Positions 1-64,000 of a stretch of 64,000 nucleotides of DNA are shown here, in pieces. The translations under genes and the position numbers were made by a program. The notes beneath the pieces were generated by a model that worked only from the letters and a program-made list of their open reading frames with translations, was not told the origin of the DNA and did no database searches. Every line of letters starts with the position of its first letter. The first letter of the stretch is position 1. Location: the IMG/VR virus record IMGVR_UViG_2724678985_000012. The stretch is one strand, 5' to 3'. This stretch comes from a virus (lineage: Duplodnaviria; Heunggongvirae; Uroviricota; Caudoviricetes).

Positions 1-4
1 CGAG

Positions 5-30
5 TTCTCTTAAACCAAGGTTTAGGATTG
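5..30. other. cix/hix-type crossover site for the DNA invertase
   Basis: TTCTCTTAAACCAAGGTTTAGGATTG; imperfect 12-2-12 dyad with conserved inner AAACC-AA-GGTTT, overlapping the cin stop. Confidence 0.5.
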
Positions 31-582
31 AAATGATGACGCCGGAAACTTCTTATAAAGAGTGGAAACAGCCACATCATAGATGATTGCAACCTGCTTA
101 CGGGGGATGCCCTTCTCCAGCAATCGCCGCATTTGCTGCCATGTTTCTTCCTGGTATTTAGGCCGACGCCCACCTATTCGACCTTCTGCGCGAGCTGCAT
201 CAAGTCCAGCGCGTGTACGTTCAACAATAAGTTCACGTTCCATTTCTGCCAGCGCCCCCATTACGTGAAAGAAAAAGCGCCCCATTGGTGTACTGGTATC
301 GATGGAGTCAGTGAGACTCCGGAAGTTAATGCCTCTGTCACGCAGCTCTTCCACCAGCACAACTAGGTGACGCATGCTGCGCCCAAGACGATCTAACTTC
401 CATACGACCAGGGTGTCGCCTCTGGAAAGCATACGGAGAACCTTTTTTAACCCTGGGCGTTCAGCCTTTTTGCCGCTCGCCTTATCCTCAAAAATTAGCT
501 CACATCCTGCGCTTTCAAGGGCGTTTCGTTGTAAAGCGGTGTTTTGGTCATTAGTTGATACGCGAATGTATCCAATAAGCAT
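22..582 (-). CDS. cin: Cin/Hin/Gin-family serine DNA invertase
   Basis: 186 aa; N-terminal GYIRVSTNDQ catalytic Ser motif; C-terminal HTH; near-identical over its length to recalled Hin/Cin sequences. Confidence 0.9.
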   Translation of the reverse strand: MLIGYIRVSTNDQNTALQRNALESAGCELIFEDKASGKKAERPGLKKVLRMLSRGDTLVVWKLDRLGRSMRHLVVLVEELRDRGINFRSLTDSIDTSTPMGRFFFHVMGALAEMERELIVERTRAGLDAARAEGRIGGRRPKYQEETWQQMRRLLEKGIPRKQVAIIYDVAVSTLYKKFPASSFQS

Positions 583-687
583 ATGTCCCCCCTTGTATGT
601 TAAGGGGGGAGATTTTAGAAGATGTCCTGTAAGGAAATAACAAACTGACTAAGTTAGTGGCGCATTAGATGTTATTTCTGGAGGGGT

Positions 688-1014
688 ATGTTTGCAGATT
701 ATGAAAATCTGGCTGTAGTAGTCATAACATCCCTACTAAGTGGAACCGGCGTATTCCTTCTCGGAGTTAGAGACGGGCGCATTTCTGCGTCCCTGCTCAA
801 TCTTGCGAGTGAATTGTTTACTGCGGTAACAGCCGGGCTTGCGGGGTATGGGGTGGCGGTTAGCCAAGAATGGCCTGAAGGTATCATTTTCTGCGTTGTT
901 CTGATTGCCAGTAACAACGGTAGTGAAATTTTACAGGGCTTGAAGTCCAGAGCTAGTAACGTCTTGAATCTCTTAAGCGTAATAGCGAATGGGGGAAAAG
1001 GTGGAGAGAAATAA
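688..1014 (+). CDS. small membrane protein, possible holin (LydA-like by position)
   Basis: 108 aa, hydrophobic segments, ATG with GGAGGGG SD; first gene of operon next to cin. Confidence 0.35.
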   Translation: MFADYENLAVVVITSLLSGTGVFLLGVRDGRISASLLNLASELFTAVTAGLAGYGVAVSQEWPEGIIFCVVLIASNNGSEILQGLKSRASNVLNLLSVIANGGKGGEK

Positions 1015-1460
1015 TGGGTAACTTTGGAAATTATTTCATTTTTATCATGGCATTTGTTGCCATCATTGACCGTTTCATTTTTCGTCGCAAGAGTGTTGAG
1101 ATTTTGAGTATTGGTGACGCTGTAGTGAAAGAATCCGCTATAGCATTTCCTGTTTCGCTACGTGTTAAGCGAAGCTGGGTCAGCAATGCTCAAATCGAAT
1201 ATTGGTTGCAAGACCTGAAAAATCCATCTGTGGTTATTTCAGGGAAAACGCGACCAGTTGACGCCTCAAAACGCGGTGAGAGAGAAGAGTATTTGCTCAT
1301 CGATACGAAATATCTTGAGCCAACGAAGTGGGATCTGAAAGTCACATTGACTAACGGTAACTGCCGACTGAATCCGCTTTATCGCATTTTCCCTATCAAT
1401 GACTGCATAGAGCGCCAGTTTACGATCGAAAAGCGTGAAGGAGACTGGGATGTCAAATAA
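1014..1460 (+). CDS. hypothetical protein (LydB-like antiholin by position)
   Basis: 148 aa, start overlaps upstream stop (TAATG), N-terminal hydrophobic segment. Confidence 0.3.
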   Translation: MGNFGNYFIFIMAFVAIIDRFIFRRKSVEILSIGDAVVKESAIAFPVSLRVKRSWVSNAQIEYWLQDLKNPSVVISGKTRPVDASKRGEREEYLLIDTKYLEPTKWDLKVTLTNGNCRLNPLYRIFPINDCIERQFTIEKREGDWDVK

Positions 1461-2070
1461 GAATAATTATGTTCTTCTTAATTATGATGAGTTAAACGAA
1501 AAGGGGCTGGCAAAACTCGTCAAAGAAATCAGCAAAGGTGGTTACAAGATAGCGAGGGTGATCCCTGCAAGTAATGGCAGGAAGAAAGATGGGATCATGA
1601 CGCGCACGTTTACTCTTATTGGTATTGATGAACAGACAATGGAAGTTCAGGTTAACGATACCGGTGATATATCTGGGATCAAACTGAATGGTAAAACAGT
1701 ACCGTTCAAGCCAGTAAAAACAATGTCGGCTTTGGGGCAATCTCTTGCGGCTTTATTTAATCGCGGAGCAACTTCTTTCCAGAAGTCATTAGCTCGAAAA
1801 CTTGCTCGTGCAGCAAAAAATATTGATGATGGAAATAAGAAGCGGCAGGGAGTTAAATCTAACGCTCAGAAATTAGCTGAAGCGAAAGAATCACGTGATG
1901 CACTCCGTGAAGATATCGCTAATGCTAACGACAAACTGTCTAAACTCCAGAGCAAGTCAGACAAAGTAATGCAAGATACGGGTAACGTTAAAGCTGCCTT
2001 GTCTCAGGAAGTAGCTAAGACACGTGCTCTTAAAGAAGAAATCGCGCGCCTGGAGGATGAGCATGATTAA
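1450..2070 (+). CDS. hypothetical coiled-coil protein (Dar operon, Hdf-like position)
   Basis: ATG at 1450 with AGGAG SD; C-terminal coiled coil; overlaps neighbours. Confidence 0.35.
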   Translation: MSNKNNYVLLNYDELNEKGLAKLVKEISKGGYKIARVIPASNGRKKDGIMTRTFTLIGIDEQTMEVQVNDTGDISGIKLNGKTVPFKPVKTMSALGQSLAALFNRGATSFQKSLARKLARAAKNIDDGNKKRQGVKSNAQKLAEAKESRDALREDIANANDKLSKLQSKSDKVMQDTGNVKAALSQEVAKTRALKEEIARLEDEHD

Positions 2071-4000
2071 CAATCCTTTACGAATTAATATTCAGTCTAC
2101 TTTTGCTGATACGATCCCCGGCTATATGCCAAGTCGCTGGTCTTCAGAAGAATTAAGCGAAGATGACCTGATTTTTGAGGCGGCGACCTTAGAAGATATT
2201 GAGCTTGCCTATATGGGCAATGAAATTCTGGTTGTGTCTGACGAAGCTATGTTTGAGTCCATAACTACAACCAGAATTCGGTTAGCTCAAACAATGCGAG
2301 CTTTCGTCCGTGCGCTGAATCGTGGCCTGAATGGTACGAATATTATGGCAGGGACTGATGAAGCTGGGACCGATGAAAATGGACGTAATTGTATTGGTGG
2401 TGCGATTATCGGTCGTGTACGTCGGGTAGCTAATATCCCTGTTTTGACCGCGCAGATACCGCTTACTGACGGGCAGAGTACAAGCATAATTTTCCACTCT
2501 CCAACAGCTGACGGGGCAAAAATAAAGAGTAACGACGAGCTTGTTGCATTTCAGTTTTTACTTAATAAGCGTAACGTAACTCACGTTGTCGCCCCGATTG
2601 GTGGGAGAGATGTTTCTTTAAGCCAGGTATGCCAGGCGCTATCTAATTTGATTGAGCGTAACAGCGAAAAATTTAAGAAAGCAAAAGAGCGCCAGGACAA
2701 AATGAAGGCAGATATTGAGAGTTATCTCAATGAAGCAGATAAACTGGCAGAAGAACGGTCAATAATGATTGATCAGGTGGAAGTTGCGCAACGTGGGCTG
2801 ACTGAAAAGCGTGCTGCTCTTACGGAGATGCAAAAAAAACTTGATGCCCAGAAAGCTATCAATGAGGAGTTACAAGCAAAACGCGATAAATTGTTGTCTT
2901 CTAAAGGAGAAAAAACGAAAGAACGAGCGTTTAGTGACCAGCTGCGACATGTAAAACATAATCTTGCCATTGACGGAAAAACAGTGCTGGATAATGGCGC
3001 TGAAGTTAATTATGTCACGTCCGGCAGTGACAATTTCGTTACGATAGTAGCACCTGAAGGTAAATTCAGTATTGATGCCAGTGCTGTCAAAGGAGGCAGT
3101 TTGGCAGATGCTGCAACCAAATTACTTAAAGCCTACCGAGAGCATAACGCAGAAAAATATAAAGTTGATTTGTTACCAGGCCAGCTGGAAGACTCCGAAC
3201 CACCACAGACGGACCCCGAAACAAACCCAGTATCACAACCAGAGAGCCAAGATGTAGGTAAATACCACTATGCACTTCAATCTCGCCCGGCTGGTGTTGG
3301 TGCTGTTCCGGATGGAAATAAAGCCGTGCTTGATCGTCCTGACCAGGCTGATCAGTATTACGAATATGCTCGTCACGGTATCATTACGTATGACCGTAAA
3401 CTGACAGATGAAGAAGTCAGCCAGTACGAGTTGCTTTATCTTCCTGATGAAGATGAGCTGAAAGATTTTGCAGGCCAATTGGTTGCGTCCAGCATGTCGA
3501 AACATATTGATGGCTATGTGGACCTGTTTGGCAGTGACCTGAAAACATTCAAGGCGCAAGTGAAAATTCTTTTCCGCAAAGCGTTTCCAAACGTGGCGTA
3601 TCCACTTAGTGATGGGGAGAACCTTTTCATTATGGACGTGTATAACGCCCTTCAAAATCATTCAAGCGAAGTAAAAACAGAGCATGTGGTTGAGCCAGAA
3701 TCACAACCACAACCACAACCACAACCAGCACCAGAACAGGAGTCGGAGCCAGAAGAAGCGGGTGAATCAGCAAGTGAAGCTGATCAGGAAGCAGATAAAG
3801 CGCTGGAGTACCTGAAATCCGTGCCGGAGCAGTTTACATCCCGCGATCTGACGGTCATCAGTGCTGAACTTGATCATGTGCAGGAAGCAGCAAACGCTCT
3901 AATCAGTGCAGGTCGATACGACGAGAACGAAGCCACTGTGGGTGCAGCAGTTGACTACCTGATCAATATTCTGGCTGAAATTCAGCAGGGAGGTGTTTAA
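2057..4000 (+). CDS. large coiled-coil protein, candidate DarA-like internal head / antirestriction protein
   Basis: about 647 aa, central coiled coil, acidic QP-repeat linker; size and synteny with P1 darA operon. Confidence 0.35.
   Translation: MSMINNPLRINIQSTFADTIPGYMPSRWSSEELSEDDLIFEAATLEDIELAYMGNEILVVSDEAMFESITTTRIRLAQTMRAFVRALNRGLNGTNIMAGTDEAGTDENGRNCIGGAIIGRVRRVANIPVLTAQIPLTDGQSTSIIFHSPTADGAKIKSNDELVAFQFLLNKRNVTHVVAPIGGRDVSLSQVCQALSNLIERNSEKFKKAKERQDKMKADIESYLNEADKLAEERSIMIDQVEVAQRGLTEKRAALTEMQKKLDAQKAINEELQAKRDKLLSSKGEKTKERAFSDQLRHVKHNLAIDGKTVLDNGAEVNYVTSGSDNFVTIVAPEGKFSIDASAVKGGSLADAATKLLKAYREHNAEKYKVDLLPGQLEDSEPPQTDPETNPVSQPESQDVGKYHYALQSRPAGVGAVPDGNKAVLDRPDQADQYYEYARHGIITYDRKLTDEEVSQYELLYLPDEDELKDFAGQLVASSMSKHIDGYVDLFGSDLKTFKAQVKILFRKAFPNVAYPLSDGENLFIMDVYNALQNHSSEVKTEHVVEPESQPQPQPQPAPEQESEPEEAGESASEADQEADKALEYLKSVPEQFTSRDLTVISAELDHVQEAANALISAGRYDENEATVGAAVDYLINILAEIQQGGV
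3703..3728 (+). repeat. in-frame hexanucleotide microsatellite (ACAACC)x4 encoding a QP repeat
   Basis: cacaaccacaaccacaaccacaacca inside the 2057-4000 ORF. Confidence 0.8.
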
Positions 4001-4368
4001 TGACCATCTCTGTTTTAGACCGCCTGAAATTAGGTAAAGAGCTATCAGATCTAATGCAGGCGCAGAAAACTGCGCCAGTATTGCAACGCGTCACCATTGG
4101 TAAGCAGATTGTTGATGTGATGCTGAAATTGGGCCTGGGGACTGCCGCGCAACCGGCAGCGGAACCGCAACAACAGGCTGATCCTGTTGTAGATGAAGTC
4201 CCTAAGATAGTGACTGACTTCCTGGGCGGTGTGTTCACAAAGTCCACACAAATGGAATTTATTGATGCGCTGCGTGGGATCTCAAACTATGTTGGCGAGT
4301 TCCTTACGTTGGAGCAGGCTAAAGAGCAGACCATAAGCTGGGTGAAAGCTAACGGTTATGCCGGGTAA
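4000..4368 (+). CDS. hypothetical protein
   Basis: 122 aa ORF, ATG overlapping upstream stop; hairpin downstream. Confidence 0.4.
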   Translation: MTISVLDRLKLGKELSDLMQAQKTAPVLQRVTIGKQIVDVMLKLGLGTAAQPAAEPQQQADPVVDEVPKIVTDFLGGVFTKSTQMEFIDALRGISNYVGEFLTLEQAKEQTISWVKANGYAG

Positions 4369-4450
4369 TCAAAAGGGGCTGAAATGCCCCTTTCACTTAT
4401 CTGTTCTCACATAAATCACACACTTTTTACACTCACAGCTTTCTCTATAG

Positions 4451-5848
4451 TTGGAGTGTATTTTGAACAAATCAGTTACTTCTGCGCTTTCCGAGGCCGC
4501 AGATATTAACAGCGTCATTGCTCTGGTTTCTTCATTAGAGAGGAAAGAAACACGCCTGGGGCGAAGTAGCTACGTAGTCACCAGCAAAGGTGCAGAGGTA
4601 AAGACGGCTTTTAAGGTCGTTGACGCCAGCAGTCTGATCATTTCGAACAACCTTGACGGTGCGATTAACCCGGCCTTCCCGGAAGAACTCCAACCACGAG
4701 ATCGTACCCGGCTATCCAGCAAACTCCAGGTTAACCGTATTGCCTCCAATTTACGCCCGGCACAATTAACGGATTCCGGTATGAGCAGCCACGGAGCGCC
4801 TATAGTTGGTCCGGACAACGTTGTTGAATCCGGCAACGGAAGGAGTATGGGTATCTGGCGTGCCTATGAGCAAGGACAGGCGGATGAGTATCGCCAGTAC
4901 CTGATCGACCATGCGAAAGAGTTTGGTCTGAATCCTGACGAAATTTCGCAAATGTCTATGCCCGTACTGGTGCGAGAAAGACTCACAGATGTAGACCGCG
5001 CTCAATTTGCCCGCGATTCAAACATTAGTGATCTGCAAGAGATGGCAGCAAGTGAAAAAGCGTATGCGGATGCGCAATTTCTCACTGAGAGCGTCATGGC
5101 GCTATTTAATCCTTCAGATGATGGAAATCTGCTGGCGCGGTCCAATGATGCGTTTATTCGTGCGTTTTTGCGCGAAATTGGCGATACAGCGATGGCAGGC
5201 TTGCTTACTGCCGATGGGCGTCCCACGAAACAGCTTATCGATCGCATCCAGAATGCAATTTTTGCCAAAGCGTACAAGGATGAAAGGCTTGTTCGGCTGG
5301 TGTCGGAAGAGCCAGATCCGGAAATGCGTAATATCCTGACCGCATTAAATACGGCAGCCAGCGATTTTGCGCAAATGCAGTCGCTGTCTGGCGACGCTCA
5401 CCATGACGCAGTAACAGGCTTAGTGGACGGTATAGAGCAGGTTAATGGCCTGGATACACAGGCGATAGCAGCACTCCAGGAAGCAATTAATCTTGTTCGT
5501 GAAGCCAAAGACAACGGTCAGGCCGTTGAAGAAGTGATCGCCCAAAGGGGGTTATTCGGCGACAGTACACCGGAAGCTGAGGCATTGGCGCTATTCATCG
5601 TAGCAAATAATCGCAGTGCGAAGCGTATGGGGGCAGCATTCAAAAAAATGGCGCAAAAAATCAACGACGAGCTGACTCATAAACAACAGGCATTGGGCGA
5701 TATGTTCGGCGGTGGCGATGTTGATCTGCGTCGTATTTTGTCTGCTGTATCTGATGAAATTGAGGGTGAATTTGGCGAAGGGAAAGGTCTGAACTTTGCT
5801 ATGTTTGAAAATTCTACAGATCTAAATAATTGCCGTACGGAAAACTAA
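4451..5848 (+). CDS. ParB/Srx-like nuclease-domain protein
   Basis: 465 aa; N-terminal motifs PAFPEELQPRDR and VVESGNGRSMGI resemble ParB N-domain boxes; alternative TTG start. Confidence 0.45.
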   Translation: MECILNKSVTSALSEAADINSVIALVSSLERKETRLGRSSYVVTSKGAEVKTAFKVVDASSLIISNNLDGAINPAFPEELQPRDRTRLSSKLQVNRIASNLRPAQLTDSGMSSHGAPIVGPDNVVESGNGRSMGIWRAYEQGQADEYRQYLIDHAKEFGLNPDEISQMSMPVLVRERLTDVDRAQFARDSNISDLQEMAASEKAYADAQFLTESVMALFNPSDDGNLLARSNDAFIRAFLREIGDTAMAGLLTADGRPTKQLIDRIQNAIFAKAYKDERLVRLVSEEPDPEMRNILTALNTAASDFAQMQSLSGDAHHDAVTGLVDGIEQVNGLDTQAIAALQEAINLVREAKDNGQAVEEVIAQRGLFGDSTPEAEALALFIVANNRSAKRMGAAFKKMAQKINDELTHKQQALGDMFGGGDVDLRRILSAVSDEIEGEFGEGKGLNFAMFENSTDLNNCRTEN

Positions 5849-5912
5849 ACCAACCGCTGAAATCACATACTGATTATGCTGCCGCAAAACTGGAAACAAT
5901 TTGCGGTGATTC

Positions 5913-7595
5913 ATGGCAACGAAAGACAAAAACAAAGGCTTTCTGTCAGCATTGAAGAAAGCCTTCAACGGTGGTGATGTTACGCCCGCCGATCCGGTCG
6001 TTTTTACGAGCGGGCATAGTGTCGTTGCTCGTTCCGGCCTGTCTGCTTTACGCCCAGGTATACTGGGGAGCAACAGCGATGGCATGACGAGTGCAGCAGA
6101 TTCAATTTCTTTATCCTCTGAACTGCCCGGCGAGCGCCTGCAAAAGTACAACATCCTGGAAACGATGGCTAAAAGCCCGACTATCTCGACGGCTTTAAAT
6201 ATTCACATTGCACATGCGCTTGCGCCTTCAAAAAAAACCGGACAAGCATTCATCCTTTCGCCAAAGGATGGTTCCGATGCTGAGGCAGTAAGTAGATGTG
6301 AAGAGTTAACTGCTGATTTGGGGGCGATGATTAATGACGGACTTCCTTCATGGGCCATGATTATGGCGATCTTTGGGGTGTCTTATGTCCGCCCTTATGC
6401 TGAACAGGGCAGGGGGATAACAGGCATTGAGTCCAGTTATTACACTCTGCCACACTTCGTCCAGGAGTTTTATCGTGGTAGCCAGCTGGTAGGTTTCAGT
6501 GGTGATTACATCCTGGATACGCATAGTTTGCGCAGAGTAATAACCGAACCGTGGAATCTGGTTTCCATGAAAAATCCCTATTGGACGCCGCAGCATAAAG
6601 TTATTCCGGTCAGCTACGGCACAAAAGGGTACTCACTGTTAAGTGAGCAGGCTGATAAGCCGTTAATGGAGACGCAGAATTACGGAACTTCATTCCTTGA
6701 ATACAGCTATGAACCTTACCTGAATTTATGTGCTGCGCTCGCCGCGCTGAAATCAACGCGAAATAATGCAGCCAAAATTGACCGCCTGATTGCTCTTACG
6801 ACGAACACACTGGACCCGGTTAATGCGGCGAACTATACGCGTGGCGTCAGCCAGGCATTGAAGCGACATAGTGACCTGGTGGCGCAAAGGTCGATTAATG
6901 CCAACGCTATTCCGACGGTGCTTAACCACCTGATACCTGTTATGGGAGACGGGAAGAACGGTATCACTATTGATACGCAATCCATACCCGCAGATATCAG
7001 TGGTATCGAAGACGTTATGTTTCACCTCCGGCAGCTTGCTGCAAGCCTAGGCATTGACGCAACAATGCTTGGCTGGGCTGATCAGATGAGTGGTGGACTT
7101 GGGGAAGGCGGTTGGCAGCAAACAGCTATCCAGGCCGCATTACGTGCGAACTGGATCAGACAGGCCGCGCAGCGAACTATTTATCGGCTTCATGATATTC
7201 ACCTCGCTTATAAATACGGGAAGGTTTACACCGAAAAAAACCGTCCTTATGACGTGCAATTCAACTCAATGAACACTGCTATCCAGGAAGAGGAAAACCG
7301 GGAACTGGATGCACGCGCCAACTTTGTTGCTGTCATCTCCCAAATTATGGACCAGATCCAGAACAACCCGAAACTGGCTGGTAGTGACGCGTTTATGCGT
7401 TATCTGTTCACCGAGCAGTTGCACATCGACGATGACACTCTCAACACCATGATCAAAGAGTTTAAGGCGAATGAATCAGAGCAAAACAACGAGCATGGTA
7501 TGTACGAATCCGCGCCGTTGTCGTCCGGTGACGATCCGGAAAACTGGACGCCAGAACAGTTAATAAACTTTGCAAAATTTGTGATGAGCAATTAA
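5913..7595 (+). CDS. putative portal protein
   Basis: 560 aa, acidic C-terminus, followed by protease/scaffold-like gene; P1 prt-pro-like synteny; not motif-verified. Confidence 0.4.
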   Translation: MATKDKNKGFLSALKKAFNGGDVTPADPVVFTSGHSVVARSGLSALRPGILGSNSDGMTSAADSISLSSELPGERLQKYNILETMAKSPTISTALNIHIAHALAPSKKTGQAFILSPKDGSDAEAVSRCEELTADLGAMINDGLPSWAMIMAIFGVSYVRPYAEQGRGITGIESSYYTLPHFVQEFYRGSQLVGFSGDYILDTHSLRRVITEPWNLVSMKNPYWTPQHKVIPVSYGTKGYSLLSEQADKPLMETQNYGTSFLEYSYEPYLNLCAALAALKSTRNNAAKIDRLIALTTNTLDPVNAANYTRGVSQALKRHSDLVAQRSINANAIPTVLNHLIPVMGDGKNGITIDTQSIPADISGIEDVMFHLRQLAASLGIDATMLGWADQMSGGLGEGGWQQTAIQAALRANWIRQAAQRTIYRLHDIHLAYKYGKVYTEKNRPYDVQFNSMNTAIQEEENRELDARANFVAVISQIMDQIQNNPKLAGSDAFMRYLFTEQLHIDDDTLNTMIKEFKANESEQNNEHGMYESAPLSSGDDPENWTPEQLINFAKFVMSN

Positions 7596-7608
7596 CCGGA
7601 GGGAAATA

Positions 7609-8607
7609 ATGCAATCACTGAATACTGTTACGGATCGCTTCTCCCTGGTAGAGAAAATCCGCAAACACACACCGCAGAACAACCGAAATTATGTCATTCA
7701 GTCGGTACGAGACACATTCAACTCGCCAGAAACAAAAGAGCGTATCGCGCTGGGTGAGATGTATGGTTATTACGGTCATGGTCGCCGGGCGATGCACTAT
7801 AACAAAACGAAAAGCCTGAACTTGCCGGAAGTCTCTGTTGTGATGGTAGATGGGAAGCCTGTTGTATTGGAGAACGTGCCGTCAAACAGGACTATCGACA
7901 TTTCGATTGACGACAACGGCATTGTTACGCATACGCAGGAAATACTGGATACAGACACCGGGCGTATTGTTCAGGGCATGATTAATTCTGGTGCTGGTGG
8001 TTGGTCGTGGGCTACATCTGGTCCAGATTCATCGGTATCCCTGGTAAAGTCTTTCCACGGCTTTGATTACGTAACTGTGCCTAACTATATCAGCCTCGAC
8101 AAGAAAAGCCTGATGCTTGAATCAGCAGAAGAGCGCGATGCGGCTATTCATGCAGCACTTATCGAACAAGGTTTTACCGATAACGCTGCTACGGATCTGG
8201 TTCACCACTTTTCAGCAATGAAAAATCAGCAAGCCATGCTCGAATCTGCACATCGTGAAGCCCTGGAATCAGAATTGATGCTCCTTGAAGTGGAAAACAT
8301 ACAGCTTCGAGATAAGCTGCGCGCTCAAACAGCGATGATGGAAAGCCAGGGGGAAAATGCAAAGCAATGCCGCCGGATTTTGCGTGACGCTATCCAGGAA
8401 ATGCCTGTTTTTATCAGCGCAGAACAGCGCCGGGCGCTCTGCCGTATGCAGTCTGAAGATGATGCCCGCATAGTGGCTGCGATGCTTGAATCTCTTGGGG
8501 CAAATGCTACTTATGGCTTACCGGTATCAGGCAAGAAAGAACCAGAGTTATCACCGAAGGAGAACAAAAACACCACCCCGTTACTCTTCGTTTCTAGAAG
8601 GGGGTAA
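7609..8607 (+). CDS. putative head maturation protease / scaffold (Pro-like)
   Basis: 332 aa, C-terminal coiled coil, immediately downstream of portal candidate. Confidence 0.3.
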   Translation: MQSLNTVTDRFSLVEKIRKHTPQNNRNYVIQSVRDTFNSPETKERIALGEMYGYYGHGRRAMHYNKTKSLNLPEVSVVMVDGKPVVLENVPSNRTIDISIDDNGIVTHTQEILDTDTGRIVQGMINSGAGGWSWATSGPDSSVSLVKSFHGFDYVTVPNYISLDKKSLMLESAEERDAAIHAALIEQGFTDNAATDLVHHFSAMKNQQAMLESAHREALESELMLLEVENIQLRDKLRAQTAMMESQGENAKQCRRILRDAIQEMPVFISAEQRRALCRMQSEDDARIVAAMLESLGANATYGLPVSGKKEPELSPKENKNTTPLLFVSRRG

Positions 8608-8618
8608 CCGCCTTGTTA

Positions 8619-8637
8619 AGTTAAATTTCTAACATAG
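8619..8637 (+). promoter_or_regulatory. C1-operator-like motif site 1
   Basis: AAATTTCTAACATAG; member of 13-site family; followed by dyad AGTGTATTTATATACACT. Confidence 0.5.
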
Positions 8638-8720
8638 TGTATTTATATACACTGTTGATCCTGGTGGATGGGATCGAGTAGGATCGCGGTCACTGCTCCG
8701 GTAGCGACTGCCAAAAAAGC

Positions 8721-8746
8721 AAAAGCCGCTGAGAAGCGGCTTTTTG
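8721..8746 (+). terminator. rho-independent terminator
   Basis: agccgc-tgagaa-gcggc stem-loop followed by TTTTT. Confidence 0.6.
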
Positions 8747-8807
8747 GGTGTATAAATCCACTGCCATAGATTTATACGGTAGATAGATTTTTTCACGGAA
8801 CTATCTG

Positions 8808-9770
8808 GTGAGTATTTTAAATTCAGTTTCAGTAACTTTCAACACTTCTGAGTATAAAAACAACACTGAATACCACAAAAAAATCAAAGGTCATCAGTTG
8901 AGTTTTTTTGCTCGTCATAGCGGTCTTCTTTCCCCTTCACATAGCGCCATTATTGCCGAGTTCGCCAACCTGGCAGGGTCTACCGATGAATACATGATCC
9001 GTCGCTCATATGCTGATATGTCCGAGATTACAGGACGCAGCATTTCTACTGTGCGCCGGGCATTTGCTGAAGCGACGAAGTGCGGAATGCTTGTTAAGCA
9101 ACATCAGGTAGCGAATAACAATGCCCAGGTGTGTAACGTATATCGGTTTACGACACAATTTCTCCACTTCATTCATGTAGCAATGGAGATAGGGGGTAAG
9201 CAGGGCATCAAATTTGCCAACGCCACAAAGCTGGTTAAGCAGTTGATTTCAAAGGTTCGTTATTTTTTTGAAACTGGGAACCCCCTGTTCAAATTGAACA
9301 AGTCCCCCCATGTTCAAAATGAACAGCCAATAGAAAATAAGAGTCACTCTATAGCCAAAAGAAGAGAAAGATCATGCGCGGTTCAGCCAAAGGCTTCACC
9401 AGCAGATAGTACTCAAGCGGATAATGGGGGACTGGATAAAAAAACAGTAATCAGGGAAGAACATACCAACCACTGCCTGGCGGCGGCAAAAGCGAGAGCT
9501 GCAAAGCGTCGTTCAGACGAGGGGCACGCAAAACGGCAGGCTCTGTATCGTACCGCTGAAAAGCTGGCAAAAAAATTTGCATGGATACGTAGTGCCGCTA
9601 CCGCAGTGAATAAGCCTAAACAATCCAGTGCCCTGGATTTCTCAATGGATTATTCTGGCTCCCAGGGGTGTGTAACCATTGGTGAAGCCTTTGACCTGAT
9701 GAAACAGCGTGGCTATCGGTCTGAATTTGACCGGGAGGATTGGTCAATCCCTGCGGGATTTAGGGGATGA
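8808..9770 (+). CDS. hypothetical protein with winged-helix-like segment
   Basis: 320 aa; GTG start uncertain; segment ITGRSISTVRRAFAEA HTH-like; basic C-terminal half. Confidence 0.3.
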   Translation: MSILNSVSVTFNTSEYKNNTEYHKKIKGHQLSFFARHSGLLSPSHSAIIAEFANLAGSTDEYMIRRSYADMSEITGRSISTVRRAFAEATKCGMLVKQHQVANNNAQVCNVYRFTTQFLHFIHVAMEIGGKQGIKFANATKLVKQLISKVRYFFETGNPLFKLNKSPHVQNEQPIENKSHSIAKRRERSCAVQPKASPADSTQADNGGLDKKTVIREEHTNHCLAAAKARAAKRRSDEGHAKRQALYRTAEKLAKKFAWIRSAATAVNKPKQSSALDFSMDYSGSQGCVTIGEAFDLMKQRGYRSEFDREDWSIPAGFRG

Positions 9771-9821
9771 CCTGTGTGTCTACAAAGCATCCCAATGATC
9801 GGAAAATGCTCGCTCGATGAT

Positions 9822-9838
9822 TTGTGTTAGAAAATTAA
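9822..9838 (-). promoter_or_regulatory. C1-operator-like motif site 2 (with inverted partial partner at 9845-9856)
   Basis: TGTGTTAGAAAATTAATTT then GTTTCTAAAT. Confidence 0.45.
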
Positions 9839-10019
9839 TTTGCTGTTTCTAAATCGGAATGTATGATCTGCATCATCGACTGAAGTCATCCATTGCTGAA
9901 ATTTTTAGTTGATCTTCCATGTTTTCAGGCTTATATTCATGCCGTCGTAGCAAATTCTGCGACCAGGTTTGACAGCCTGAATGTTAGTGCGGACAACCGC
10001 AGATTTCCGATATTGCGGT

Positions 10020-10183
10020 ATTTTTGTGTCCGTAAACCGCGTTACGCCCGAATTATGGTGGGGCGTGATGGGGAGGCTTCGGCCTGCTGGTTTCACTAAC
10101 GCCAGTCTGTCAACCCTGTCACGTCCTGCCACCTGTTTGACAGCGGGTAGCAGGTTGTTAAACCTGTTAGTGAGGCCGTAACT
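10020..10183 (+). ncRNA. c4-like antisense RNA / icd leader region of immI module 1 (boundaries approximate)
   Basis: structured leader directly upstream of icd-like ORF; internal complementary segments GGTTTCACTAACGCC / CCTGTTAGTGAGGCC. Confidence 0.3.
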
Positions 10184-10408
10184 ATGGTTAATGCCAATCC
10201 TTGCTCACGTCCTGAATTCATCTGGCGTTTCCACTCCCTGCAAAAACACTGCGATCACTTCGCAATTGCCGCAACCGAAAAAGAAGCCCGTTCTCTGATC
10301 CCTGATCAGCATGGTGTTCTTACTGGTCGTTTCTCTACTTCCCCACAACCAAACACTAATCCCTGGTATCGCAATATTACCAATCCCGGCATTGCGGAGG
10401 CACACTGA
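10184..10408 (+). CDS. icd: Icd-like small protein (immI module 1)
   Basis: 74 aa ORF whose stop overlaps ant start; c4-icd-ant arrangement; paralog at 49482. Confidence 0.5.
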   Translation: MVNANPCSRPEFIWRFHSLQKHCDHFAIAATEKEARSLIPDQHGVLTGRFSTSPQPNTNPWYRNITNPGIAEAH

Positions 10409-11115
10409 TGGATATCTGCATTCTTGAAAAGCCATCAATGACCAGCATTGAGATCGCGGAGCTGGTGGGAAAACGTCATGACAATGTGAAGCGTACCATT
10501 GAAACATTAGCCGAATCCGGCGTTATTGTTCGTCCTCAAATTGAGGATGAACCAAAAATAGATGTAATGGGGCGTTCTCGATTAATTCAGGTGTTCCGAT
10601 TTAGCGACGAGCAAGGCAAACGAGACAGTATCATTGTCGTTGCGCAGCTCTCTCCGGAATTCACCGCCCGGCTGGTGGACCGCTGGCGCGAACTGGAAGA
10701 ACAAGTACGCCAGCCGTTGACCGAAATAGAGATGATCGCCGCAATGGCTGCAAATGCAGTTCAGCAGCAAAAGCGGCTTCATGCTGTTGAGTCAAAGGTT
10801 AGCCAGGTCGCTGAAACCGTCGAGCAAATCAAGAAGGGCAATATGCCAGATGGTTACATTGGCTACCGCCAGCTGGCGGCGAAATGCGGCCTGACTGAAG
10901 CCAAATGTCGCAACCTTGTCAACGCTTACCGGATTCCCACCGATACACATGAGTTTTTAACTCCAGAGGGGGTATTGTCGCGTCGTTCCATCGTGGCCTT
11001 ATCTCCCTTCATGAATGCTTTTAACCGGATGATGTCGGAGGCTGAACACCGAGGAAAACGCTGGTATCACCCCAAAATGGGGCAATTCCAGGTGATCGGT
11101 TGGGGAGGTGAGTGA
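10408..11115 (+). CDS. ant: antirepressor Ant (Rha-type N-domain), copy 1
   Basis: 235 aa; conserved N- and C-terminal blocks shared with paralog at 49697. Confidence 0.7.
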   Translation: MDICILEKPSMTSIEIAELVGKRHDNVKRTIETLAESGVIVRPQIEDEPKIDVMGRSRLIQVFRFSDEQGKRDSIIVVAQLSPEFTARLVDRWRELEEQVRQPLTEIEMIAAMAANAVQQQKRLHAVESKVSQVAETVEQIKKGNMPDGYIGYRQLAAKCGLTEAKCRNLVNAYRIPTDTHEFLTPEGVLSRRSIVALSPFMNAFNRMMSEAEHRGKRWYHPKMGQFQVIGWGGE

Positions 11116-11312
11116 TGGACATCATGCAGGCGGTAAAAAAAATCAGGGAAGGACAGGCTGAAGTGTGCCGCCGTAAAGCATGGAGTGTTGGTGTATGGGC
11201 CTGGCCTGATAATTACTCTACTACCGGATGGTTTTGTATTAATGGACTCCAGATCCGGGAAGTTGATTTATCGACGGCTGATATAGTCGGTAATGATTGG
11301 ATCGTGACTTGA
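11112..11312 (+). CDS. small protein with DUF2829-like signature, homologous to C-terminus of Ant copy 2
   Basis: 66 aa; VCRRKAW...NDWIVT aligns with ant2 C-terminal ATVCRRSSW...TDWIVS; ATGA overlap with ant. Confidence 0.45.
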   Translation: MMDIMQAVKKIREGQAEVCRRKAWSVGVWAWPDNYSTTGWFCINGLQIREVDLSTADIVGNDWIVT

Positions 11313-11320
11313 AGCGTGAT

Positions 11321-11346
11321 GCCCCGGCCTGGCCGGGGCTTTTTTC
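11321..11346 (+). terminator. rho-independent terminator after immI module 1
   Basis: gccccggcc-t-ggccggggc hairpin followed by TTTTTT. Confidence 0.7.
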
Positions 11347-11830
11347 ATGCCTCATTAGTTGAGGTTGCTGCGTCTCCGACTGGTAACAGAGCGGTATTGT
11401 GTGGTTCGCCAGCAGGCCAGCGATAGCCAGACACTCTTGATGTTGGGAATGCGCGAATATTAACCGCATCCCCCTGGTTCCCACCCAAGACAAGCAGATC
11501 GCCATTGGCGCGGCGTCCGACAACGAAGCCTACGTGCCCACCGCCTACGCGGGTAAATACAACGATACATCCGTATGCCGGTGTATCTAATTTCTCGCCC
11601 CAATCCAGATAGGATTTTGCCGACTCAAATCTTGTTGAGCGGATGCCTACACGTTCCAGCATTGCACCGACAAATGCTGCGCACCACGGCGTTTCATCGT
11701 CTTTAATTCCGCCGCGCTTGATGTCGCGCCAGAACTGAACGATTTCAGGGTTGTGTTTAGCGCCTTTTATTTCAGTCAGGCCAATGTGCTTACGGGCTTC
11801 AATTAGCCAGCGAGGTTCAATGTTTGCCAT
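11345..11830 (-). CDS. TIGR02594-family (NlpC/P60-like) putative cell-wall hydrolase
   Basis: 161 aa; PWCAAF Cys and GGHVGFVVG His motifs characteristic of this phage-associated family. Confidence 0.5.
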   Translation of the reverse strand: MANIEPRWLIEARKHIGLTEIKGAKHNPEIVQFWRDIKRGGIKDDETPWCAAFVGAMLERVGIRSTRFESAKSYLDWGEKLDTPAYGCIVVFTRVGGGHVGFVVGRRANGDLLVLGGNQGDAVNIRAFPTSRVSGYRWPAGEPHNTALLPVGDAATSTNEA

Positions 11831-11981
11831 ATTTTTCTCCCGGTAATGGGTTAATAAGTAGGCAAACTATGGGGAGTATGTGATTTTGACGGTAGTATCG
11901 TCCCCCTGAAAATAACATTCTCCATACCCTCTCAACCGTACCGCATAGCGGAATTTTTTACGGTTTAGAGGGGGAAATCCT

Positions 11982-14900
11982 TTGGACAAACTACTTCATT
12001 CAATCAGTGAAGCCTCCAGCTTAGGCGAACTGATTGAAATTGTTAGTCGGTTGCATAAATTACGTGCTGTTGCGACCTTTGGCGTCAGGAAAGCCGATGG
12101 CGTCAGTATTCAGAAAACACGCCGGGCAGCAAACAATGCCGCAGTAAATCTTCTTAATTCCCTTCCGCCCGGCTTCGATGGGGCGAAATTAACTGACGAA
12201 CAACGTCAGATTCTTGCCGGGTATACCGGTGAAGGCGGCCTGACAGATGGTGAGGGCAGCCAATACGAATACTACACGCCACAGTTTATGGCTGAAGGTA
12301 TATGGGATCTGTTTGCTGACTACGGTATTGATGGCGGGCACGTACTGGAACCATCAGCGGGCACAGGTATTTTCCAGGAGACAAAACGGCAGGGCATGAT
12401 AATGACCAGCGCCGAACTGTCTCCGATTTCCGGTCGAATAAACCAGCTTTTGCACCCGGAAGACGATGTGAATATCGGGGCGTTTGAGGCGCTGGCGGCG
12501 AAAGACGCAATGTATGATCACGCTGTAGGTAACGTACCGTTTGGTGAAGGGCGTTCCGGTGTCGCCGGGCTTGATCCGGCATATGCAAACGAGAAGAACG
12601 TTGGCAATTACTTTGTGCTGCGCACGATCGACAAGGTTAAGCCTGGTGGGCTTATCGTATTGGTGGTGCCGAATGGCATGACCGATGGTGCGAAATATAA
12701 AAAATTGCGCGATAAAGTCAGCCGTAAAGCGGAATTTTTGGGCGCACATCGTATGCCTTCTGGTACGTTCAGCGAATCCGGTACAGATACCGTGGTGGAC
12801 GTATGGGTATTGCGTAAACACCCGGAAACCTTCCTGGAGATGATCCCCGACACGGATGATTCAACACTCAAATCGGCAAACGTCCTTTGGGATACCTTCC
12901 TCAAAGGAAAATGGTTTACAACCGAAGGGAAGCGATTTGTTTACGGCGACATGGAACGTACCAGCTTCCGCAATACCCTGGTGGTGAAAAAAGACGGTCG
13001 TGTATCCAATGAGTCGATGAAAACCGCGCTATCTCGTCGCTTTGATAGTCGCATCAATTGGGATTTGCTCGGCGTAACTACTCAGGCATGGCAGGGCGCG
13101 AAAGTGGGCGATAAACGCCTTGTAGGCGGTATCTGGCATGAGTTTGATGGTCTGAAATGGGTTAAGGACACGACAACCAAATCCTCCGCGCTTGATGTAA
13201 GTCGATATGGTGTTTCGACGTTTGGCGATCTGCAGATCGCGTTCCAGTCAACAAACGGGATTCTGGCTTTGTCATGGGACCAGATATCGGCGATCGCGTC
13301 CGACTATCCATCGGTTGTCAGTGATGAAGTGGCAGCAATGATTCGCTTTGCTGGCAAGCAGCGAGAAAAAGACAGGGAGCGCGTTATGCGCGGTGCGCTG
13401 ATAGGTCAGTTGATCAACAAGGCACTTGATTTGCGTAACCTGGGTGTGAACGTTGATGACAAACTGGCAGATGCATCCCGCCTGGCGGCAGCAGAAGTTG
13501 CGAAGTATGGACCACCGCACGCCATTAAGCTGAATGGGCTTGCTGAAGCTGGCGCTAAAAACTGGATGACGTTCACTGGCAATGTGAAACAGGATGGTTC
13601 CACTTCTGACCTTCTGGCAGGGCGACTTGATGTAACGGATGGTGCTGCCGGTATTGACTTTACACGTCCTGAACAAGTGATAGCACATCTTTTCAGTGAT
13701 GTAGCCCTTAATCCTATAACGCTGGGAGACTTTCGTGAGGCGTTTGCTGGTGAACTGCCAGAGGACGACGACGCGGCCCTTGAATACCTGGCGAAATTTG
13801 ATGATATCGCTATTGATGGGTATGGCTGCCTGCTGCCGATGGACCGCGCCACCAGCGGCGATATTGCAACCAAAACAGCATTGCTGATGGGCTGGCGTGA
13901 TGCGTCAACAGGTGAGCAGAAAGCGAACTTTGAGCGTCAGTTGGCGAAAATCGAAGAGAAACGTATTTTCACGCCACTAAATAAAGTCACCGTTAATCTG
14001 AATGCCCGCTGGCTGGATCGCCGCTTGATAAAAGAGTTCCTGGCAGAGCAGGGCTATGACGAGTTTAAGTACACTGAACCTGATCTGAAGGTCGTCGATG
14101 GCATTCTGGTATCTCCGGACGATTACGAAGGTAAGGACGGGGTATTTACCGGCTATCAGCTACGAACCGTAAACGGCAAAAACGGGAATGAGTTCAAGAA
14201 GGCCAACAATAAAGACGGCTTCCTGAACCAGTTAGAAAACTACCTGAACGGTGTTAAACCGCGTGGGCAGAACGCTAACGAGTACCTGGATAAAATTGCT
14301 CAACTGGAAGTTAGTTTTAACGACTGGTTACGCACTCACCCGCAGGCTGATCAGATAGCCCGCGAGTATAACGACGCATTCAATGGTTTCATTCCGTTCA
14401 CGCATTCTGACGCACCGCTTGGCCTGGAAGGGCTTAGTGGAAAGCGCATTCCTCTTACTTATCAGAATGAAGAAGTTCGGCGCTTGTCAGAAGATGGGCG
14501 CGGCATCATGGGATTTGGTACCGGGCTGGGTAAAACCACGACCGCGCTTGCGCTTGAGGCGTATAACTTCGAAACAGGTCGCACTAAACGCACGTGTATT
14601 GTTGTTCCGAAGGCGGTTTATCAGAACTGGTATCACGAGGCACAGAGTTTCTACAGTGCTGATGCCTTCGCCAATATGATGTTTATCGGTTTGGATGAAG
14701 TTCGTGATGACAGCGGAAATATTCTGACCGCGCCGGTGCTTGATGAAAATGGCGAACCACGCCTCGACAGTAACGGGCAGCCTCTTACCAGAAATGTTGT
14801 GAAAGAGTCCGCCAGCGCCGTTATCGTTCAGCGCATGAACATGATCCCGTCGTCAAATTGGCGAACGGTCATCATGACAAAAGAACAATTCGCGTCTATC

Positions 14901-17900
14901 CCGCTACGAGAAAAAACCATCGAGGAGAACTCACAGCAAGCTGTCTTTAATGCTGTGGAAATGGGGCGTCTTGACCTGGCGTCCGGTAAACACCGTGATG
15001 CGCAGAAGAAGAACAAGATTAAGGATCAGGCCGCGAATACCGGTACAACGAAGAAGCAGAATATCCCGTACTTTGAGGATATGAACTTCGATAGCGTGAT
15101 TGCCGACGAGGGGCATAACTACCGCAACTCCTTTAATGCCGGGCGTGAAGCGGGACAACTGGCATATTTGCCTAACCCGGCAGTATCCAAGATGGCCCGC
15201 GACATGGCTGTAAAAGCTGCGTACATGATGAAACGCAACAACGGGCGTGGTGTAGTCATGCTGACGGCAACTCCGCTGGTGAACAGTCCGATTGATGCCT
15301 TCAACATGCTGTCTACTGTCATTCCGCAGGAAGAGTGGATGCGCATGGGCATCATTACGCCTGATGATTTCGTTCGTGTGTTTGGCAAAACAGCCACAGT
15401 TCAGGTCCAGAAAATTTCCGGGGAAGTGGAAGAGAAGCAGGGGCTGGTGGGCTTCCAGAACCTTGACGGCCTGCGTGGTATTTTCCATCGTTGGACCACT
15501 CTGAAGACTGCTGCAGATGTCGGAGCAACGGTTAAAATTCCCGACATCATTGAGAACACCTTGCAGATCCCGATGACAGGGGAGCAGGAGACTGCTTATG
15601 AAGAGCTTCGTAAGCGTGCTCAGGAGTTAAGTCGCAATGATGAGCTGACAGTCGATGAAAACGGGCATATCACTAACGACAAACCGGATGATTTCATCTT
15701 CTCCATCATCCGTGACATGGACAAGGTTGCTATAGACCCGGATCTGTATGCCAGTGCGATTACATTCCAGTTCCCCGTTGAGCTTGCAGACCAGGTAAAA
15801 GCTATTGCTGATGCCTTGCCAAAAGTAGCTGGCGGTAAAGTGGCAGATGATGTTGATGAGGCCGAGGAAGACGGCGCTGGCGGGCTGGTCAGTACGCGTA
15901 CCAGCAAGGTAGTGAAGACCGCTTTTAGTGAACATCCGACGCATGTTGAAATACGTGCCAGCATTGAACTGGAAGCTGAAATACTTAAGGCCATTGCGGC
16001 TGCCGGTATTGATATGCAGCAGGTATCGCACCCCATCCCGCCGAAGTATGCCGCGCTGATCGAAAATCTTCGTGAAGGTCTGAAGAACGGTAAGCAGATC
16101 GTCTTTATTGATGAAAAAGCCCAGCACCAGAAGCTGCGCCGTATTATCGCCAGTGCACTGCAAATGCCGGAGCAGGAGATTGGCATTATCAATGCGACGA
16201 CAGTTAGCCAGGCTGGCGGCATCAAGCTGAAGAAGGTGAATAAGCCGACCGAACCTACTCCAAACAAAAACGGTGAATACAAAGAAGGGGCATGGGAAAC
16301 CTACTACAGCAAACTTGCCCAATATGAGGATTATCTCTCAGCCAAAAATGATGCTGGCCTTGAGGGCATGGAAGGTATTGCCGCCGACTATAACGAAGGT
16401 CGCACGCGCATCATAATCTGTAACAAGAAGGCTGAAGTAGGTATTAACCTGCACATCGGGACAACCGATATCCACCACCTGACACTACCCTGGACACCAG
16501 CCAGTATCGACCAACGAAATGGGCGCGGTGCGCGCGTAGGTTCACCGCAAGAGAAGGTCAATGTTCACTACTATTGTGGCAAAGGCACATTCGACGACTT
16601 CCGTCTGGATACGCTGAAACGTAAGAAAGACTGGATCAAGATGGTGATGACCTCCGACATGTCAGAGATCGCCAATGGTGATGCGGATGATGCTGATGAA
16701 CGCGCCATTATGCTGGCGGCAAACCCGGAAGAACGCCGCGCAATCATGGCTCGCCAGGCGCAAGAGCGTGAAGAACGTCTGAAACTGAAAGCACAGCGCG
16801 AGGCCAACAATGCTCTCGATATCTACCTGAAAGCGGCAAACGCCGCCGGAAAAGATATCGGCATGATGGAGACAGAACTGAAAAGCGCGATGGAACAGAT
16901 AGAGTATTACCAGCGCAATCTTGACGACCTGATAAAAGCGGGTACGAACAGGAATGGGCAAAAATACGCGCTTGAGCAGTTGAGTAGCTACAGAAAACGT
17001 GCGCGGGTGCTGAAGTTTGCGATCACCAGGGCAAAAGACGCGGATACCATAATGAAACGCTCTCGTGGTGATGTGGAGCGCGCTATTAAGTCTGGTGTGC
17101 TGGATATCAGTATCGATGTTATTCAGAACCCACAGGAATATATGCGCACTGACAAGAATATCCTGTTGCATAAAGGTAGTTATTACCGTGCAGTCATTGA
17201 TGATCGCGAAACAACAGCGATTGTCCGGGTGGAAAAAATTGACGGTGAAAAAGCACAATACATCTGCCGTATCGCCTGGCTGGATAGAGCAAGTCGTTAC
17301 GCTCGATCACCGGGGTCAATCGTTACATTGCCGTTTGACTCTGTGATTGAAGCGGTAACTTTTGAAGAGGGGGTAGCTGAATCGCGCGCAACGGCTGCGC
17401 GTGGTGTTCAGTGCCACCAGCTATCAACGTCACTTACTCGCGATCAGTTCTATGATGCTATTCGTAACGGAGTAATGAAGGTCACTACAGGCCAGCCTGG
17501 TAGAGCATGGGGCGGTGAACCAGGTATTAAATACTGGGCCTATCGCACCGATGATGGTCAGATCGCGCTGTCATCGACCTATGATGGCATGATAGGACAG
17601 AAAATCGGGCGTACATCGGATATTGCACCAGAGCAGTGGATTTACCCTGATATCAACAATGAGGCGCTGAAGCGTGAAGTGGCAAAAATACAAGCCAGTG
17701 ATAATCCGCTGAATATCGTGGACGGAGAGGGATTCCTCCAGGCATTGTATGGGTATGATTACATCCAGGGAATGCAGGCATGGGGCGCACAAGCAACGAT
17801 GGATGATGTTGCCCAGGAGTTCGAAAACTGGATGGCTGGGCGTGGTCTGTCAGGTCGCTCGCTTAATAAAGTCACTTCTGAAGATATTCTTAGCTTGTTC

Positions 17901-18818
17901 CGCAAACCGTCCGGAGAAGGTCTGGAATCATTCTGGAGGACCGTGCTGGCATACCGTTTATTCCAGGGCAGGATGAAAGCCTTTAGCAATATCGATGATA
18001 TTGAACGGATGTTTAATCAGGTCAAGATAGCGAAAATTAAGACGAAGATCGAAAAAACACGTTCTGCGCTGGTGGCCTGGCGCGATGCATTGTTTGAGCA
18101 ATATAAATCACTCAGTGATGCAGATGGATGGGCGGCATTGGAACAGCTGGCGAATAATGGGGTAGATGGAGCGAAACTCGCCATTGTTCAGGCTGATAAC
18201 CCCCTGGAATCACCGGCAGCACAGTGGATTAAGGTGGGGGCTGTCATCAATGCATTTGATGAAAAATACATTAGTAAGGACGATTTTGCTGATGCTGTTT
18301 CTGTTAATCGCCTGGTAGAAATGGCTACCCGCCGCGCCCGTGAGTTGAAAGACGGCGACTATGTGAATGAGTTGCCGGATACGCTCAAATCGGCAACGTG
18401 GCAGGACTATGTATCGCTGAAAAACGGCGGGGCCACTGAATCAGAGATCGCGGAAAGGCTTGAGCAGGCTGAAAGCAAAAGAGAAGAGCAGGCGGCAGTG
18501 GCTGAAGCCAGAGCTGATGAAGCGGCGAATGATGACTATATCATTGTGGTTAATGATAAGCCGATTCGCGCTAAGGCGCGTGTTCGCGGGCGCTGGTGGA
18601 GCGTCAGCGAGGACGTTGGCGCGGTTTATCTCATTGCCGACCAACCAGGTTCCTCGACAATACGGAACGCCAAAGACGCGATTAAGAAGATTGGCGGGCG
18701 TTTCTGGAATTTTGAAGCAAACCCGGTTGCTGATGTGAACTTTGACCGTCCTGCATGGATGGTATCTACGCGTTACTCGGTAGATGAACTGCGTAAAATA
18801 ATCGCCGATGCGGCCTAA
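11982..18818 (+). CDS. darB: DarB-like giant N6-adenine methyltransferase + DExH helicase fusion (antirestriction)
   Basis: 2278 aa; TTG start with AGAGGGGGA SD; MTase motifs EPSAGTGIF and NVPFGE; helicase motifs GFGTGLGKTT and ADEGHNYRN. Confidence 0.8.
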   Translation: MDKLLHSISEASSLGELIEIVSRLHKLRAVATFGVRKADGVSIQKTRRAANNAAVNLLNSLPPGFDGAKLTDEQRQILAGYTGEGGLTDGEGSQYEYYTPQFMAEGIWDLFADYGIDGGHVLEPSAGTGIFQETKRQGMIMTSAELSPISGRINQLLHPEDDVNIGAFEALAAKDAMYDHAVGNVPFGEGRSGVAGLDPAYANEKNVGNYFVLRTIDKVKPGGLIVLVVPNGMTDGAKYKKLRDKVSRKAEFLGAHRMPSGTFSESGTDTVVDVWVLRKHPETFLEMIPDTDDSTLKSANVLWDTFLKGKWFTTEGKRFVYGDMERTSFRNTLVVKKDGRVSNESMKTALSRRFDSRINWDLLGVTTQAWQGAKVGDKRLVGGIWHEFDGLKWVKDTTTKSSALDVSRYGVSTFGDLQIAFQSTNGILALSWDQISAIASDYPSVVSDEVAAMIRFAGKQREKDRERVMRGALIGQLINKALDLRNLGVNVDDKLADASRLAAAEVAKYGPPHAIKLNGLAEAGAKNWMTFTGNVKQDGSTSDLLAGRLDVTDGAAGIDFTRPEQVIAHLFSDVALNPITLGDFREAFAGELPEDDDAALEYLAKFDDIAIDGYGCLLPMDRATSGDIATKTALLMGWRDASTGEQKANFERQLAKIEEKRIFTPLNKVTVNLNARWLDRRLIKEFLAEQGYDEFKYTEPDLKVVDGILVSPDDYEGKDGVFTGYQLRTVNGKNGNEFKKANNKDGFLNQLENYLNGVKPRGQNANEYLDKIAQLEVSFNDWLRTHPQADQIAREYNDAFNGFIPFTHSDAPLGLEGLSGKRIPLTYQNEEVRRLSEDGRGIMGFGTGLGKTTTALALEAYNFETGRTKRTCIVVPKAVYQNWYHEAQSFYSADAFANMMFIGLDEVRDDSGNILTAPVLDENGEPRLDSNGQPLTRNVVKESASAVIVQRMNMIPSSNWRTVIMTKEQFASIPLREKTIEENSQQAVFNAVEMGRLDLASGKHRDAQKKNKIKDQAANTGTTKKQNIPYFEDMNFDSVIADEGHNYRNSFNAGREAGQLAYLPNPAVSKMARDMAVKAAYMMKRNNGRGVVMLTATPLVNSPIDAFNMLSTVIPQEEWMRMGIITPDDFVRVFGKTATVQVQKISGEVEEKQGLVGFQNLDGLRGIFHRWTTLKTAADVGATVKIPDIIENTLQIPMTGEQETAYEELRKRAQELSRNDELTVDENGHITNDKPDDFIFSIIRDMDKVAIDPDLYASAITFQFPVELADQVKAIADALPKVAGGKVADDVDEAEEDGAGGLVSTRTSKVVKTAFSEHPTHVEIRASIELEAEILKAIAAAGIDMQQVSHPIPPKYAALIENLREGLKNGKQIVFIDEKAQHQKLRRIIASALQMPEQEIGIINATTVSQAGGIKLKKVNKPTEPTPNKNGEYKEGAWETYYSKLAQYEDYLSAKNDAGLEGMEGIAADYNEGRTRIIICNKKAEVGINLHIGTTDIHHLTLPWTPASIDQRNGRGARVGSPQEKVNVHYYCGKGTFDDFRLDTLKRKKDWIKMVMTSDMSEIANGDADDADERAIMLAANPEERRAIMARQAQEREERLKLKAQREANNALDIYLKAANAAGKDIGMMETELKSAMEQIEYYQRNLDDLIKAGTNRNGQKYALEQLSSYRKRARVLKFAITRAKDADTIMKRSRGDVERAIKSGVLDISIDVIQNPQEYMRTDKNILLHKGSYYRAVIDDRETTAIVRVEKIDGEKAQYICRIAWLDRASRYARSPGSIVTLPFDSVIEAVTFEEGVAESRATAARGVQCHQLSTSLTRDQFYDAIRNGVMKVTTGQPGRAWGGEPGIKYWAYRTDDGQIALSSTYDGMIGQKIGRTSDIAPEQWIYPDINNEALKREVAKIQASDNPLNIVDGEGFLQALYGYDYIQGMQAWGAQATMDDVAQEFENWMAGRGLSGRSLNKVTSEDILSLFRKPSGEGLESFWRTVLAYRLFQGRMKAFSNIDDIERMFNQVKIAKIKTKIEKTRSALVAWRDALFEQYKSLSDADGWAALEQLANNGVDGAKLAIVQADNPLESPAAQWIKVGAVINAFDEKYISKDDFADAVSVNRLVEMATRRARELKDGDYVNELPDTLKSATWQDYVSLKNGGATESEIAERLEQAESKREEQAAVAEARADEAANDDYIIVVNDKPIRAKARVRGRWWSVSEDVGAVYLIADQPGSSTIRNAKDAIKKIGGRFWNFEANPVADVNFDRPAWMVSTRYSVDELRKIIADAA

Positions 18819-18854
18819 CAGATAAGGAGCGGCCCCAACCGGGGCCGAATTTGA

Positions 18855-19289
18855 ATGACGACATTAATTGACACTGTAAAACCGACGGAATCCTACCTTG
18901 AGGACATTTTGCCGCAGGCGCTCAATGGCAGGAGTGAAGAAGAATACCTGACAGTTTATCTTGATGGCATGGTAGAAAGACTGAAGAAAAATCCACAGCT
19001 TTATCACCTTTATGGGCCGTGGTGGCCTGCGCTTAAAACGTTATTGCTGGAGCGCGGCGACATATCATTTGGACAAGTTGTAGATAGTGATGTGGCAGAG
19101 ATCTACAAAATGAGTCGCCCGGCGCTTACGGTTTTGGCTGGGCATCTGTATTCGAGCGATCGCCTGGGAAATGACGCGGTATACAATCCCGTTCATGCTC
19201 TGGAAGTCGCACCTTATGCTGATGATACAGAGCCATACGTGTACATAAGTTACGACGAGTCTATAGAGAAATATCGAATCATGGGGTAG
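18855..19289 (+). CDS. hypothetical protein
   Basis: 144 aa ORF immediately downstream of darB-like. Confidence 0.4.
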   Translation: MTTLIDTVKPTESYLEDILPQALNGRSEEEYLTVYLDGMVERLKKNPQLYHLYGPWWPALKTLLLERGDISFGQVVDSDVAEIYKMSRPALTVLAGHLYSSDRLGNDAVYNPVHALEVAPYADDTEPYVYISYDESIEKYRIMG

Positions 19290-19291
19290 CC

Positions 19292-19552
19292 ATGCGAAAG
19301 AATCGTAGGTTTACGGTCGAAGACCTAAAGGAATATTCCATATCGAAGGGGTATATCCTTGAGTTCCACCGATACAAGAAGGTTTTTACGCTGCGAAAAG
19401 CAGAAAACCCTGCGAACTGGAGCTGGATATACTTTCCTCACACCGATGATAAGTTGGTAGAACTTGTTGATGATTTAACCTATGAAGGTTGGTTGATCGC
19501 AATCGACAAGACAATCAAAGAATTATCCGAACAGGATAAAATAACCCTTTAA
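19292..19552 (+). CDS. hypothetical protein
   Basis: 86 aa ORF, tightly coupled to upstream gene. Confidence 0.4.
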   Translation: MRKNRRFTVEDLKEYSISKGYILEFHRYKKVFTLRKAENPANWSWIYFPHTDDKLVELVDDLTYEGWLIAIDKTIKELSEQDKITL

Positions 19553-19723
19553 AAATAACAGGTTGGGTAAATGCCATGCGATTTACCCTCCTTGTTGATT
19601 AAGGTCACTCTTTACTCTAAAAGCAAATCCGACCTGTTGCATATAGACCATCCTTGAGTAGTATCTCTCTTGTTTTACAAATCTAACGTTGTTGTTATTA
19701 TTTCGCATATTTACTATCAATGG

Positions 19724-19740
19724 GTGTGTTAGAAAATAGC
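19724..19740 (-). promoter_or_regulatory. C1-operator-like motif site 3
   Basis: GTGTTAGAAAATAGC in AT-rich intergenic region. Confidence 0.4.
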
Positions 19741-19885
19741 GCGAAAGAGAAGGCGTCGCAGTGAATATTCTGAAACATCCCCACATGCCGCAGCTCTTAG
19801 AGAACTGGAGAAAAACCCAGATCTAATCAAAAGGAACCATGAGCATTACGAGCAGGTTCGCGTCCTGGACTGGTTGTATCGCAAT

Positions 19886-20182
19886 ATGCGTTATGTGTAT
19901 GAGCATACTCACGCCACTCCAAACGGTGGCCTGCGAGGCATAAGGACGGCAATAAAAATGGTGGCAGAGGGCCAAAAGAAGGGATATCCCGATCTTTCTA
20001 TAGACCTTGCTTGTGGGGGATACCACGGAATGCGCATTGAGATGAAACATGGGAGAAATCGCCTGACTCCCGAACAACTCGTCTGGATGACCCGCCTCAC
20101 TGAAGCCGGTTACTACTGCTTTGAGGCGCGCAGTGCCGCTGAAGCCATAAAAGCTATCACGGAGTATGTTTGTCTTGATTAA
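19886..20182 (+). CDS. VRR-NUC domain nuclease (PD-(D/E)xK)
   Basis: GYPDLSID...GMRIEMKHG...LTPEQ pattern typical of VRR-NUC; ATG at 19886. Confidence 0.55.
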   Translation: MRYVYEHTHATPNGGLRGIRTAIKMVAEGQKKGYPDLSIDLACGGYHGMRIEMKHGRNRLTPEQLVWMTRLTEAGYYCFEARSAAEAIKAITEYVCLD

Positions 20183-20196
20183 ACGGAGAAATCGTT

Positions 20197-20397
20197 TTGC
20201 GTTTACTTAACGTGGCAGAACTTATCCCTGCAGGAACTAATGCTATCGCTCGTCGTCGCTCATGGCAGCAGGCTCTATGTATTGAGATCTCGAAACGTAT
20301 CAATGGAAGTTTTGAAGCTCGCAATATTGTTACTGGCGATAAGGTTCACATAACCCCGGAAAGTGCAAGCGCTGATGATTGGGAGTTTGTACATTGA
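20197..20397 (+). CDS. hypothetical protein
   Basis: 66 aa ORF. Confidence 0.3.
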   Translation: MRLLNVAELIPAGTNAIARRRSWQQALCIEISKRINGSFEARNIVTGDKVHITPESASADDWEFVH

Positions 20398-20693
20398 GCA
20401 AAAAATATTATGTGAGTCTGGCGTTCGCTGACGATGCGGGGAGGACGCGGAGTATCACGTTGAGCACACCGGTTAAGGCTGTGACAGCGCCGTTAATCCG
20501 TGAAGCTCTCAGAGAGCTGGAATTGGGTGAAAACTCGGCACTGTTGTCGGTTAGTTGGTTAGGGAAAATGTCAGAGAAACAATACGTGGATGGAGTTACC
20601 CCAATAACAGTAATGAGGCTACTTTCATTGCTGCAATGGGCCATCGTACCTGTATTTATCGCGTATCTTATTTATCAGGCTGCAACACAGTAA
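20379..20693 (+). CDS. hypothetical protein with C-terminal transmembrane helix
   Basis: 104 aa; C-terminal hydrophobic LLSLLQWAIVPVFIAYLIY; start uncertain. Confidence 0.35.
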   Translation: MGVCTLSKKYYVSLAFADDAGRTRSITLSTPVKAVTAPLIREALRELELGENSALLSVSWLGKMSEKQYVDGVTPITVMRLLSLLQWAIVPVFIAYLIYQAATQ

Positions 20694-20700
20694 TTGCATA

Positions 20701-20728
20701 AAAACCCGCCAATTAGCGGGTTTTTTGT
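20701..20728 (+). terminator. rho-independent terminator
   Basis: aaaacccgcc-aatta-gcgggtttttt. Confidence 0.8.
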
Positions 20729-20765
20729 TTATTGCATCTTCCGGTACCGCCATCAAACTAATAAA

Positions 20766-20782
20766 ATATGTTAGAAAACTAA
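20766..20782 (-). promoter_or_regulatory. C1-operator-like motif site 4
   Basis: ATATGTTAGAAAACTAATTTAAC upstream of 20807 gene. Confidence 0.5.
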
Positions 20783-20806
20783 TTTAACAAAGTGACGGGA
20801 ACAGCA

Positions 20807-22015
20807 ATGAGTCAACACACTGATACTTCTAATCTGGAAATTATCTCGACAGCAATTGAAACGCTGCGCACACAAATCGCTCTTATACAGAAACGGAATC
20901 CGGGTGATGACCTGTCAAAGCGACTGCACGAGAGTGTCATTGCCACTACAGATAACCTGGTGGCGGAAATCAACAAGCTGCTTGATGATGGGGCAGTTGA
21001 TTACAATAAGCTGGTGGATCAGTTTGAGGAATACCAACAAGCCGTTAATGATGGCTTGATCCGTTTTTCACAAGTCACAGGCGTATCAGCGACAGTTGAA
21101 AGCCTGGGTGATGCAGTTAATCAATTTGCCGCGAATATGCGTAATGAGATCGGCAATCTGGAAGCGCGTCTTGAACAGGCAAATACACTGCGTAAATCTG
21201 CCGAAGCCGATTTGAACCGTTACAAAAAAGACTATCCGCCCAGCCTGACAAAGCGGCTGGATGTTGCGGAGAAGGATAACCGCGCGCTGAAAAGAGAGCG
21301 CCGGGAACTAAAAGAGCGTTTAACCAAGCTCAATCAGCAATGCATTGATTATCAAGGCGAAGGCGTCACACTGCGTAAAAAGTTGGCTACAGCGCAGAGC
21401 ATTATCGAAACATTAAAGCGAGAGTGCTCACAGCTTGGTCACGATCTGAACCGTGCTTGTGGCATGGGACAAAGACCAGAGACATTTCCACTCATGTATG
21501 ATGGAAGGGATGCCATTGCCTACATCCATGAGTATCCGCACGGCCTGGTTGCGGAAACAGGGCAGCGTGGCGAAGCACTGTTGACGGCTAATTACCATCA
21601 ACAAATCAGAACCAATCGCCTGTTAACGATGGATGTGATCCCATCGGTATGGGGAACGCCGCTTTACTATCGCCTGCCGGGCTTCGAAAAGGACTGGAAT
21701 ACCGACATAGACGAATGTCTCGCAGATAAAATTATGGCGTACCTGGAGACGGATTTTCCGCGCTTATATCGCCGGATTATGGACTCTAAGGATGCGCCAA
21801 TCGATGAATTAAAAATGCGTCCGGAGACGCTGGAGGCAATCAAGCAGACGGAGTTTGATACTGTATTCAGTGTGGCCTGCATTCCAAGCTGTTTCCATGA
21901 AAGCATCCCGTTCATGCAAGGAGATCGTCGTCAGGAAATCATTGACGCTTGCCGGGTATGGGCGAACGAATGGGATAAGAAGAATGGGGGTGTAGAAGAT
22001 CTTTATGGGAAATAA
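20807..22015 (+). CDS. hypothetical coiled-coil protein
   Basis: about 402 aa; N-terminal coiled coil, C-terminal globular domain; start chosen at ATG 20807. Confidence 0.4.
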   Translation: MSQHTDTSNLEIISTAIETLRTQIALIQKRNPGDDLSKRLHESVIATTDNLVAEINKLLDDGAVDYNKLVDQFEEYQQAVNDGLIRFSQVTGVSATVESLGDAVNQFAANMRNEIGNLEARLEQANTLRKSAEADLNRYKKDYPPSLTKRLDVAEKDNRALKRERRELKERLTKLNQQCIDYQGEGVTLRKKLATAQSIIETLKRECSQLGHDLNRACGMGQRPETFPLMYDGRDAIAYIHEYPHGLVAETGQRGEALLTANYHQQIRTNRLLTMDVIPSVWGTPLYYRLPGFEKDWNTDIDECLADKIMAYLETDFPRLYRRIMDSKDAPIDELKMRPETLEAIKQTEFDTVFSVACIPSCFHESIPFMQGDRRQEIIDACRVWANEWDKKNGGVEDLYGK

Positions 22016-22032
22016 TGTGTTAGAAATCTAAA
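22016..22032 (-). promoter_or_regulatory. C1-operator-like motif site 5
   Basis: GTGTTAGAAATCTAAAATC. Confidence 0.45.
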
Positions 22033-23249
22033 ATCACAATTCGAATGTATTGATTGTGGAGATAACTTAACATAGAATTTTCCTTGCTGGTGGGCAGTAC
22101 CCACGTTTCGCTTGCTGGGCTTGATAGTCACTTATTGGTTATTGTTCGCCCACCAGCATTTAACAAATTAAAGTGTTAGAAAAGTATGGTAATGCAAGAG
22201 CACGCTTTGGCACCGTGCAGGCCAAAGTTCAGCAGGTTTAGTGCGGAAAGTGGTTTCAGAGAGAGCACTTTGCGGAGTAAACGACAATACATGTTGAGCC
22301 ACGGAAGGTCTTTTTAAGGTGTTCATTGATGATGGTCCGGCAGAGAGTAACGGTACATGCTGCATCTAATCATCAATGCACATCTTCAACATTAAGGAGG
22401 CATAGGGATTTTTGTGGCGGTTACCTTTTGCCCTGAGTCTCCTTAATGTTGCGGTAATGCACCTATGCGGATGTGGCCTTGCATTGTGTCTTGAAAGAAT
22501 GGGGTAAGGCCGGGGATATCCCCAGGGGGAGGCACCCCCGCTGCAACGAACAGCCACAGACGGCAGTCGAGTGATGGAAACGTGTAAAGACTTTAAACCT
22601 CGTTACGGCTGGCGTGGCAAACGCGACAACCGAGACAGAGCGGTGACGGGCGGAGAGAGTGCCGCATCAAGAAAGAAGCCGACTTGTGATCCCTTTCTGC
22701 GGGCATTTGAAAGTGAATCCAGCTCAGGCAGTCGGCTTCTTTCTTGTGTGAGATGTAGCGTATTTGCCCATCTTCGGGTGGGCTTTTTTAGGGTTTTCGT
22801 CATGGTTAGCGACTTTGCGGCGGTTTAGAAACCGACCATTAAAGTAAATGCAAACGATGATCTGATGATGGTAGCGGCCTAAGAAGCCAGACGCCACGGG
22901 GTATGAGTCGTCCCCCGTCAAAAAATCGACCGCAGAGTGTCCCCGTCTGTGTATTAGGGAACGGGGAGGCATAACAGGCAAGGGCGCTGGTGTGATTAAC
23001 CAGATGAATGAGAAGGGTCAGGTCTTTCTGGTCAGCGCCCTTACCTGTTACGTCCCTCCCGCGTAACAGCCATTGATTAATGGCTTTCTGGGATAACATC
23101 CTACTACGGGTATATCCCGTCATGCTGAAGGCGCTAATCACGCTGGAAGCCAGGGTTGTGCATCCCCTGTTACCGAATTGCAGCCAGGGCGCGGTGCGCC
23201 GAAAAGCATACGGAGGTGGAAGCCCTCGCCGGAGACGTACCCGGCAAGT
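22033..23249 (+). other. about 1.2-kb GC-rich non-coding leader of the tRNA array with many stable hairpins; candidate structured ncRNA
   Basis: no convincing ORF (only short low-complexity frames); multiple perfect 10-14 bp stems and terminator-like gcccatcttcgggtgggctttttt near 22763. Confidence 0.4.
22171..22187 (-). promoter_or_regulatory. C1-operator-like motif site 6
   Basis: AAGTGTTAGAAAAGTATGG. Confidence 0.45.
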
Positions 23250-23326
23250 GATGGTGTAGCTCAGTAGGATAGAGCAGCAGCCTTCTAAGCTGTCGGTCGG
23301 TGGTTCGAATCCACCCACCATCGCCA
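23250..23326 (+). tRNA. tRNA-Arg (anticodon UCU)
   Basis: 77 nt cloverleaf: acceptor GATGGTG/CACCATC, anticodon loop CTTCTAA, T-loop TTCGAAT, encoded CCA. Confidence 0.85.
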
Positions 23327-23331
23327 ATTTA

Positions 23332-23418
23332 GGGGAGTTAGTCCGTAGGGGTAGCGGGGTAGACTGTAAATCTACTGTCATTGCGACTCGGGTGGTTCGA
23401 CTCCATCACTCCCCACCA
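23332..23418 (+). tRNA. tRNA-Tyr (anticodon GUA), long variable arm
   Basis: 87 nt; anticodon stem-loop GTAGA-CTGTAAA-TCTAC as in E. coli tRNA-Tyr; acceptor GGGGAGT/ACTCCCC; CCA. Confidence 0.75.
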
Positions 23419-23422
23419 AATT

Positions 23423-23498
23423 GCCGGTTTAGCTCAGTTGGTAGAGCGCCTGCCTTGTAAGCAGGATGTCAGCGGTTCGAGTCCGTTAACCGGCACCA
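23423..23498 (+). tRNA. tRNA-Thr (anticodon UGU)
   Basis: 76 nt; acceptor GCCGGTT/AACCGGC; anticodon loop CTTGTAA; CCA. Confidence 0.85.
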
Positions 23499-23704
23499 AC
23501 ACAACAGGTAAGGGCATTCTCCCTTATGGGGCTTGGCTTAAATGCATCGAGTGCTCTTACCGTTGTGATGAAGTGCAGCTCTTTGAAGCAACCAGAAGAT
23601 AAGCATCTGGCTTCACAACATAAACCGCAGGAACGACCAATAAACGGTAGTCCGTATGGAGAACACCCCGTTGAGGAAGAGGCCTGGCCGGAACCGTAAC
23701 CGGC

Positions 23705-23803
23705 ACCACAACGTTGAGAACACTGGCGTAACGGGGTCATATCCCAATCTATGAATAAATGTTGCGTTGCAGCGTGACAACCAGTGTTCTCAACATTGTG
23801 GTG
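23705..23803. repeat. long inverted repeat (20-bp arms) of the tRNA-island leader/trailer repeat family
   Basis: CACCACAACGTTGAGAACACTGG ... CCAGTGTTCTCAACATTGTGGTG; related copies at 23498-23518, 23562-23592, 23881-23902, 24080-24111. Confidence 0.7.
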
Positions 23804-23900
23804 AATGCACAGGCTGATGTGCCGCAACTACAGTAGTGCGCGCTTTGCGGGGCTTGCTACAACCCTGTGTCGGAGTTCAGCACCGACCATCACAATCACT

Positions 23901-23987
23901 GGAGAGTAGGGAGCATGGTGCTCAAGCGGTCTTGAAAACCGTCCCATTGCGCAAGCGATGATGGTTCGATTCCATTACTCTCCGCCA
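23901..23987 (+). tRNA. tRNA-Ser (anticodon UGA), class II with long variable arm
   Basis: 87 nt; acceptor GGAGAGT/ACTCTCC; anticodon stem-loop GCGGT-CTTGAAA-ACCGT; CCA. Confidence 0.7.
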
Positions 23988-24250
23988 GTGCAACGTTAAG
24001 AGTATTTGGCTAATTAAGCGAATGCCGGAAGCAGAACCGGATCACCAAATGCGTACAGGCGTCATCGCCGCCCAGCCAGCCAAGTGCTCTTACCATTGCG
24101 GTGAATGCGGCTAAGCGCACGCGGAACAGTTAAAACAATCCTCCTTAGTGGTTAAGTCAAACATCCCGGCGTTAATTGTTAACTGGTTAACGTCACCTGG
24201 AGGCACCAGGCACCGCAGCTTTTTTATTCGGTAAATAATGGAGTGAGAGG

Positions 24251-25294
24251 ATGCAGAACAATCCGAACAAATGTCGAACGCTATGGGTGCGGTTATATAT
24301 TTATGTCGTCCTCTGTTTGATTGTGTCACTGGTTCTGTATGTTTGGCTTTTGCCAAATATGATCTCATCTGACAGCACAATACTTGTATTGTTGGGAGTC
24401 CTTCTCGCGCTCATTTACCCGGCTTTTGCAGTAGTCTTTTTTCGTGAAAAAACCAGGAAATTGATTAATGAAAAAACGTTGATTAGTGCAGCGATTATTT
24501 TTGGTTCTTTATGTCTGACCGGATGCGATCGGGTAGAGCCAGGTAACGTAGGGATCAAAGTAAATAAGCTGGGGGATGATAAAGGTATCGGTGAAGTAGT
24601 TGGCGTTGGTCGCTACTGGACAGGCTTGAATACTGAAGTTTATATCTTCCCGACCTTTAAGCAAATGAAGACATACGATGAGCCGTTCAGCTTCCAGATG
24701 AGCGACGGAACAACCATTGGTTACCACATCGGCGTAGCCTACAAGGTTGATCCAGCAAAAGTCACAACGGTATTTCAGACCTATCGCAAAGGTGTAGATG
24801 ATATTACTGATACCGATCTACGCCAGAAGGTTGCAGATGCTCTGAACCGGTTAGCCAGCAAAATGACCACCGACAAATTTATCGACGGTGGCAAATCTGA
24901 ATTGCTTGATGCAGCCCTTAAAGACATTCAGGAAGAAATGACGCCCATCGGTATTCAGGTAATGAGCCTCTCATATGTGGGCAAGCCGGAGTACCCGCCA
25001 ACCGTTATCGACAGCATTAATGCCAAAGTCACGGCGAACCAGAAAACTCTGCAACGCGAGCAGGAAGTCAAGCAACGCGAAGCAGAAGCCAACATGCTGC
25101 GCGCAGAAGCTGCTGGACAGGCCGATGCCATTCGCACAAAAGCCCAGGCTGAAGCTGATGCCATTCGTTTACGCGGTGAGGCTCTGCGCCAGAACCCCGG
25201 CGTTATGGAGTTGGAAGCGATCAACAAATGGAACGGAACGCTACCGCAGTATATGACCAGTAATACCGCTGTTCCGTTTGTTCCGGTGAAATAA
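24251..25294 (+). CDS. SPFH (band-7/prohibitin)-domain membrane protein
   Basis: N-terminal TM/lipobox-like LTGC; SPFH-like core then Ala/Glu-rich coiled coil; true start likely downstream (24358 or later). Confidence 0.55.
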   Translation: MQNNPNKCRTLWVRLYIYVVLCLIVSLVLYVWLLPNMISSDSTILVLLGVLLALIYPAFAVVFFREKTRKLINEKTLISAAIIFGSLCLTGCDRVEPGNVGIKVNKLGDDKGIGEVVGVGRYWTGLNTEVYIFPTFKQMKTYDEPFSFQMSDGTTIGYHIGVAYKVDPAKVTTVFQTYRKGVDDITDTDLRQKVADALNRLASKMTTDKFIDGGKSELLDAALKDIQEEMTPIGIQVMSLSYVGKPEYPPTVIDSINAKVTANQKTLQREQEVKQREAEANMLRAEAAGQADAIRTKAQAEADAIRLRGEALRQNPGVMELEAINKWNGTLPQYMTSNTAVPFVPVK

Positions 25295-25448
25295 CCAAAT
25301 AGATAACATGATGGAATTTTGGACGTTTGCCGACAAGAACCCTTGGTGGACATTTTTATTTCTGCTGGTGGTTGCATATGGGGTCGAGCAAGCAGCAAAA
25401 GCCTTACGCGGTCCTGGCAAAAAGCGTAAGCGGAATTAACAGTAATCT

Positions 25449-25524
25449 GGCCCTTTAGCTCAGTGGTTAGAGCTGGCGACTCATAATCGCACGGTCACCG
25501 GTTCAAGTCCGGTAGGGGCCACCA
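25449..25524 (+). tRNA. tRNA-Ile2 (anticodon CAU, ileX-like; Met not excluded)
   Basis: 76 nt; near-identical architecture to E. coli ileX; anticodon loop CTCATAA; CCA. Confidence 0.75.
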
Positions 25525-25978
25525 TATTTGGTTGTAACACGGCGTCTGGCACATGCGTCGTTAGCGGTCTGGTGACGTTAAAGGGGTATCTTTGACTCTT
25601 GCTCAGGCAAACGGACCAGGTAGCCGGAATGTGCAAGCCCCGATAACAGTGGCGGACCGAGGACTCACCATCCTGGCGATTCGGTGTGACAGCCGGAAGA
25701 GCACGGCGCACAACAGGAAAAGGCGTTTAATTAGCGTGAGCGCCGTTTCCGTTGTGGTAATTGCGGCTATGCGCTCGTGACGAAGCCATTTTTATTCACT
25801 ACGTTCTGATAAGTGACGTCGCCAGGAGTGGCTAACCTGGCAGGTGGAGGCACCACCGCCACAACTCCTTTCAATTCATCATATAGCCGCTCAGGCTGTA
25901 CCCCTTAATTAATACGAATTTACGACATCACTACCGGCACTTCCGGGGGATAGTCGCGCGTGTAAAAAAGGAGACGTT

Positions 25979-26554
25979 ATGTTAATGGCGAACGATAACG
26001 CATATGCAGAAGAAGATCTCATTTTGAGTGACTTCATAGGGAAGCGGGAACGCTGGACCCAAAAGCGAGAGGAACTTTACGCCTCATTAGTTCGCAAAGG
26101 CGTCAATATCGAAACCGCACAGAGCGGCGATATGACAGTGGTAAGCGTTGGATTGCACGGTGTAAGCGTGTCAGCAATCAATCATGAGCCATACGTTGCG
26201 TTATCCGAGTCAATGGTAAGGTTAGTTAAGTTCCTGAAGTACACAGAAGCGAATAATGTAATCATTGGCAAAAAGAATATCCCTTTTTCCTCGGCTTTTT
26301 ACTGGATGATGAAAGGGCTTGATGCCCGGCGGACATCATGGCCTAAAGGGAGCTATATATCGATGTTCCGTGGCAGCATTGGCAGCAAAGAAAAGCTCTT
26401 CGAATTCTTGCCGGAAGAGGCATTCGATATTGTGGAAGGGTGCGATGTGATGGTGATGCCTCGCCTGGTAATGATGAATGGGGATTTACAGGCGCAGACA
26501 GACTGGTTTGCAACTGGTGTGGATATTATCGCGACTGACTGGGAGGCTTTCTGA
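25979..26554 (+). CDS. two-domain protein with C-terminal DUF2829-like domain
   Basis: 191 aa; C-terminal MKGLDARRTSWPKGSYI ... DIIATDWEAF matches DUF2829 signature. Confidence 0.45.
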   Translation: MLMANDNAYAEEDLILSDFIGKRERWTQKREELYASLVRKGVNIETAQSGDMTVVSVGLHGVSVSAINHEPYVALSESMVRLVKFLKYTEANNVIIGKKNIPFSSAFYWMMKGLDARRTSWPKGSYISMFRGSIGSKEKLFEFLPEEAFDIVEGCDVMVMPRLVMMNGDLQAQTDWFATGVDIIATDWEAF

Positions 26555-26946
26555 TGTACGGGACTACCAAATTAAGCACTCAACAGGCCACCAATATGGA
26601 GTGGTCTATCGCTAACTGTAAGATCGTGTCATGCAATGCCACGCGTACTGATGTGGGCCATAAAAGCACTATAACAGGCTATCTAGTAATGACCACCAGG
26701 GGGATGAGGGTTAGATTTCGCTGGAAAGCAGAGCAAGTAACGCCATTCAGAGAGCCATCAATGCCGCTGCAGGTTGAGCAGGATTATCTATGTTTACCAG
26801 AAATAGATGGAGGAATGCTGGTGGAGTCTGATGGTAGTAAGGCTGATTTTGAAGCCAATTTGAAGCTGGCACAGGCCGTAATCAATAGTTATCGCGGAAA
26901 GTGGATCGCAAAAGTGAAACATGTTGTTCGTTTGTCTCGCTGGTAG
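26554..26946 (+). CDS. hypothetical protein
   Basis: 130 aa; ATG overlaps upstream stop. Confidence 0.35.
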   Translation: MYGTTKLSTQQATNMEWSIANCKIVSCNATRTDVGHKSTITGYLVMTTRGMRVRFRWKAEQVTPFREPSMPLQVEQDYLCLPEIDGGMLVESDGSKADFEANLKLAQAVINSYRGKWIAKVKHVVRLSRW

Positions 26947-26961
26947 CGTTAGGTATTTAAT

Positions 26962-26980
26962 ATTAATTTTCTAATATAAT
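26962..26980 (+). promoter_or_regulatory. C1-operator-like motif site 7 (variant TTTTCTAATATAAT)
   Basis: upstream of Lpa-like gene, as P1 lpa is C1-controlled. Confidence 0.4.
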
Positions 26981-27054
26981 CATCTTTTTACCAGTCTATA
27001 CAGTTTTAACATTCTCATTATCATCCCCTCGGTCATTTCCTGCCCGGGGGATTA

Positions 27055-27447
27055 ATGGAACAAATCAGCAGCGCAGAAATTGCGGATATCATGATCAGGG
27101 CTGACTGCTATCTGACAGTCACTGAAATTACCACTCTCGCCAAAGAAAAATACCCTCATCTCCATGTTTCACGAGTAAGTGTAACTAACATCATTCGTCA
27201 TTTTGTTCGTTCAAGCAGGGCAATCTGTGAGCTGGATGATCGTGTGTATCCACGAAAATACTGGCTACATGGTCTGAACGGATATCAGTTCAAGGTGCGC
27301 GGGCGCACGCCTGAATACGGTAGCTTACTGGTTAAAAACTGTAGCAGGAAATCAGTCGAACAGGCGCGAAAAGAGCAACGAGAGCTGGTGGACATGGCGA
27401 ATAAGCTGTGGAATGCCGCCGTTAAAAAGCGTGGTGTTGCTTTATGA
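27055..27447 (+). CDS. putative late-promoter activator (Lpa-like) by synteny
   Basis: 130 aa, immediately upstream of pacA-like gene; operator-like motif in its promoter region. Confidence 0.3.
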   Translation: MEQISSAEIADIMIRADCYLTVTEITTLAKEKYPHLHVSRVSVTNIIRHFVRSSRAICELDDRVYPRKYWLHGLNGYQFKVRGRTPEYGSLLVKNCSRKSVEQARKEQRELVDMANKLWNAAVKKRGVAL

Positions 27448-28808
27448 GTCTGGTTAATTGGGAGGAGCACCGCGCCCGCTTTATAGCGTTGCGTGAAGAA
27501 AAAGGGATCACTGTAAAGGAATACTGTGAGGAGCATGGCCTTAGCTTCAATACAGCCAGAAAGCATCTCAATATGAAAAAAAATGAGGTGCGGTCGCAGG
27601 TAAAGACAACAAAAAAAAGCACCAAATCACCTGAAAAAAAACGGGCGGGAAGAGCAACAAAAAAGCTGGAAGAGGGTGCAGAAAAAACAAAATTTACAGA
27701 AATTGACAATTCGCAGGGCGCAGGTTCTTTCCGAAGTATGCCGAGAAAGAAAACTTCGGATCATGAAAATAATGCAAATAATAACAATGAGATAAAAGAA
27801 TCTGTCAGGAGATCATTGCGCGAAAAAATGGCGAAAATGATCCCCGAAGAAGATAAAAGCGCCCCAAAAATTGAGGGATCTTCAGCAATGATCCCTGGCG
27901 GTGCTGTGCAACGTGCCACATTGCCCACTACGAATGTGGCTCGCGACATGATGAAGAACGGCGCAGAAGAACACCTGCGGTTAGCAATTCAAATGGCGCA
28001 AGAGCGCGCACTTCAGTATCAAAGCATTGTTGATCAGGAGGCCGAACGTCTACAGGCGGAAATAGACGCCTTGGGCGATAAAGAGCCAGAAGGAATGCAC
28101 CCTGGGCAGCGCCTTCTCGGTCTAATCAGTGACGCGGCCTACTACATGAATGATTTTATCAGTAGGTTGGCAGCTATATATCAGTCCGAACAAAAGCTGC
28201 GACAGGGGGATGAAAAGCTTCGTCAGAGCGCTCGCCAGCAAGCATTCAAAGAGGCTGAGGCCAGAGAAAAACTCGAATTAGCACGCCTACAGGCCGAACA
28301 GCGTGGCAAAGAGATTGAATATCGCATTGGCGCTGACGCACGCGCTGCCAGAGTTATCGCCGCCGCTATACGTATGCGTGAGCGCGAGGAACTGGATGAT
28401 ATCGGTGTTGCTGAATACATCGAGCGCCAGGGGGTCAGCGTCCCGGCTATCCTCGCGGCGCGCGCGGCGAAAGCTATCACTCTTCTCGAACCACCTGTTT
28501 CTGACGTCAATGATGTTGATGATGAACAGCTGGACAAAGAGGCAAGGGAGTTTGCAACGCTTCAGGCTAACCATCCGCAATGGCTGGCAGAGCGCCGGGC
28601 GGATGTGGCAACCATTGTTGAAGAATTGGGGTGCGGAGATTACGACCGCAATGGCGAGCGTAAAGCTGGAGAATTCGAGGCCAACGACGAAGAGCTGGAT
28701 ATTGACCCTTCGGCAACGGCTGAAATTTACGGTGATTATGATGCATCTGATGCAGGGTATGACGCCGGAGATGATGATATCGCGATAGAACCGCCGGAGG
28801 ATGATTAA
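27444..28808 (+). CDS. pacA: terminase small subunit PacA-like
   Basis: 454 aa; N-terminal HTH; acidic C-terminus; translationally coupled to large subunit; GATC cluster inside. Confidence 0.6.
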   Translation: MSLVNWEEHRARFIALREEKGITVKEYCEEHGLSFNTARKHLNMKKNEVRSQVKTTKKSTKSPEKKRAGRATKKLEEGAEKTKFTEIDNSQGAGSFRSMPRKKTSDHENNANNNNEIKESVRRSLREKMAKMIPEEDKSAPKIEGSSAMIPGGAVQRATLPTTNVARDMMKNGAEEHLRLAIQMAQERALQYQSIVDQEAERLQAEIDALGDKEPEGMHPGQRLLGLISDAAYYMNDFISRLAAIYQSEQKLRQGDEKLRQSARQQAFKEAEAREKLELARLQAEQRGKEIEYRIGADARAARVIAAAIRMREREELDDIGVAEYIERQGVSVPAILAARAAKAITLLEPPVSDVNDVDDEQLDKEAREFATLQANHPQWLAERRADVATIVEELGCGDYDRNGERKAGEFEANDEELDIDPSATAEIYGDYDASDAGYDAGDDDIAIEPPEDD

Positions 28809-30316
28809 TGGCTGGCGGGCGCAAGATTAAATGCGTCACCAGCGATCCACGCTGGCGCGATATGGTAATCAAATACCGCTACAACTTTACCCAGGCTGTT
28901 GTCGATATTTTTGGGATGTTCCCCTCCCACCAGCAGCAGCAGATCATTCAGTCAGTGCAGGAAACGGGGAGTAGGACGACCGTCACGTCCGGACACGGAA
29001 CGGGGAAGTCGTCCCTTACCGCGATGTTGCTGTTGATTTTTATGATCCTGTTCCCCGATGCCCGTGTCATCATTGTTGCTAACAAGATAGGCCAGGTAAA
29101 AACAGGCGTATTCAAATACGTTAAACAGTATTGGGCGAATGCAGTTAAGCGTCATGGGTGGTTGCAGACCTATTTTGTCCTCTCTGACACCATGTTTTAT
29201 GAGCGCTCCCGTAAGGGGATTTGGGAAGTTCTCTGCAAAGGTTATCGACTCGGCAACGAAGAAGCGCTGGCGGGGGAACACGCGGCACATTTGCTTCTAA
29301 TTCTGGACGAAGCATCTGGTATATCTGATAAGGCGATCGGCGTAATGACCGGTGCTCTTACTGAAGAAGATAACCGGATGTTGATGCTATCCCAGCCAAC
29401 AAGGCCAAGTGGTTATTTCTACGATTCGCACCATTCTCAAGCAAAAACCCCAGACAACCCGAAAGGGATCTGGACAGCAATTGTTCTTAACTCGGAAGAA
29501 TCACCGTTCGTCACACCACAATTCATCAAGCAGAAGCTTCTGGAATATGGCGGGCGCGATTCTATTGAGTACATGGTCAAGGTGCTTGGTCAGTTCCCAC
29601 GAGAAATTAACGGCTATTTGCTTGGTCGTGATGAATGCGATCGCGCTGCTCGCCGCAAGGTGTTGTTGGAGAAAAACTGGGGATGGGTGGCAACGGCTGA
29701 CGTTGGTAATGGGCGAGATAAGTCGGTCCTCAACATCTGCAAAGTATCTGGTCACAGGGATAAGCGGCGCGTTGTTAACTTTAAGGTAATGGAGATGCCT
29801 GGCACTATGGACCCATTGGCCTTTGCTGACTTCATATATAACGAATGTACGCCGGAAAAATACCCGAATATAACAATCGCGGTTGATGCTGATGGTTTTG
29901 GTTCTGATACGTGTGCGCAGTTGGTGCGTCGTGGTGCGAACCCGGTACGTATTCGGTGGGGAAAACCCATGTTTGCGAACAAAGACAGGGAGCGATTTGT
30001 TAATCAGCGTGCCTACGCAAATATTATGGCGCGAGATGCCATAAAGTCAGGGCGTATGCGGATAGACAGTGACCCTAAAACGGCAGAGCAAGCGTCAAAA
30101 ATCCCCTTTTTACTGAATGAAGAAGGGAAAATGGCGATGATGCGCAAAGAGCACATGCGGCAAAAGCTAAACATCAAATCGCCTGACCGATGGGATACCT
30201 ACTGCTTCACTATGCTGGTGGACTATGTGCCTGCTAATGAAGATATTGGTGCCGAAATGGCAACTTTCCGAGATCAGGTTCTGGCGGATATCGAAATGCC
30301 GGATCTGGATATATAA
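28808..30316 (+). CDS. pacB: terminase large subunit PacB-like
   Basis: 502 aa; Walker A SGHGTGKSS and Walker B LLLILDEASG. Confidence 0.75.
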   Translation: MAGGRKIKCVTSDPRWRDMVIKYRYNFTQAVVDIFGMFPSHQQQQIIQSVQETGSRTTVTSGHGTGKSSLTAMLLLIFMILFPDARVIIVANKIGQVKTGVFKYVKQYWANAVKRHGWLQTYFVLSDTMFYERSRKGIWEVLCKGYRLGNEEALAGEHAAHLLLILDEASGISDKAIGVMTGALTEEDNRMLMLSQPTRPSGYFYDSHHSQAKTPDNPKGIWTAIVLNSEESPFVTPQFIKQKLLEYGGRDSIEYMVKVLGQFPREINGYLLGRDECDRAARRKVLLEKNWGWVATADVGNGRDKSVLNICKVSGHRDKRRVVNFKVMEMPGTMDPLAFADFIYNECTPEKYPNITIAVDADGFGSDTCAQLVRRGANPVRIRWGKPMFANKDRERFVNQRAYANIMARDAIKSGRMRIDSDPKTAEQASKIPFLLNEEGKMAMMRKEHMRQKLNIKSPDRWDTYCFTMLVDYVPANEDIGAEMATFRDQVLADIEMPDLDI

Positions 30317-30317
30317 A

Positions 30318-30336
30318 GCCCCGCGATGCGGGGCCG
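30318..30336. terminator. bidirectional hairpin between convergent pacB and 30344-31381
   Basis: agccccgc-gat-gcggggc; T-rich run on minus side. Confidence 0.5.
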
Positions 30337-30343
30337 GTTGTGA

Positions 30344-31381
30344 TTACCAGAGCTTCGCGGCGTACTGCGTTTGGGGGAATGTGTATCCGTAACGTTCTTC
30401 GATTGCTTTGCCGTATTTTTTACGAGCTTCATTCAGTTTAATGCCGGTCAGGTCGTCTCCAGAGGCCATCATTACGTCTAACAATTCCAGATCCATTTTA
30501 TCCAGCCTTGCCATTGCTTCACGTGATGTACGTATCTTACGTTCAATGATATGGCGAATAGCCGGATCGGCATCCTCCAGCATCTTAGCGGATTTCTGCT
30601 TAAGGCTTTCATTGCGAATATCGATGTTCCTTAAGATGTACGACTTCGCAACGTAGCTTGGCTGGTGTTTTTCCAGGTCACGAACACGATATAAGTTAAA
30701 ATCGCCGAGAAGGCTGCAAGGTACCGATTCGACGCCAGAATAAATTGTAATGCTCCGGCGTTCACCAACATTATTGACAACGGGGATCGTTGTCTTCGGT
30801 AGTCTTGCGAAAACCAATGCGCCATGTGCGCCAACTCTAAAGCGAGAAAGGGCATTGCTGCCTTCGATGTTTGTTGTCAGCACAACATCTGTATATGCCT
30901 CTTTACGCGCCCGGTAGATCTCGCCTTCAGGCTCAGCTTCAAAGAAGCGCTGTTCTTCTTCAAGAGCACCTACGATTTGAGAAAAAACCCTATTTTTCAG
31001 GCTTTTCTTTATGATTTTGTCGTATTTTTTTAGCAATTGTTCACGTGTAAATGTACGTGTTGTTGTAGCGCTTTGCACAACGACATGCGTGCTTTGATTG
31101 GTGTCCTCAATGATGAATGGGATCGGAGAATATACAGACTCAACAATGTTCGACGCTTTGCCGTCGGCATCGCGGCACATGTCAACGAAGGCTTTCCATT
31201 CAGCAAGACATTTTTCAGCTTCTTCTAATATGTTTTGGTCATGCGTTAATGCAACATGGCGGAATTCCTCGCCAGCATAACTGGTATCATGGAAAACAGA
31301 GTTTGCGACCACCAGCTCTTTCCACCGTTCAGCGGTTTGCAGGAACCGTTTGTACTCTTTCTCGATCGACTTCTTACTCAT
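30344..31381 (-). CDS. hypothetical protein in the pac-to-rox interval (candidate immunity repressor by position only)
   Basis: 345 aa; operator-like motif overlaps its promoter/start region. Confidence 0.3.
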   Translation of the reverse strand: MSKKSIEKEYKRFLQTAERWKELVVANSVFHDTSYAGEEFRHVALTHDQNILEEAEKCLAEWKAFVDMCRDADGKASNIVESVYSPIPFIIEDTNQSTHVVVQSATTTRTFTREQLLKKYDKIIKKSLKNRVFSQIVGALEEEQRFFEAEPEGEIYRARKEAYTDVVLTTNIEGSNALSRFRVGAHGALVFARLPKTTIPVVNNVGERRSITIYSGVESVPCSLLGDFNLYRVRDLEKHQPSYVAKSYILRNIDIRNESLKQKSAKMLEDADPAIRHIIERKIRTSREAMARLDKMDLELLDVMMASGDDLTGIKLNEARKKYGKAIEERYGYTFPQTQYAAKLW

Positions 31382-31394
31382 TATTCCTACTCGA

Positions 31395-31413
31395 TTTAGT
31401 TTTCTAACATAAA
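31395..31413 (+). promoter_or_regulatory. C1-operator-like motif site 8
   Basis: GATTTAGTTTTCTAACATAAAAT immediately upstream of 30344-31381 start. Confidence 0.5.
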
Positions 31414-31591
31414 ATTACTATGACAAATTTATGTCGAATAACAGAGTGAGTAAAGGATCGAACTGTGATTTTTTGTCATCAATTTTAGAAAACCAACCGT
31501 AGAAACCACACTTCGCAAATTAAAGACCATGAAGGCAACGTGTTACTGGTCATCATCAATCTATGATGGATTTAAAAAAATCGGCATTTTA

Positions 31592-31623
31592 TAACTTTAA
31601 ATAATTGGCATTATTTAAAGTTA
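31592..31623. other. rox recombination site (target of Dre)
   Basis: TAACTTTAAATAATTGGCATTATTTAAAGTTA, exact reverse complement of the recalled 32-bp rox site; about 150 bp upstream of dre. Confidence 0.85.
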
Positions 31624-31775
31624 AGCTATAATCATGGGTGGATGATCAGTGTTGACATCACTGAAAATACGTGCCTCGAATCAAAGGTTTGAATCTTGAA
31701 AATTAACTTATAGCTACCCTGTCATTTTTATATTTTTCGCGTAGCGTCATCTGTATATAGAGGTTAAATAGTTTC

Positions 31776-32804
31776 ATGAGTGAATTAATTATCTCTGGCA
31801 GCTCCAGTGGTTTTCTGCGCAACATTGGCAAAGAGTACCAGGAGGCCGCAGAAAACTTTATGCGGTTCATGAATGACCAGGGGGCTTACGCGCCTAATAC
31901 TTTGCGCGATCTCCGGTTAGTGTTTCACTCCTGGGCGAGATGGTGTCACGCTCGCCAGCTCGCCTGGTTCCCGATCTCTCCAGAGATGGCCCGCGAGTAT
32001 TTTCTTCAGCTGCATGATGCTGATCTGGCTTCGACCACCATTGATAAGCACTACGCCATGCTGAACATGCTGCTTTCGCATTGTGGCCTTCCGCCACTTT
32101 CGGATGATAAAAGTGTTTCTCTGGCTATGCGGCGCATCCGGCGTGAAGCGGCAACGGAAAAAGGCGAACGAACAGGCCAGGCTATACCGCTGCGGTGGGA
32201 CGATCTGAAACTGCTCGACGTCCTGTTGTCCAGGTCAGAACGGCTGGTGGACCTGCGCAACCGGGCTTTTCTCTTTGTTGCATACAATACGCTGATGCGC
32301 ATGTCTGAAATCTCGCGTATTCGTGTAGGAGATCTGGACCAAACAGGTGACACTGTCACGCTACATATTTCACACACGAAGACAATAACGACCGCCGCCG
32401 GGCTTGATAAGGTGCTTTCCCGTCGCACTACTGCTGTGCTGAATGACTGGCTGGATGTTTCCGGGCTTCGTGAACATCCTGACGCGGTGCTGTTCCCGCC
32501 GATACACCGTAGCAATAAGGCCAGGATTACGACAACGCCCCTTACTGCACCTGCAATGGAGAAAATATTTAGTGACGCCTGGGTGTTGCTGAATAAAAGA
32601 GATGCCACTCCAAACAAGGGGAGATACCGGACGTGGACCGGGCATAGTGCTCGTGTCGGGGCTGCTATCGATATGGCAGAAAAGCAGGTGTCTATGGTGG
32701 AGATCATGCAGGAAGGAACCTGGAAGAAACCGGAAACACTTATGCGGTATCTGCGCCGTGGCGGCGTGTCTGTGGGGGCTAATAGCCGCCTGATGGATTC
32801 ATAA
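31776..32804 (+). CDS. dre: Dre tyrosine recombinase (Cre homolog of D6-type phages)
   Basis: 342 aa; aligns along full length with Cre (LNML, SLAMRRIR, RIRVGD, GHSARVGAA, IMQ-G-W motifs); adjacent rox site. Confidence 0.9.
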   Translation: MSELIISGSSSGFLRNIGKEYQEAAENFMRFMNDQGAYAPNTLRDLRLVFHSWARWCHARQLAWFPISPEMAREYFLQLHDADLASTTIDKHYAMLNMLLSHCGLPPLSDDKSVSLAMRRIRREAATEKGERTGQAIPLRWDDLKLLDVLLSRSERLVDLRNRAFLFVAYNTLMRMSEISRIRVGDLDQTGDTVTLHISHTKTITTAAGLDKVLSRRTTAVLNDWLDVSGLREHPDAVLFPPIHRSNKARITTTPLTAPAMEKIFSDAWVLLNKRDATPNKGRYRTWTGHSARVGAAIDMAEKQVSMVEIMQEGTWKKPETLMRYLRRGGVSVGANSRLMDS

Positions 32805-32822
32805 ATTAAATTTCTAACACAT
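32805..32822 (+). promoter_or_regulatory. C1-operator-like motif site 9
   Basis: AATTAAATTTCTAACACATC right after dre stop. Confidence 0.45.
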
Positions 32823-32877
32823 CTTTTTAGATTGTTATCTTTGCTGTAAAGTACCCTCGCCTATTTCGGAGGGTGCT

Positions 32878-33222
32878 TTGCAGAGTCAAATCACGGAATC
32901 AAGACGCTTTAAGGTGGATGGTTACACCGTAACCTTCGCCGCTGGTGTTAAGAACAGTCATGCTGTCGTTGTGTTCGGCATCATGACCGGGCTTGAGGCC
33001 GTCCCTGTGTTTACCCTCGAAAAAAACTGGCGAAATCTGGAGGAAGCAGAAAGCTACGTCCGGAAAGTAACCATCATTGCCGCCGAAAAACTCCTGGCCC
33101 ACTATCAGGAAAATTATCGCACTATGGTCGAGAAGATTAATCTCGCTTTCACTCGCCCCACTACCGGCTTTATTGCACCGGATACTAATGCAGGTCGCTA
33201 TCCTGCAAGGGGGCGTCGGTGA
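32878..33222 (+). CDS. hypothetical protein
   Basis: 114 aa ORF, non-ATG start likely. Confidence 0.3.
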   Translation: MQSQITESRRFKVDGYTVTFAAGVKNSHAVVVFGIMTGLEAVPVFTLEKNWRNLEEAESYVRKVTIIAAEKLLAHYQENYRTMVEKINLAFTRPTTGFIAPDTNAGRYPARGRR

Positions 33223-33695
33223 AAACTTATTACACATCTCTGAATTGTTACCCGTCTTCCTATCCAGAATTATCCGGGAAGCTGTTAGCTCTATTAGCTA
33301 AAGCACCTACGGAATGGTTTAAGCCAGTCGTTATCAATCCACACTTCCTGGATTACGGATCTGTTCGCACTCGTAACGAACTCAAAAACCTACTGGCGCA
33401 TGGATTCATTCGACACCGTGCCGGGAAAGGCTATCAGTTAGCGATTGCGCCAGAAGAGGCCGTGCGGCTATTCGCATATCGTGACAGCCAGACAAAAGCT
33501 CGGGTAATAGCTCAAATACTTCATAACGGCAGCACCTATGCCCGCCAGTTTGGCGGCGACACGTCGCAGTTCTTGCGGGCGGTGCGATCGCTGGAGGAGC
33601 AAGGAGTTATTGAAAGTTCCTGTCTTCCTGTTCCTACCGTTCCACATATCAAACGTCGGGTTTACACCTTCACGCAGAGAGCTAAAAAACAATGA
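33219..33695 (+). CDS. hypothetical protein with possible winged-helix segment
   Basis: 158 aa; GTG start; overlaps neighbours by 4 nt. Confidence 0.35.
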   Translation: MKTYYTSLNCYPSSYPELSGKLLALLAKAPTEWFKPVVINPHFLDYGSVRTRNELKNLLAHGFIRHRAGKGYQLAIAPEEAVRLFAYRDSQTKARVIAQILHNGSTYARQFGGDTSQFLRAVRSLEEQGVIESSCLPVPTVPHIKRRVYTFTQRAKKQ

Positions 33696-34186
33696 TTTAC
33701 GTAAAAGTGAAACGCCTACATCCGGCAGCAAAACTTCCAGCTTATGCCACCTCCGGATCGGCGGCGATGGATTTTGAGGCTGTTGAAATAAAACCATGCG
33801 TCGATAGCAATGGTGCAATTTCCTCAAGCTGGTGGGTGTATACCGGACTGGCTATGGAGATCCCGCCCGGCTGGTGTCTGAAACTCTATCCGCGATCCGG
33901 ATTGGGCTGCAAAAAACATACTCGCCTGGCTAACTGCGTAGGAATTATCGACTCCGATTATCGCGGCGAAATCATGGCAAAACTGATTACTGATCCCGGC
34001 GGGGAAGGCGTTTGTCTCAAGCCTGGAATGGCTGTCATGCAAGGAATTTTTGAACGAGTTGAACAAGTCTCACTAGTCGAGGTTGAGGAACTCAACGAAA
34101 CGGAACGTGGTGCTGGTGGCTTTGGTAGCACATCGGAAGGCCACTTTGAAATTAAGCGTTCACCGCTTCAGTACGAAAAGTTATAA
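33692..34186 (+). CDS. dut: dUTP diphosphatase (dUTPase)
   Basis: motifs SGSAAMDF, PRSG, GIIDSDYRGE, RGAGGFGSTS. Confidence 0.85.
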   Translation: MIYVKVKRLHPAAKLPAYATSGSAAMDFEAVEIKPCVDSNGAISSSWWVYTGLAMEIPPGWCLKLYPRSGLGCKKHTRLANCVGIIDSDYRGEIMAKLITDPGGEGVCLKPGMAVMQGIFERVEQVSLVEVEELNETERGAGGFGSTSEGHFEIKRSPLQYEKL

Positions 34187-34200
34187 GCAGAGAAAAGACT

Positions 34201-34878
34201 ATGAATAACATGGCAACGAAAGAGCTTTTTAAGTTCCTTCCCAAATACAAAGCTCACAAAAACGTTAGTGCATCGAAAATCAAAAATGTTGTTATTTTCG
34301 GAGTAACTGATGCCCCACTTTGGGGCTGCATCGAACTCGTTGAACCAAAAGGGGCAACAGTTTGTGTTGACGCAATGTTTTTACAAAAACACCGACCAAA
34401 AACTGGCGGGTATCTGATCGTTTATGAAAACGGTTATCTGTTCTATGCCCCGGAGAAACCATTTGAGGAACGCTATGGCCTGGTTAACGACGCCTCCAAA
34501 AATGGAACCACGGTCATCATTACGGATGACAACGGCGTGATGATTAATCTTACCGGGAGCGTAACTATTTCTGCTGGTGGCATCACCACCCAGCAAGAAG
34601 AAATCGACCTTGAAGCAGCCGACTTTTCTGACGCGCTGATGTGGCTGAAGGATGGCAAGAAAGTTGCTCGACGCGGGTGGAACGGCGAAAACCAATTCTG
34701 CTGGCTGGTTCCTGAAGGACAGTACCCGGCACGAATGGAAGCCATTAAGGGATATTTCCCCGGCGACCTCGTTCCGTATGGTGCTTATTTCGCCTTAAAA
34801 AATGCACAAGGTGTAGTTGTTCCGTGGGTTCCTTCTGTAGGCGACTTACTGGCATGTGACTGGTTTGTAGTGGAGTGA
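34201..34878 (+). CDS. two-domain protein with canonical C-terminal DUF2829 (Tad2-like) domain
   Basis: 225 aa; C-terminal ALMWLKDGKKVARRGWNG ... VVPWVPSVGDLLACDWFVVE. Confidence 0.55.
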   Translation: MNNMATKELFKFLPKYKAHKNVSASKIKNVVIFGVTDAPLWGCIELVEPKGATVCVDAMFLQKHRPKTGGYLIVYENGYLFYAPEKPFEERYGLVNDASKNGTTVIITDDNGVMINLTGSVTISAGGITTQQEEIDLEAADFSDALMWLKDGKKVARRGWNGENQFCWLVPEGQYPARMEAIKGYFPGDLVPYGAYFALKNAQGVVVPWVPSVGDLLACDWFVVE

Positions 34879-34884
34879 TTTGAC

Positions 34885-35661
34885 ATGGAAAGCACCAAAA
34901 CAATTCAATACCGCTTGCGTAATGGCCTGCTGGTGGCTGTTAACGCCGACATGTCACTGCCGTTTGACACGATTGAACGCACTATCATGACGTATCTCGG
35001 CTTTAATGAAGAGCTGAATGAAGAGCATGGCGTAGCTATATGGAGTGATGCAGACAGCGGCGTTCGTCGTTACATCACCGCCAGGGGCAAAGACTACTCT
35101 CTGGAAGAACTGTTTACCCTTGCGCAGTCTTTCGAATGTGTAGCATTAGACCTGTTTAATGATCCTGCTATAGCGCAACGACTTATACGCGAGCTTGGGC
35201 TATCCGTTACACCAATTATCTTTAAAAATGGCAGCCTGACTGGCACATGGCGCGTAGAACGCATCTCAAACTACCTTCCATATAACCGACAGTTAAATGG
35301 AGTAATCTCCGGCGTTAATCAGCCCGTAGCGTGTGAAAATGTAAACCTGGTTGTCGCTGTTTTGGCAACCGCATGTCGTGTTATCGGTTTGGCTAAACAG
35401 GCATTTATTCATTTCCCAAATGGTGCAGAAGGTAGCGCAGAGATTATCGCGTGTGATTTCGAATTTACCTGGATGCTACGCGAATATCTGGACCAAACAG
35501 TATTCCGTGCCGAAGAACTGGATATGTATATCACGTCAACGATTCCAGACGATGTGCGAGCTGAAGCAATCGCTATAGCCAGGGCGAAATGCCGTGCGGC
35601 GATTGCAGAACGGGCCAAAGAAGAACAGTCCAATGATACAGCGGCAGAAGAGGTGAAATAA
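34885..35661 (+). CDS. hypothetical protein
   Basis: 258 aa ORF followed by strong terminator. Confidence 0.4.
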   Translation: MESTKTIQYRLRNGLLVAVNADMSLPFDTIERTIMTYLGFNEELNEEHGVAIWSDADSGVRRYITARGKDYSLEELFTLAQSFECVALDLFNDPAIAQRLIRELGLSVTPIIFKNGSLTGTWRVERISNYLPYNRQLNGVISGVNQPVACENVNLVVAVLATACRVIGLAKQAFIHFPNGAEGSAEIIACDFEFTWMLREYLDQTVFRAEELDMYITSTIPDDVRAEAIAIARAKCRAAIAERAKEEQSNDTAAEEVK

Positions 35662-35663
35662 CA

Positions 35664-35695
35664 AAAAGCCCGCTTGGTATGGCGGGCTTCTTTTC
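35664..35695. terminator. rho-independent terminator (between convergent units)
   Basis: agcccgc-ttggtatg-gcgggct followed by TCTTTTC. Confidence 0.7.
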
Positions 35696-35912
35696 AAATA
35701 CTGGAAGCACTTTGCCTGCTACCAAGCATTCTCTGTTTAAGCACAACCATTTCCTGACGGCATAACACAGCAATAGCGGTCCTGGCGCCAATTTGCTTAC
35801 CAATCAGGTATTGCTTTACCTCGCGGCGACTCACGCCATCAAGAAGCATCTTTAACGCTTCACGGGACAATTTGTTGTATCTACGTGCCATTAATCTACT
35901 CCGCGGAACCAT
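35694..35912 (-). CDS. small hypothetical ORF downstream of doc (HTH-like), questionable
   Basis: 72 aa; overlaps doc 3' end; post-doc position. Confidence 0.2.
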
Positions 35913-36276
35913 ACAATCTACGTAACGTGTCGGCGACAGAAGATACAGATATCTCTCCGGTCGCAGCCCCTACGGTAAGGTCTGCCAGTTCAGGTGAATC
36001 AAATACCTGCACCCCGTTACGGCGTAGAAATAGCAGCGCACTGTTTAGCGCGGTACGCTTATTGGCATCATTGAATATATGCCCTCTCGCCGTAGCCACC
36101 AGGTAGGTGGCGGAGACTTCGAAAAGGTCGGTGATCTCTTCGTAGGCAACTCTGGCCTGAACTCTCCCGATAATGGCCTCTGCCCTACCCGGATCTGACA
36201 TGCCCGGCAGTCCGCCGTAGCGGCTTATATTCGCATCATGAAGCGCAATAAGTTCTTCCGGTGATATATGCCTCAT
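35896..36276 (-). CDS. doc: Doc toxin (Fic-family kinase) of Phd-Doc addiction module
   Basis: 126 aa; matches recalled P1 Doc sequence ([22 protein letters not shown]...); TAATG overlap with phd. Confidence 0.9.
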
Positions 36277-36497
36277 TATCGGTTAACCAGTTCCTTGTTG
36301 GTGGAATCCAGAGTGTCAAACAGAGATGCAAATTCGGCATCCAGCGCCGCTTTTTTGTAGGCTTCGAAAGTAGCCTTGCTGACAATTACTGCTGGCTCAC
36401 GGCCTCTGCGGGTGATTTCAACCTCTTCCCCGGCTTCAACATTGTTGAGCACTTCAGAAAAGTTGCCGCGCGCGGTACGGAAGTTAATGGATTGCAT
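36276..36497 (-). CDS. phd: Phd antitoxin
   Basis: 73 aa from [12 protein letters not shown]...; immediately upstream of doc. Confidence 0.9.
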
Positions 36498-36503
36498 AAA
36501 CAC

Positions 36504-36560
36504 CTCGTGTACTCATTATGTGTACACAATTATAAACCTCACAGGCATAAAGCACCAGCA
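36504..36560 (-). promoter_or_regulatory. phd-doc promoter/operator region
   Basis: GTGTAC-containing palindromes (cgtgtactcattatgtgtacac) upstream of phd. Confidence 0.6.
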
Positions 36561-36569
36561 CTTTGCAGC

Positions 36570-36946
36570 TTAAATAACCGGACAATCATCAAACTCCCCA
36601 CTTCGGGCATCATTGATGACATGAGTGATCACACCAAAAACAGCATTACTTCCCGTGCATCCATCGTCATCTACTGGTAACGCCTCTTTCTTCCCGGTGC
36701 TTAAATCCTCCAGGTGCTGGCGCGGATACTTCCTGTATCTCTTTATGCGATATTCACCCTCCATAGCGCACACAAGCAGCGAACCATCAACTGGAGTAAG
36801 CGAAGAATCAACCACCAGCATATTCCCTCACGGTGATGGCTATCAGCTGCCCGCATGAAGTAGGTTGCTGATGGATGCCTGATTAGTTGCTGATCAAGAG
36901 AAATTCGGCTTTCAACATAATCCGCCGCAGGAGAAGGGAAGCCCAT
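36570..36946 (-). pseudogene. humD: humD (UmuD-prime homolog) with apparent frameshift
   Basis: N-terminal MGFPSPAADYVE...YFMRAADSHHREGI in one frame, C-terminal LVVDSS...FGVITHV in another; 2 nt where 3n expected. Confidence 0.6.
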
Positions 36947-37215
36947 AGCGTTTTCACCTCAATAATACTGTTCATTTATACAGTATACATTAAATGGACA
37001 CCTTTGGTGCAAACGCGTTACGTACATCAACCACCGCTGATGATTTTGTGCTCTTTGCTACTATTCATCACCAACGGATCAGCGTAACCTCGTTGCCAAT
37101 CAGTTAATAAGGAATTGGCTATGCCTAATCGCATTCCTCTCGATCCTGTATTGCCCAAAAATTTTGACTGCACTCCTAACGAGAAACATTTTAAAATAAA
37201 GCTCGCCGGTCATCA

Positions 37216-37500
37216 TTAACTCCTACATTCAGGGCAAGAGTTCCCTTCCGCAAAATAGGGGAAACTGCTATCAAGCTCATCACACCATCTGCGATGGTCG
37301 TAGCACCAAAACGCCTCCCACGGTACACGGAAATACTTCATCCACCAGGACACTCGATCAGGTATATCTGCTGGTGGCAGCTCTTCTGGCAATAATTTGC
37401 CTGATAATTCCCTTTCCGCCCGCGCCAGCATTCCTTTTAGACTCGCATTTTCTTTTTCAAGAATCTCTACGCGAGCCTGTAACTCAGCTTTCGTTGGCAT
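37216..37500 (-). CDS. hypothetical protein
   Basis: about 94 aa from MPTKAELQARVEILEKEN; coiled coil then Cys-rich tail. Confidence 0.3.
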   Translation of the reverse strand: MPTKAELQARVEILEKENASLKGMLARAERELSGKLLPEELPPADIPDRVSWWMKYFRVPWEAFWCYDHRRWCDELDSSFPYFAEGNSCPECRS

Positions 37501-38251
37501 GGCCCGCCTCATGTTTATCAGCCACCAGCGGCAATAAAGCCTTAGCCATTTCATGAACCAACATGGCATCAATGACGCCTAGCGTATGGCCCGGCTTAAT
37601 CTTTAATGCGGCCTCAAGATAGCCTCTTTCCAGAGTGGTTTTTACGCTTTTCCTAGGCGCTTGTTGGGAACCATCCGGAAGAACCGGATGGTTCCCAGCC
37701 TCATAAGCTACCCGCAACCAGTGCATGAATGTTTCCGCAGACACACAACCGCAGTCCACATCGATTTCCCCGCGTTGCTGCTCCAGCCATTGCTCAAAAT
37801 CTAACTTGTAAGCCTTACTTTCAGACTTGACTTTCTGAGACGCTATGCGAGCTGCTTCATACTGTTCACGAGTGACAACCGATGTAAACGCACTGCGATC
37901 AAGGTCACTGATATCGCAAATAATGCCATCAATGGAATAATTCTTTGATGATTGGTAATTTTTATGGCGCGTACCAAAAAGAACCGTAGCGCGACTACTA
38001 CCTGGCATCGTAATGGATAGATGGCAAAAATCTTTTCCATCAGGCCATCCATGCCCCTTAGATAATTCCTTCACTAACAAGTCAATCAGTGTCATAGCTT
38101 TACCATCCTTGCAAGGCGCTAAAGCTATTTTGGCAAGTTCCAATACTTCATCTGCTGTGTATCCAGCACCGTGACCATACATTTCGATACGGGAAATAAT
38201 ATCTGAAATACGCTCTTTAGTGATTCTTGTCATAGTTTTATTTCCTTGCAT
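37484..38251 (-). CDS. hypothetical protein
   Basis: 255 aa ORF. Confidence 0.4.
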   Translation of the reverse strand: MQGNKTMTRITKERISDIISRIEMYGHGAGYTADEVLELAKIALAPCKDGKAMTLIDLLVKELSKGHGWPDGKDFCHLSITMPGSSRATVLFGTRHKNYQSSKNYSIDGIICDISDLDRSAFTSVVTREQYEAARIASQKVKSESKAYKLDFEQWLEQQRGEIDVDCGCVSAETFMHWLRVAYEAGNHPVLPDGSQQAPRKSVKTTLERGYLEAALKIKPGHTLGVIDAMLVHEMAKALLPLVADKHEAGHANES

Positions 38252-38439
38252 GGTTCGCCTTTACGGCAAACAGCTACACGGTCATTTCTTACATTAACCA
38301 CAGTCACCGTTCCGTCATCGCATTGAATAACGATGAAAGGGTGTTCATTCTCTTTTGTGCAATGTTGCTGTTCCCCTGCTGTAACAGTGAGGGGAATTAA
38401 TAAAATAATAATTACTGCGAATTTACTAAATGTTGCCAT
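38230..38439 (-). CDS. small secreted Cys-containing protein
   Basis: 69 aa; N-terminal signal-peptide-like segment. Confidence 0.35.
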   Translation of the reverse strand: MATFSKFAVIIILLIPLTVTAGEQQHCTKENEHPFIVIQCDDGTVTVVNVRNDRVAVCRKGEPCKEIKL

Positions 38440-38463
38440 AGCAATCTTTCTTTCTGTTTTTCA

Positions 38464-38757
38464 TTATGGTTGAATCCAGTTATCTTCAATAGCAATGCTT
38501 AATCTTTGTAACCATTCTGCTAATTTCAGCATTGCTTCTCTTTCGCTTAAACCACACGGAAAATCATCAAGCGATATTGTTGGCTTGAAGTTTCCTAAAT
38601 TATCCATTTCGACGGTCAGATTTTGCTCCAGCACGGTATTTCTTACGCGGCTATTGTGCCGAAGCAAATATACTGAACGTGATTTATTGGTTTTGTGGTC
38701 GAAAGTATATTCGGTAAGTATCATCTGGCTTCCGCCATGATTATTACCGCGCCACAT
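38464..38757 (-). CDS. hypothetical protein
   Basis: 97 aa ORF. Confidence 0.35.
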   Translation of the reverse strand: MWRGNNHGGSQMILTEYTFDHKTNKSRSVYLLRHNSRVRNTVLEQNLTVEMDNLGNFKPTISLDDFPCGLSEREAMLKLAEWLQRLSIAIEDNWIQP

Positions 38758-38780
38758 AATTACTCCGTGTTAATTGAAAT

Positions 38781-39062
38781 TTAGCTATTAATCTTCACTT
38801 TTATCGCGAACACCTTTACCGGTTTATCACCGAAGTGCGGATGTGTGATTGTTTTTATTTCATATCCGTTATACGGGACGTCAATTCTGCGACTGAAGTC
38901 TTCGCGCTTCGGATATCCCTTTGTGATAATCAGGCGGTCATACTTACGGTTAACGAGGCGCTTATTCCAGTAGTCATTACACAGGCGATACTCTTCCGTT
39001 TTCTCCCCTCGAATCATGGCATCGAAGTATTCACCTTTAACGGCAAGTTGCAGGTTAGCCAT
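38781..39062 (-). CDS. ASCH-domain protein
   Basis: about 93 aa from MANLQLAVKGEYFDAMIRGEKTEEYRL; ASCH-like signature. Confidence 0.45.
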   Translation of the reverse strand: MANLQLAVKGEYFDAMIRGEKTEEYRLCNDYWNKRLVNRKYDRLIITKGYPKREDFSRRIDVPYNGYEIKTITHPHFGDKPVKVFAIKVKINS

Positions 39063-39322
39063 TACCTCACCTCCAGTCTCCATACCGCCTGACCAATCCG
39101 GCTGGCATGGGTATCTTTGGATACTGTTCCGTCTTTAGCCAGCTCCATAAGAATTTTGCGCAAATCTGCCGAACGCCATTCTTCATCAGGAAATTCCTTC
39201 TCCATTGCCAACCGCAGATTCCAGGTTGCCATCCTGAATGGATATTCCCCGCCGAGAGCTTTATCTTGCAGGGCAGCCCGGGAACGCATCACCTGCAAAA
39301 CCTTCTCTTTTACATCCATCAT
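39062..39322 (-). CDS. hypothetical protein
   Basis: 86 aa ORF. Confidence 0.35.
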   Translation of the reverse strand: MMDVKEKVLQVMRSRAALQDKALGGEYPFRMATWNLRLAMEKEFPDEEWRSADLRKILMELAKDGTVSKDTHASRIGQAVWRLEVR

Positions 39323-39894
39323 TTCGCCTCCTGCGGCGGTTCCGGTAGCGGCATCCAGTGAGTTGCTTGCTCAATACCATTACCCGGCTTAATCGTTGCA
39401 TCTCCGCGCCGAAAGGTGCTTCCGGTATAGCGTGCGGAGCATATTAGCGGTTCAACCAGAGAGCTATCGAAATTCACCGAAATAAGCACGTTCTGGTTCT
39501 TTTCAGGCATCCGCTCACTACAGCTTATCCAACCATCCGGAGTTACCGGCACTGGCTGGGCGGTGTAAAGTGGAACAACTCGCCCTCCCCATTGCTTAAC
39601 ACTACTCTCAGCGAACACTAAATGCTCAGTCCGATAATACCCAGGGGCATCAATATCTTTTCTTTCGCTATCCCACATGTAAACCACCGGTTCTGCTTCC
39701 AGTGATGCCAGTGCAATTCGTGCCAGCTCACGCACAACTTCAGGGGGCGCGTAACGGTCATTCAGGTCATCCCACAGGCGTAGCATGTTATCGCTACCAG
39801 GGTGAACATCCTCGTTAGTTCCGGCAAGCGCACTAATAACCTCATCGGCTGCTTCAATAATTTTCTGTGCCTGTTCTCTGGTAATAGTGGTCAT
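39319..39894 (-). CDS. DUF551-domain protein
   Basis: 191 aa; C-terminal ...HWMPLPEPP motif. Confidence 0.45.
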   Translation of the reverse strand: MTTITREQAQKIIEAADEVISALAGTNEDVHPGSDNMLRLWDDLNDRYAPPEVVRELARIALASLEAEPVVYMWDSERKDIDAPGYYRTEHLVFAESSVKQWGGRVVPLYTAQPVPVTPDGWISCSERMPEKNQNVLISVNFDSSLVEPLICSARYTGSTFRRGDATIKPGNGIEQATHWMPLPEPPQEAK

Positions 39895-40172
39895 TTGTTA
39901 ATCCTTAAAACTTTATGCCCTGGCGCAAAAGCACGTGTTTTGTCTTTGCTTATTCGCCAGCCATCCTTACGTGCCTCTTTTGCACAGCCAGCCCATGACG
40001 TACCGATATATTCACCGAAGTCTGGTACTGGATATACACCTTCCGTACACTGGCGGCAGTCACAATAGAGATGCATGGTGTAACTTGCGGCAATAGCCAT
40101 ATCACTCTCCTTTAGTACGCAAGTGGTTTTTCCAGCGGTTTTGCGCCGCGCTGGGCTTTTTGCAAAAACCAC
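39891..40172 (-). CDS. small Cys-rich protein
   Basis: 93-aa ORF; likely starts at internal MAIAASYTMHLYCDCRQC. Confidence 0.3.
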   Translation of the reverse strand: MVFAKSPARRKTAGKTTCVLKESDMAIAASYTMHLYCDCRQCTEGVYPVPDFGEYIGTSWAGCAKEARKDGWRISKDKTRAFAPGHKVLRINK

Positions 40173-40276
40173 AATCCATCATCCCGTAATATTTCATCAA
40201 CCCCATCCGTCGGTTGCTGAGTCTCACCCACTGCCAGACGCTAGGGGCGTTTCTACGAACTAACAGAATCTTTGCT

Positions 40277-40843
40277 TTACGGTTTTTCATCGTTTTGCTC
40301 TCCTGCGTCTCCTTTGATGCAAATGCCAGCGACGCGTGGCACATTAACTTCCACGATGCGCACAGTTGGTTTGTACATCTCAATCGCTGTCAGCCAGTCA
40401 GCGCCGGTCATATGCTTTTCTGCATCGCCATTAGTCCATTGAACCGGCACACCAATAGCTTTCATCGCAATTTCTATTTCCCCGGCGATGGCGCTTTTTC
40501 CGCAACCAGTAAAACCAGAAACAACGACAAGAACTTCGCCTTTGGCTGGTTTTATTTCCCGTGCTTCCAGTTCTGCAATGCGCTTCTCTGCGGCTTCCAG
40601 CTCAACACGCAGCTTCCCTACCGTTAGCGCAATTTCCTCGTTCTCCTGGTCGCGGCGTTTGATGTATTGCTGGTTTCTTTCCCGTTCATCCAACAATGCC
40701 AGCGCGATATCTGGCGAAAAGTGCTTCATAAAATCGTTAAGCGCATTAATTCGCTGATCGAAAGGCATTACAGGTGCTTCACCAGCAATTTTTGTTTTTT
40801 CAGCGATTTCACGAAGTTTTTGATAGTCAATTTTGTTTGTCAT
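40277..40843 (-). CDS. Ead/Ea22-like protein with P-loop-like C-terminal segment
   Basis: 188 aa; N-terminal MTNKIDYQKLREIAEK, coiled coil, VVVSGFTGCGKS. Confidence 0.35.
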   Translation of the reverse strand: MTNKIDYQKLREIAEKTKIAGEAPVMPFDQRINALNDFMKHFSPDIALALLDERERNQQYIKRRDQENEEIALTVGKLRVELEAAEKRIAELEAREIKPAKGEVLVVVSGFTGCGKSAIAGEIEIAMKAIGVPVQWTNGDAEKHMTGADWLTAIEMYKPTVRIVEVNVPRVAGICIKGDAGEQNDEKP

Positions 40844-41718
40844 ACCACTACCTCTTCGAATTTCAACTCCAATTGGTCACCCCAGATTTCACATGATTCG
40901 GAACACGAACCAGTATCAAACCGCTTGGCCTGCACCATCGCCTGATACAAATTTCTGTAGTCGCTGTCGGCATACATTCTGGCAATCCCGTCAAGCGTCA
41001 GGTGACCACGGTACATAACGTCTTTACCTGTTCTGCGATGACCATCCCTGACGTGTTTGCCTGTAACCAGTTCATTAAAAACCCGCATCAGACCAGGTTC
41101 GTCTTTACATGCAAGCCCCAGCTTTTGCGTTGACTTTTTGATGCAAAAAACACAGTTCCCGAGGTGCTCCGGGATTTGCAAATCAAAAGGTTGTTTTCGC
41201 CACCACCGAATAACATCCGACTTATCAAAATCTGACAGTTCTGCAAGATACCGGACGCCCGGTTTCGGTTTCAGCCTACGGTGTTCGTCCGCACGAATAC
41301 CCAGCCATGTGATGTAATTCCCTCGCCCAAAATGGTCATCGCAATATTTCGTGAAAGGGGTGAGTTTTAGCCTGTCAGTACAGAACGCGCCGCCGATGTA
41401 AGGCGTACCGTACTTTTTAACCATGTCCATAAACGGTTTAAGCACCGGCATTCGCGTCTGAATATCCTTTGGTTCCCATTCCGTATAACCATTTGGCTGC
41501 CCAAGTTCTGGATTTATATCGACCTGCAACACCGTTAGCGGTACGTTCCAGAACTTCACAACCTCACGAATAAAGCGATACGTCAGAGGATGTTCACAGC
41601 CGGTATCCATAAAAATGAAATGGACGCTAGCGCCAGCTTTTCGCTGTGCTTCCATCAGATGAACGAGATAAGCCGATGTTCGTCCACCTGAAAAGCTGAC
41701 AACTTGATGCATACTCAC
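40840..41718 (-). CDS. PAPS-reductase-family PP-loop ATP pyrophosphatase
   Basis: 292 aa; N-terminal VVSFSGGRTSAYLVHLM PP-loop motif. Confidence 0.65.
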   Translation of the reverse strand: MSMHQVVSFSGGRTSAYLVHLMEAQRKAGASVHFIFMDTGCEHPLTYRFIREVVKFWNVPLTVLQVDINPELGQPNGYTEWEPKDIQTRMPVLKPFMDMVKKYGTPYIGGAFCTDRLKLTPFTKYCDDHFGRGNYITWLGIRADEHRRLKPKPGVRYLAELSDFDKSDVIRWWRKQPFDLQIPEHLGNCVFCIKKSTQKLGLACKDEPGLMRVFNELVTGKHVRDGHRRTGKDVMYRGHLTLDGIARMYADSDYRNLYQAMVQAKRFDTGSCSESCEIWGDQLELKFEEVVV

Positions 41719-41721
41719 GGT

Positions 41722-42387
41722 TTATTCCTGAACGCGCTTAAACTCGATTACCCATACCCACGGGTTAGATAGCCAGTTATCCTGCCCGTAAATACTGCGC
41801 CAGATATCACCAAAACCAACGCGATAAACAGCTTCCGGCGGCGTAATTTTGTACATCGCCGGAGATGCGCCTTCTGCTTTAGCATCTGCCTCGCTCATAT
41901 CACGCAGCCGTTCCACACGCACGTCGGTAATTTCCAGCAAAATACGCGAAGCCCAGCGCGGCATGTGAATTGATGGACGCCACCCGCCATCAAACTTTTC
42001 ATTCACAGTGTGAGGTTTCCAGTCGACATCATCGGGTATCGACCACAAACCGTAATCACCAGGCTTTTGCTCACAACTGGCCCGATAAATCCTTGCTGCG
42101 TTCTTCTCATCGCCACGACAAAGGTTGTCGTTCCAGTCCACACTGCAACCATCCTCATTGCCTAATATCGCCCACGCCTCACGGACCCATATGCGATCAC
42201 CAACGTTACCGAACGGGCATAAACCATGTTCAGGTGCATCCATAACGTGGGTATAGACACCATTGCGTTTCTTTGTCGGTTTACGGATAACTAGGCAGTT
42301 ATCGGCCCTGACATTTTTTACAGGTCGGCGAGTCTGCGTCTTCCTTCCTTCGAGGATGGCCCTGACCATCTCATCGTTAAAAATCAT
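41722..42387 (-). CDS. phage protein with ASCH-like N-terminus
   Basis: from MIFNDEMVRAILEGRKTQTRR; family common in lambdoid prophages. Confidence 0.4.
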   Translation of the reverse strand: MIFNDEMVRAILEGRKTQTRRPVKNVRADNCLVIRKPTKKRNGVYTHVMDAPEHGLCPFGNVGDRIWVREAWAILGNEDGCSVDWNDNLCRGDEKNAARIYRASCEQKPGDYGLWSIPDDVDWKPHTVNEKFDGGWRPSIHMPRWASRILLEITDVRVERLRDMSEADAKAEGASPAMYKITPPEAVYRVGFGDIWRSIYGQDNWLSNPWVWVIEFKRVQE

Positions 42388-42418
42388 CCCGCGTTCTTTC
42401 ATTTTTTGATCCACCTCA

Positions 42419-43414
42419 TCAGTTATTGAACGTGATCACTCCGCGCTCGATGGCGAAGTCAAAAAGCTGGTTAGCGGCTACGTAAAGGCGTATGCCATGT
42501 GCTTTTTCCCATGCCCGAACATCGTTTTCTGCGCTTCTGGCGCAGTCATCGCAAAGAGGAACAGCCCAGCGGTCGTGTTCGTTTAACGAGCGGGCGCGGT
42601 ACATGAACGGGTGGTTAACTTTGCCACCGCATCCGATGCACGGACGAGAAACCACAAACCGGAGATAAGCCGGGCTTTTACCGAGGACCGCTTTTGGTCG
42701 GCGCATATAAAGCAGGCCGGAATCCTCATCTACAGACAGGTTGACGATCTGCTCTGCGGTTATGTCCACCAGCTCGCGGGTACTGTGCTCCCAGGTGATA
42801 TCTGATTCTTTCAGCGTACCGGTAGGGATTTCAGTTTTTGGCTGACAAAATGCAATGCGACCAGCTTCATCAGGCAGTTCGTCTTTAAGATTCCGGCGAA
42901 TGGCCCAAAAGGTGAGTTCAACCATGCTCAGATCGCGATCCGGCGGAAGTTTTAACTCGCTGGCAGCCCAGTTCATAATCCAGTTGGCGCGATTCCGTGA
43001 CAGTTGGTCTTCCAGCTTGCCGTATCCCTTCATCATGTATTCCGCATCATGCTTCCAGCACAGGCGAACGGCAGAACCGTTATAGAAATGGGTGGTTAGC
43101 TGGTGGCTGCAATCGCGCTTATCATGCGCCTGGCAATCGTGAATGTTGGTGCTAACCCAGTGAACGAGAGAATCCTCACCACCTAACGCGTTAAATACAC
43201 GCTCACTTTGAAAAAAGGGTGCCAGTGACTGGTTGGCAACCAGTGAATAATTCAGGTCAACGACACCATCAGGGGTGTTTTCAGCCTGTTCACGCGGCAA
43301 TGGGGATATAAGAAAACGGCGTCCTGCGCCGATGTAATTGCTGGTGGGCTTATCTACAGGAAAGACAGCCACACCAGTTTCATTTACGACATATGGGGTG
43401 ATTATTGCACTCAT
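42419..43414 (-). CDS. DUF968-like protein with C-terminal Cys/His nuclease-like motif
   Basis: 331 aa; C-terminal CIGCGG...HPFMYR...CDDC. Confidence 0.45.
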   Translation of the reverse strand: MSAIITPYVVNETGVAVFPVDKPTSNYIGAGRRFLISPLPREQAENTPDGVVDLNYSLVANQSLAPFFQSERVFNALGGEDSLVHWVSTNIHDCQAHDKRDCSHQLTTHFYNGSAVRLCWKHDAEYMMKGYGKLEDQLSRNRANWIMNWAASELKLPPDRDLSMVELTFWAIRRNLKDELPDEAGRIAFCQPKTEIPTGTLKESDITWEHSTRELVDITAEQIVNLSVDEDSGLLYMRRPKAVLGKSPAYLRFVVSRPCIGCGGKVNHPFMYRARSLNEHDRWAVPLCDDCARSAENDVRAWEKAHGIRLYVAANQLFDFAIERGVITFNN

Positions 43415-43454
43415 AATGCATACCGACTCTGTTTTGTTCCGATCGGTAAAATAA

Positions 43455-43471
43455 TATGTTAGAAAACTAAA
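43455..43471 (-). promoter_or_regulatory. C1-operator-like motif site 10 (inverted pair with 43478-43487)
   Basis: ATGTTAGAAAACTAAAATCAATGTTCTAACG. Confidence 0.5.
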
Positions 43472-43512
43472 ATCAATGTTCTAACGTGATTTTGAGTGCG
43501 TAAATGATTTGA

Positions 43513-44205
43513 TCAGACTTTAAGCTGCCCTCCCTTCACCTGCATTAGCGTCAGATTTCCGCAAAAAACCGCGCCCGTGTCTATGTAGTGCTGATTCCAG
43601 TATGCTTTTGGTCTTCGTACCGGTGTGTGCCCAAAGATAAAGCGATCTGCGCCTGTGATTTCTCCACCAATGCCATCTATCGAATCACCGACGCGACTGC
43701 GCGACCAGACAACATCAAAAAGCGACACATCCTTACCGAACTGGTACTCTCCACCTGGATAGTCGGCATGGGCTATAACGATAGTTTCATGCCCGGCGTT
43801 CAACTCAATGATATATGGCAGACGCTTTACCAGCTCCACCAGCGCCTTGGCTAATATTTCCTGATCAGTGTCCAGCATGAAGAACCATTGTCCGCCATTC
43901 ATTAGCCAGTTATTCACGTTGCCATCAGGACTTAACGCATCAAGCATCAACCGCTCATGGTTCCCCATTACTGCCCTGAACCAGGGCATCTGCAATAGTT
44001 CCAGACATTCGACATTTTCAGTACCGCGATCGATAAGGTCGCCAACCGATATCAGTAAATCCTGCGCCGGGTCAAAATCCACACGATGGAGTTCGGACAT
44101 CAGTCTGGTGTAGCAACCATGCAGATCACCAACAACCCATATGTTTCTATAGCCAGAACCATCAATACGGCTATATAAATTCACTTCATGCAGAGCCTGG
44201 GTCAT
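43513..44205 (-). CDS. Ser/Thr protein phosphatase, PPP family (lambda PPase-like)
   Basis: 230 aa; GDLHG, GDLIDRG, GNHE motifs. Confidence 0.85.
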
Positions 44206-44513
44206 GCGGCAACCTTCTCACGCAGCCAGATACAAACCGGACCATCTTCAGTGTCATGAATAGAGCCAACAAACCAGCCTTCACCCTCTGGTCGCTCCGG
44301 TTCCCAGGCGGCAATATCGGGACCAGCTGCGTCCAGATCAAAATCATCTTCATCCATACTGCGAATAGTCCACTGAAGATTATTTTCCTTCATCCAGGCG
44401 TCAAATTCCTCAGTGGAAATATATTCACGACCTGCGCAAAACTTCTCATACTCCGGATGTGTCCAGCAGCCATATTCATCACGTTCTACCGGCATTTCTT
44501 TAATGATGCTCAC
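44202..44513 (-). CDS. hypothetical protein
   Basis: 103 aa ORF, 4-nt overlap with neighbours. Confidence 0.4.
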
Positions 44514-44734
44514 TCTTCATCCTCCAAGTCGGCAACGGCCTCCATCACATCAGAACCGCGAATAACCTCAAAAGCACGGCAGGCCATTTCAAACACCTGT
44601 TGTTCTTGCGGATGCGGTGACTCCCAATACTTAAAACCAGGTCGATGCTCGTAACCCATCATGGAATAAAAATCGCCAGCAAGTTCAATCGCGGCATCAA
44701 CAAGTTCGCGATTTGTCATCGTCTGTTCTGTCAT
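44510..44734 (-). CDS. hypothetical protein
   Basis: 74 aa ORF. Confidence 0.35.
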   Translation of the reverse strand: MTEQTMTNRELVDAAIELAGDFYSMMGYEHRPGFKYWESPHPQEQQVFEMACRAFEVIRGSDVMEAVADLEDEE

Positions 44735-45006
44735 TTGGTTTTCTCCTGTCTGAACATCACTATCATCAGGTCGCCTTTTGTCGCTATTCTGGCTGTTGTG
44801 CCTGGTTCAATGCGGCTAAGCTCAAATGCGTCATAGAACGCTTCTAATGCCTTCTGGCGTAGTTCCTGTTTGCGCCGTTTTTTCCACTCTTTTAGGAAAA
44901 TGGAACCCAGCCATCGCCAGGTACGGGACATGATGTAAAGCCAACCGAAAAGTGCCAGACCGGTATTTAGGGCCGTATCGATTGTTATCGTGGTGTCGAT
45001 ATTCAC
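44731..45006 (-). CDS. small membrane protein
   Basis: 91 aa; N-terminal TM helix, basic stretch. Confidence 0.35.
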   Translation of the reverse strand: MNIDTTITIDTALNTGLALFGWLYIMSRTWRWLGSIFLKEWKKRRKQELRQKALEAFYDAFELSRIEPGTTARIATKGDLMIVMFRQEKTK

Positions 45007-45251
45007 TGTGGTGGCTCCTGCTTTTCTGCCTTCAATACCATGCGAGAACCATCATCCAGCTCCCAATTAATTTCACCGCCTTCAGCCATGACTAGATGCC
45101 AAACGAGTTGTGCGGCCTCGTTGGTTACATCACGACCGCGATCATTGCCGACACGACGTTTTGTTCCATCCCCTAAGTCACGCATTTTTGCCAACACGAT
45201 GGTTTTTGATAGCGGTGAAAAACCAAGCTGTAGTCGTGCGGAATTACTCAC
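45003..45251 (-). CDS. hypothetical protein
   Basis: 82 aa ORF. Confidence 0.35.
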   Translation of the reverse strand: MSNSARLQLGFSPLSKTIVLAKMRDLGDGTKRRVGNDRGRDVTNEAAQLVWHLVMAEGGEINWELDDGSRMVLKAEKQEPPQ

Positions 45252-46012
45252 TGTTTGCCTCCTTTTCCAAGCTGGGCGGCGATATCTTCGAGAACGCCAT
45301 CAGAGAATGAGCGGTCAAAATCGCCTTCCGGCGCATTAGCCATAAACTCAGTAGAGGTAAGAATCATCCGGGCAATATCCGCGGCGTTCTTCGCAGTATC
45401 ATCAATAAAACCAGCTTCCCAGGCAGCCAGCATTCTGTTCGCCACAAAGTAAGCGCCCTCCTTGCGTGCTTCAGTCTTCACTTCAGCCAGGAAAGCATCG
45501 GTGGCTGGTGTTTGCGGCATCCCTCCATCTGTTGCGCAGATATACGCATCAGATATTTCATCCTGCTCGCCATCAAACACGTAGCAACTCTGTGCGATGA
45601 ATTTATTCAGCCCCGCATTCTCCGCCGCCAGCGCCGCGCGATTACCCTCCAGCTCTGCAATGCGCTGTTTTGCGGTATCAAGTTCAATCGATAATTTTTC
45701 CAACTGCTCTTTATGCTTCTTGTATTCCTGATATGCGTGCCAGGACTGACCTTTGCGCACACTATCAGTAATATCAGTAATCTGTTCTGGTGTTAGCGTA
45801 GTCAGTGGCTGTGCTGGGAAAATCAGCACTTTCCCGGAATCCCAATCAAAACCAGCGTGAATTGACTGAACCTCAACTGAGGGTGTTGAACCAATGCTGC
45901 CAGGCGAATGAACAACGATCGTTACATCCATATCGCGACGATGGCTGTGGTTGTTGGACAAAATACGATTCACCAACTCAGAAAATTTGGAGAATTTCAT
46001 GCGGAGCCTCAA
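45248..46012 (-). CDS. Ead/Ea22-like protein (paralog A)
   Basis: coiled coil AALAAENAGL then TPATDAFLAEV... domain shared with 46416-46904. Confidence 0.45.
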   Translation of the reverse strand: MRLRMKFSKFSELVNRILSNNHSHRRDMDVTIVVHSPGSIGSTPSVEVQSIHAGFDWDSGKVLIFPAQPLTTLTPEQITDITDSVRKGQSWHAYQEYKKHKEQLEKLSIELDTAKQRIAELEGNRAALAAENAGLNKFIAQSCYVFDGEQDEISDAYICATDGGMPQTPATDAFLAEVKTEARKEGAYFVANRMLAAWEAGFIDDTAKNAADIARMILTSTEFMANAPEGDFDRSFSDGVLEDIAAQLGKGGKQ

Positions 46013-46410
46013 TATGCAAAATAGACCGTTGCCACGCCGTTATAGTGATCAAACGATACGGCGTTTACTTCATAGCTGGCAGGGAGCTTCGAGCCGAGAA
46101 CATATCCGGGCCACGTTTTCCATGGAATTTCTCTACTCTCACTATCCCCATATACCGTACATCCAAGTGAACCTACAGCCTCGTCAGAACGTTTGCCGCA
46201 TGTTATGAAACCTATATTTTTCTTGCCGGTCTTAATGGCGATTGGGTGAACACTGGCTGATGCATTGGCAGCACGCTGTGACTGTTGGTTTGCGATATTC
46301 GCAGAGTTCGCAGCAGCTACAGCAGCCGTGGTCGCGGCGGTAGATGCCACAATAACTGCTGAAGCCTGCGCCTGTTGGGTAATGGTCAGCAATGCCGCCA
46401 CAAAAATCAT
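46009..46410 (-). CDS. small secreted protein
   Basis: signal-peptide-like MIFVAALLTITQQAQASA; start uncertain. Confidence 0.3.
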   Translation of the reverse strand: MIFVAALLTITQQAQASAVIVASTAATTAAVAAANSANIANQQSQRAANASASVHPIAIKTGKKNIGFITCGKRSDEAVGSLGCTVYGDSESREIPWKTWPGYVLGSKLPASYEVNAVSFDHYNGVATVYFAY

Positions 46411-46415
46411 CCTCT

Positions 46416-46904
46416 TCACTTGCCAGCTCCTTTGCGAATCTGTTCCGCCCATTCTTCAAGGGATTTCTCCGCATATTCACCAGACAGGCCATCAATCGGA
46501 TGCGCTTCATTAGCCAACTCTTCTTTCGCTGACAAAATCATGCGTGTAACGTCGAAAACTTCACGCAAAGACTTATTGATAAATCCGTGATTGAACGCAG
46601 CAGCAAGACGGCTTGCGGTATAGTTAATCCCCTCGTTGCGAGCCGCCGCACGAATTTCAGCCAGAAAAGCATCGGTGGCTGGAGTTTCGCTGTGGTGCAG
46701 GGCATCGTTGATAATCATTGCAGCAACTCCGGCCTGCCCTGCATCCGTGACCGACACATGCTCAAGAGTTACAGCCATTGCATGTTTCAGCCCAGCATTC
46801 TCCGCCGCTAGCGCAGCACACGCTTTCTCAAGTCGGGAAATTTCCGTTACATACTCAGCGTTACGCTCTGCCAGTTGTGCGGGCGTTAAACCTTCAGACT
46901 TCAT
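46416..46904 (-). CDS. Ead/Ea22-like protein (paralog B)
   Basis: 162 aa; AALAAENAGLKHA and TPATDAFLAEIRAAARNEG. Confidence 0.45.
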   Translation of the reverse strand: MKSEGLTPAQLAERNAEYVTEISRLEKACAALAAENAGLKHAMAVTLEHVSVTDAGQAGVAAMIINDALHHSETPATDAFLAEIRAAARNEGINYTASRLAAAFNHGFINKSLREVFDVTRMILSAKEELANEAHPIDGLSGEYAEKSLEEWAEQIRKGAGK

Positions 46905-47211
46905 ACACTCTCCTTTCGAAATAAACGTACTGATTAATCATGCCCAGGGGCATTTCGAGTTTTTCCGCGATCTCACGGCGGGGAACACCACACTGATGAA
47001 GCTGCCGTGCCAGTTCTATATCGCTCTGCCGGTATTTGGCTGACGGATGAAAGTCTCCTTTCAGAATCATGCTGATCCCCAACTCCCGCGCTTTAGTCCT
47101 GACGGCATCACCGGTACGACCGATCAGCTTCCCAATACTCTCGACCGTCATAGTTCCGGCGCACTGGCGGAGTATCATGATTTCTGCCCTTCCCCATCCC
47201 CGCCAGCTCAC
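46894..47211 (-). CDS. putative HTH DNA-binding protein
   Basis: 105 aa; two HTH-like segments (ESIGKLIGRTGDAVR, RREIAEKL). Confidence 0.35.
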   Translation of the reverse strand: MSWRGWGRAEIMILRQCAGTMTVESIGKLIGRTGDAVRTKARELGISMILKGDFHPSAKYRQSDIELARQLHQCGVPRREIAEKLEMPLGMINQYVYFERRVYEV

Positions 47212-47819
47212 GCAGAACTCCTTCTAACCAAAAGAACGCCATCTTCAGAAACAACGTTGCAGGACTTCAGGTAATTCATTGCCTCTTTCGGTAATGGATT
47301 CTTTGGATCGGCGTTTGCCAGGGATTTCGATAACCTCATGATAAATTTGATCATTACCTTCTGGCGGAGCTTGTGCTCATGAGATAAAGAAAGGTAATAG
47401 GAAATGGTATGGGCTAAACGCTCACGAAGCTGTTCTGTGCCGTGATATACAGCAGCGATATCACGCAGTGCATTGACCAGTTCCCGGTAAATATGTGGAG
47501 CAACCTGGCATTCAATGTTGGTTGGTGACTCATAAATTACAGTCAGCCCCAGCTTTTCAGCCAGCGCGTGCTCTGCACGAGCACCAACCGATTCTTCCCA
47601 TCGATTGAGCAAATAGATCGCATCAGCAGAACGCACCATTGCCAGGCAAATATCCATGTATTCACTCTGGCAAAGGCCACCAGGTAACACCGCTGGATTC
47701 AGAACGATATGCCCTTCAGCCATCAGCTCGATCGCTTTCGCATTAAACGCCGCACGGTTGTAATCTGGATAACCAGTCATCGGCCCCGCGATGTAAATTT
47801 TCAAAACACGTTTCACCAT
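47208..47819 (-). CDS. DUF4406-like (nucleoside 2-deoxyribosyltransferase-like) protein
   Basis: from MVKRVLKIYIAGPMTGYPDYN...; C-terminal extension. Confidence 0.4.
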   Translation of the reverse strand: MVKRVLKIYIAGPMTGYPDYNRAAFNAKAIELMAEGHIVLNPAVLPGGLCQSEYMDICLAMVRSADAIYLLNRWEESVGARAEHALAEKLGLTVIYESPTNIECQVAPHIYRELVNALRDIAAVYHGTEQLRERLAHTISYYLSLSHEHKLRQKVMIKFIMRLSKSLANADPKNPLPKEAMNYLKSCNVVSEDGVLLVRRSSA

Positions 47820-48010
47820 CAAAATTTCCCCAAAATCGTGACGCAAAACATAAGCACTGCGAAAAGCTCAATACCAAGTTCAAGTAGCGCCAACGCCCCG
47901 AAAAACAACACATAGAACAGGCCAATCTCATTCACAGATGGCTGGTGGATCGCACTTAAAGCTATAAGCATCATGTCCTCCAAACAGTTATCAGGAATGA
48001 TATTAATGTT

Positions 48011-48027
48011 TTGTATTAGAAAATCAA
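48011..48027 (-). promoter_or_regulatory. C1-operator-like motif site 11 (variant)
   Basis: TGTATTAGAAAATCAATTT upstream of ref-like gene. Confidence 0.4.
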
Positions 48028-48091
48028 TTTTGAATATCTAACCATTTTGATCAATCATAGAAAAATCGCTGAAAAGTAAGAGGCTGCCATC

Positions 48092-48670
48092 ATGCAGAAA
48101 CAGAGCTATTGGGAGAAACAGAGACAAAAAGCCATGCAAAAATTGGCTGACCCGGCCTGGCGAGAGGAACAAAGGGCAAAGCGCCTTCAACAAGCTCAAC
48201 GCCAGCAGCAGCGAGCGAGAGAAAAAGCCGCATCGCCTGAATATCGGCAAAAAAAAATTGAAAAAGCAAAGCAATATGACCAGCGGAGAAAAGAGAAAGC
48301 TGTATCCGCTCCGTCCAAAAAAACACGCACGTCACGCGGCCTGAAGGGCAGATCACTCACAGCCGATGAACGCCGGATACAGACCGCTATCGGTACTCTC
48401 CCCTGCATTGCCTGCCATATTCACGGGAAACATAGCCCAGTGGTATCCCTGCACCATATCTTCGGGAGAACGGCAGAGAACGCACATAAATATGTCCTCC
48501 CTTTGTGTAAATGGCACCACCAGTACGCAGCGCCAGCCGAGGTCCGAGAACAATATCCCTGGCTGGTCCCTGTTCATGCTGATGGAAAAATAGGCGGAAA
48601 AGCAGATTTCATACGGCACAATGCCGATGAAATGGCGTTGTATCAGATGGCGATTGAATTGATAAATTAG
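48092..48670 (+). CDS. ref: Ref-like HNH endonuclease (recombination enhancement function)
   Basis: 192 aa; basic Q/R/K-rich N-terminus then CIACHIHG...SLHHIFGR...PLCKWHH. Confidence 0.6.
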   Translation: MQKQSYWEKQRQKAMQKLADPAWREEQRAKRLQQAQRQQQRAREKAASPEYRQKKIEKAKQYDQRRKEKAVSAPSKKTRTSRGLKGRSLTADERRIQTAIGTLPCIACHIHGKHSPVVSLHHIFGRTAENAHKYVLPLCKWHHQYAAPAEVREQYPWLVPVHADGKIGGKADFIRHNADEMALYQMAIELIN

Positions 48671-48682
48671 TTTTCTAACATT
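48665..48682 (+). promoter_or_regulatory. C1-operator-like motif site 12
   Basis: TAAATTAGTTTTCTAACATTTTAAG just after ref stop. Confidence 0.5.
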
Positions 48683-49299
48683 TTAAGTTGAATTGTGAAT
48701 TTCCCCGATGTACATTCACTACCGATTGGTACACCGGTCAACTTTTTGAGACAAACTGTTTAGTTTTTCGTATTATTGCCGCCGCCATACCTATGGCGGT
48801 GCAATATAGGTGGCTGAAAAGCCCCCGTTGACTCACGGTGTTCCAGCCTTTATTGCGCCGCCACCAGACCGTGGAACAGTCGATGGCGGCTCCGAAAGCA
48901 AGGAGTCACTACACTATGAACAACTACAGTCTTTTCCCATCACTCGTCGTCCACCACTCACGCGATAATCTGCATTCTTTACTCGCGCCGGGGGTGTCAA
49001 AATGACTGTTCGCTACCTCAACTTTCAAATCAAGAACATTACTGGCGGTTGCTATGACTGGTTTGTCACTCTCGGAAAAGAAGTGATTACTGGTAAACTG
49101 GATGAAGTGAAAGCTAAAGCAATGGCCTACGCCTGCAAGCAAACCAGGAAGAAATCCGCCAAAGCATAAAATACTGACTGTTGCGCCCTGGCATTATCGT
49201 GGGGTATATTTCTACGGCACCTTAGAAAAACGGGTGCCGGGATTGGAACCCCGGATAATGTCAAAGGCGACACAGACGCCGAAAGCGTCTTTTTTTGTG

Positions 49300-49481
49300 T
49301 CACGCCATCGCACAGCCATACGTAGCGTTTAGCTCAGAGATCAATGGTAGTGCTGGCTGGGCTGCCGAAAGGCAGGCCGGTTCCCTTTGACGCCGGTAGT
49401 TCCAACCCAGTCAGTGCTACCGCCATTGAGATTGGAACCTCACGCGGTAGCTCCTTAACTTAGTCAAAGGAGGCTGCCAAT
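49300..49481 (+). ncRNA. c4-like antisense RNA / icd leader region of immI module 2 (boundaries approximate)
   Basis: follows terminator gacgc-cgaaa-gcgtcTTTTTTT; tRNA-like GTTTAGCTCAG; GGTAGTGCTGGCTGGG pairs with CCCAGTCAGTGCTACC 45 nt downstream. Confidence 0.35.
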
Positions 49482-49697
49482 ATGGCTACTATCCCTACCC
49501 CAACTCATTCTGAATTTATCTGGCGTTTCTATTCCTGCCAAAAACACCTGTATATCTGCGTCATGGCTGCTACCGAAGCAGAGGCGCGCTCATACCTTCC
49601 CGAAGAACCCTGCATTTTTGCTGCTCGCTTCACTCTTGATGCGATGGAGATCCTCAATTACTGGAATCTGCCGATGAACTGCGTGGAGGTGCACTGA
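49482..49697 (+). CDS. icd: Icd-like small protein (immI module 2)
   Basis: 71 aa; paralog of 10184-10408 (shared EFIWRF...QKH...AATE.EARS); stop overlaps ant. Confidence 0.5.
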   Translation: MATIPTPTHSEFIWRFYSCQKHLYICVMAATEAEARSYLPEEPCIFAARFTLDAMEILNYWNLPMNCVEVH

Positions 49698-50638
49698 TGA
49701 ATCTGTCCATCTCTCAAAAAGCGACAATGACCAGTATTGAGATCGCGGAACTGGTGGGAAGTCGTCACTCTGATGTTAAACGCAGCATCGAAAGACTTGT
49801 TGCTAAAGGAGTTATCCAACATACGCCATTGGCTACAGTTGAGAATAATCAATCACTTAGCCCTAATAAATACACAAAAGCCTATTTCTTCGAAGGCGAA
49901 CAAGGCAAGCGCGATAGTATTGTCGTCGTCGCGCAGCTCTCTCCCGAATTCACCGCCCGGCTGGTGGACCGCTGGCGCGAATTGGAGAATGCCCGGGTAC
50001 AGTTAAAATCAAAAGCCGAAATTCTGGCTGAAATGGCGCAAATGCATCTTGAACATGAACGCCGGATCAACGCCGTAAATGCCCAGGTAGCCGAGGTATC
50101 GGCACAAGTGTCCAGGGTCGCTGAAACCGTTGAGCAAATCAAGAAAGGCAATATGCCGGAAGGCTACATTGGCTACCGCCAGCTGGCGGCAAAATGCGGC
50201 CTGACCGAAGCCAAATGTCGCAACCTGGTCAACGCTTACCGGATTCCCACCGATACGCATGAGTTTTTAACTCCCGATGGTTTGCTTGCGCGACGCTCCA
50301 TTGTGGCCCTGGCCCCCTTCCGGAAAGCCTTTAAGCAGGTGATGTCGGAGGCAGAACCACGCAATAAACGCTGGTATCATCCAAAGATGGGGATGTTTCA
50401 GGCAATCAACCATCCTGTGCCTGAAAGCCCAAAGGATAATCTGTCACTACATACCGCCAGAGAGAAGATCAGGACTGGATACGCAACAGTGTGTCGTCGT
50501 TCTTCCTGGCCTGAAGGTATATGGGTGTGGCCCGAAGGTGGATCACGAAAGCACTGGCGCACTATCCGGGATGGGAAAATCCATGCTATTGATTTAGCTC
50601 CAGAGGATGTTGTTGCTACGGACTGGATTGTTAGTTAA
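49697..50638 (+). CDS. ant: antirepressor Ant, copy 2, with fused C-terminal DUF2829-like domain
   Basis: 313 aa; conserved blocks with copy 1; C-terminal ...TDWIVS homologous to separate ORF 11112-11312. Confidence 0.7.
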   Translation: MNLSISQKATMTSIEIAELVGSRHSDVKRSIERLVAKGVIQHTPLATVENNQSLSPNKYTKAYFFEGEQGKRDSIVVVAQLSPEFTARLVDRWRELENARVQLKSKAEILAEMAQMHLEHERRINAVNAQVAEVSAQVSRVAETVEQIKKGNMPEGYIGYRQLAAKCGLTEAKCRNLVNAYRIPTDTHEFLTPDGLLARRSIVALAPFRKAFKQVMSEAEPRNKRWYHPKMGMFQAINHPVPESPKDNLSLHTAREKIRTGYATVCRRSSWPEGIWVWPEGGSRKHWRTIRDGKIHAIDLAPEDVVATDWIVS

Positions 50639-50765
50639 TAGCTTTTGCCCCGGTCAGGCCGGGGCATGATACCAATAAATTGCATAACATAGTGTAGATT
50701 AGTAAAATAGCATACTCACACAGCTTTATAATTATTTGTTTTTTTACGTTAAAGGATGAATAACT

Positions 50766-51116
50766 TTGGCTACTAAAATTAACTTAGAAAATCCTCGGAC
50801 AGGCGAGTCCATCTCAGGCTTTTATGGATTCTCCTGGACTACGTTCTTTTTTGGTGCCTTCCCGGCTTTGTTCAGGAAAGACTTTATAACTTTCATCGGG
50901 GTGTTCGTTGTGATGCTAATCCTGGCATTCCTCACTGCAGGAATTGGTCCTTGGGTAGCTTCACTTGTCTGGGCATTTATATACAATAAATATTTCACCG
51001 TAAATAAGATAAAACAAGGATTTGTATTTGCTGGCTCTCACACAGAAAATGAGTTAGCCGCCAGCAAACTTGGATTGGTCTTAAACCAAAACAACTGCAA
51101 AACTATTACCGAGTAA
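50766..51116 (+). CDS. small membrane protein (DUF2628-like)
   Basis: 116 aa; TTG start; two TM helices; AT-rich. Confidence 0.4.
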   Translation: MATKINLENPRTGESISGFYGFSWTTFFFGAFPALFRKDFITFIGVFVVMLILAFLTAGIGPWVASLVWAFIYNKYFTVNKIKQGFVFAGSHTENELAASKLGLVLNQNNCKTITE

Positions 51117-51157
51117 AATTCAAAAAGCAGGCTTAGTCGTTAAGCCTGCTTTATCAA

Positions 51158-52000
51158 TTACGAATCTTGCTGGCAATTCAGAAACATAAATGCCCGCTTG
51201 TCCGTCAAATCAGTGACATAATATTCTCTCGTTCCTGTAGGTTTTATTCTACGGGCATATACAAACTTATGTACCGGTTGTTTATCTCCATAACTCACTT
51301 CTGTCCTAAACTCATCAACCACGCTACCATCTTTTTCAGTTTCCTTTCTCACTAGCTGATTTTCTAATACAGGCTTTGATTCGTCCATGCCACTAAAAGC
51401 ATCCTGACCTGTGCTGTTGCCTCGGTTTCCGCGTGGTAAATCCCATGAAAAATAAGTGCCATAGTCAGTAATCACACGATCCCATGTTCCGGAATCCCCC
51501 ATATAGTTAGAACGCTCCCCCTTGTAAGTTACAGCCACCTTACAGGCATACGTTTCACCATTATTTTTTTTATCATGTCCAGCCATGCTCGCTGTAGTTG
51601 CAGGAGTTGCAGGGGAATTATGAATAGATGCGCTTACATCATCTTGCGTTAATTCCTCAACTGGAGCAAATTCATATATGGGTGTGCCGAGGCTATTTAA
51701 ATATAACTTATATCTAACCCTAAGCGCACTTCCATCAGAGAATTCATACGTTCCCAGACATTGGAGCTTATTTTTTTCTCTTATCTCATTGATCTGATTA
51801 TAAGCATCAATTACAGAGATTGCTTCCTGATCGTCCTTCAGCAGTTCATTATAATCATCGATTAACATCTGTCTGGTTTTAGGGGCATTGCAGTCAATTT
51901 TGCTAAAATCATAAGCAAAGGCAAATGTGGGAACAGAGAGAGCAACAACAGTAGCAAGTATTGTTGAGGAACTTCTTTTTCCATTTTTTATAAAAAACAT
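51158..52000 (-). CDS. secreted protein of unknown function (AT-rich moron)
   Basis: ATG at 52000; signal peptide MFFIKNGKRSSSTILATVVALSVPTFAFA. Confidence 0.45.
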   Translation of the reverse strand: MFFIKNGKRSSSTILATVVALSVPTFAFAYDFSKIDCNAPKTRQMLIDDYNELLKDDQEAISVIDAYNQINEIREKNKLQCLGTYEFSDGSALRVRYKLYLNSLGTPIYEFAPVEELTQDDVSASIHNSPATPATTASMAGHDKKNNGETYACKVAVTYKGERSNYMGDSGTWDRVITDYGTYFSWDLPRGNRGNSTGQDAFSGMDESKPVLENQLVRKETEKDGSVVDEFRTEVSYGDKQPVHKFVYARRIKPTGTREYYVTDLTDKRAFMFLNCQQDS

Positions 52001-52289
52001 TTCATTAACTCCATACTTTACCATCTTAGCCGCGAGCGCGGTCCCTAAAACCCTTAACTTCACTGCACAGACCTTCATGCAATCAAAATGACTTTTATGT
52101 TATAAAAATAATCAGCCAAATCAACATGATTTAGGCCAAATTTCGGTCAAAAAATAAAATCCACAAAAAGTGGTTGACACTATTTTGGAAATCACAAACT
52201 GCACATAATCCATCGCGCTAACGGCTCCCGTTGAAGGTTCTTTTGACGATTAACTTTCAGCCGAAGCGCGGTAGGGAGTCATAACGCCA

Positions 52290-52321
52290 AAGCAGGCCGC
52301 CATGTGCGGCCTTTTTTTGTA
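52290..52321 (+). terminator. rho-independent terminator inside intergenic region (possible sRNA 3' end)
   Basis: aggccgc-catgt-gcggcc followed by TTTTTTT; TTGACA element about 115 nt upstream. Confidence 0.6.
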
Positions 52322-52345
52322 TCCGTCATCCGTGGAGGAAGGACA

Positions 52346-52999
52346 ATGGAAAAGATCGCAATATTCAGCCTGACCACCAGCAAGCCTCAAATGCTCACTG
52401 CAATACTGAAAGACGGTGCTCTCATTATTAACGAAGTAAAACCCCTTCCTGCGTCAGCATTGGAGCAAAAGCAAAAAATTCCTCCAGCTATAGCAGCCCT
52501 GCGGAAAAGCAAATTTAAGGTTCTAGTAGACGAAATTACGCCAACGATCTCCGCTGGCACCGGAGCAAGCCAGGTGACTCTCAAGACCCGTCATGCCGAT
52601 GGTAGAGCAGCAATCATCGTTGGGATGGAAAGATACAGAGAGTTAAAACTCCAGAAACTATTATCCCTGCCGCAAAATAACAAAGGTGCTTTCGAAATCC
52701 CCGACTCTATCGTTGATACCGAATACAACGGTAACGGAGAAGAAGTCTACAGGGTGAACTGGCAGGATATCAGGCCGGAGCATATTCTGATGATCCTGTG
52801 TTGCTACGCGACCGTATACCACAACGTTGCCAGTGCGGATTACGTAGAGCAGATGACCGGTACAGTCGAGAAAGAGCAAAAAACAGGCATACTCGCTTCG
52901 TTCCTTTCCATTATTGGGCATGAAAAAGTTAAAGCAGGCACCTCCCAGCCAAAGTCACTGGCTGGGAAAGAAGTTGATGAAGATACCGTGATACTTTGA
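52346..52999 (+). CDS. hypothetical protein
   Basis: 217 aa from MEKIAIFSL; GGAGGA SD. Confidence 0.4.
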   Translation: MEKIAIFSLTTSKPQMLTAILKDGALIINEVKPLPASALEQKQKIPPAIAALRKSKFKVLVDEITPTISAGTGASQVTLKTRHADGRAAIIVGMERYRELKLQKLLSLPQNNKGAFEIPDSIVDTEYNGNGEEVYRVNWQDIRPEHILMILCCYATVYHNVASADYVEQMTGTVEKEQKTGILASFLSIIGHEKVKAGTSQPKSLAGKEVDEDTVIL

Positions 53000-53327
53000 T
53001 CACATTAGTAGCTTTGTTAACTCCCTCAATACCAGGTAGAAGAGTAACAAAAATATTGACGCCAGTATTTGAGTGGACAATGAAGCGTTCATAAACAGAT
53101 CAATTAGCATTAATAATTCGAAGATAACATCCATGTCATTCACTCCGCTTAATTTTTAATCTAATGCCAGCAAATGAAGCTGGCCCCCGCATAAAGATTA
53201 ATGAAAGTCACTTGTCACCAGTGAGGGGATTTATGAACCACATCCCCCTGAACTGGTGGCCTGTCTGTTTCTCGCATTTCACACCCTGCATACAGTTTCC
53301 ACCAGGTTATGACTGAGAGGCTTTGTT

Positions 53328-53657
53328 ATGGGCTATAGCAGACTCGACGATAGGTATATTGAAGACGATATTTTTCGTGCGCTGTTTCACCAGGAAATGA
53401 TTAAGCGGGTATCGGAGTATCACTCTGATAATTTCCAGTACACGATAAAGATTGATGAAGTATATCGTTCAGACCTTGCAGCCTACAGGGCGTATGGCAA
53501 TGCAGATTTGCGCTGGGTATTCCGGGTGCTGGTGGGCCATGAGTCAGAAATGGAAGAAATGCCCGCCGGGACCACGTTAACTCTTCCTGATGTGGCATGG
53601 CTGAGGAACAAGATCCGTGATTACGCGAGCGCGGAACCGGAGATAGAAAATGCCTGA
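53328..53657 (+). CDS. hypothetical protein
   Basis: 109 aa ORF. Confidence 0.4.
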   Translation: MGYSRLDDRYIEDDIFRALFHQEMIKRVSEYHSDNFQYTIKIDEVYRSDLAAYRAYGNADLRWVFRVLVGHESEMEEMPAGTTLTLPDVAWLRNKIRDYASAEPEIENA

Positions 53658-54840
53658 TTTCCTGAAAAACCAGGACGGGCGCTATATCACTGACGGTCTG
53701 TCCTCTAAGGACTTCACGCGTTTATTCGACCTTATCAGGAAAGAACAAACCCGTAAGCGCCGACAAGCTCACCGGACGCTGACGCCAGGCAGACTTAGGA
53801 ACAAATCCGCCGAAGATATTCTCAAGTTAGGGAAGAAAAAAGGCGGCACGTTCTTTACGCGAGACGATCTGAAAGGCTTCGAAAAGCTACGGAGTAAAAC
53901 GCGCGAAAAATATGACAGCAAGACGGCTGGCATCACATACGCCCAGCTGGTGGCATCCAGCCAGGCTATCGATATTAAGCGTGCAAATAACGCCGTGGAT
54001 GACGGATCTGGTATCAAAAGAGCTACACCCGTATCTCTTCGCCACAATGTGATTAATATCCGCGTAGAAGCATCGGATATATCCGTCCACCAGCACCATA
54101 TCGTCCGGATACGCTTTGAAGAATGGGATCAGATGGTTGATGATATCGCAGAAGACGATAAATCAGCTCTCAAAATCACTAAATCACTGTGCGCCGGGCG
54201 AGTGTCTTTCGATTGTGACTGTGGTCGTCATCAATACTGGTATCGTTACATCGCCACTGCGGGTAACTTTGCCCTGGCACCGCCAAAAGAATACGCCTAT
54301 CCAAAAGTTCGCAACCCGAAGCTGCAAGGCGTCGCCTGTAAACACGTGATCCACTCAATGACGCGGTTACAGTCCGCCAGTTGGCAAATGAGTATTGCTC
54401 GTGCGCTACAAAAGGCTGCAACGCAAATTGCATTTGGTGACGATCGCCGCCGTACAACCAAACACTTCTCAAAAGAAGACGAGAAGGAGTTTAATCGCAA
54501 TCGTAGCAGTAAAACGAACGTTGACGCTGCCAAGCGAGAATGGAGGCTCTATCAGAAGCGCCAGGCCGCTTTAAGCACAAAACTGGCAAAGGACAACGGC
54601 AAGATTGACAAGCTACGTGACCAACTGACCAAGGCCAGAAAGTTGTCAGACGCACAGAAAAAACGGGCGGCAGCAAAAGAAGCGGCGTTGCAACGTGAGA
54701 AACAGAAAAACAAGGAGCTTCAGCAACGCCTGGCCGATCAGTTCGCACTGAAGAAGCAGGCGTTCATTGATGCGCTTGTCATGGCTGGAACACCACCAGC
54801 ACAAGCTGAAAAAATGTTCATGGAGTACATAAAAAATTAA
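53650..54840 (+). CDS. SWIM-zinc-finger-like protein with basic coiled-coil C-terminus
   Basis: 396 aa; FDCDCGRH...CKHVIH resembles SWIM CxC...CxH. Confidence 0.4.
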   Translation: MPDFLKNQDGRYITDGLSSKDFTRLFDLIRKEQTRKRRQAHRTLTPGRLRNKSAEDILKLGKKKGGTFFTRDDLKGFEKLRSKTREKYDSKTAGITYAQLVASSQAIDIKRANNAVDDGSGIKRATPVSLRHNVINIRVEASDISVHQHHIVRIRFEEWDQMVDDIAEDDKSALKITKSLCAGRVSFDCDCGRHQYWYRYIATAGNFALAPPKEYAYPKVRNPKLQGVACKHVIHSMTRLQSASWQMSIARALQKAATQIAFGDDRRRTTKHFSKEDEKEFNRNRSSKTNVDAAKREWRLYQKRQAALSTKLAKDNGKIDKLRDQLTKARKLSDAQKKRAAAKEAALQREKQKNKELQQRLADQFALKKQAFIDALVMAGTPPAQAEKMFMEYIKN

Positions 54841-54842
54841 CA

Positions 54843-54870
54843 AAGGTGGGTTTATCCCACCTTTTTATTA
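54843..54870. terminator. bidirectional rho-independent terminator
   Basis: ggtggg-tttat-cccacc flanked by A-run and T-run. Confidence 0.7.
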
Positions 54871-55586
54871 GCATCGCATTTAATTTTTTCAAGTGAATCA
54901 GAAAGCTTTGAGAGAAGCTCCTCAAGTGTTTCCCTGTCATTTGTATCACCCGAACGAAAAGATGAGTTTTTCACGGCGGTAAAAAATTCATAAAAATCAT
55001 CCACCGAATTTAAGCTCTCACCTTTCTCTCTATATAATTTAATAATATGAATGATATCGCTATCCACACATTCAATCTGTTTCCTAATTTCTTTAAGCCG
55101 TTTTTCTAATGATTCAAGTTCTTCTTCTTCTTGTTCAATATACTTTTTAACGTCTCTCTGCTTCTTAATGGCTTTCTTAATATCACTGTTAATTGTCCTT
55201 ATTTGTTCTTTTTTATTTGCAATTTCATCTATTTTTCTTAATTTAGCATATAATGTGCTTGTCACCAAAGAAATTAACAGGGTTAACAGTGGCGCTAATA
55301 TTGACGCCACAACACCATAAATAAAAGGCAAAACAAAATGAGCTACGAACGATGGTAAAAAAAGATTCCCCAATAATGGGATCTTTTCCCCGACAAACAC
55401 TATAGATAATGTATACATAACATCATCTTTTGACTTCAGTAATATAAATATGTCTCGCCAATTAGAAATTAAAAACGAAATAAAAATGTAGGCAAAAACC
55501 TTATTAAACAACTTATCTTTTACAGCATCTTCTAACAGATTTTGGGTAGAGGAGTTTTCCTTTTCTATTGATGAATCAGCGCTCAT
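54852..55586 (-). CDS. AT-rich membrane protein: N-terminal TM helices + C-terminal coiled coil (candidate abortive-infection / exclusion effector)
   Basis: 244 aa; about 33% GC; own promoter region; terminator hairpin upstream. Confidence 0.45.
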   Translation of the reverse strand: MSADSSIEKENSSTQNLLEDAVKDKLFNKVFAYIFISFLISNWRDIFILLKSKDDVMYTLSIVFVGEKIPLLGNLFLPSFVAHFVLPFIYGVVASILAPLLTLLISLVTSTLYAKLRKIDEIANKKEQIRTINSDIKKAIKKQRDVKKYIEQEEEELESLEKRLKEIRKQIECVDSDIIHIIKLYREKGESLNSVDDFYEFFTAVKNSSFRSGDTNDRETLEELLSKLSDSLEKIKCDANKKVG

Positions 55587-55646
55587 ATAATTACCAAATA
55601 TTTAAACATTGATTTTATGTAAAAGCGGTCATCCAGACCGCAAAAC

Positions 55647-56006
55647 TTAAACACCAACCAGACTTTCCAGTGGAATACCAAACTGGGCATGTAAACGACG
55701 AATCATAGGTAACGTCAAATTTCGTGTCCCATTAAGCACTTCGTAAACACGGTTTGACTTACCAATTGCCGGTTCCAGATCCTTCACGGTCAGTCCTTGC
55801 TGTTCCATACGGAATTTAATGGCCTCAATAGGTGATGGTGGCTCAATTGGGTAATGTTTTTTCTCGTACTCCTCAATGAGAAGACACATAACCTCAAAGA
55901 AATCGCCTTCCGGTGTGTTCATTTCCGGTTCGTTATCGAACATCGGTTCGACCGCACGCAGTGCGGCCTCATAATCTTGTTCTGTACGGATAGGTTTAAT
56001 GTTCAT
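55647..56006 (-). CDS. HigA-type (ygjM-like) HTH antitoxin-like protein, orphan
   Basis: 119 aa; C-terminal IGKSNRVYEVLNGTRNLTLPMIRRLHAQFGI HTH; flanked by terminators. Confidence 0.55.
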   Translation of the reverse strand: MNIKPIRTEQDYEAALRAVEPMFDNEPEMNTPEGDFFEVMCLLIEEYEKKHYPIEPPSPIEAIKFRMEQQGLTVKDLEPAIGKSNRVYEVLNGTRNLTLPMIRRLHAQFGIPLESLVGV

Positions 56007-56062
56007 TAATTACAAAGGAAAGCCCACTTGCTAAGTGGGCTTTTTGTATGTGTTTTACTATA

Positions 56063-56401
56063 TCAGGCTGCTTTTTTATTCAGGTTCCGCTGAGAAATAA
56101 ATTTTTCAGCAGTATTGATACGACTTAACTCTTCCTGAACGCGCATATCATTTTCGACTTCCCACAGTTCTACTGCGGTCTGAAGATTAATCCAAAAATC
56201 TACAGAAGTATCGAATGCTTTTGCCAGGCGATATGCCATATCCATCGTTAGCTTACGATTATTATTAACAAGAGCACTTACGGTGTTACGATGAACATGA
56301 AGTATTTCTGCTAACTCGTTGATCTTCAGCTCTAACGGCTCCAGGTATTCGTACAGCAGGATATCACCTACGGTCGTCGGTTTTCTGGTTGCCTGTTTCA
56401 T
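56063..56401 (-). CDS. higA: HigA antitoxin (N-terminal HTH family)
   Basis: 112 aa; VGDILLYEYLEPLELKINELAEILHVHRNTVSALVN...FWINLQ. Confidence 0.75.
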   Translation of the reverse strand: MKQATRKPTTVGDILLYEYLEPLELKINELAEILHVHRNTVSALVNNNRKLTMDMAYRLAKAFDTSVDFWINLQTAVELWEVENDMRVQEELSRINTAEKFISQRNLNKKAA

Positions 56402-56471
56402 TTTTTGCCCTTACTAGCGTGCGTATTAAGTGGACTCTGGTCAGAACCCGGTCCGTAACCGGGTATCTGTT

Positions 56472-56774
56472 TTAGTATTTGTGAGGGTCGAGATACAAGT
56501 CCTCGGCCTTTCCGTTAACCCACTTAAAAATTAACCTATATTGCTTATTCACCCTTACTGATGAATAGCCATTTAGCTTCCCTGACAGTTCCTCATACCG
56601 ATTACCTGGTGGTGATCTTAAATCCTTACAGGTAGTTGCGGCATTGATAATGTCCAACTTCCGTGACAATGTCATATGAATATCAGGAGGTATCTTTCTA
56701 TGTGGTGTTGAAAATTCAAAAAAATCATCAAGCCACGCATCCCTGAAATCCTTTATGTTAATTTTTTTGGTCAT
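56472..56774 (-). CDS. higB: HigB toxin (RelE/ParE superfamily)
   Basis: 100 aa; DLRSPPGNRYEELSG...VRVNKQYRLIFKW motif; upstream of higA. Confidence 0.75.
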   Translation of the reverse strand: MTKKINIKDFRDAWLDDFFEFSTPHRKIPPDIHMTLSRKLDIINAATTCKDLRSPPGNRYEELSGKLNGYSSVRVNKQYRLIFKWVNGKAEDLYLDPHKY

Positions 56775-56936
56775 TAGTCATTTGATCCTCCGTGATGATT
56801 ACCGAATGCCATAACTATAGCGCACCGTTGCACTGTGCGCAAGTGCATTTTATGAATTCCCCCTCCTTCATCCAAAATCACAATCTCCCGAAAATCTTCC
56901 TTTCGATACCTGACAGATCGACCTTTGAGGATGCTT

Positions 56937-57728
56937 ATGGGCCGTTTTGACGAATGGTTTGCTGACGATGCAAACCTGGCAAGTAAGGAGTCAGAACATG
57001 ACAGCACGCAGAGAGAAACGCCAGCGCCGATTGAAGCGAATGCAGGAGGCGCGCCGGAACATGGCAATACCGGTTCGGATTCATTCAGCATTCTGGAAGA
57101 GCAACCCGCCGCCAAAGCTGATAGCCATGATAATTTTGCTGATAGCAACGGTGGCCTTACTCCGGATGCTGGCGAATCAGATATAGCCATACTTCCATCT
57201 TCCCTGGCTGGCAGAGAACCGACTCCACAGTTAAAAGCACGCTATAACGGGCATAAAGCCTTTAACGACCAAATCCGCGCAGACTGGATGCTGATTATTG
57301 AATCCAGCCCAGACGCGTTTCAGGCTCTCTTATATCGACCAGATGTTGGCACATATGGGGTAGTCAGCGACGAAACAGGAGAAGAGTCATTCACTGAACT
57401 GGATAACAACCAACGCGAACTGACTTACCAGGAACCTGAAATCGTTTATGTGCTGGATAACCCTGACGGGCGTGACTCTTTCCATGCGATTGACGCAGAC
57501 GGTGAGCAGGATGGCTTAACCGATGATGTTCTGATTCTGCGTATTGCAGCAAATAACGTCCCCGTCGGCTCAATTCTTGAATGGAATGAAGAGATGGTAA
57601 ACGGCGTAGCCCGCCGCTGGTGGTACGTGCACCGTATTTTTAGCTACGGCACACAGCATGTTGGTTCGCTTTACTACTGCATACCTGCCAGAAATTTTGA
57701 TACGACTCAAAACGGAGTGATCGAATGA
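56937..57728 (+). CDS. hypothetical protein (acidic; first gene of tail/baseplate-proximal operon)
   Basis: ATG 56937 with GAGGA SD. Confidence 0.4.
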   Translation: MGRFDEWFADDANLASKESEHDSTQRETPAPIEANAGGAPEHGNTGSDSFSILEEQPAAKADSHDNFADSNGGLTPDAGESDIAILPSSLAGREPTPQLKARYNGHKAFNDQIRADWMLIIESSPDAFQALLYRPDVGTYGVVSDETGEESFTELDNNQRELTYQEPEIVYVLDNPDGRDSFHAIDADGEQDGLTDDVLILRIAANNVPVGSILEWNEEMVNGVARRWWYVHRIFSYGTQHVGSLYYCIPARNFDTTQNGVIE

Positions 57729-58492
57729 CTTCAAATAAAACCCTCCTGGCACGAACAGGTGAATGGCAAACCTCACGCACAGGAAAATTCCAGACCACGG
57801 GCTTTGAAAACGTGGATAACGCGTTTGCTACGCTAATCAGCAATATCTTTTCTGATATCTTACTGGTGGCCCCCGCGCCGGAAGAAAAACGCTTTGCGTC
57901 ATTCCTGAATCGTCCACCAGCAGAGCGTGTCTATGTGGCCCGTTTCGACAATGCGATCGAGTTTCTTAAAGCAGTTCGTCGCGCAAATGCCGGGCAAGGG
58001 AGAAAACCTGAAAACCAGAACATTAACCGGGATGCTCTCCCCCTGGTCAATATCTCACGCACTATGGATATCAATTATATCAACGATGATCAGCAGATTG
58101 ACCGCAAAAAAGTAGCCAGTTTTTGCGAACCGGATACCGGAATGCCTTTAGCAGAACTGGAATACACCCAGGCCATTCTGACGTATGACGTTACGTTAAT
58201 GGCAACTGATAAAGCGACCATGAGTCTGATGTGTAATTCGCTGGGCGCACGGCTTCGCCTGATGACAGGTACACAATTTGAAGCAACCACTCACCTTGTT
58301 CGTGTCCCGGTCCCGCTGATTTGCTCGATACAGGATGCCAAAGAAGTCGGCTTTACGGATGTTTCAGCACCAATTGGAGAAGAGCGTATTTATGCCACAC
58401 AAGCGCCGATAAGTGTGATTGCAGACGTGATCACAGCATGGGAGTTGGACGCAAAACGTATTATTACCGAAACCTCGATATCTATGGGGTGA
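57725..58492 (+). CDS. hypothetical protein
   Basis: 255 aa; ATGA overlap. Confidence 0.4.
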   Translation: MTSNKTLLARTGEWQTSRTGKFQTTGFENVDNAFATLISNIFSDILLVAPAPEEKRFASFLNRPPAERVYVARFDNAIEFLKAVRRANAGQGRKPENQNINRDALPLVNISRTMDINYINDDQQIDRKKVASFCEPDTGMPLAELEYTQAILTYDVTLMATDKATMSLMCNSLGARLRLMTGTQFEATTHLVRVPVPLICSIQDAKEVGFTDVSAPIGEERIYATQAPISVIADVITAWELDAKRIITETSISMG

Positions 58493-58495
58493 TAA

Positions 58496-59476
58496 GTGGC
58501 CCAGGAGTTACAACAATATTTTCTACAGTCAGTGCTCATTAACGATAACAAAGTGCCACGAGACTGGATTTTTACCGCAGTATATGTAGAAAAAACCAGC
58601 CTCAAAGCCCCTTTGCTAAAACTGGAAATTCATGACGCTACCGGCACCGTAATTGATGACTGGAAAGCCAAATACGGTGCATCGCTGGTGGCTGAAATGG
58701 GCGATCCAAACGGTAATGCAGGCACTTTTAAAACAGATTTCTTTGTTACGTCTGCAATGCTGGCTGGTGATGTTGTTACCGTTATTGCTGTCAGTGAAGA
58801 CGTGCGCAGGTTTAAGATCCCCTCCCCGCGCACAAATTTACATACCAACAAAACACCAGACGCTATATTCAAGGCATATTCCGGCAAACTTAAAATTACC
58901 AGCAGCGTGCTAAAACGCGCAGTTACATATCATCTGAATGCTGGTGACAAACCGTCAAAAATGCTTTCGGAGATAGCGCGAGACAAAGGTGCATTGTGTT
59001 GGGTATGTCGGGGGGAATTTAACTTTTACACCCTGGCTGATCTGATGAAGCAAACGCCATCATTTACCTACGAGGGGAATAACCCTAAAGCAGAATACAC
59101 TTTGTCAAAAATGCGCCTACTCCAACAGGAACATGCGACAACAGCAAAGAATCAATATCGTTTTGTTGGGTATTCCATGACCGATGGCTACGTCGAATAT
59201 GGCGATAGCTCACTCCCAGTGCGTTATATATCCGACTCTGATATGGAAACTCTTCGCAATATGCAGCTGTCTCTCGTCCCCAAAATGGATATAGAAGTCG
59301 CAGGCAATCCTGATATAAAACCGGGGATGGTAATAGAGATTATCGTATACCGCTATGACCAGGAAAACCGCATTGATGAATCAATGCCCCGTAAGCTGAT
59401 AGTAAAAAATGTTGCGCACTTTGAGGACCGCGTAGGCTACACAACACGAATGATATTGGGAGTGCCTAACAAATGA
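58496..59476 (+). CDS. putative baseplate hub-like protein (by position upstream of spike)
   Basis: 326 aa; GTG start; overlaps spike gene start. Confidence 0.3.
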   Translation: MAQELQQYFLQSVLINDNKVPRDWIFTAVYVEKTSLKAPLLKLEIHDATGTVIDDWKAKYGASLVAEMGDPNGNAGTFKTDFFVTSAMLAGDVVTVIAVSEDVRRFKIPSPRTNLHTNKTPDAIFKAYSGKLKITSSVLKRAVTYHLNAGDKPSKMLSEIARDKGALCWVCRGEFNFYTLADLMKQTPSFTYEGNNPKAEYTLSKMRLLQQEHATTAKNQYRFVGYSMTDGYVEYGDSSLPVRYISDSDMETLRNMQLSLVPKMDIEVAGNPDIKPGMVIEIIVYRYDQENRIDESMPRKLIVKNVAHFEDRVGYTTRMILGVPNK

Positions 59477-60126
59477 AGCGTAGAGCGCAAATTGTTGGAA
59501 CTGTGCACCCGGCAGGGCTTATGCGTGCTCAAGTCCGTGTTTTACCTGACTGGAATGGCGTTCCTGATGACGATCTACCCTGGGCGGAATACCTGTTACC
59601 CATCGGAAACGCTTTTGTACCCACAGTCAAAGGTGACCTGGTCTGGGTAGAGTTTCCTTATTTAGATGTTAACGGTCGAATAGACACCAGACGCCCAATG
59701 ATAGTTGGTGCCGCTCAGGATGCACCGGGAGGAATTCCAAACGTTGCACCAGAAGCATCTGGCAAAGGCAACGGCTGGACGCCGCCGGAAGTAGATGGAG
59801 CACCTCCCCGCCCCCAAATCTCAGCAACGAAAGACTTCGTTATTCACCGCAACAATATTCTTGAAGTACGAACTGCTGGTGGCGGCTATGAAATTGCCAA
59901 TACGGCAGCAGGCTCAAGGATTGGCATGAATGAGTCCGGGCAGATATATATCATTGGTCCGGCTGATGTAATCGTGAATGCAGGAGGGAGTGTTAACGTC
60001 AAATCAGCCAACAACATCAATGTTAAAGGGGAAAATATTGCTGTCACCGCTAACGGAGACATAGCTTTCAAGGCAGGAGGAACCTTTCAGGCCACTGCTA
60101 GCAACTTCGATTTCAAGAAAGGATAG
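59473..60126 (+). CDS. baseplate spike protein (gpV / Mu gp45-like)
   Basis: 217 aa; N-terminal OB-fold pattern RAQVRVLPDW...GDLVWVEF; C-terminal beta-helix-like repeats. Confidence 0.5.
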   Translation: MKRRAQIVGTVHPAGLMRAQVRVLPDWNGVPDDDLPWAEYLLPIGNAFVPTVKGDLVWVEFPYLDVNGRIDTRRPMIVGAAQDAPGGIPNVAPEASGKGNGWTPPEVDGAPPRPQISATKDFVIHRNNILEVRTAGGGYEIANTAAGSRIGMNESGQIYIIGPADVIVNAGGSVNVKSANNINVKGENIAVTANGDIAFKAGGTFQATASNFDFKKG

Positions 60127-60157
60127 AAAATGCACCCATTTGTGTTAGATAATTAAT

Positions 60158-60175
60158 ATGTATTTTCTAACACAA
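60158..60175 (+). promoter_or_regulatory. C1-operator-like motif site 13, embedded in 14-bp inverted repeat
   Basis: CCATTTGTGTTAGA...TCTAACACAAATGG around TATTTTCTAACAC, upstream of rdgC-like gene. Confidence 0.5.
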
Positions 60176-60185
60176 ATGGTGAGAC

Positions 60186-61091
60186 ATGAGATCAGTCGCT
60201 TTCAAAAATATCTTCATCTATCGTCTTTCACGCGAAGTTAGCTGGGATACTGCAGAAGTAAATGCAGCCCTTAGCAAGTTTGTGTTTACCCCATGCGGTT
60301 CTCAGGATATGGCTAAAGCTGGTTGGACCCCCGTTCTTGGCGACAACCTCACCCATGAATACCAAGGTTTTCTTCTGATACAGCATAAACGAGAGGAAAA
60401 AATCCTACCCTCTCAAGTGCTCAAAGAAGAGTTACAGAAAAAAATCCTGACACTTGAAGAAGAGCAAGACAGAAAGCTGAAGAAGACTGAAAAAGATTCG
60501 CTGAAGGATGAAGTGCTTCACTCTCTGCTTCCTCGTGCTTTCACGAGAAAATCAGTCGCTAAAATCCTGATAGACCGAAGCAATCATCTGGTTTTTGTCG
60601 AGGCCAGCAGTGCTAAAAAAGCAGAGGATCAGCTGGCTTTGTTACGGAAATCGCTTGGCAGCTTGCCCGTTGTCCCCTTCTCTCCGAAAGACCCATTAGA
60701 ACTGACCATCACTGGCTGGATTAAAAATGGCTTCCCGAACGGTTTCCGTGCCGGTGAGGAAGCGACCTTAAAAGCATTGCTTGATGATGGCGGCGCGGTC
60801 CGCTGCAAAAAAGTGGACCTGCTATCCGACGAGATCATGAGTCATATAGAAGCTGGTAAGGTTGCAACCACAGTTGCGGTTAACTGGCAAGACCGTGCAT
60901 TTTTCAGACTGAATGACGATATGAGTATCAAGGCTTTGTCGTTCAGCGACGAATTGTACGACCAGAACGACGATATTGATCGAGAGGATGTTGCGCAACG
61001 ATTTGACGCTGACTTTATCCTGTTTACTGCTGAATTATCCGCGATGTTCACTTCGCTGGTGGAGGCCGTTGGTGGTGAAGCAGAACGTTAA
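60186..61091 (+). CDS. rdgC: RdgC-like recombination-associated protein
   Basis: 301 aa; long collinear similarity to E. coli RdgC ([49 protein letters not shown]). Confidence 0.8.
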
Positions 61092-61104
61092 CAATAGACC
61101 TCTG

Positions 61105-61755
61105 ATGGTGAGTCTTTGTGATTTCACGGGGAAAATGGTCGCCCCCTGGCTGGAGCATGGTATAGATGCTGTTATCGTCGATCCACAACACGCAGAGACC
61201 AGAGATGAGCTGATGCAATCAGGCGCAGTTCTGACACGTATCAGTGCGATTATCGATAGTGATGAAGTTTATGCTTTTCTCCGAAATAATTTACAACGTA
61301 TTGTGTTTTTAGCTGGTTTTCCGCCGTGCACGGACCTTGCTGTTTCCGGTGCGCGCTGGTTTGCGCATAAGGCTGACAAAGATCCGTTTTTCCAGTTCAA
61401 AGCGATGCAGGTCGTCTGGCAGTGTTACGATATTGCAAAGATGATTGGTTGCCCGTACATGATTGAAAACCCGGTCAGCCAAATATCGACATTCTGGCGT
61501 AAACCTGATCACATCTTCCATCCTTACCACTTCACTGCATATTGCAAGGAAGACAATTACACCAAAAAAACATGCCTCTGGAGCGGGCAAGGCTTTGTCA
61601 TGCCTGATGCCCTAATGGACGAATCATTAGGCAAGCCAGATAACAGAATCCATACCGCGCCACCTGGACCTGAAAGGGCTAATTTTCGAAGTGCTACTCC
61701 GCATGGATTCGCAAAGGCAGTTTTCGAAGCGAATAAGGGGGTGCTCTATGAGTAA
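61105..61755 (+). CDS. small C5-cytosine-methyltransferase-like protein
   Basis: about 216 aa; motif I-like LCDFTG, PC motif GFPPCTDL, ENV-like MIENPVS; no obvious target-recognition domain. Confidence 0.35.
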   Translation: MVSLCDFTGKMVAPWLEHGIDAVIVDPQHAETRDELMQSGAVLTRISAIIDSDEVYAFLRNNLQRIVFLAGFPPCTDLAVSGARWFAHKADKDPFFQFKAMQVVWQCYDIAKMIGCPYMIENPVSQISTFWRKPDHIFHPYHFTAYCKEDNYTKKTCLWSGQGFVMPDALMDESLGKPDNRIHTAPPGPERANFRSATPHGFAKAVFEANKGVLYE

Positions 61756-62653
61756 ATCTATAGCAAGCATAGCCATAAAAAAACAGGATACGATGGCTGA
61801 AATTAGCTATATGCGCACCATTCGGACTCCGGATGAATATGAGCGCCCGATCTTCAAATGGGTAGGCGGTAAATTCTCAGAGTTGCCTACAGTGCTTGAG
61901 CATCTACCACACGGCAAGCGGTTAATAGAACCATTCGTTGGTGGCGGTTCCGTATTTACAAATGCAGGATTTCACCACAACCTGCTTAATGATATTAACG
62001 GTGACCTGATTAACTTCTATCAGACATTGCAGCGAGAAGGACATTCGCTCGTCACGCTGTCATATAGTTTTTTCCAAAATTACAACAACGCTGACGCTTA
62101 CCTCGAAGTGCGTGAGGCATTTAACAGAGGAAAGTATGACCAGCTACATCATGCTGCCGCCTTTTTGTACCTTAATCGGCACTGTTTTAATGGCGTAACG
62201 CGGTACAACCAAAATGGCGAGTTCAACGTGGGGTATGGCAAATACAAAGCGCCCTACTTCCCACATGCAGAGATGGAGGCATTTTTGGCTGATGACGTAC
62301 TCAAAAACACGTCCTTTGTATCAGGTGACTTTGCTGGCGTCATCGAGGCGGCTGGTGAAGGCGATGTGATTTTTTGCGATCCGCCGTATGAACCGCTGCC
62401 GGATACAGAAGGGTTTACCAGTTATTCAGGAAATAGCTTCCGTTTCGACGAACAGAAACGGCTGGTATCTCTATTGGTGGAAGCCCACCAGCGCGGCGCT
62501 AAGGTAGTGATAACAAATAGTGGTGCGCCAAACATCCGTGAACTATATGAAGGAAACGGGTTTAAAGTACATCATATGGCAGCCAGACGGTCGGTTTCCT
62601 GCAAGGCGTCAACACGTGTAGTTGCTAACGATATAATTGCGATAATGAAGTAA
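61748..62653 (+). CDS. Dam-family N6-adenine DNA methyltransferase
   Basis: IFKWVGGK, EPFVGGGSVF and DPPY motifs; collinear with E. coli Dam; ATG 61748 with AAGGGGG SD. Confidence 0.85.
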   Translation: MSKSIASIAIKKQDTMAEISYMRTIRTPDEYERPIFKWVGGKFSELPTVLEHLPHGKRLIEPFVGGGSVFTNAGFHHNLLNDINGDLINFYQTLQREGHSLVTLSYSFFQNYNNADAYLEVREAFNRGKYDQLHHAAAFLYLNRHCFNGVTRYNQNGEFNVGYGKYKAPYFPHAEMEAFLADDVLKNTSFVSGDFAGVIEAAGEGDVIFCDPPYEPLPDTEGFTSYSGNSFRFDEQKRLVSLLVEAHQRGAKVVITNSGAPNIRELYEGNGFKVHHMAARRSVSCKASTRVVANDIIAIMK

Positions 62654-62684
62654 AAAACGCCGCAGTAGCGGCGTTTACTTTTTT
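62654..62684. terminator. bidirectional rho-independent terminator between dam-like gene and glnS
   Basis: aaacgccgc-agta-gcggcgttt with T-runs on both strands. Confidence 0.8.
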
Positions 62685-62701
62685 ATGTGGCGAAATACCT
62701 A

Positions 62702-64000
62702 TTAACCTAACTTCGCCCAGGTATCACGCAGCCCAACGGTGCGGTTAAATACCGGTTTTTCCGCCGTGGAATGGCGGCTGTCGAGGCAGAAATAACCTTC
62801 ACGCTCAAACTGGAATGCTTTACCCGCTACCGCTTCTTTCAGCGACGGTTCAGCAAAGCCCTGTTTGATCACCAGCGATTCCGGGTTAATCACCGACAGG
62901 AAATCATCCGCAGCACCTGGGTTCGGTACACTGAACAGACGGTCGTACAGGCGAATTTCAACCGGCAGCGCATGGGCCGCGCTTACCCAGTGGATAACGC
63001 CTTTCACTTTACGACCATCTGCCGGATCTTTGCTTAAAGTATCGGCATCGTAGGTACAGAAGATGGTGGTGATATTGCCTTCGGCATCTTTCTCCACGCG
63101 TTCAGCCTTAATGACGTAAGCATTACGCAGACGCACTTCTTTACCCAGCACCAGACGTTTGTACTGCTTGTTAGCTTCTTCGCGGAAATCGGCGCGGTCG
63201 ATCCAAATCTCACCGCTAAACGGCACCTGACGGCTACCCATTTCCGGTTTGTTTGGATGGTTCGGCATGGTGACCATTTCGCCTTCGCCCTGGTAGTTTT
63301 CGATAACCAGTTTCACCGGATCGATAACCGCCATTGCGCGCGGGGCATTTTCGTTGAGATCTTCACGGATGCAGGATTCCAGCGACGCCATCTCAATGGT
63401 GTTGTCCTGCTTGGTCACGCCGATGCGTTTGCAGAACTCACGAATAGAAGCAGCAGTGTAACCACGACGACGCAGACCGGAAATGGTCGGCATACGCGGG
63501 TCATCCCAGCCTTCAACGTGCTTGTCGGTTACCAGCTGGTTCAGCTTACGCTTGGACATCACGGTGTATTCCAGATTCAGGCGCGAGAATTCGTACTGGC
63601 GCGGATGAACAGGAATGGTGATGTTGTCCAGTACCCAGTCATACAGACGACGGTTGTCCTGGAACTCAAGCGTACACAGAGAGTGCGTAATACCTTCCAG
63701 CGCATCGCTGATGCAGTGGGTGAAGTCGTACATCGGGTAGATGCACCACTTGTTGCCAGTCTGGTGGTGTTCAGCAAACTTAATACGGTACAGCACCGGG
63801 TCGCGCATCACGATAAACGGCGAAGCCATGTCGATTTTCGCACGCAGGCAGGCTTTACCTTCTTCAAAACCACCGGCACGCATTTTTTCGAACAGCGCCA
63901 GGTTCTCTTCAACGCTGCGGTCGCGGTACGGGCTGTTTTTACCCGGCTGCGTCAGGGTGCCGCGGTATTCGCGGATCTGTTCCGGCGTCAGTTCGTCAAC
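62702..64000 (-). CDS. glnS: glutaminyl-tRNA synthetase, 3' part (gene continues beyond window end)
   Basis: translation matches E. coli GlnRS from residue about 120 to C-terminus; E. coli-like GC and codon usage; ends ...TWAKLG. Confidence 0.9.

Follow-up and report, generated by a model that had tools for sequence, protein, structure and literature searches.

The darB gene of a D6-like, P1-related phage-plasmid probably encodes a capsid-packed antirestriction methyltransferase-helicase

The gene at 11982-18818 in the 64,000-nt stretch of viral DNA analysed here (IMGVR_UViG_2724678985_000012; hereafter the window) is very probably darB, and by orthology its product would be a methyltransferase-helicase that is packed in the capsid and acts against restriction in cis. 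Judged by its sequence, the window belongs to a phage D6-like phage-plasmid related to P1. The identity of the gene, its domain content, its intact catalytic motifs, synteny, purifying selection and a complete Dar gene set are all observed in the window.

The first-pass annotation had described a single ORF of 2278 aa that begins at TTG behind a Shine-Dalgarno sequence. The ORF listing and translation agree with this, and GAGGGGG is found 7 nt before the start codon:

11982..18818, + strand: darB orthologue, 2278 aa, 252.8 kDa, TTG start (D6 orf15 likeness, P1 DarB homology, PHROG matches)
11968..11974, + strand: Shine-Dalgarno-like GAGGGGG, 7 nt 5′ of the darB TTG
11982..12071, + strand: codons 1-30 of darB, equivalent in position to the P1 DarB capsid-targeting sequence; putative function

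The nearest in-frame stop upstream of the ORF is at 11946, and the first 130 codons offer only three start candidates: TTG (codon 1), TTG (codon 24) and ATG (codon 103). The TTG start is used by both PGAP and the D6 authors, and is also kept in a diverged E. fergusonii allele, which has the Shine-Dalgarno-like element as GAAGGGGA. The N-terminal 30 aa of P1 DarB suffice for capsid targeting (PMC9024508), and any start later than codon 1 would lose the region that aligns with this N-terminus; hence, comparison of the sequences supports the TTG as the true start. Over these 30 residues the resemblance to P1 DarB is only loose, residues 6-10 being MGVFR in P1 and HSISE in the window.

Comparison of the window gene with the E. 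fergusonii allele (dS 0.69) gave a dN/dS of 0.05 over 2277 codons, indicating that the ORF is no chance feature. Purifying selection is strong along the whole of darB, with dN/dS values of 0.03-0.06 for each region and of 0.03-0.05 for the methyltransferase and helicase domains. These values bear on the suggestion that antirestriction comes from the darB DNA itself, with Chi sites causing ClpXP-dependent restriction alleviation and the protein being irrelevant. An anti-EcoKI effect with no need of the protein has been shown for plasmid-cloned fragments of P1 darB (PMC11109961), and the window darB has five Chi sites, three on the + strand and two on the − strand. However, such an effect leaves unexplained a 2278-codon ORF with a dN/dS of 0.05 and intact catalytic motifs. 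Moreover, it also requires an EcoKI site on the plasmid (PMC11109961), whereas the window darB contains none, and it applies to resident plasmids rather than to infecting phage. We consider a DNA-only effect to be extremely improbable.

The window darB is already known, since it is annotated as a darB homologue in phage D6, where orf15 (ASR76325.1; GenBank MF356679, Gilcrease & Casjens 2018) is described as 'defense against restriction, similar to P1 darB'. Both genes encode 2278 aa from a TTG start, with 2246 of the 2278 residues identical (99%) and 98.6% identity at the DNA level, and they share their neighbours, a CHAP hydrolase gene upstream and ulx and orf13 downstream. The window protein differs from D6 orf15 by 32 substitutions, 15 of them in codons 1817-1893. 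The window also lacks D6 orf23 and orf24, and its tRNA region resembles that of P1. At least 113 sequenced plasmids carry the gene, as do 93 of 5,426 complete E. coli genomes, and its DNA is 100% identical on about ten ~92-kb plasmids of E. coli and Salmonella. We found no experiment on D6 or the window element in the literature, and the PGAP/RefSeq name of the protein is only 'SNF2-related protein', so its functional annotation can be improved.

P1 DarB (AAQ13985.1, 2255 aa) is the large member among the six proteins of the Dar antirestriction system, and the architecture originally proposed for the window protein, that of a P1 DarB-like methyltransferase-helicase, is confirmed by collinearity with it from residue 1, by the D6 orf15 annotation and by the PHROG DarB families. 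BLASTP aligned the two proteins, beginning at residue 1, with 43% identity over 2001 columns, and the window DarB matched phrog_1685 over its full length as well as phrog_10089 'DarB-like antirestriction'. Both proteins have, in the same order, an N-terminal region, an N6A methyltransferase, a linker, an SNF2 helicase and a long C-terminal region, although P1 darB starts with ATG. The similarity extends beyond generic domains: the N-terminal, inter-domain and C-terminal regions all match P1 DarB, with 29% identity in the C-terminal part and 27% at the extreme C-terminus (E 0.002). The parts of the window DarB are as follows:

12264..12881, + strand: gamma-class N6-adenine DNA methyltransferase domain, ~aa 95-300 (Pfam N6_Mtase, Eco57I; motifs; Foldseek)
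aa 97-100: TP motif YYTP of the methyltransferase domain
12348..12374, + strand: methyltransferase motif I EPSAGTGIF, aa 123-131
12531..12548, + strand: methyltransferase motif IV NVPFGE, aa 184-189
12882..14447, + strand: inter-domain region, ~aa 301-822, 29-47% identical to P1 DarB
14448..16571, + strand: SNF2-type SF2 helicase/translocase, ~aa 823-1530 (Pfam SNF2-rel_dom, ResIII, Helicase_C; motifs)
14511..14540, + strand: helicase motif I GFGTGLGKTT, aa 844-853
15102..15128, + strand: helicase motif II DEGH, within ADEGHNYRN, aa 1041-1049
15261..15290, + strand: helicase motif III TATP, within aa 1094-1103
16512..16535, + strand: helicase motif VI QRNGRGAR, aa 1511-1518
16572..18815, + strand: C-terminal region, aa 1531-2278, no Pfam family, 20-31% identical to P1 DarB with many gaps

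All of the methyltransferase motifs (EPSAGTGIF, NVPFGE) and helicase motifs (GFGTGLGKTT, ADEGHNYRN, QRNGRGAR) quoted in the first-pass annotation were located, and SNF2-rel_dom, ResIII, Helicase_C and N6_Mtase matched over the Pfam gathering score. Methyltransferase motifs TP, I and IV and helicase motifs I, II, III and VI are all intact, and P1 DarB has the catalytic motifs in identical or nearly identical form. A Pfam search of the inter-domain region (~aa 301-822) gave no match; this region has many invariant columns across DarB homologues. Foldseek matched the methyltransferase domain to type I HsdM, BREX PglX, BsaXI, M.TaqI and CamA (E 1e-5 to 1e-3), and the helicase sequence weakly matched that of INO80 in the PDB.

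PglX and BsaXI are among the Foldseek matches, and the helicases DrmD, ZorD, DpdE and BrxHII, as well as type II methylases, are matched weakly and in part. These matches could point to an enzyme of host defence, or one akin to restriction-modification (type ISP/IIG, DISARM, BREX or Zorya), that is encoded by the prophage and guards the lysogen against other phages, rather than to virion-borne antirestriction. However, they score 16-44 bits, where the curated cut-offs lie at 500-1100 bits, and cover helicase motifs I or V-VI only; the best NCBIfam match, to DrmD, reaches 44 bits (cut-off 610), and the PADLOC matches are at most 38 bits, to helicase motifs only. Searches for a nuclease domain, for an HsdS- or HsdR-like partner, and for nearby partner genes of type ISP/IIG, DISARM, BREX and Zorya systems found none. 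Given also the full-length collinearity with P1 DarB and the placement among head-morphogenesis and Dar genes, a host-defence role is highly improbable.

The window holds all five other Dar genes (hdf, darA, ddrA, ddrB at half length, and ulx), listed here with the neighbours of darB:

1435..2070, + strand: hdf homologue, 40% identical to P1 Hdf; D6 orf28; true start maybe inside the ORF
2024..4000, + strand: darA homologue, 39% identical to P1 DarA over 625 columns; D6 orf27; true start maybe inside the ORF
4000..4368, + strand: ddrA homologue, 33% identical to P1 DdrA; D6 orf26
4451..5848, + strand: half-length ddrB homologue, 64% identical over 447 aa; D6 orf25
11345..11830, − strand: CHAP-domain / TIGR02594 cell-wall hydrolase gene, divergent from darB (Pfam CHAP 2.7e-7; TIGR02594 5e-42); D6 orf16
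18855..19289, + strand: ulx homologue directly 3′ of darB, 144 aa, 49% identical to P1 Ulx (E 8e-46); phrog_1629 'Ulx-like anti-restriction'; D6 orf14
19292..19552, + strand: 86-aa ORF in the position of P1 lxc, D6 orf13-like; phrog_6844

As in P1, hdf, darA, ddrA and ddrB form a lydAB-linked operon, and in the window they adjoin lydAB, portal and protease genes. P1 DdrB has 995 aa, of which the window DdrB covers the N-terminal ~445; the C-terminal half of the P1 protein has no counterpart, suggesting that the assembly pathway may differ from that of P1. The divergent cell-wall hydrolase gene reported at first pass is indeed the CHAP / TIGR02594 gene at 11345..11830. The accompanying claim, that the arrangement differs from ulx-darB of P1, holds upstream of darB and fails downstream. 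Upstream, P1 has divergent prt-pro; in the window, the CHAP hydrolase gene takes this place and prt-pro is found farther upstream, on the same strand. Downstream, ulx directly follows darB as in P1, and we conclude that the darB-ulx arrangement is conserved. The gene after ulx is lxc in P1 and a different ORF in the window; comparison of its 86-aa product with P1 Lxc revealed no similarity.

This linkage to ulx and the other Dar genes argues against a non-packaged methylase-helicase that serves DNA metabolism (replication, recombination or an epigenetic function) in lytic growth or plasmid maintenance. The domain content, being generic, is compatible with such a role, as is the PGAP name, and repL lies ~2 kb from darB in the window. 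However, the P1 orthologue is a head protein with ~40 copies per virion, detected in virions by mass spectrometry (PMC9024508), and the N-terminus of the window protein aligns with the P1 capsid-targeting region. A role confined to DNA metabolism is therefore very unlikely.

Loss of darB by deletion makes P1 sensitive to EcoK and EcoB (PMC9024508, PMC12810830, PMC11109961, PMC12707154), and Dar protection in P1 works only in cis (PMC12707154). From orthology, we infer the packaging, ejection, restriction specificity and enzymology of DarB in the window element. The 253-kDa protein would be made in lytic growth and recruited into proheads by its N-terminal ~30 residues, aided by Hdf, DarA, DdrA, DdrB and Ulx; it would then be ejected with the DNA into the next host, where it would shield, in cis, any packaged DNA from family-IA type I enzymes (of the EcoKI/EcoBI kind). 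In what seems the most likely mechanism, the SNF2 motor would track the entering duplex using ATP and bring the HsdM/TaqI-like N6-adenine methyltransferase module up to its target adenines; these would be methylated or occupied before type I enzymes start translocation and cleavage. Alternatively, the motor may stall type I complexes or strip them from the DNA. The C-terminal third probably mediates contacts with the capsid, DNA or target. DarB is needed against family IA restriction but not against EcoA, which makes purely non-specific methylation hard to reconcile.

The specificity of DarB for family IA suggests protein recognition, and would be in keeping with a protein that protects only physically, by coating or blocking DNA or by sequestering type I complexes, with its folds serving as binding modules and not as enzymes. 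The cis-only action of Dar led to an occlusion hypothesis (PMC12707154), and the ~40 copies per virion (PMC9024508) agree in order of magnitude with the number of type I sites in the 64-kb window (8 EcoKI and 15 EcoBI). In addition, the methyltransferase fold resembles HsdM and PglX, which are subunits of systems that Dar counters. Nevertheless, SAM motif I, NVPF, Walker A, DEGH and motif VI are all kept between the D6-type and P1 proteins despite 57% divergence, and dN/dS is 0.03-0.05 in the catalytic domains, which would be unexpected for a passive shield. Purely physical protection is thus possible but unlikely, and we favour the reading of DarB as an active methyltransferase-helicase.

The C-terminal third differs from the rest of DarB. 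It had been put at about 900 aa, which proved too long: 760 aa follow helicase motif VI. No Pfam family matched aa 1531-2278, and Foldseek of the modelled region against the PDB gave nothing at E ≤ 1e-3. AF2, the models of which have low to moderate confidence for the window DarB, predicted a long coiled coil, small beta domains, a helical region and a terminal alpha/beta domain (pLDDT 69.6). Only 73 relatives of the region were found among 1.84 billion representative proteins; 34 of these are at least 2000 aa long, and all 34 match in their own C-terminal part. On these matches, the C-terminal ~750 aa appear to be confined to DarB-sized proteins of ~2000-2480 aa. D6-like darB alleles differ most over aa ~1656-1900, and the 15 clustered substitutions in codons 1817-1893, with a dS of 0.41, indicate a patch of recombination:

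17412..17681, + strand: putative recombination tract in darB, codons 1811-1900, dS 0.41 against D6 and ~0.03 elsewhere

Given that aa ~1650-1900 recombines among D6-like alleles and that small beta-barrel domains are predicted, the C-terminal third, and this part especially, might be an exchangeable specificity module that chooses which restriction or BREX-type systems are neutralised. We regard this as doubtful. If true, the D6-type Dar system, with its half-length DdrB, would be a variant that differs in function from the P1 system.

The value of the window gene is comparative, D6-type and P1-type DarB being 43% identical orthologues. Constraint falls on both sets of catalytic motifs and on the inter-domain region, and the C-terminal third is free to vary and recombine. 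This map can guide mutagenesis and structural work on a mechanistically unsolved 250-kDa Dar protein that acts against type I restriction.

Among other methylase and helicase systems, type I HsdM, BREX PglX and the SNF2 remodellers INO80 and DrmD have folds and motifs in common with the domains of the window DarB. However, this likeness is at the domain level only, and the window DarB scores far under the family cut-offs. The polyvalent-protein 'DNA methylase-SNF2 helicase dyad' (LPD36-MTase-SF2) occurs in phages and conjugative elements (Iyer et al. 2017, PMC5512222). Like the dyad, the window DarB fuses an adenine methyltransferase of the EcoKI/TaqI-like type, which has a TP motif (YYTP) at its N-terminus, to a SWI2/SNF2 ATPase, whereas dyad members beyond the P1/D6 group, such as the 3764-aa Parlo protein and phrog_10089 (profile of 4647 positions), bear other added domains. 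It is for this methylase-SNF2 dyad that Iyer et al. put forward a translocating-methylase model (PMC5512222).

The reading frame at 11982..18818 on the + strand, 2278 codons opening with TTG, was recovered by ORF listing and translation just as the first-pass annotation had described it, together with the Shine-Dalgarno sequence placed before the start (GAGGGGG at 11968-11974, 7 nt 5′ of the first TTG). The nearest upstream in-frame stop lies at 11946, and codons 1-130 hold only three start candidates: TTG (codon 1), TTG (codon 24) and ATG (codon 103). RefSeq/PGAP calls the identical TTG start, with the product named only "SNF2-related protein". Start codons differ by source: P1 darB has ATG, GTG is annotated for the homologue in Pantoea pEuc3, and the type found in Escherichia phage D6 has TTG. 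The diverged allele of the E. fergusonii plasmid NZ_CP099330 keeps the TTG and a G-rich Shine-Dalgarno sequence, although its coding DNA near the start has diverged and an extra ORF has been inserted upstream. Initiation at codon 24 or 103 would remove the segment aligned with the N-terminal 30 residues of P1 DarB, which suffice to direct a reporter into the capsid (PMC9024508). Given both the retention of TTG in the diverged allele and the loss, with any later start, of the segment equivalent to the P1 targeting sequence, we conclude that the TTG start is well supported by sequence comparison.

The first-pass annotation had proposed a giant P1 DarB-like methyltransferase-helicase, and every motif on which it drew is present in the darB translation:

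aa 123-131, EPSAGTGIF, methyltransferase
aa 184-189, NVPFGE, methyltransferase
aa 844-853, GFGTGLGKTT, helicase
aa 1041-1049, ADEGHNYRN, helicase
aa 1511-1518, QRNGRGAR, helicase

YYTP at aa 97-100 constitutes an N-terminal TP motif, and Pfam matches over the gathering score were obtained for SNF2-rel_dom, ResIII, Helicase_C and N6_Mtase. The C-terminal extension had been put at about 900 aa; motif mapping leaves 760 aa past helicase motif VI.

Homology to P1 DarB extends beyond the generic domains, into the inter-domain and C-terminal regions. BLASTP aligned the protein with P1 DarB (AAQ13985, 2255 aa) at 43% identity over 2001 columns, from residue 1 in both. Binned along the protein, identity was 53-56% for the N-terminal part and the methyltransferase, 29-47% for the inter-domain region (a Pfam search matched no family there), mostly 46-69% in the helicase (aa 801-1600, with only 43-44% in aa 1201-1400) and 20-31% from residue ~1600 onward. 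The C-terminal region aligned with P1 DarB at 29% identity, and the far C-terminus was still detectable (27%, E 0.002). Among PHROGs, phrog_1685 was matched over its full length, P1-type phrog_11801 strongly, and phrog_10089 ("DarB-like antirestriction") also. The collinear alignment and the PHROG DarB families thus bear out the P1 DarB-like reading.

Over its full length, darB is 98.6% identical in DNA to phage D6 (MF356679), whose orf15 (ASR76325.1) is the same 6837-nt CDS, is labelled in GenBank "defense against restriction; similar to P1 gene darB" and encodes a protein with 2246 of the 2278 residues identical. Identity to D6 is 97% across the window's first 24 kb. About ten non-mobilizable plasmids of ~92 kb, from E. 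coli and Salmonella, carry darB DNA that is 100% identical, and at least 80% of darB is present in 113 PLSDB plasmids and in 93 of 5,426 complete E. coli genomes. From the identity to D6 and the identical plasmid copies, we identify the element, on sequence grounds, as a D6-like, P1-related phage-plasmid. The gene is already known: D6 orf15 is a darB homologue, sequenced and annotated many times and widespread in D6-like phage-plasmids. In the plasmid copies NZ_CP050999.1 and NZ_CP027309.1, an otherwise identical darB is off by 1 bp in length and is annotated as two CDS (SNF2-related protein and hypothetical protein); these copies are pseudogenes through frameshift or else reflect sequencing errors.

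The immediate neighbours of darB are as follows:

11345..11830, − strand, divergent cell-wall hydrolase gene (CHAP-domain / TIGR02594), upstream
18855..19289, ORF directly 3′ of darB, 49% identical to P1 Ulx; PHROG "Ulx-like anti-restriction"
19292..19552, 86-aa ORF immediately 3′ of ulx, in place of P1 lxc; phrog_6844, function unknown

The hydrolase gene had been correctly recognized, and the arrangement had been said to depart from that of P1. This holds for the upstream neighbour only: P1 has divergent prt-pro upstream of darB, whereas in the window this place is taken by the CHAP hydrolase gene, and prt, pro, repL and the c4-icd-ant region, which share the strand of darB, lie farther upstream. 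For ulx the claim fails, since ulx follows darB in the window as in P1. The 86-aa ORF has no detectable similarity to Lxc, which rules out that identity; in Pantoea pEuc3, a small ORF is similarly placed after the ulx homologue. In the E. fergusonii plasmid, the extra ORF (372 nt; 7862..8233 of locus L005) separates darB from the CHAP hydrolase gene.

The rest of the Dar antirestriction genes are encoded in the window, adjoining lydA and lydB:

Hdf homologue, 40% identical to P1 Hdf
DarA homologue, 39% identical to P1 DarA
DdrA homologue, 33% identical to P1 DdrA
4451..5848, DdrB homologue, 465 aa, matching the N-terminal ~445 aa of P1 DdrB (995 aa) at 64% identity

The C-terminal half of P1 DdrB, with its putative metallopeptidase region, is without counterpart in the half-length DdrB of the window. 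DdrB is the Dar protein most conserved between the D6 and P1 types. D6 has two genes, orf24 and orf23, separating ddrB from the portal gene (913..1847 of L001, the D6 locus compared); both are missing from the window (5848..5913), where prt (5913..7595) comes directly after ddrB.

A P1 Lpa-type late-promoter pattern built from three annotated P1 late promoters (AAGTKAYT-N5-TANNNT) matched the window five times, where chance would give 3.6, and not once near 11831-11981; we therefore rejected a promoter of this type for darB. The sole promoter candidate upstream of the gene, at 11886-11913, resembles a sigma-70 site only weakly. A strong GC-rich hairpin (8/8 GC pairs) with a T-run after it occupies 11321..11339, bounded by the end of the ant-operon ORFs on one side and by the 3′ end of the CHAP hydrolase gene on the other, and may act as a terminator in both directions. 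C4 antisense RNA has two loci in the window. One, with a1/b1 target sites at 9931..9983, occupies 10051..10136, a short distance upstream of icd/ant; the other is at 49340..49427, preceded by an isrK-like sRNA match (49217..49295).

The C-terminal 748 aa of DarB matched no family in a Pfam search. A word-indexed homologue search with the C-terminus returned only 13 matches, of which 12 were close relatives from E. coli/Salmonella, mostly fragments; more informative was an exhaustive scan with HMMER, which found only 73 relatives among 1.84 billion representative proteins. Most of these span just query residues 1 to 100-230. All 34 matches of at least 2000 aa aligned in their C-terminal part (starts 1452-1873), and the other 39 were shorter proteins or fragments, matched elsewhere. 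The small number of relatives and the consistent placement among the long ones mark the C-terminal module as specific to DarB-like proteins.

The elements predicted by the AF2 model of these 748 aa (pLDDT 69.6, pTM 0.39) are a long coiled coil, a pair of small beta-rich domains, a helical stretch and, at the end, an alpha/beta domain. Foldseek matched the model to nothing in the PDB at E≤1e-3; a ~65-aa barrel within it bears a generic likeness to Tudor, SH3 and KOW domains, which may serve as a lead only. A sequence search of the PDB found no solved DarB structure. For residues 1-830, the methyltransferase core was modelled poorly (pLDDT 32-60), and the model is uninformative on any target-recognition domain; its Foldseek matches were BsaXI, BREX PglX/BrxX, type I HsdM (EcoKI, V. 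vulnificus), M.TaqI and CamA (E 1e-5 to 1e-3). These matches and YYTP agree with the published placement of DarB methylases in an EcoKI/TaqI-like family, N-terminal TP motif included (PMC5512222).

Compared with the E. fergusonii allele (94% amino acid identity), darB has a dS of 0.69 and a dN/dS of 0.05 overall, with 0.03-0.20 in each region, including the C-terminal third. The E. fergusonii gene is itself mosaic (dS ~1.0 in codons 1-1530, 0.13-0.41 in the C-terminal third). Divergence from D6 falls almost entirely in codons 1811-1900 (17412..17681), where dS is 0.41, as against ~0.03 elsewhere, and dN/dS is 0.22. Because dS is raised there as well, we rejected diversifying selection for this patch, and the substitution pattern identifies it as a recombination tract rather than point diversification. 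D6-like alleles vary most at aa ~1656-1900, overlapping the predicted small beta domains. Elsewhere, window positions 22763-25000 match P1-group phages, RCS47 and Ro157c2YLVW among them, at ~95% identity and have no D6 match; the tRNA cluster at 22763..25524 comprises Arg-tct, Tyr-gta, Thr-tgt, Ser-tga and Met-cat, and the D6 annotation lists Asn, Thr and Ser. This region indicates that D6-like and P1-like elements exchange segments.

P1 DarB is a head protein by mass spectrometry (~40-45 copies per virion) and is believed to enter the cell along with the DNA; P1 without darB is sensitive to EcoK and EcoB, and Dar protection acts in cis only (PMC9024508, PMC12810830, PMC11109961, PMC12707154). 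Given the orthology and the whole Dar gene set in the window, the best explanation is that the window protein very probably has the same role. It is unlikely to be a non-packaged DNA-metabolism enzyme, being orthologous to a virion protein and linked to the Dar genes. A host-defence or restriction-modification enzyme is not supported either: matches to DrmD, ZorD, DpdE, BrxHII and type II methylases reached 16-44 bits against cut-offs of 500-1100 and span generic motifs only, and neither a nuclease domain nor partner genes were found.

As to mechanism, both catalytic centres are kept, under strong purifying selection, despite 57% sequence divergence between the D6 type and P1. For this reason we favour the model of Iyer et al. 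(PMC5512222), in which the SNF2 motor would track the incoming duplex and bring the adenine methyltransferase to its targets; in a variant, the motor would stall type I complexes or strip them off the DNA. The main rival, a purely passive DNA shield, draws support from the cis-only action of Dar and the family-IA specificity of DarB, but conservation of both catalytic centres speaks against it, and we regard it as doubtful. Antirestriction by plasmid-cloned darB has been ascribed to a Chi / restriction-alleviation artefact of the DNA (Skutel et al., PMC11109961). Chi sites number 28 (+) and 15 (−) in the window, with five in darB (3 +, 2 −). Recognition sites for EcoKI, EcoBI and EcoAI number 8, 15 and 2, respectively, in the 64-kb window, and zero within the 6.8-kb darB. 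Comparison of the D6-type protein with that of P1 adds modestly to what is known, by separating the constrained parts of DarB from its recombining, family-specific C-terminal third.

Follow-up and report, generated by a model that had tools for sequence, protein, structure and literature searches.

Transfer-messenger RNA (tmRNA, SsrA; Rfam RF00023, with the two-piece or permuted forms RF01849-51 and RF04321) has always been defined by both of its halves, so that search tools such as ARAGORN and the tmRNA database pipeline drop candidates without tRNA-like ends. The two-piece tmRNAs of Alphaproteobacteria, some Betaproteobacteria and Cyanobacteria carry messenger and acceptor on separate chains, where a single permuted gene encodes both pieces and the 5' acceptor strand is part of the coding piece. 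Expression in E. coli of a tag-less tmRNA form from mycobacteriophage DS6A has been reported to inhibit the host tmRNA (PMC11915505), which sets a precedent for phage interference with the tmRNA pathway. Two further described elements belong to the same kind of neighborhood, i.e. STnc100/PasD, a family of Hfq-dependent prophage sRNAs (RF02076; bioRxiv 10.64898/2026.05.13.724894), and the 'dicF-like region' of phages P1 and P7, whose locus, homologous to the one described here, is annotated in the order Oban (Op72)/P1ban, 'dicF-like region', tRNAs, tciABC and ban.

In this study, we analyzed the gap at 22016-23249 of a P1/D6-type phage-plasmid (record IMGVR_UViG_2724678985_000012; the whole stretch of 64,000 nucleotides is referred to as the window), bounded by a pmgS-like gene ending at 22015 and a tRNA-Arg gene starting at 23250. 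An earlier note on this DNA had described a leader with no credible ORF, far more GC-rich than its flanks and full of perfect stems, and had proposed one or more structured RNAs (a large ncRNA, a processed leader, or a decayed intron or ribozyme) rather than spacer DNA. The coding part of that description holds, as the longest stop-free stretch upstream of tRNA-Arg is 136 aa and antisense to a tRNA. A hidden or decayed gene was rejected, none of the eight ORFs of the interval (0/8) having a Pfam match, and so was an 85-aa ORF at 22571-22828, which crosses a hairpin and the terminator and has its 3' part swapped in the related hybrid elements L007 and L349. The claim on composition does not stand: GC is 0.507 vs a window mean of 0.478, a value reached or exceeded in 14% of equal-sized windows, with an AT-rich first third (0.433), and only 22451-23249 is at 0.546, the value of the tRNA array. 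The quoted stems were all recovered (22387-22399/22439-22451, 22669-22684/22730-22745 and 22964-22989/23033-23060), as was the terminator-like sequence near 22763 (22766-22783 plus T6). Folding energies were better than those of dinucleotide shuffles, none of which did as well, both over 22016-22795 (z = -4.79) and over 22790-23249 (z = -3.50).

In related phages the stems stay paired via compensatory changes, which favors structure, and together with sequence conservation, promoter and terminator signals and the missing coding signal this bears out structured RNA over spacer DNA. The idea of a single large ncRNA gives way to several modules, each with its own phylogenetic distribution (Table 1). 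A decayed intron or ribozyme found no backing in Rfam, where group I/II intron, ribozyme and ROOL/GOLLD models gave no hit at gathering score and chance-level matches only at E<=10; more generally, no Rfam family was assigned to the interval at gathering score or permissive thresholds, in searches of the window, its sub-regions and related loci. With regard to anatomy alone, we are confident that the interval is a non-coding leader built of modules, among them a conserved, tmRNA-like tag and pseudoknot RNA. For the whole statement, in which the tag module of this tRNA-operon leader also templates trans-translation-like tagging, we estimate a probability of roughly 0.45.

Table 1. Modules and signals between the pmgS-like gene and tRNA-Arg, in window coordinates.
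Feature	Position	Strand	Remarks
Operator-like site 1, TGTTAGAAATCTAAAAT	22018-22034	+	Probably an operator for a D6-type C1 repressor; the relative L349 has a full inverted pair
Sigma-70-type promoter TTGATT-17-TAGAAT	22050-22078	+	Likely leader transcript start
Operator-like site 2, TGTTAGAAAAGTATGGT	22174-22190	+	Based on TGTTAGAAA count, 17-bp consensus and conservation
Module A core, almost invariant, including hairpin 22387-22399/22439-22451	22385-22690	+	D6-lineage-specific
Long hairpin 22669-22684/22730-22745, single-stranded stretch, intrinsic terminator 22766-22783 and T-tract 22784-22789	22669-22789	+	
tmRNA-like module, 177 nt	22791-22967	+	tmRNA messenger architecture
5' domain: GUUUUCG (22793-99); helix ACUUU (22812-16)/AAAGU (22841-45) around UUUAGAAAC; UAAAU (22845-49)	22791-22849	+	
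Tag frame GCA AAC GAT GAT CTG ATG ATG GTA GCG GCC TAA	22850-22882	+	ANDDLMMVAA-stop
Stop-codon hairpin GGC 22876-78/GCC 22886-88, then two H-type pseudoknots	22876-22967	+	
Pseudoknot PKa	stem 1 22896-22901/22913-18; stem 2 GUCG 22907-10/CGAC 22927-30	+	
Pseudoknot PKb	stem 1 CAGA 22933-36/UCUG 22946-49; stem 2 UCCCCG 22940-45/CGGGGA 22962-67	+	
Cassette-bounding long hairpin	22964-23060	+	3' flank motif (…CATAACAGGCAAGGGCGCTG) plus the next cassette's 5' flank motif (CAGCGCCCTTACCTGTTAC…)
Leader just 5' of the tRNA array	23061-23249	+	P1-family-specific

The tag of the tmRNA-like module is under coding-type constraint. The frame has no in-frame start codon and is preceded by in-frame stops, and its length of 10 codons plus stop is kept in 126/126 copies, which nevertheless encode 20 peptides in 34 nucleotide versions, with synonymous variants, all three stop codons in use, and C-termini restricted to MAA, AVA or VAA. 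Entropy at the three codon positions amounts to 6.0, 3.9 and 9.3 bits, codons 1-3 and 9-10 vary solely at the third position, and the two alternative frames are closed in 91/92 and 74/92 copies. In the 5' domain, GUUUUCG and UAAAU are invariant, the latter directly 5' of the resume codon; the upstream helix displays modest covariation, while the PK1-like second stem (GUUUU/GAAAC) is invariant and offers none. The stop-codon hairpin and both pseudoknots covary. RNAalifold counted double compensatory changes in stem 1 of PKa (11, 11 and 8), and anchored counts found stem 2 of PKa complementary in 63/64 copies (three states plus the P1 type) and the stems of PKb complementary in all of 9 (stem 1) and approximately 10 (stem 2) variants.

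These data also bear on a conventional reading, according to which the tag frame would be a mini-ORF or leader peptide, or the overlapping frame AUG CAA ACG AUG AUC UGA (AUG at -2 to +1) would be the one translated, with the likeness to tmRNA being coincidental and the module acting as a cis-regulatory leader, e.g. for read-through into tRNAs or lysis genes. An AUG is indeed present at -2 in most copies, and the module always lies in operon leaders, just 3' of a terminator in P1-type elements and lambdoid prophages. The conserved frame, however, has neither a Shine-Dalgarno sequence nor a start codon, whereas the AUG frame is variable in length, is missing in the Ackermannviridae type (UAACUGCU), and shows the reverse of a coding pattern, with the second position varying most. 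Moreover, T1-like phages use the module's own promoter (TTGACA-17-TAGATT, with the module directly 3' of it), i.e. as a stand-alone RNA locus, and we regard the conventional reading as very improbable.

The module and tmRNA share a GCA resume codon placed after the invariant U-5/A-4, an out-of-frame stop triplet before that codon, a 10-codon tag running from Ala-Asn-Asp to Ala-Ala (ANDENYALAA in E. coli), a probable pseudoknot or helix just 5' of the tag, a stop codon held in a hairpin loop (tmRNA helix 5), and pseudoknots 3' of the tag. They differ in that the module has no acceptor stem, T-arm, G3:U70 pair or CCA end, is approximately 180 nt rather than approximately 360 nt long, has two (perhaps three) pseudoknots instead of four, and is encoded by phages and plasmids inside tRNA or sRNA cassette arrays. 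The tmRNA_permuted, alpha and beta tmRNA, and tmRNA covariance models all aligned at the tag, on the correct strand, in 7/7 copies tested, with scores that stayed below gathering: RF04321 (threshold 47) reached 24-34 bits at best, and RF00023 reached 15 bits. Neither Rfam nor the literature searched yielded a description of the tag module, and the earlier note had passed over the tmRNA-type tag frame and pseudoknots at 22791-22967.

The tag module is not a canonical tmRNA, because a tRNA-like domain was not found. ARAGORN, run with default and mildly relaxed (-ps) thresholds, detected a tmRNA neither in the window nor at any of eight related loci, and at a 70% threshold gave scattered spurious 'permuted' calls only. 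A targeted search for a T-arm with a strand complementary to the 5' end of the module returned nothing consistent. E. coli ssrA showed no significant similarity or complementarity to the module beyond the first tag codons. With local alignment and duplex energy no better than for shuffled sequences, we rejected the idea that the module was recently acquired from the host ssrA or pairs with it. Natural two-piece tmRNAs provide a precedent for the messenger and the acceptor being on separate chains, and it is on the tag region of the permuted model that the best Rfam alignment falls (UAAAUGCAAACGAU…GUAGC.GCCUAA); in contrast to true two-piece tmRNAs, the searches for the tag module brought up neither a partner nor an acceptor strand. 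In E. coli 55989, the tag module is followed by a tRNA-like module with an acceptor-like stem, a D-arm, a canonical T-arm and CCA, and a neighboring tRNA-like module was present within 1.3 kb in 37/60 copies, few of them with canonical T-arms.

Based on this anatomy, we propose that the tag module is processed out of the leader, possibly via cleavage in the long flank stems, and that the freed module would act as the template for a reaction resembling trans-translation, by which a phage-specified, degradation-type tag would be added to stalled nascent chains. The acceptor (tRNA-like) role would come from a separate molecule, as in the natural two-piece tmRNAs. A broader version of this proposal, which we offer tentatively and consider rather unlikely in its full extent, is that a mobile, tmRNA-derived 'tag cassette' without an acceptor end, spread over at least five unrelated enterobacterial phage groups (P1, P7 and lambdoid prophages among them), reprograms ribosome rescue, either as a split tmRNA paired with a separate tRNA-like RNA or through a hijacked host tmRNA-SmpB entry step, and thereby puts a C-terminal tag specified by the phage on stalled proteins. 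If the module is a messenger-only relative of tmRNA, it would represent either trans-translation fed by a template in trans, or a previously undescribed phage manipulation of ribosome rescue.

The lack of an acceptor end in cis would also fit a decoy that mimics the messenger part and pseudoknots of host tmRNA and titrates a factor bound by them, e.g. ribosomal protein S1, RNase R or SmpB, thereby damping or redirecting trans-translation while the phage grows, without the tag ever being translated. The inhibition of host tmRNA by the DS6A form lends this idea some support, and the invariant UAAAU and the 5' domain could be protein-binding sites. A decoy would not, however, need a constant frame length, variation biased toward third positions, a terminal Ala-Ala or Val-Ala and a conserved stop codon, and the phage tag is not a copy of a host tag. 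We rate the decoy as unlikely, and keep a translated tag as the preferred reading.

The distribution of this unannotated module is wide. We detected it in 680 phage records from the Drexlerviridae, Schitoviridae, Ackermannviridae, Felixounavirus and P1-like groups (i.e. T1-like, N4-like, Vi01-like, Felix O1-like and P1/P7/D6 phages), in approximately 600 plasmids, and in 656/5426 complete E. coli genomes, usually within tRNA clusters; lambdoid prophages carry it in the interval from Q to holin. The Pas sRNAs were considered as another name for the module and rejected, being approximately 84 nt long, terminator-ended and almost only chromosomal. In one Klebsiella IncY plasmid the module is split by a TnpB insertion sequence, which implies that it is dispensable for plasmid maintenance.

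This tolerated insertion is also compatible with the notion that most of the interval is debris, i.e. remnants of tRNA or tmRNA genes plus scars left where cassettes recombined, retained only for its place between a promoter and useful tRNAs and having no RNA function of its own. Cassettes are shuffled among phages, in the hybrids L007 and L349 a D6 core is fused to a P1-type segment, and degenerate T-arm-like pieces occur in modules neighboring the tag module. Yet the tag module is kept in phage families that otherwise have little in common, its frame being maintained and at least three helices carrying compensatory changes; the core of module A is nearly invariant, although overall identity between copies is only 83-90% and its surroundings diverge to 83%; and D6-type elements match P1, and likewise P7, at 99-100% over the final 148 nt of the leader. 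We regard debris without function as very improbable.

The window contains 11 copies of the TGTTAGAAA core, where chance would give 0.58, and a 17-bp consensus was derived around it. Two of these sites flank the promoter, and sites and promoter are conserved across the copies of module A, both promoter hexamers being kept in six copies with a variable spacer. No P1-type operator was found in the window, and TGTTAGAAA sites sit where P1 has its operators Op53, Op51, Op86 and Op72. Because the motif is asymmetric, sometimes occurs as head-to-head pairs, and matches the positions of P1 operators, the sites are probably D6-type C1 operators, judging from the sequence. An alternative assignment as Lpa late-promoter boxes was rejected, the annotated -22 boxes of P1 being unrelated. 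The promoter is the sole promoter-like site within 20600-25600, and transcription would most likely start there. We read the interval as the non-coding leader of a repressor-controlled early operon bearing tRNA genes, with Oban/Pban, tRNAs, tciABC and ban as its P1 equivalent, and assembled from independently mobile RNA cassettes.

Such a transcript would first yield a D6-lineage-specific structured RNA of approximately 600-700 nt, able to stop at the terminator at 22766-22789, and read-through RNA would continue into the tag module, the cassette-bounding hairpin, the conserved pre-tRNA leader and the tRNAs. With this terminator placed between promoter and tag module, expression of the tag module in this phage depends on read-through. 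The first hairpin of module A has two double compensatory changes and a scrambled loop in L349, and the long hairpin before the terminator has three; we take the latter hairpin, together with the stretch through the terminator, to be an sRNA-like 3' end of module A. Among phage records, the core of module A was present in D6 only, and Rfam gave no match on 22380-22700, STnc100 at E<=10 included. Homology to P1 and P7 begins exactly at 22763, and module A and the annotated P1 'dicF-like region' both end at this terminator, whereas the P1 sequence 5' of it is unrelated to the D6 type. The DicF model (RF00039) matched neither the window nor the P1 locus.

The 'perfect stem' placed at 22975-23040 in the earlier note corresponds to the cassette-bounding hairpin that recurs in phage RNA-gene clusters. 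Modules of many phages are bordered by the motif pair CACAACAGGTAAGAGCATT / AGTGCTCTTACCGTTGTG, and sequence variants of the flank hairpin stay complementary. In the tRNA regions of phages and in Q-holin leaders, gaps without annotation and 'hypothetical proteins' of doubtful standing may be re-read as arrays of RNA cassettes between conserved stems, at which processing would occur. STnc100/PasD is found in the same neighborhoods as the tag module (beside gene Q, and in phage RNA-gene clusters) and has the same conserved flanks (AGTGCTCTTACC/GTTGTGGTGAA…), but is a different RNA, to which the tag module shows no similarity. Two stretches that resembled STnc100 by eye, 22448-22547 and 23563-23898, were rejected by the covariance model, which gave no match on 23495-23905 at E<=10. 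The same model scored 39.4 bits (threshold 47) at 24097-24217, outside the interval, and phage 0507-KN2-1 has a full STnc100 match (51.6 bits) at a distance of 1 kb from its tag module.

The interval between the pmgS-like gene and tRNA-Arg (22016-23249), which an earlier note had described as a GC-rich, stem-filled non-coding leader, is largely what that note took it to be, and what it holds is an array of RNA cassettes under repressor control, an anatomy and conservation in which our confidence is high. Escherichia phage D6 is 95.5% identical over 2.2 kb around the leader, P1, P7 and many P1-like phage-plasmids are ~91-93% identical from position 22763 on, and an E. coli plasmid carries an identical copy of the leader region. 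In P1 and P7 the ban operon, which C1 represses, begins at the homologous place and runs from the bivalent operator Oban (Op72) through P1ban/P2ban, a 'dicF-like region', tRNA-Asn, tRNA-Thr, tciABC and tRNA-Ile to ban. The earlier note saw no credible ORF; the longest stop-free run is 136 codons, antisense to a tRNA, and none of eight interval ORFs had a Pfam match. The quoted stems and terminator are all present in the sequence, the two halves fold better than every dinucleotide shuffle (z = -4.79 and -3.50), and conservation and compensatory changes support the general reading of structured RNA rather than spacer. The description 'far more GC-rich' holds up poorly: mean GC of the window is 0.478 and that of the interval 0.507, a level reached or exceeded by 14% of windows of the same size, and the first third is AT-rich (0.433).

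Parts of the interval differ in their distribution among phages and plasmids (see table). Module A is confined to D6-type elements, while 22763-23249 is common to P1 and P7 and recurs in Klebsiella IncY plasmids at 78% identity. A piece of ~90-150 nt from 22793 has a further match in an unrelated Klebsiella plasmid of 108 kb (pCRKP18622-1 from K. pneumoniae, L008), whose copy, used as query, matched 680 phage records and ~600 plasmids. The last module is specific to the P1 family. P1 and P7 match its final 148 nt at 99-100% identity, above neighbouring sequence; its hairpins are conserved but vary too little for covariation testing, and it is probably part of the tRNA precursor. At 23250-23418 the window has tRNA-Arg(TCT) and tRNA-Tyr where P1 (L002, 3494-3569) and D6 (L001, 3735-3810) have tRNA-Asn; acceptor stem and ends are common to the Arg and Asn genes (GATGGTGTAGCTCAG…CCACCATCGCCA), whose anticodon and T arms differ, and this suggests that the tRNA body was swapped inside a fixed cassette.

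Coordinates of features in the window
Feature	Position	Strand	Remark
TGTTAGAAA sites	8626, 31401, 32811, 48672, 60164	-	60164(-)/60143(+) form one entry
TGTTAGAAA sites	9825, 19727, 20769, 22018, 22174, 43457, 60143	+
C4 antisense RNA loci	9931-10136, 49217-49427
pmgS-like gene	20792/20807-22015		5' neighbour of interval
Module A	22016-22765
Leader operator-like sites	22018-22034, 22174-22190	+
Promoter, sigma-70-like	22050-22078		TTGATT-17-TAGAAT, between the two leader sites
Module A, first hairpin	22387-22399/22439-22451
Module A, second hairpin	22669-22684/22730-22745
Intrinsic terminator	22766-22789		after single-stranded stretch at module A 3' end
Tag module	22791-22967	+	tmRNA-like
Last module	23061-23249
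tRNA array	Arg-TCT 23250, Tyr, Thr, then Ser 23901, CAT-anticodon tRNA 25449		3' of interval
Downstream modules	23563-23712, 23790-23898, 24096-24217		3' of tRNAs

In the window the 9-mer TGTTAGAAA has 11 occurrences where 0.58 would be expected. It is part of a longer, asymmetric consensus of 17 bp, TGTTAGAAA-AY-TAATTT, and sometimes forms head-to-head pairs. Sites lie upstream of repL, of c4-icd-ant and of pmgS, with two in the leader, at the positions of the P1 operators Op53, Op51, Op86 and Op72; a P1-type C1 operator was not found in the window with three mismatches allowed. A late-promoter box was also considered, and P1's late-promoter boxes look different. Given this difference and the matching positions, the motif is probably a D6-type C1 repressor operator. 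The leader promoter is the sole sigma-70-like one in the 5-kb neighbourhood, and both its hexamers and both operator cores are kept in six copies, with differing spacers; in the D6-like L349 a complete inverted pair makes up the first site. Elsewhere on the element, one C4 locus carries an a1/b1 target element (RF03163) and the other has an isrK-like RNA (RF01394) ahead of it, so that there appear to be two immI-type regions.

Module A, aligned in seven copies with identity down to 83%, is a lineage-specific structured RNA with an sRNA-like 3' end. Its first ~280 nt are variable and its core, from ~22385 to 22690, is nearly invariant; pairing in the first hairpin is kept through two double changes, with the loop rewritten in L349, and the second shows three double changes. 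The terminator at its end also closes P1's 'dicF-like region'. No Rfam family matched in module A, and a by-eye STnc100-like layout of 22448-22547 was unsupported by the STnc100 model. The D6-like L007 and L349 are hybrids, in which a P1-type 'dicF-like' segment replaces the D6-type 3' end beside the D6-type invariant core (alignment columns 750-830), showing that leader cassettes recombine between lineages.

A tmRNA-like tag/pseudoknot RNA without an acceptor end, the tag module is widespread and unannotated. In the window, …AAAGUAAAU is followed by GCA AAC GAU GAU CUG AUG AUG GUA GCG GCC UAA, which reads ANDDLMMVAA-stop; in E. coli tmRNA the tag ANDENYALAA follows AUAGUC. The frame lacks an in-frame start codon, is closed upstream, and is preserved across representatives of unrelated phage families: ANDDVVLMAA in Bas77 (Drexlerviridae), SP-058 and Pylas (Schitoviridae), and likewise in L008; ANDSEVLMAA in 0507-KN2-1 (Ackermannviridae); ANDNVFLAVA in wV8 (Felixounavirus); and ANDNEFKVAA in the Erwinia phage phiEa2809. 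A pattern scan of IMG/VR added ~100 copies. Each of 126 copies has exactly 10 codons and a stop (TAA, TAG and TGA each in use), in 20 peptides and 34 nucleotide versions. Variability at codon positions 1, 2 and 3 is 6.0, 3.9 and 9.3 bits, codons 1-3 and 9-10 vary at third positions only, C-termini are MAA, AVA or VAA, and U-5, A-4 and A-3 never change ahead of the resume codon; the other two frames hold stops in 91/92 and 74/92 copies. Judged from these alignments, the variation is of coding type. In the window and 6/6 other loci, the tag is where Rfam's models of tmRNA (tmRNA_permuted, alpha, beta, standard) align, on the same strand, with scores below gathering at every locus; tmRNA_permuted follows UAAAUGCAAACGAU…GUAGC.GCCUAA nearly base for base, with the tRNA-like part deleted. 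We have moderate confidence that the tag would be translated in some trans-translation-like process.

Around the tag, RNAalifold found one hairpin on the 3' side with double compensatory changes in 11, 11 and 8 sequences, whose loop is complementary to a downstream tetramer in 63/64 main-type copies (GA/UC 51, AG/CU 8, AA/UU 4; GUCG/CGAC in the P1 type). A second pseudoknot has nine complementary variants in stem 1 (e.g. CACU/GGUG, CAGA/UCUG, CAUU/GAUG, UGGA/UCCG, GAGU/ACUC, UACU/GGUA) and ~10 in stem 2 (e.g. GCCC/GGGC, UCCCCG/CGGGGA, GCCCUGA/UCAGGGC, UCCCUGA/UCAGGGA, GGCGGGAG/CUCCCGCC, GACGGGAG/CUCCCGUC, AUCC/GGAU, GCCCAC/GUGGGC). A small GGC/GCC hairpin holds the stop codon in its loop, and a helix 5' of the resume codon (CUUUG/CAAAG, ACUUUG/UAAAGU, UUUGC/GCAAA, UUAUG/CAUAA) surrounds invariant UUUAGAAAC; invariant 5' GUUUU and GAAAC could form a PK1-like knot, their invariance giving no covariation signal. 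No tRNA-like domain was found: ARAGORN called no tmRNA in the window or eight relatives, and a dedicated search for a T-arm plus a strand complementary to the module's 5' end gave chance matches only. As tmRNA is defined with a tRNA-like domain, the tag module is by family definition not tmRNA; it is a messenger-plus-pseudoknot relative. Past the first codons it is neither similar nor complementary to E. coli ssrA at a significant level, and so is not a recently copied host fragment. The tmRNA database paper of 2025, with 79 phage tmRNAs listed, requires tRNA-like ends and rejected truncated forms; it also reports that a tag-less phage form (DS6A) inhibits host tmRNA (PMC11915505). We found no description of the tag module within the literature searched, and one may exist elsewhere.

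Among complete E. coli genomes, 656/5426 carry the module, in 554 plasmid and 150 chromosomal places, and RefSeq annotates it at none of those listed. In lytic phages it lies inside or beside tRNA clusters; in T1-like phages it has its own promoter, TTGACA-17-TAGATT, ending ~12 nt 5' of GAUAGUUUUCG, and in L008 a promoter-like TTTACT-17-TAAGAT upstream. In lambdoid prophages it stands between the Q antiterminator gene and holin, 3' of a PR'-like promoter and terminator, and this order of promoter, short RNA, terminator and module is that of the window and P1. A 2026 preprint on prophage Pas sRNAs, which are short and terminator-ended, places STnc100/PasD beside gene Q and makes no mention of tmRNA (bioRxiv 10.64898/2026.05.13.724894). 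In the prophage of E. coli strain 55989 (L369, 3739-3885), the cassette directly 3' of the module encodes a tRNA-like RNA, uncalled by ARAGORN, with an acceptor-like stem UUGUGGU/GCCACAA, a D-arm AGCUC-AAUGGC-GAGCU, a ~90-nt internal insertion, a canonical T-arm GCCGG-UUCGAUU-CCGGC and an encoded CCA. tRNA-like neighbours follow 37/60 tag copies within 1.3 kb, canonical T-arms being rare. Such neighbours make a split, two-piece arrangement possible, though confidence in any particular acceptor partner is low.

Several of these loci show further peculiarities. In L008 (2600-3500), a 1.6-kb unannotated gap opens with the tag module and holds one tRNA-Gln and several tRNA-like pieces, uncalled by ARAGORN, with acceptor-like strands 3' of the T-arms GCGGGTTCGATTCCCGC and GTGGTTCGATTCCGC. 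A TnpB-only insertion element splits the module in the K. pneumoniae IncY plasmid pSCKLB684-mcr (L005/L244, 1172-2500), at about window 22828, and this plasmid is without the downstream tRNAs. Salmonella phage FSL SP-058 (L250, 296-968) has four GenBank tRNAs in a locus where ARAGORN and Rfam find none, and the deposited coordinates may be shifted. CDSs annotated as 'hypothetical protein' run antisense to or across the module and neighbouring RNA cassettes in Bas77 (L249, 1194-1814) and at other loci of lytic phages; such a locus would hold RNA genes only, and the CDSs are probably gene-calling artefacts.

Cassettes are bounded 5' by AGTGCTCTTWCC(GTTGTG) and 3' by (CACAAC)AGGTAAGAGCATT, mutual reverse complements whose variants stay complementary (ATGAGGGTATT/AGTACTCTCAT in Bas77, GTTGAGAACACTGG/CCAGTGTTCTCAAC at window 23700-23807). 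The stem noted earlier at 22975-23040 is real, but spans 22964-23060 in full and pairs the tag module's 3' flank with the next cassette's 5' flank. RNase III classically processes long stems around stable RNAs, and the resemblance of the flank stems to these would point to a processing role; they would be equally compatible with recombination joints between cassettes. The three downstream modules have a GTTGTG…CACAAC-type closing stem with a T-arm-like hairpin beside the 3' strand, and only that at 24096-24217 scores with the Rfam STnc100 model, at 39 bits, below threshold. In P1 the corresponding stretch carries the annotated genes plp and upl on the opposite strand, of which plp overlaps tRNA-Thr; this suggests that plp and upl may be gene miscalls in P1.

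What the first reader, a model, noticed from the sequence alone, without database searches (positions are those of the whole stretch)
23250..25524. Five-tRNA island supplying rare-codon decoders
tRNA-Arg(UCU), tRNA-Tyr(GUA), tRNA-Thr(UGU) are back to back (4-5 nt spacers), tRNA-Ser(UGA) follows 400 bp later, and tRNA-Ile2(CAU) lies after the SPFH gene. AGA, ACA, UCA and AUA are low-usage codons in enterobacteria, so the set looks like codon-usage compensation for AT-rich phage genes. All encode their own CCA.
Basis: seen in the sequence. Interest (0 to 1): 0.45.

Follow-up and report, generated by a model that had tools for sequence, protein, structure and literature searches.

The report
Five-tRNA array of a phage-plasmid
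The five tRNA genes are real and sit in a P1/D6-like plasmid prophage of E. coli; four of them read codons that this phage uses about twice as often as its host, so it is a largely ordinary phage tRNA cluster, though it is assembled from swappable parts in an unusual way.

Summary
Observation confirmed: ARAGORN finds exactly five tRNAs at the stated coordinates (Arg-UCU, Tyr-GUA, Thr-UGU, Ser-UGA, CAU), all ending in CCA. The window is a P1/D6-like phage-plasmid. Identical E. coli plasmids in RefSeq already carry these five annotations, and the tRNA sets of P1 (Asn, Thr, Ile2) and D6 (Asn, Thr, Ser, Ile2) are published.

The CAU tRNA is an ileX-type tRNA-Ile2. It does not for Tyr (ranks 23 and 24).

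New details:
- The Arg tRNA is a chimera. Its acceptor stem and T arm are identical to a phage-plasmid tRNA-Asn; only the D loop and anticodon arm are Arg-type.
- Tyr is a clean 92-nt cassette insertion of virulent-phage type.
- Ser fits the non-canonical 8/4 tRNA-Ser class.
- The tRNAs are flanked by a conserved family of 19–25-bp hairpins, and mosaic joints between variants fall at these hairpins.
- The same units occur in SSU5-like phage-plasmids, and the same anticodon set occurs in rV5-like phages.

A secondary anti-defence role for Tyr and Thr is possible but untested. Interest is moderate to low; this is a new member of a known kind.

The parts
22970..23052 (+). Hairpin module upstream of the array (23-bp outer helix), same family as the hairpins after the tRNAs
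   Evidence: Inverted repeat I2. Fold -38.4 kcal/mol, z -5.3. Arms align with the other copies.
23250..23326 (+). tRNA-Arg(UCU), a chimeric gene. The outer 47 nt (acceptor stem, T arm, G73-CCA) are identical to the tRNA-Asn(GUU) of SSU5-like and Ro157-type phage-plasmids. The inner 30 nt (D loop with A20, anticodon arm) are of tRNA-Arg type.
   Evidence: ARAGORN; Rfam 72.1 bits. Differences from SSU5-like Asn: 0/47 outer, 14/30 inner. Differences from rV5-like FFH2 Arg: 21/47 outer, 5/30 inner. It occupies the slot of P1 trnA with near-identical flanks. Best full-length phage hits are tRNA-Asn genes. Best hits to the central 43 nt are tRNA-Arg genes.
23332..23418 (+). tRNA-Tyr(GUA), class II. 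It is a 92-nt cassette (tRNA plus spacers) inserted between slot 1 and tRNA-Thr.
   Evidence: ARAGORN; Rfam 41.9 bits. Present or absent as a clean indel among variants. 93% identical to rV5-like phage tRNA-Tyr, about 91-92% to T-even-type phages, 66% to host tyrU. Found in 244 PLSDB plasmids.
23423..23498 (+). tRNA-Thr(UGU), the constant member of the array (P1 trnT allele)
   Evidence: ARAGORN; Rfam 74.9 bits. 75/76 identical to P1 trnT, 61/76 to host thrU. Anticodon arm reads U36-A-A-G39-C40-A41, as in T5 tRNA-Thr; the host has U39.
23500..23567 (+). Hairpin module directly after tRNA-Thr (19-bp outer helix)
   Evidence: -32.5 kcal/mol, z -5.6. P1/D6 carry a different loop between the same arms, and p98228 carries both versions in tandem.
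23697..23800 (+). 12-nt exact copy of the tRNA-Thr 3' end (TAACCGGCACCA, 23697-23708), followed by a hairpin module (23707-23800). Likely the remnant of a lost or duplicated tRNA-hairpin unit.
   Evidence: Direct repeat D10 and inverted repeat I3, 23 nt and 96% complementary. Fold -40.8 kcal/mol, z -6.3. Ro157 has a 161-nt insertion exactly at 23704/23705.
23901..23987 (+). tRNA-Ser(UGA) of non-canonical type: A8, a 4-bp D stem with a 5-nt loop, a long variable arm and G73. It fits the 8/4 (8-bp acceptor, 4-bp T stem) tRNA-Ser class.
   Evidence: ARAGORN. Rfam tRNA-Sec model 44.6 bits, no tRNA-model hit listed. The D6 record notes 'AA not called by tRNAscan-SE'. Across 11 relatives, pair 8:65 is AU x8, GC x2, CG x1, whereas the 7/5 alternative 49:65 fails in 2 of 11. 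90% identical to rV5-like phage tRNA-Ser.
23988..24101 (+). Hairpin module directly after tRNA-Ser. Its interior is conserved after the tRNA-Ser of rV5-like phage FFH2.
   Evidence: 21 pairs, -40.4 kcal/mol; FFH2 trailer. Homology with P1, Ro157 and the SSU5-like plasmid resumes at 24080-24085.
24251..25294 (+). Protein module inside the array: a small membrane ORF fused in this window to an SPFH/Band 7 lipoprotein gene. P1 and D6 carry tciA/B(/C) in this position.
   Evidence: Pfam Band_7 E 1.9e-30. Replaced by tciABC in P1 and tciAB in D6. A6 here versus A7 in the identical plasmid.
25449..25524 (+). tRNA-Ile2 (gene anticodon CAT, expected to be lysidine-modified to read AUA); identical to P1 trnI
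   Evidence: ARAGORN 'Met'(cat); Rfam 64.7 bits. 76/76 identical to P1 trnI, 68/76 to ileX, 55/77 to metT. PGAP calls it tRNA-Ile.
25709..25756 (+). Hairpin module 185 nt after tRNA-Ile2. It marks the downstream end of homology with P1.
   Evidence: 19 pairs, -23.2 kcal/mol, z -5.4. Homology with P1 and Ro157 ends at 25710; ban follows there, whereas a Tad2-like gene follows here.

Best explanation
This is the tRNA array of a P1/D6-like phage-plasmid, the counterpart of P1's trnA-trnT...trnI locus. It lies in a long co-directional block that continues into a Tad2-like gene, lpa and pacAB.

Most likely it is transcribed with that block during lytic growth, processed by host enzymes, and charged by host synthetases. 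The CAU tRNA would first be lysidine-modified by host TilS. The array would then enlarge the pools of four minor host decoders: Arg-UCU for AGA/AGG, Ile2 for AUA, Thr-UGU for ACA and Ser-UGA for UCA. The phage's genes use these codons about twice as often as host genes. Tyr-GUA is an add-on that codon demand does not explain.

The array is built from exchangeable units, each a tRNA followed by a long hairpin:
- Slot 1 holds Asn or Arg. The Arg allele was made by replacing only the D loop and anticodon arm of the resident Asn gene.
- Tyr and Ser are present or absent as cassettes.
- Thr and Ile2 are constant.

What is shown: the genes, their identities, the codon enrichment, the chimera, the cassette indels and the conserved hairpins. 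What is inferred: expression timing, aminoacylation, modification, any benefit to the phage, and what the hairpins do (processing stems and/or recombination joints).
For: **Genes and anticodons:**

**Element identity and context:** 99.9-100% identity to seven ~75-96-kb E. coli plasmids that PGAP annotates with the same five tRNAs. In P1, the annotation places trnA, trnT and trnI between the C1-controlled P1ban promoter and ban. All ORFs from about 12 kb to 30.3 kb are on the + strand. Downstream lie Lpa (Pfam E 5e-57), pacA and pacB.

**Codon test:** phage/host ratios are AGG 3.33, AGA 2.32, AUA 1.93, ACA 1.90 and UCA 1.62, ranking 1, 2, 5, 6 and 8 of 61. Among the 11 codons below 8 per thousand in the host sample, these are five of the six most enriched. 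Together they make up about 49 per thousand phage codons against about 25 in the host sample, and they are spread over nearly all genes.

**Ile2 identity:**, plus PMC11947777.

**Arg identity elements:** A20, C35, U36 and G73 can be read in the sequence.

**Chimera:**

**Cassette structure and sharing:**. The rV5-like phage FFH2 carries Arg-UCU, Tyr-GUA, Ser-UGA, Thr-UGU, CAU and Pro. T4 carries Arg, Ile, Thr and Ser; their anticodons were not read here.

**Hairpins:**
Against: - Tyr codons are not enriched (ratios 1.10-1.12), nor is AAC, the codon of P1's tRNA-Asn. Codon demand therefore cannot explain every member of the array.
- Enrichment of host-rare codons is typical of mobile DNA in general, so the match may partly reflect shared ancestry of phage genes and phage tRNAs rather than selection for supply.
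- No promoter was identified next to the array, and the only promoter-like site lies 1.2 kb upstream.
- A terminator-like hairpin at 22766-22783 lies between that site and the tRNAs.
- No P1-type C1 operator occurs anywhere in the window, so the timing of expression is unknown.
- The host codon sample is only four 25-kb K-12 regions with mechanically called ORFs. It includes a cryptic prophage and an rRNA operon. This should make the test conservative, but it is rough.
Confidence: 0.6

Rival explanations
1. Anti-defence supply. Some members, chiefly Tyr and Thr (and Asn in sister elements), are kept because host or competitor immune nucleases destroy exactly these tRNAs. The phage copies would replace or out-compete the cleaved host tRNAs, as T5's tRNAs do against PARIS and retron-Eco7.
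For: - Retron-Eco7 PtuAB depletes tRNA-Tyr, and an extra, highly expressed tRNA-Tyr rescues phages (PMC11555353).
- The window's tRNA-Thr has G39, the same U36-A-A-G-C-A as T5's tRNA-Thr, whereas host thrU has U39.
- Tyr and Asn are the members that codon use does not explain.
- Tyr is an accessory cassette found in 243 plasmids, against 652 that carry the Thr allele.
- A Tad2-like (anti-Thoeris) gene lies 455 nt downstream.
- The tRNA-Tyr is of virulent-phage type, not host type.
Against: - The element has no tRNA-Lys(UUU), the main AriB target, which the T5 work found necessary for escape.
- All five anticodon loops are identical to the host's, unlike the loop mutations proposed for nuclease-resistant mycobacteriophage tRNAs (PMC10264068 abstract).
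- P1/D6-type tRNA-Asn keeps a perfect U-A-A-U-C-A site.
- G39 pairs with C31 in the anticodon stem and could be a neutral difference with nothing to do with AriB.
- No strong promoter was found.
- Nothing was tested experimentally.
Confidence: 0.2
2. Benefit to the lysogen. The plasmid prophage expresses the tRNAs in the carrier cell and improves translation of rare-codon-rich horizontally acquired genes, like a natural rare-tRNA helper plasmid, thereby helping plasmid maintenance.
For: - The element lives as a plasmid and also carries a host-type glnS. Published work on D6-like plasmids interprets this gene as a possible fitness or maintenance gene (PMC6799933).
- The array also holds moron-like protein modules: SPFH here and tciAB(C) in D6 and P1.
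Against: - In P1 the homologous tRNAs lie in the ban operon, downstream of a promoter annotated with a C1 repressor operator, so they should be repressed in lysogens.
- There is no expression evidence here.
- glnS uses none of the five rare codons in 392 codons, so it does not depend on the tRNAs.
Confidence: 0.1
3. Passenger DNA. The tRNAs are carried along by recombination among phages and give no appreciable benefit. The variation among elements is neutral churn.
For: The locus is highly mosaic, with a remnant tRNA 3' end (23697-23708), duplicated modules and frequent gain and loss of units.
Against: - All five genes keep intact cloverleaves, identity elements and CCA.
- The chimera preserves both halves of its acceptor stem.
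- Relatives of the Ser gene show compensatory changes.
- Thr and Ile2 are near-invariant across P1, D6-like and other variants.
- The Thr allele is in 652 plasmids at 95% identity or more.
- The anticodon set matches the most enriched rare codons.
Confidence: 0.07

Closest known systems
Bacteriophage P1 tRNA genes trnA (Asn), trnT (Thr) and trnI (Ile2) in the ban operon
   Same: Same locus and orientation, with homologous flanks from 22763 onward. trnI is 76/76 identical and trnT 75/76. The slot-1 gene has the same acceptor stem. Hairpin modules are present in both.
   Different: Slot 1 is Arg(UCU) instead of Asn(GUU). Tyr and Ser are added. tciABC is replaced by a membrane ORF plus SPFH. The gene after trnI is Tad2-like/lpa/pacAB instead of ban. 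No P1 C1 operator was found.
D6 and D6-like plasmid prophages (published set: Asn, Thr, Ser, 'Met'; also glnS)
   Same: Same genome type: glnS, a higBA-type toxin-antitoxin pair plus phd-doc, and the same gene after the array (D6 orf6; PGAP names the identical protein in the window's plasmid 'Thoeris anti-defense Tad2 family protein'). Same Thr, Ser and CAU tRNAs (PMC6799933).
   Different: D6 has Asn in slot 1, no Tyr, and tciAB instead of SPFH.
tRNA clusters of virulent coliphages: rV5-like (Vequintavirus FFH2) and T4
   Same: FFH2 carries Arg-UCU, Tyr-GUA, Ser-UGA, Thr-UGU and CAU, the same five anticodons, with Arg and Tyr adjacent. Tyr is 93% and Ser 90% identical, and the trailer after Ser is conserved.
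   Different: Thr, CAU and the outer parts of Arg are not close to the FFH2 or T4 genes (58-83% identity). Those phages are virulent, carry more tRNAs, and T4 has a homing endonuclease in its cluster.
SSU5-like phage-plasmids (about 110 kb)
   Same: pRHB19-C05_2 has Asn-Tyr-Thr-Ser in the same order. Tyr is about 99% and Ser 97% identical. Its Asn is identical to the outer 47 nt of the window's Arg. The same hairpin family is present.
   Different: It is an unrelated phage backbone with different flanking genes. No CAU tRNA was found in the 6 kb examined, and slot 1 is Asn.
(8/4) tRNA-Ser / allo-tRNA class (Mukai et al., PMC5389517)
   Same: The Ser gene scores on the tRNA-Sec model without being tRNA-Sec. 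It has a long variable arm, G73, a compact D arm, an 8th acceptor pair supported by covariation, a 4-bp T stem and a Ser anticodon. The class was reported in phages and proteobacteria.
   Different: The D stem here is 4 bp with a 5-nt loop, not the long stem with tetraloop drawn for allo-tRNAs. No structure probing or serylation test was done.
T5 tRNAs that neutralise PARIS (Lys, Thr, Asn) and retron-Eco7 (Tyr)
   Same: Same anticodons for Thr and Tyr. The Thr gene shares G39 with T5 tRNA-Thr at the AriB recognition motif.
   Different: No tRNA-Lys. Overall identity to the T5 genes is only 63-81%. No strong promoter was seen. Function is untested.
Alloacceptor tRNA remoulding / anticodon shifts (mitochondria, eukaryotic nuclear genomes)
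   Same: A tRNA whose body is closest to a different acceptor family at the same syntenic position, with a changed anticodon and switched identity elements (PMC4783518 and PMC3923123 abstracts).
   Different: Here the change is a block replacement of about 30 nt, including three fully swapped stem pairs, within otherwise identical sequence. This looks like recombination with a tRNA-Arg donor rather than point mutation of the anticodon after duplication. No phage example turned up in the one literature search made.

Membership tests
Bacterial-type tRNA genes | Detected by independent tRNA predictors, with a cloverleaf and a defined anticodon | tested here: met
   ARAGORN finds 5 of 5. The Rfam tRNA model finds 4 of 5 at 41.9-74.9 bits. 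The fifth, Ser, is found by the tRNA-Sec model at 44.6 bits and is annotated tRNA-Ser by PGAP.
Bacterial-type tRNA genes | Genomically encoded 3' CCA, as in E. coli tRNA genes | tested here: met
   All five sequences end in CCA after the discriminator base.
tRNA-Ile2 (lysidine-dependent AUA decoder) | CAU anticodon on a body closer to host tRNA-Ile2 than to elongator tRNA-Met | tested here: met
   68/76 identical to ileX versus 55/77 to metT/metU.
tRNA-Ile2 (lysidine-dependent AUA decoder) | E. coli TilS identity elements: base pairs 4:69 and 5:68, and the anticodon stem | tested here: met
   C4:G69 and C5:G68 as in ileX, where metT has U4:A69 and A5:U68. Anticodon stem-loop GGCGA-CUCAUAA-UCGC is identical to ileX. 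The elements are taken from PMC11947777.
tRNA-Ile2 (lysidine-dependent AUA decoder) | Lysidine at position 34 and charging with isoleucine | not testable with these tools
   Needs mass spectrometry or tRNA sequencing and an aminoacylation assay.
P1/D6 phage-plasmid tRNA locus | Syntenic position with homologous flanks and shared Thr and Ile2 alleles | tested here: met
   Homology blocks with P1, D6, Ro157 and two D6-like plasmids. trnT is 75/76 and trnI 76/76 identical.
P1/D6 phage-plasmid tRNA locus | Control by a C1 repressor operator, as at P1 Pban | tested here: not met
   No match to ATTGCTCTAATAAATTT within 3 mismatches anywhere in the window. A divergent D6-type operator is not excluded.
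(8/4) tRNA-Ser / allo-tRNA | 8-bp acceptor stem (pair 8:65) with a 4-bp T stem | tested here: met
   Over 11 relatives, pair 8:65 is AU x8, GC x2, CG x1 and all pair. The competing 49:65 pair is GU x8, GC x1 and unpaired x2. The variable-arm closing pair is CG x10, AU x1. The sample is small and was chosen for a non-U at position 8.
(8/4) tRNA-Ser / allo-tRNA | Long variable arm and G73 (SerRS elements), with a Ser anticodon | tested here: met
   A variable arm of up to 6 bp closed by a GCAA loop, G73, and anticodon UGA.
(8/4) tRNA-Ser / allo-tRNA | tRNA-Sec-like D arm (long stem, tetraloop) | tested here: inconclusive
   Here the D stem is 4 bp with a 5-nt loop. Relatives have 4-5 bp with 4-6-nt loops, and the stem covaries. 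This is compact, but not the 6-bp stem with tetraloop form.
Codon-compensating phage tRNAs | Cognate codons rare in the host and enriched in phage genes | tested here: met
   Met for Arg, Ile2, Thr and Ser (ranks 1, 2, 5, 6 and 8 of 61). Not met for Tyr (ranks 23 and 24).
Codon-compensating phage tRNAs | Loss of the tRNA reduces phage translation or yield | not testable with these tools
   Needs deletion mutants and growth curves.
Anti-defence phage tRNAs (T5 type) | Same anticodon as a tRNA targeted by a known immune nuclease | tested here: met
   Thr(UGU) is a PARIS AriB target and Tyr(GUA) is the retron-Eco7 PtuAB target. The main AriB target, Lys(UUU), is absent from the window.
Anti-defence phage tRNAs (T5 type) | Sequence change at the nuclease recognition site relative to the host tRNA | tested here: inconclusive
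   Thr has G39 where the host has U39, as T5 tRNA-Thr does. All five anticodon loops equal the host's, and the determinants for tRNA-Tyr are unknown.
Anti-defence phage tRNAs (T5 type) | Rescue of infection in cells carrying the defence system | not testable with these tools
   Needs plating assays on PARIS and retron-Eco7 hosts.
Alloacceptor-remoulded tRNA | At a conserved syntenic position, the body is closest to a tRNA of another acceptor family while the anticodon and identity elements are switched | tested here: met
   Same slot and flanks as tRNA-Asn. 0/47 outer differences against 14/30 inner. A20, C35 and U36 are gained and G34 and U35 lost. Best database matches are Asn for the whole gene and Arg for its centre.
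Alloacceptor-remoulded tRNA | The remoulded tRNA is charged with the new amino acid | not testable with these tools
   Needs aminoacylation with ArgRS and AsnRS.

The most novel reading that the evidence does not exclude
The array is a cassette system. tRNA-plus-hairpin units are exchanged among unrelated enterobacterial phages (P1/D6-like, SSU5-like, rV5-like), with the conserved 19-25-bp hairpins serving as the joints, and perhaps also as RNase III-type processing stems. The decoding specificity of a resident unit can be re-programmed in place by swapping only its D loop and anticodon arm, as in the Asn to Arg change. The resulting natural series of near-isogenic elements (Asn or Arg, with or without Tyr, with or without Ser) would reflect selection by both codon demand and tRNA-targeting immune systems.
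Probability: 0.3. Interest if true: 0.6.

Novelty: new member of a known kind. Interest (0 to 1): 0.4.

Why it matters
Why phages carry tRNAs, whether for codon supply or for escape from tRNA-cleaving immunity, is an old and currently active question. This locus will not settle it. It does offer a convenient natural experiment: many nearly identical plasmid prophages of E. coli that differ only in which tRNA sits in slot 1 (Asn or Arg) and in whether the Tyr and Ser cassettes are present.

The locus also gives a clear bacterial-virus example of a tRNA whose amino-acid identity was switched by replacing its inner part while keeping its outer stems. And it places a non-canonical 8/4-type tRNA-Ser in a genetically tractable E. 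coli element.

For annotation, two points follow. The 'tRNA-Met(CAT)' calls in these elements should read tRNA-Ile2. The Ser gene is real even though general tRNA models miss it.

Tried and rejected
- **P1 C1 operator.** The consensus was searched in the whole window with up to 3 mismatches and gave no hit, so P1-style control could not be shown.
- **Promoter and terminator scan of 21800-26100.** It found one promoter-like site, 1.2 kb upstream (fewer than the shuffles gave), and a terminator-like hairpin at 22766-22783. The array's promoter was not identified.
- **Rfam for the hairpins and spacers.** Only sub-threshold or spurious matches appeared: miRNA families, mascRNA at E 4.9 and permuted tmRNA at E 0.038. 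An STnc100 match at 39.4 bits (threshold 47) at 24097-24217 was kept only as a note.
- **P1-type hairpin loop as a degenerate tRNA.** The loop contains GGGTTCGAATCCC, but neither ARAGORN nor Rfam supports a tRNA there.
- **Hairpins as integron attC sites.** Rejected on reading the sequence. The arm ends (CACAAC...GTTGTG) do not fit the RYYYAAC/GTTRRRY cores as I recall them, and no integron integrase lies next to the array. The nearest recombinase genes are kilobases away.
- **ORF 23486-23827 on the minus strand (plp-like).** It has no Pfam hit and PGAP does not call it in identical plasmids. It is treated as non-coding, although P1 annotates plp and upl there.
- **A DicF-like sRNA upstream, as annotated in P1.** No Rfam DicF hit appeared in the window.
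- **Literature.** The P1 genome paper (PMC523184) and my guessed id for the D6 genome paper (PMC5800970) are not held in the library. Statements about them rest on the GenBank annotations and on PMC6799933.
- **Late genes.** A check for concentration of the rare codons in late or structural genes found no marked regional difference.

Full report
**Observation.** ARAGORN finds five tRNA genes in the window, all on the + strand and all inside the reported interval: Arg(tct) 23250-23326, Tyr(gta) 23332-23418, Thr(tgt) 23423-23498, Ser(tga) 23901-23987 and a CAT-anticodon gene at 25449-25524. Rfam's tRNA model confirms Thr, Arg, CAT and Tyr at 74.9, 72.1, 64.7 and 41.9 bits against a threshold of 29. 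The Ser gene is not listed at gathering thresholds. In a permissive scan it matches the tRNA-Sec model at 44.6 bits, just under that family's threshold of 47.

**What the element is.** The 2.8 kb around the island is 99.9-100% identical to seven E. coli plasmids of about 75-96 kb, and RefSeq already annotates them with tRNA-Arg, Tyr, Thr, Ser and Ile plus an SPFH protein. Phage matches are P1, P7, D6, RCS47 and other Punavirus-type phage-plasmids.
- The window carries D6-like hallmarks: a glutaminyl-tRNA synthetase gene at its end, RelE/ParE-HigA and Phd-Doc toxin-antitoxin pairs, and a Tad2-like gene, lpa, pacA and pacB right after the island (PMC6799933).
- In P1 the homologous genes trnA (Asn), trnT (Thr) and trnI (Ile2) lie between the C1-controlled P1ban promoter and ban.
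- Here every ORF from about 12 kb to 30.3 kb points the same way as the tRNAs. No P1-type C1 operator exists in the window and no convincing promoter lies next to the array, so the timing of expression is inferred, not shown.

**tRNA-Ile2.** The CAT gene is identical to P1 trnI (76/76). It is 68/76 identical to K-12 ileX and only 55/77 to metT/metU. It has the full ileX anticodon stem-loop and the C4:G69 and C5:G68 pairs, which are the major acceptor-stem identity elements for E. coli TilS (PMC11947777).

**tRNA-Thr.** It is the P1 allele (75/76) and 80% identical to host thrU.

**tRNA-Tyr.** It is only 66% identical to host tyrU, but 93% to the tRNA-Tyr of rV5-like phages and about 91-92% to T-even-type phages. 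Among variants of the locus it is present or absent as a clean 92-nt insertion between slot 1 and Thr.

**tRNA-Ser.**
- It belongs to a phage lineage found in rV5-like phages, T5-like and T4-like Klebsiella phages, and Acinetobacter and Streptomyces phages.
- It has A at position 8 instead of the near-universal U, and a 4-bp D stem with a 5-nt loop. The D6 authors noted that tRNAscan-SE would not assign it an amino acid.
- A pattern scan of viral contigs gave further relatives. In those with a non-U at position 8, positions 8 and 65 read A-U, G-C or C-G.
- On an 11-sequence alignment the 8:65 pair holds in all sequences, with three double changes. The canonical alternative 49:65 fails in two.
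- Together with the long variable arm and G73, this fits the 8/4 tRNA-Ser class that Mukai et al. found in phages and proteobacteria while screening false positives of the tRNA-Sec model (PMC5389517).

**tRNA-Arg is a chimera.**
- It occupies exactly the slot of P1/D6 tRNA-Asn, with flanks that are 99-100% identical among variants.
- Against the tRNA-Asn of an SSU5-like plasmid it has 0 differences in the outer 47 nt (acceptor stem, the first D-stem bases, variable loop, T arm, G73-CCA) and 14 in the inner 30 nt. Against the tRNA-Arg of phage FFH2 the pattern is reversed, 21 outer and 5 inner.
- In the phage collection the best full-length matches are tRNA-Asn genes, at 83% or less. The best matches to its central 43 nt are tRNA-Arg genes, at 91-95%.
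- The inner block brings A20, C35 and U36, the ArgRS identity elements as I know them, and removes G34 and U35, which AsnRS needs. Three anticodon-stem pairs are swapped on both sides.
- This looks like a patch replacement by recombination with a tRNA-Arg donor, not gradual mutation.
- The allele is in 84 PLSDB plasmids at 95% identity or more, but in no record of the phage collection.

**Codon test.** I called long ORFs mechanically in the window (62 ORFs, 50 kb) and in four 25-kb K-12 regions (82 ORFs) and compared codon frequencies.
- Phage/host ratios: AGG 3.33, AGA 2.32, AUA 1.93, ACA 1.90 and UCA 1.62, ranking 1, 2, 5, 6 and 8 of 61.
- Of the 11 codons below 8 per thousand in the host sample, these are five of the six most enriched. 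The sixth is CGA.
- Tyr codons (1.12 and 1.10) and AAC (1.06), the codon of P1's tRNA-Asn, are not enriched.
- The rare codons are spread over nearly all phage genes with no clear excess in any region. The captured glnS uses none of them in 392 codons.
- The window is 47.8% G+C, only mildly AT-rich.

**Architecture.**
- Slot contents vary between elements (ARAGORN):

| Element | tRNA order |
|---|---|
| P1 | Asn-Thr...Ile2 |
| D6 and p98228 | Asn-Thr-Ser...Ile2 |
| p1_035148 | Arg-Thr-Ser...Ile2 |
| Ro157c2YLVW | Asn-Tyr-Thr...Ile2 |
| This window | Arg-Tyr-Thr-Ser...Ile2 |

- The protein module between Ser and Ile2 is either tciAB(C) or a membrane ORF plus SPFH.
- An unrelated SSU5-like phage-plasmid has Asn-Tyr-Thr-Ser in the same order, with near-identical Tyr and Ser.
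- The virulent rV5-like phage FFH2 has Arg-Tyr-Ser-Thr-CAU-Pro. T4 has Arg, Ile, Thr and Ser among its eight tRNAs.
- In PLSDB, at 95% identity or more, the Thr allele is in 652 plasmids, Ser in 335, Tyr in 243 and the Arg allele in 84.

**Hairpins.**
- Thr, Ser and a 12-nt remnant of a tRNA-Thr 3' end (23697-23708) are each followed directly by a member of one family of long hairpins. Further copies lie 185 nt after Ile2 and upstream of Arg. The 5' arm is roughly CACAAC(A)GGTAAGGGCA and the 3' arm roughly TGCTCTTACCGTTGTG-GTGAATGC.
- Nine copies from the window, P1, a D6-like plasmid and the SSU5-like plasmid all form 19-25-bp outer helices (-23 to -41 kcal/mol, z -3 to -9). They have many compensatory differences, and their loops differ in length and sequence.
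- Homology breakpoints between the window and P1, Ro157, p98228 and the SSU5-like plasmid fall at tRNA ends or at hairpin arms: 23518, 23704/5, 23988, 24080-24085 and 25710.
- The hairpin family was found nowhere else in the window, and it matches no Rfam family.
- I read the hairpins as the joints of a modular array. Their length also suits RNase III-type processing stems. Neither role is shown.

**Mechanism and rivals.** The best-supported account is that the array supplements minor host decoders for a phage whose genes use those codons about twice as often, in the manner long proposed for T4. My confidence in it is about 0.6.

The main rival is supply against tRNA-cleaving immunity.
- In its favour:
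  - Retron-Eco7 depletes tRNA-Tyr, and extra tRNA-Tyr rescues phages (PMC11555353).
  - PARIS AriB cleaves Lys(UUU), Thr(UGU) and Asn(GUU) at a U-A-A-U-C|A motif, and U39 changes block cleavage (PMC12409363).
  - The phage tRNA-Thr has G39 exactly as T5's does, where host thrU has U39.
  - Tyr and Asn are the members that codon use leaves unexplained.
  - A Tad2-like gene is adjacent.
- Against it:
  - There is no tRNA-Lys.
  - All five anticodon loops equal the host's.
  - P1/D6-type Asn keeps a perfect AriB motif.
  - No strong promoter was seen.

I put this at about 0.2 as the main reason for the array, somewhat higher as a secondary role for Tyr. Benefit to the lysogen and neutral carriage are less likely, for the reasons given under the rival explanations.

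**Comparison and novelty.** The island is a member of the known P1/D6 tRNA locus and of the general class of phage tRNA clusters. The exact five-gene form is already annotated in RefSeq. I found no paper describing the Arg or Tyr variants, the chimeric origin of the Arg gene, the 8/4 character of the Ser gene in these elements, or the hairpin family. My literature access was limited, however: the P1 and D6 genome papers were not available, and one search for phage tRNA remoulding found nothing. I therefore file it as a new member of a known kind. It has some features worth a short follow-up, and I score interest at 0.4.

**Limits.**
- Gene calls for the codon test were mechanical, and the host sample is small. 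It includes a cryptic prophage and an rRNA operon, which should bias against the result.
- The 8/4 test rests on 11 sequences chosen for a non-U at position 8.
- Breakpoint clustering at the hairpins was read from pairwise BLAST maps without a formal null.
- Nothing about expression, charging, modification or phenotype could be tested here.

Noticed in passing
window 24471-24476 (ORF 24251-25294): The window has a run of six A where the otherwise identical plasmid NZ_AP022217.1 has seven. Here the 72-codon membrane ORF is fused in frame to the SPFH lipoprotein gene (347-aa ORF), and the normal lipoprotein start (ATG at 24468) is out of frame. This is either a homopolymer sequencing error or a real frameshift.
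   Followed up: yes
window 62702-64000, minus strand (cut by the window end): A glutaminyl-tRNA synthetase gene (Pfam tRNA-synt_1c E 2.5e-76 plus both anticodon-binding domains), known from D6-like plasmids. It uses none of AGA, AGG, AUA, ACA or UCA in 392 codons, unlike the phage genes around it, so it looks like a captured host-type gene.
   Followed up: partly
window 25979-26554: The gene right after the tRNA array has a Tad2-like (Thoeris anti-defence 2) domain at its C-terminus (Pfam E 1.1e-9), and PGAP names it a Tad2 family protein. It is followed by a 130-codon ORF, lpa (27055-27447), pacA and pacB.
   Followed up: partly
window 24097-24217: A sub-threshold match to the Salmonella sRNA family STnc100 (39.4 bits, threshold 47) lies just upstream of the membrane/SPFH ORF and ends in a terminator-like stem with a T run. 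It overlaps the 3' arm of the hairpin after tRNA-Ser. It may be a leader or sRNA that travels with the SPFH module, which is also found at about 87% identity in Stx, phiP27 and P88 phages.
   Followed up: no
window 24010-24075; locus L013 2610-2670: The interior of the hairpin after tRNA-Ser is about 85% conserved (by eye, not computed) after the tRNA-Ser of the rV5-like phage FFH2, although the outer stems differ. The tRNA and this trailer seem to move together. FFH2 also has an odd ARAGORN 'tRNA-???' at L013 2690-2788.
   Followed up: partly
locus L010 1606-1692 (also P1 L002 about 4303-4390): In P1, D6 and some D6-like plasmids the hairpin after tRNA-Thr has a different loop, and that loop contains a T-arm-like motif (GGGTTCGAATCCC). 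Plasmid p98228 (L009) carries both loop versions in tandem. No predictor calls a tRNA there.
   Followed up: partly
window 9931-9983, 10051-10136, 49217-49295, 49340-49427: Rfam finds two C4 antisense RNA genes (77.1 and 68.8 bits). One is preceded by a c4 a1/b1 target element, the other by an isrK-like RNA. Each lies next to Icd-like and Rha-type genes in the matching plasmid annotation. The element therefore seems to have two immI-like regions.
   Followed up: no
window 22766-22783: A strong terminator-like hairpin (GCCCATCTTCGGGTGGGC followed by TTTTTT) on the + strand lies exactly where homology with P1 begins. It corresponds to the end of P1's annotated dicF-like region. Rfam finds no DicF match here.
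   Followed up: no
window 36534-55825: The window is near-identical to plasmid NZ_AP022217.1 over 1-36534 (99.86%) and 98.6% identical over 55825-64000. In between it is mosaic (89-98% identity, with rearranged blocks), so the window does not come from that exact plasmid.
   Followed up: no
window 23486-23827, minus strand: A 113-codon ORF homologous to the region P1 annotates as plp/upl overlaps the 3' end of tRNA-Thr and two hairpin modules. It has no Pfam hit, and PGAP does not call it in identical plasmids. It is probably not a gene.
   Followed up: partly
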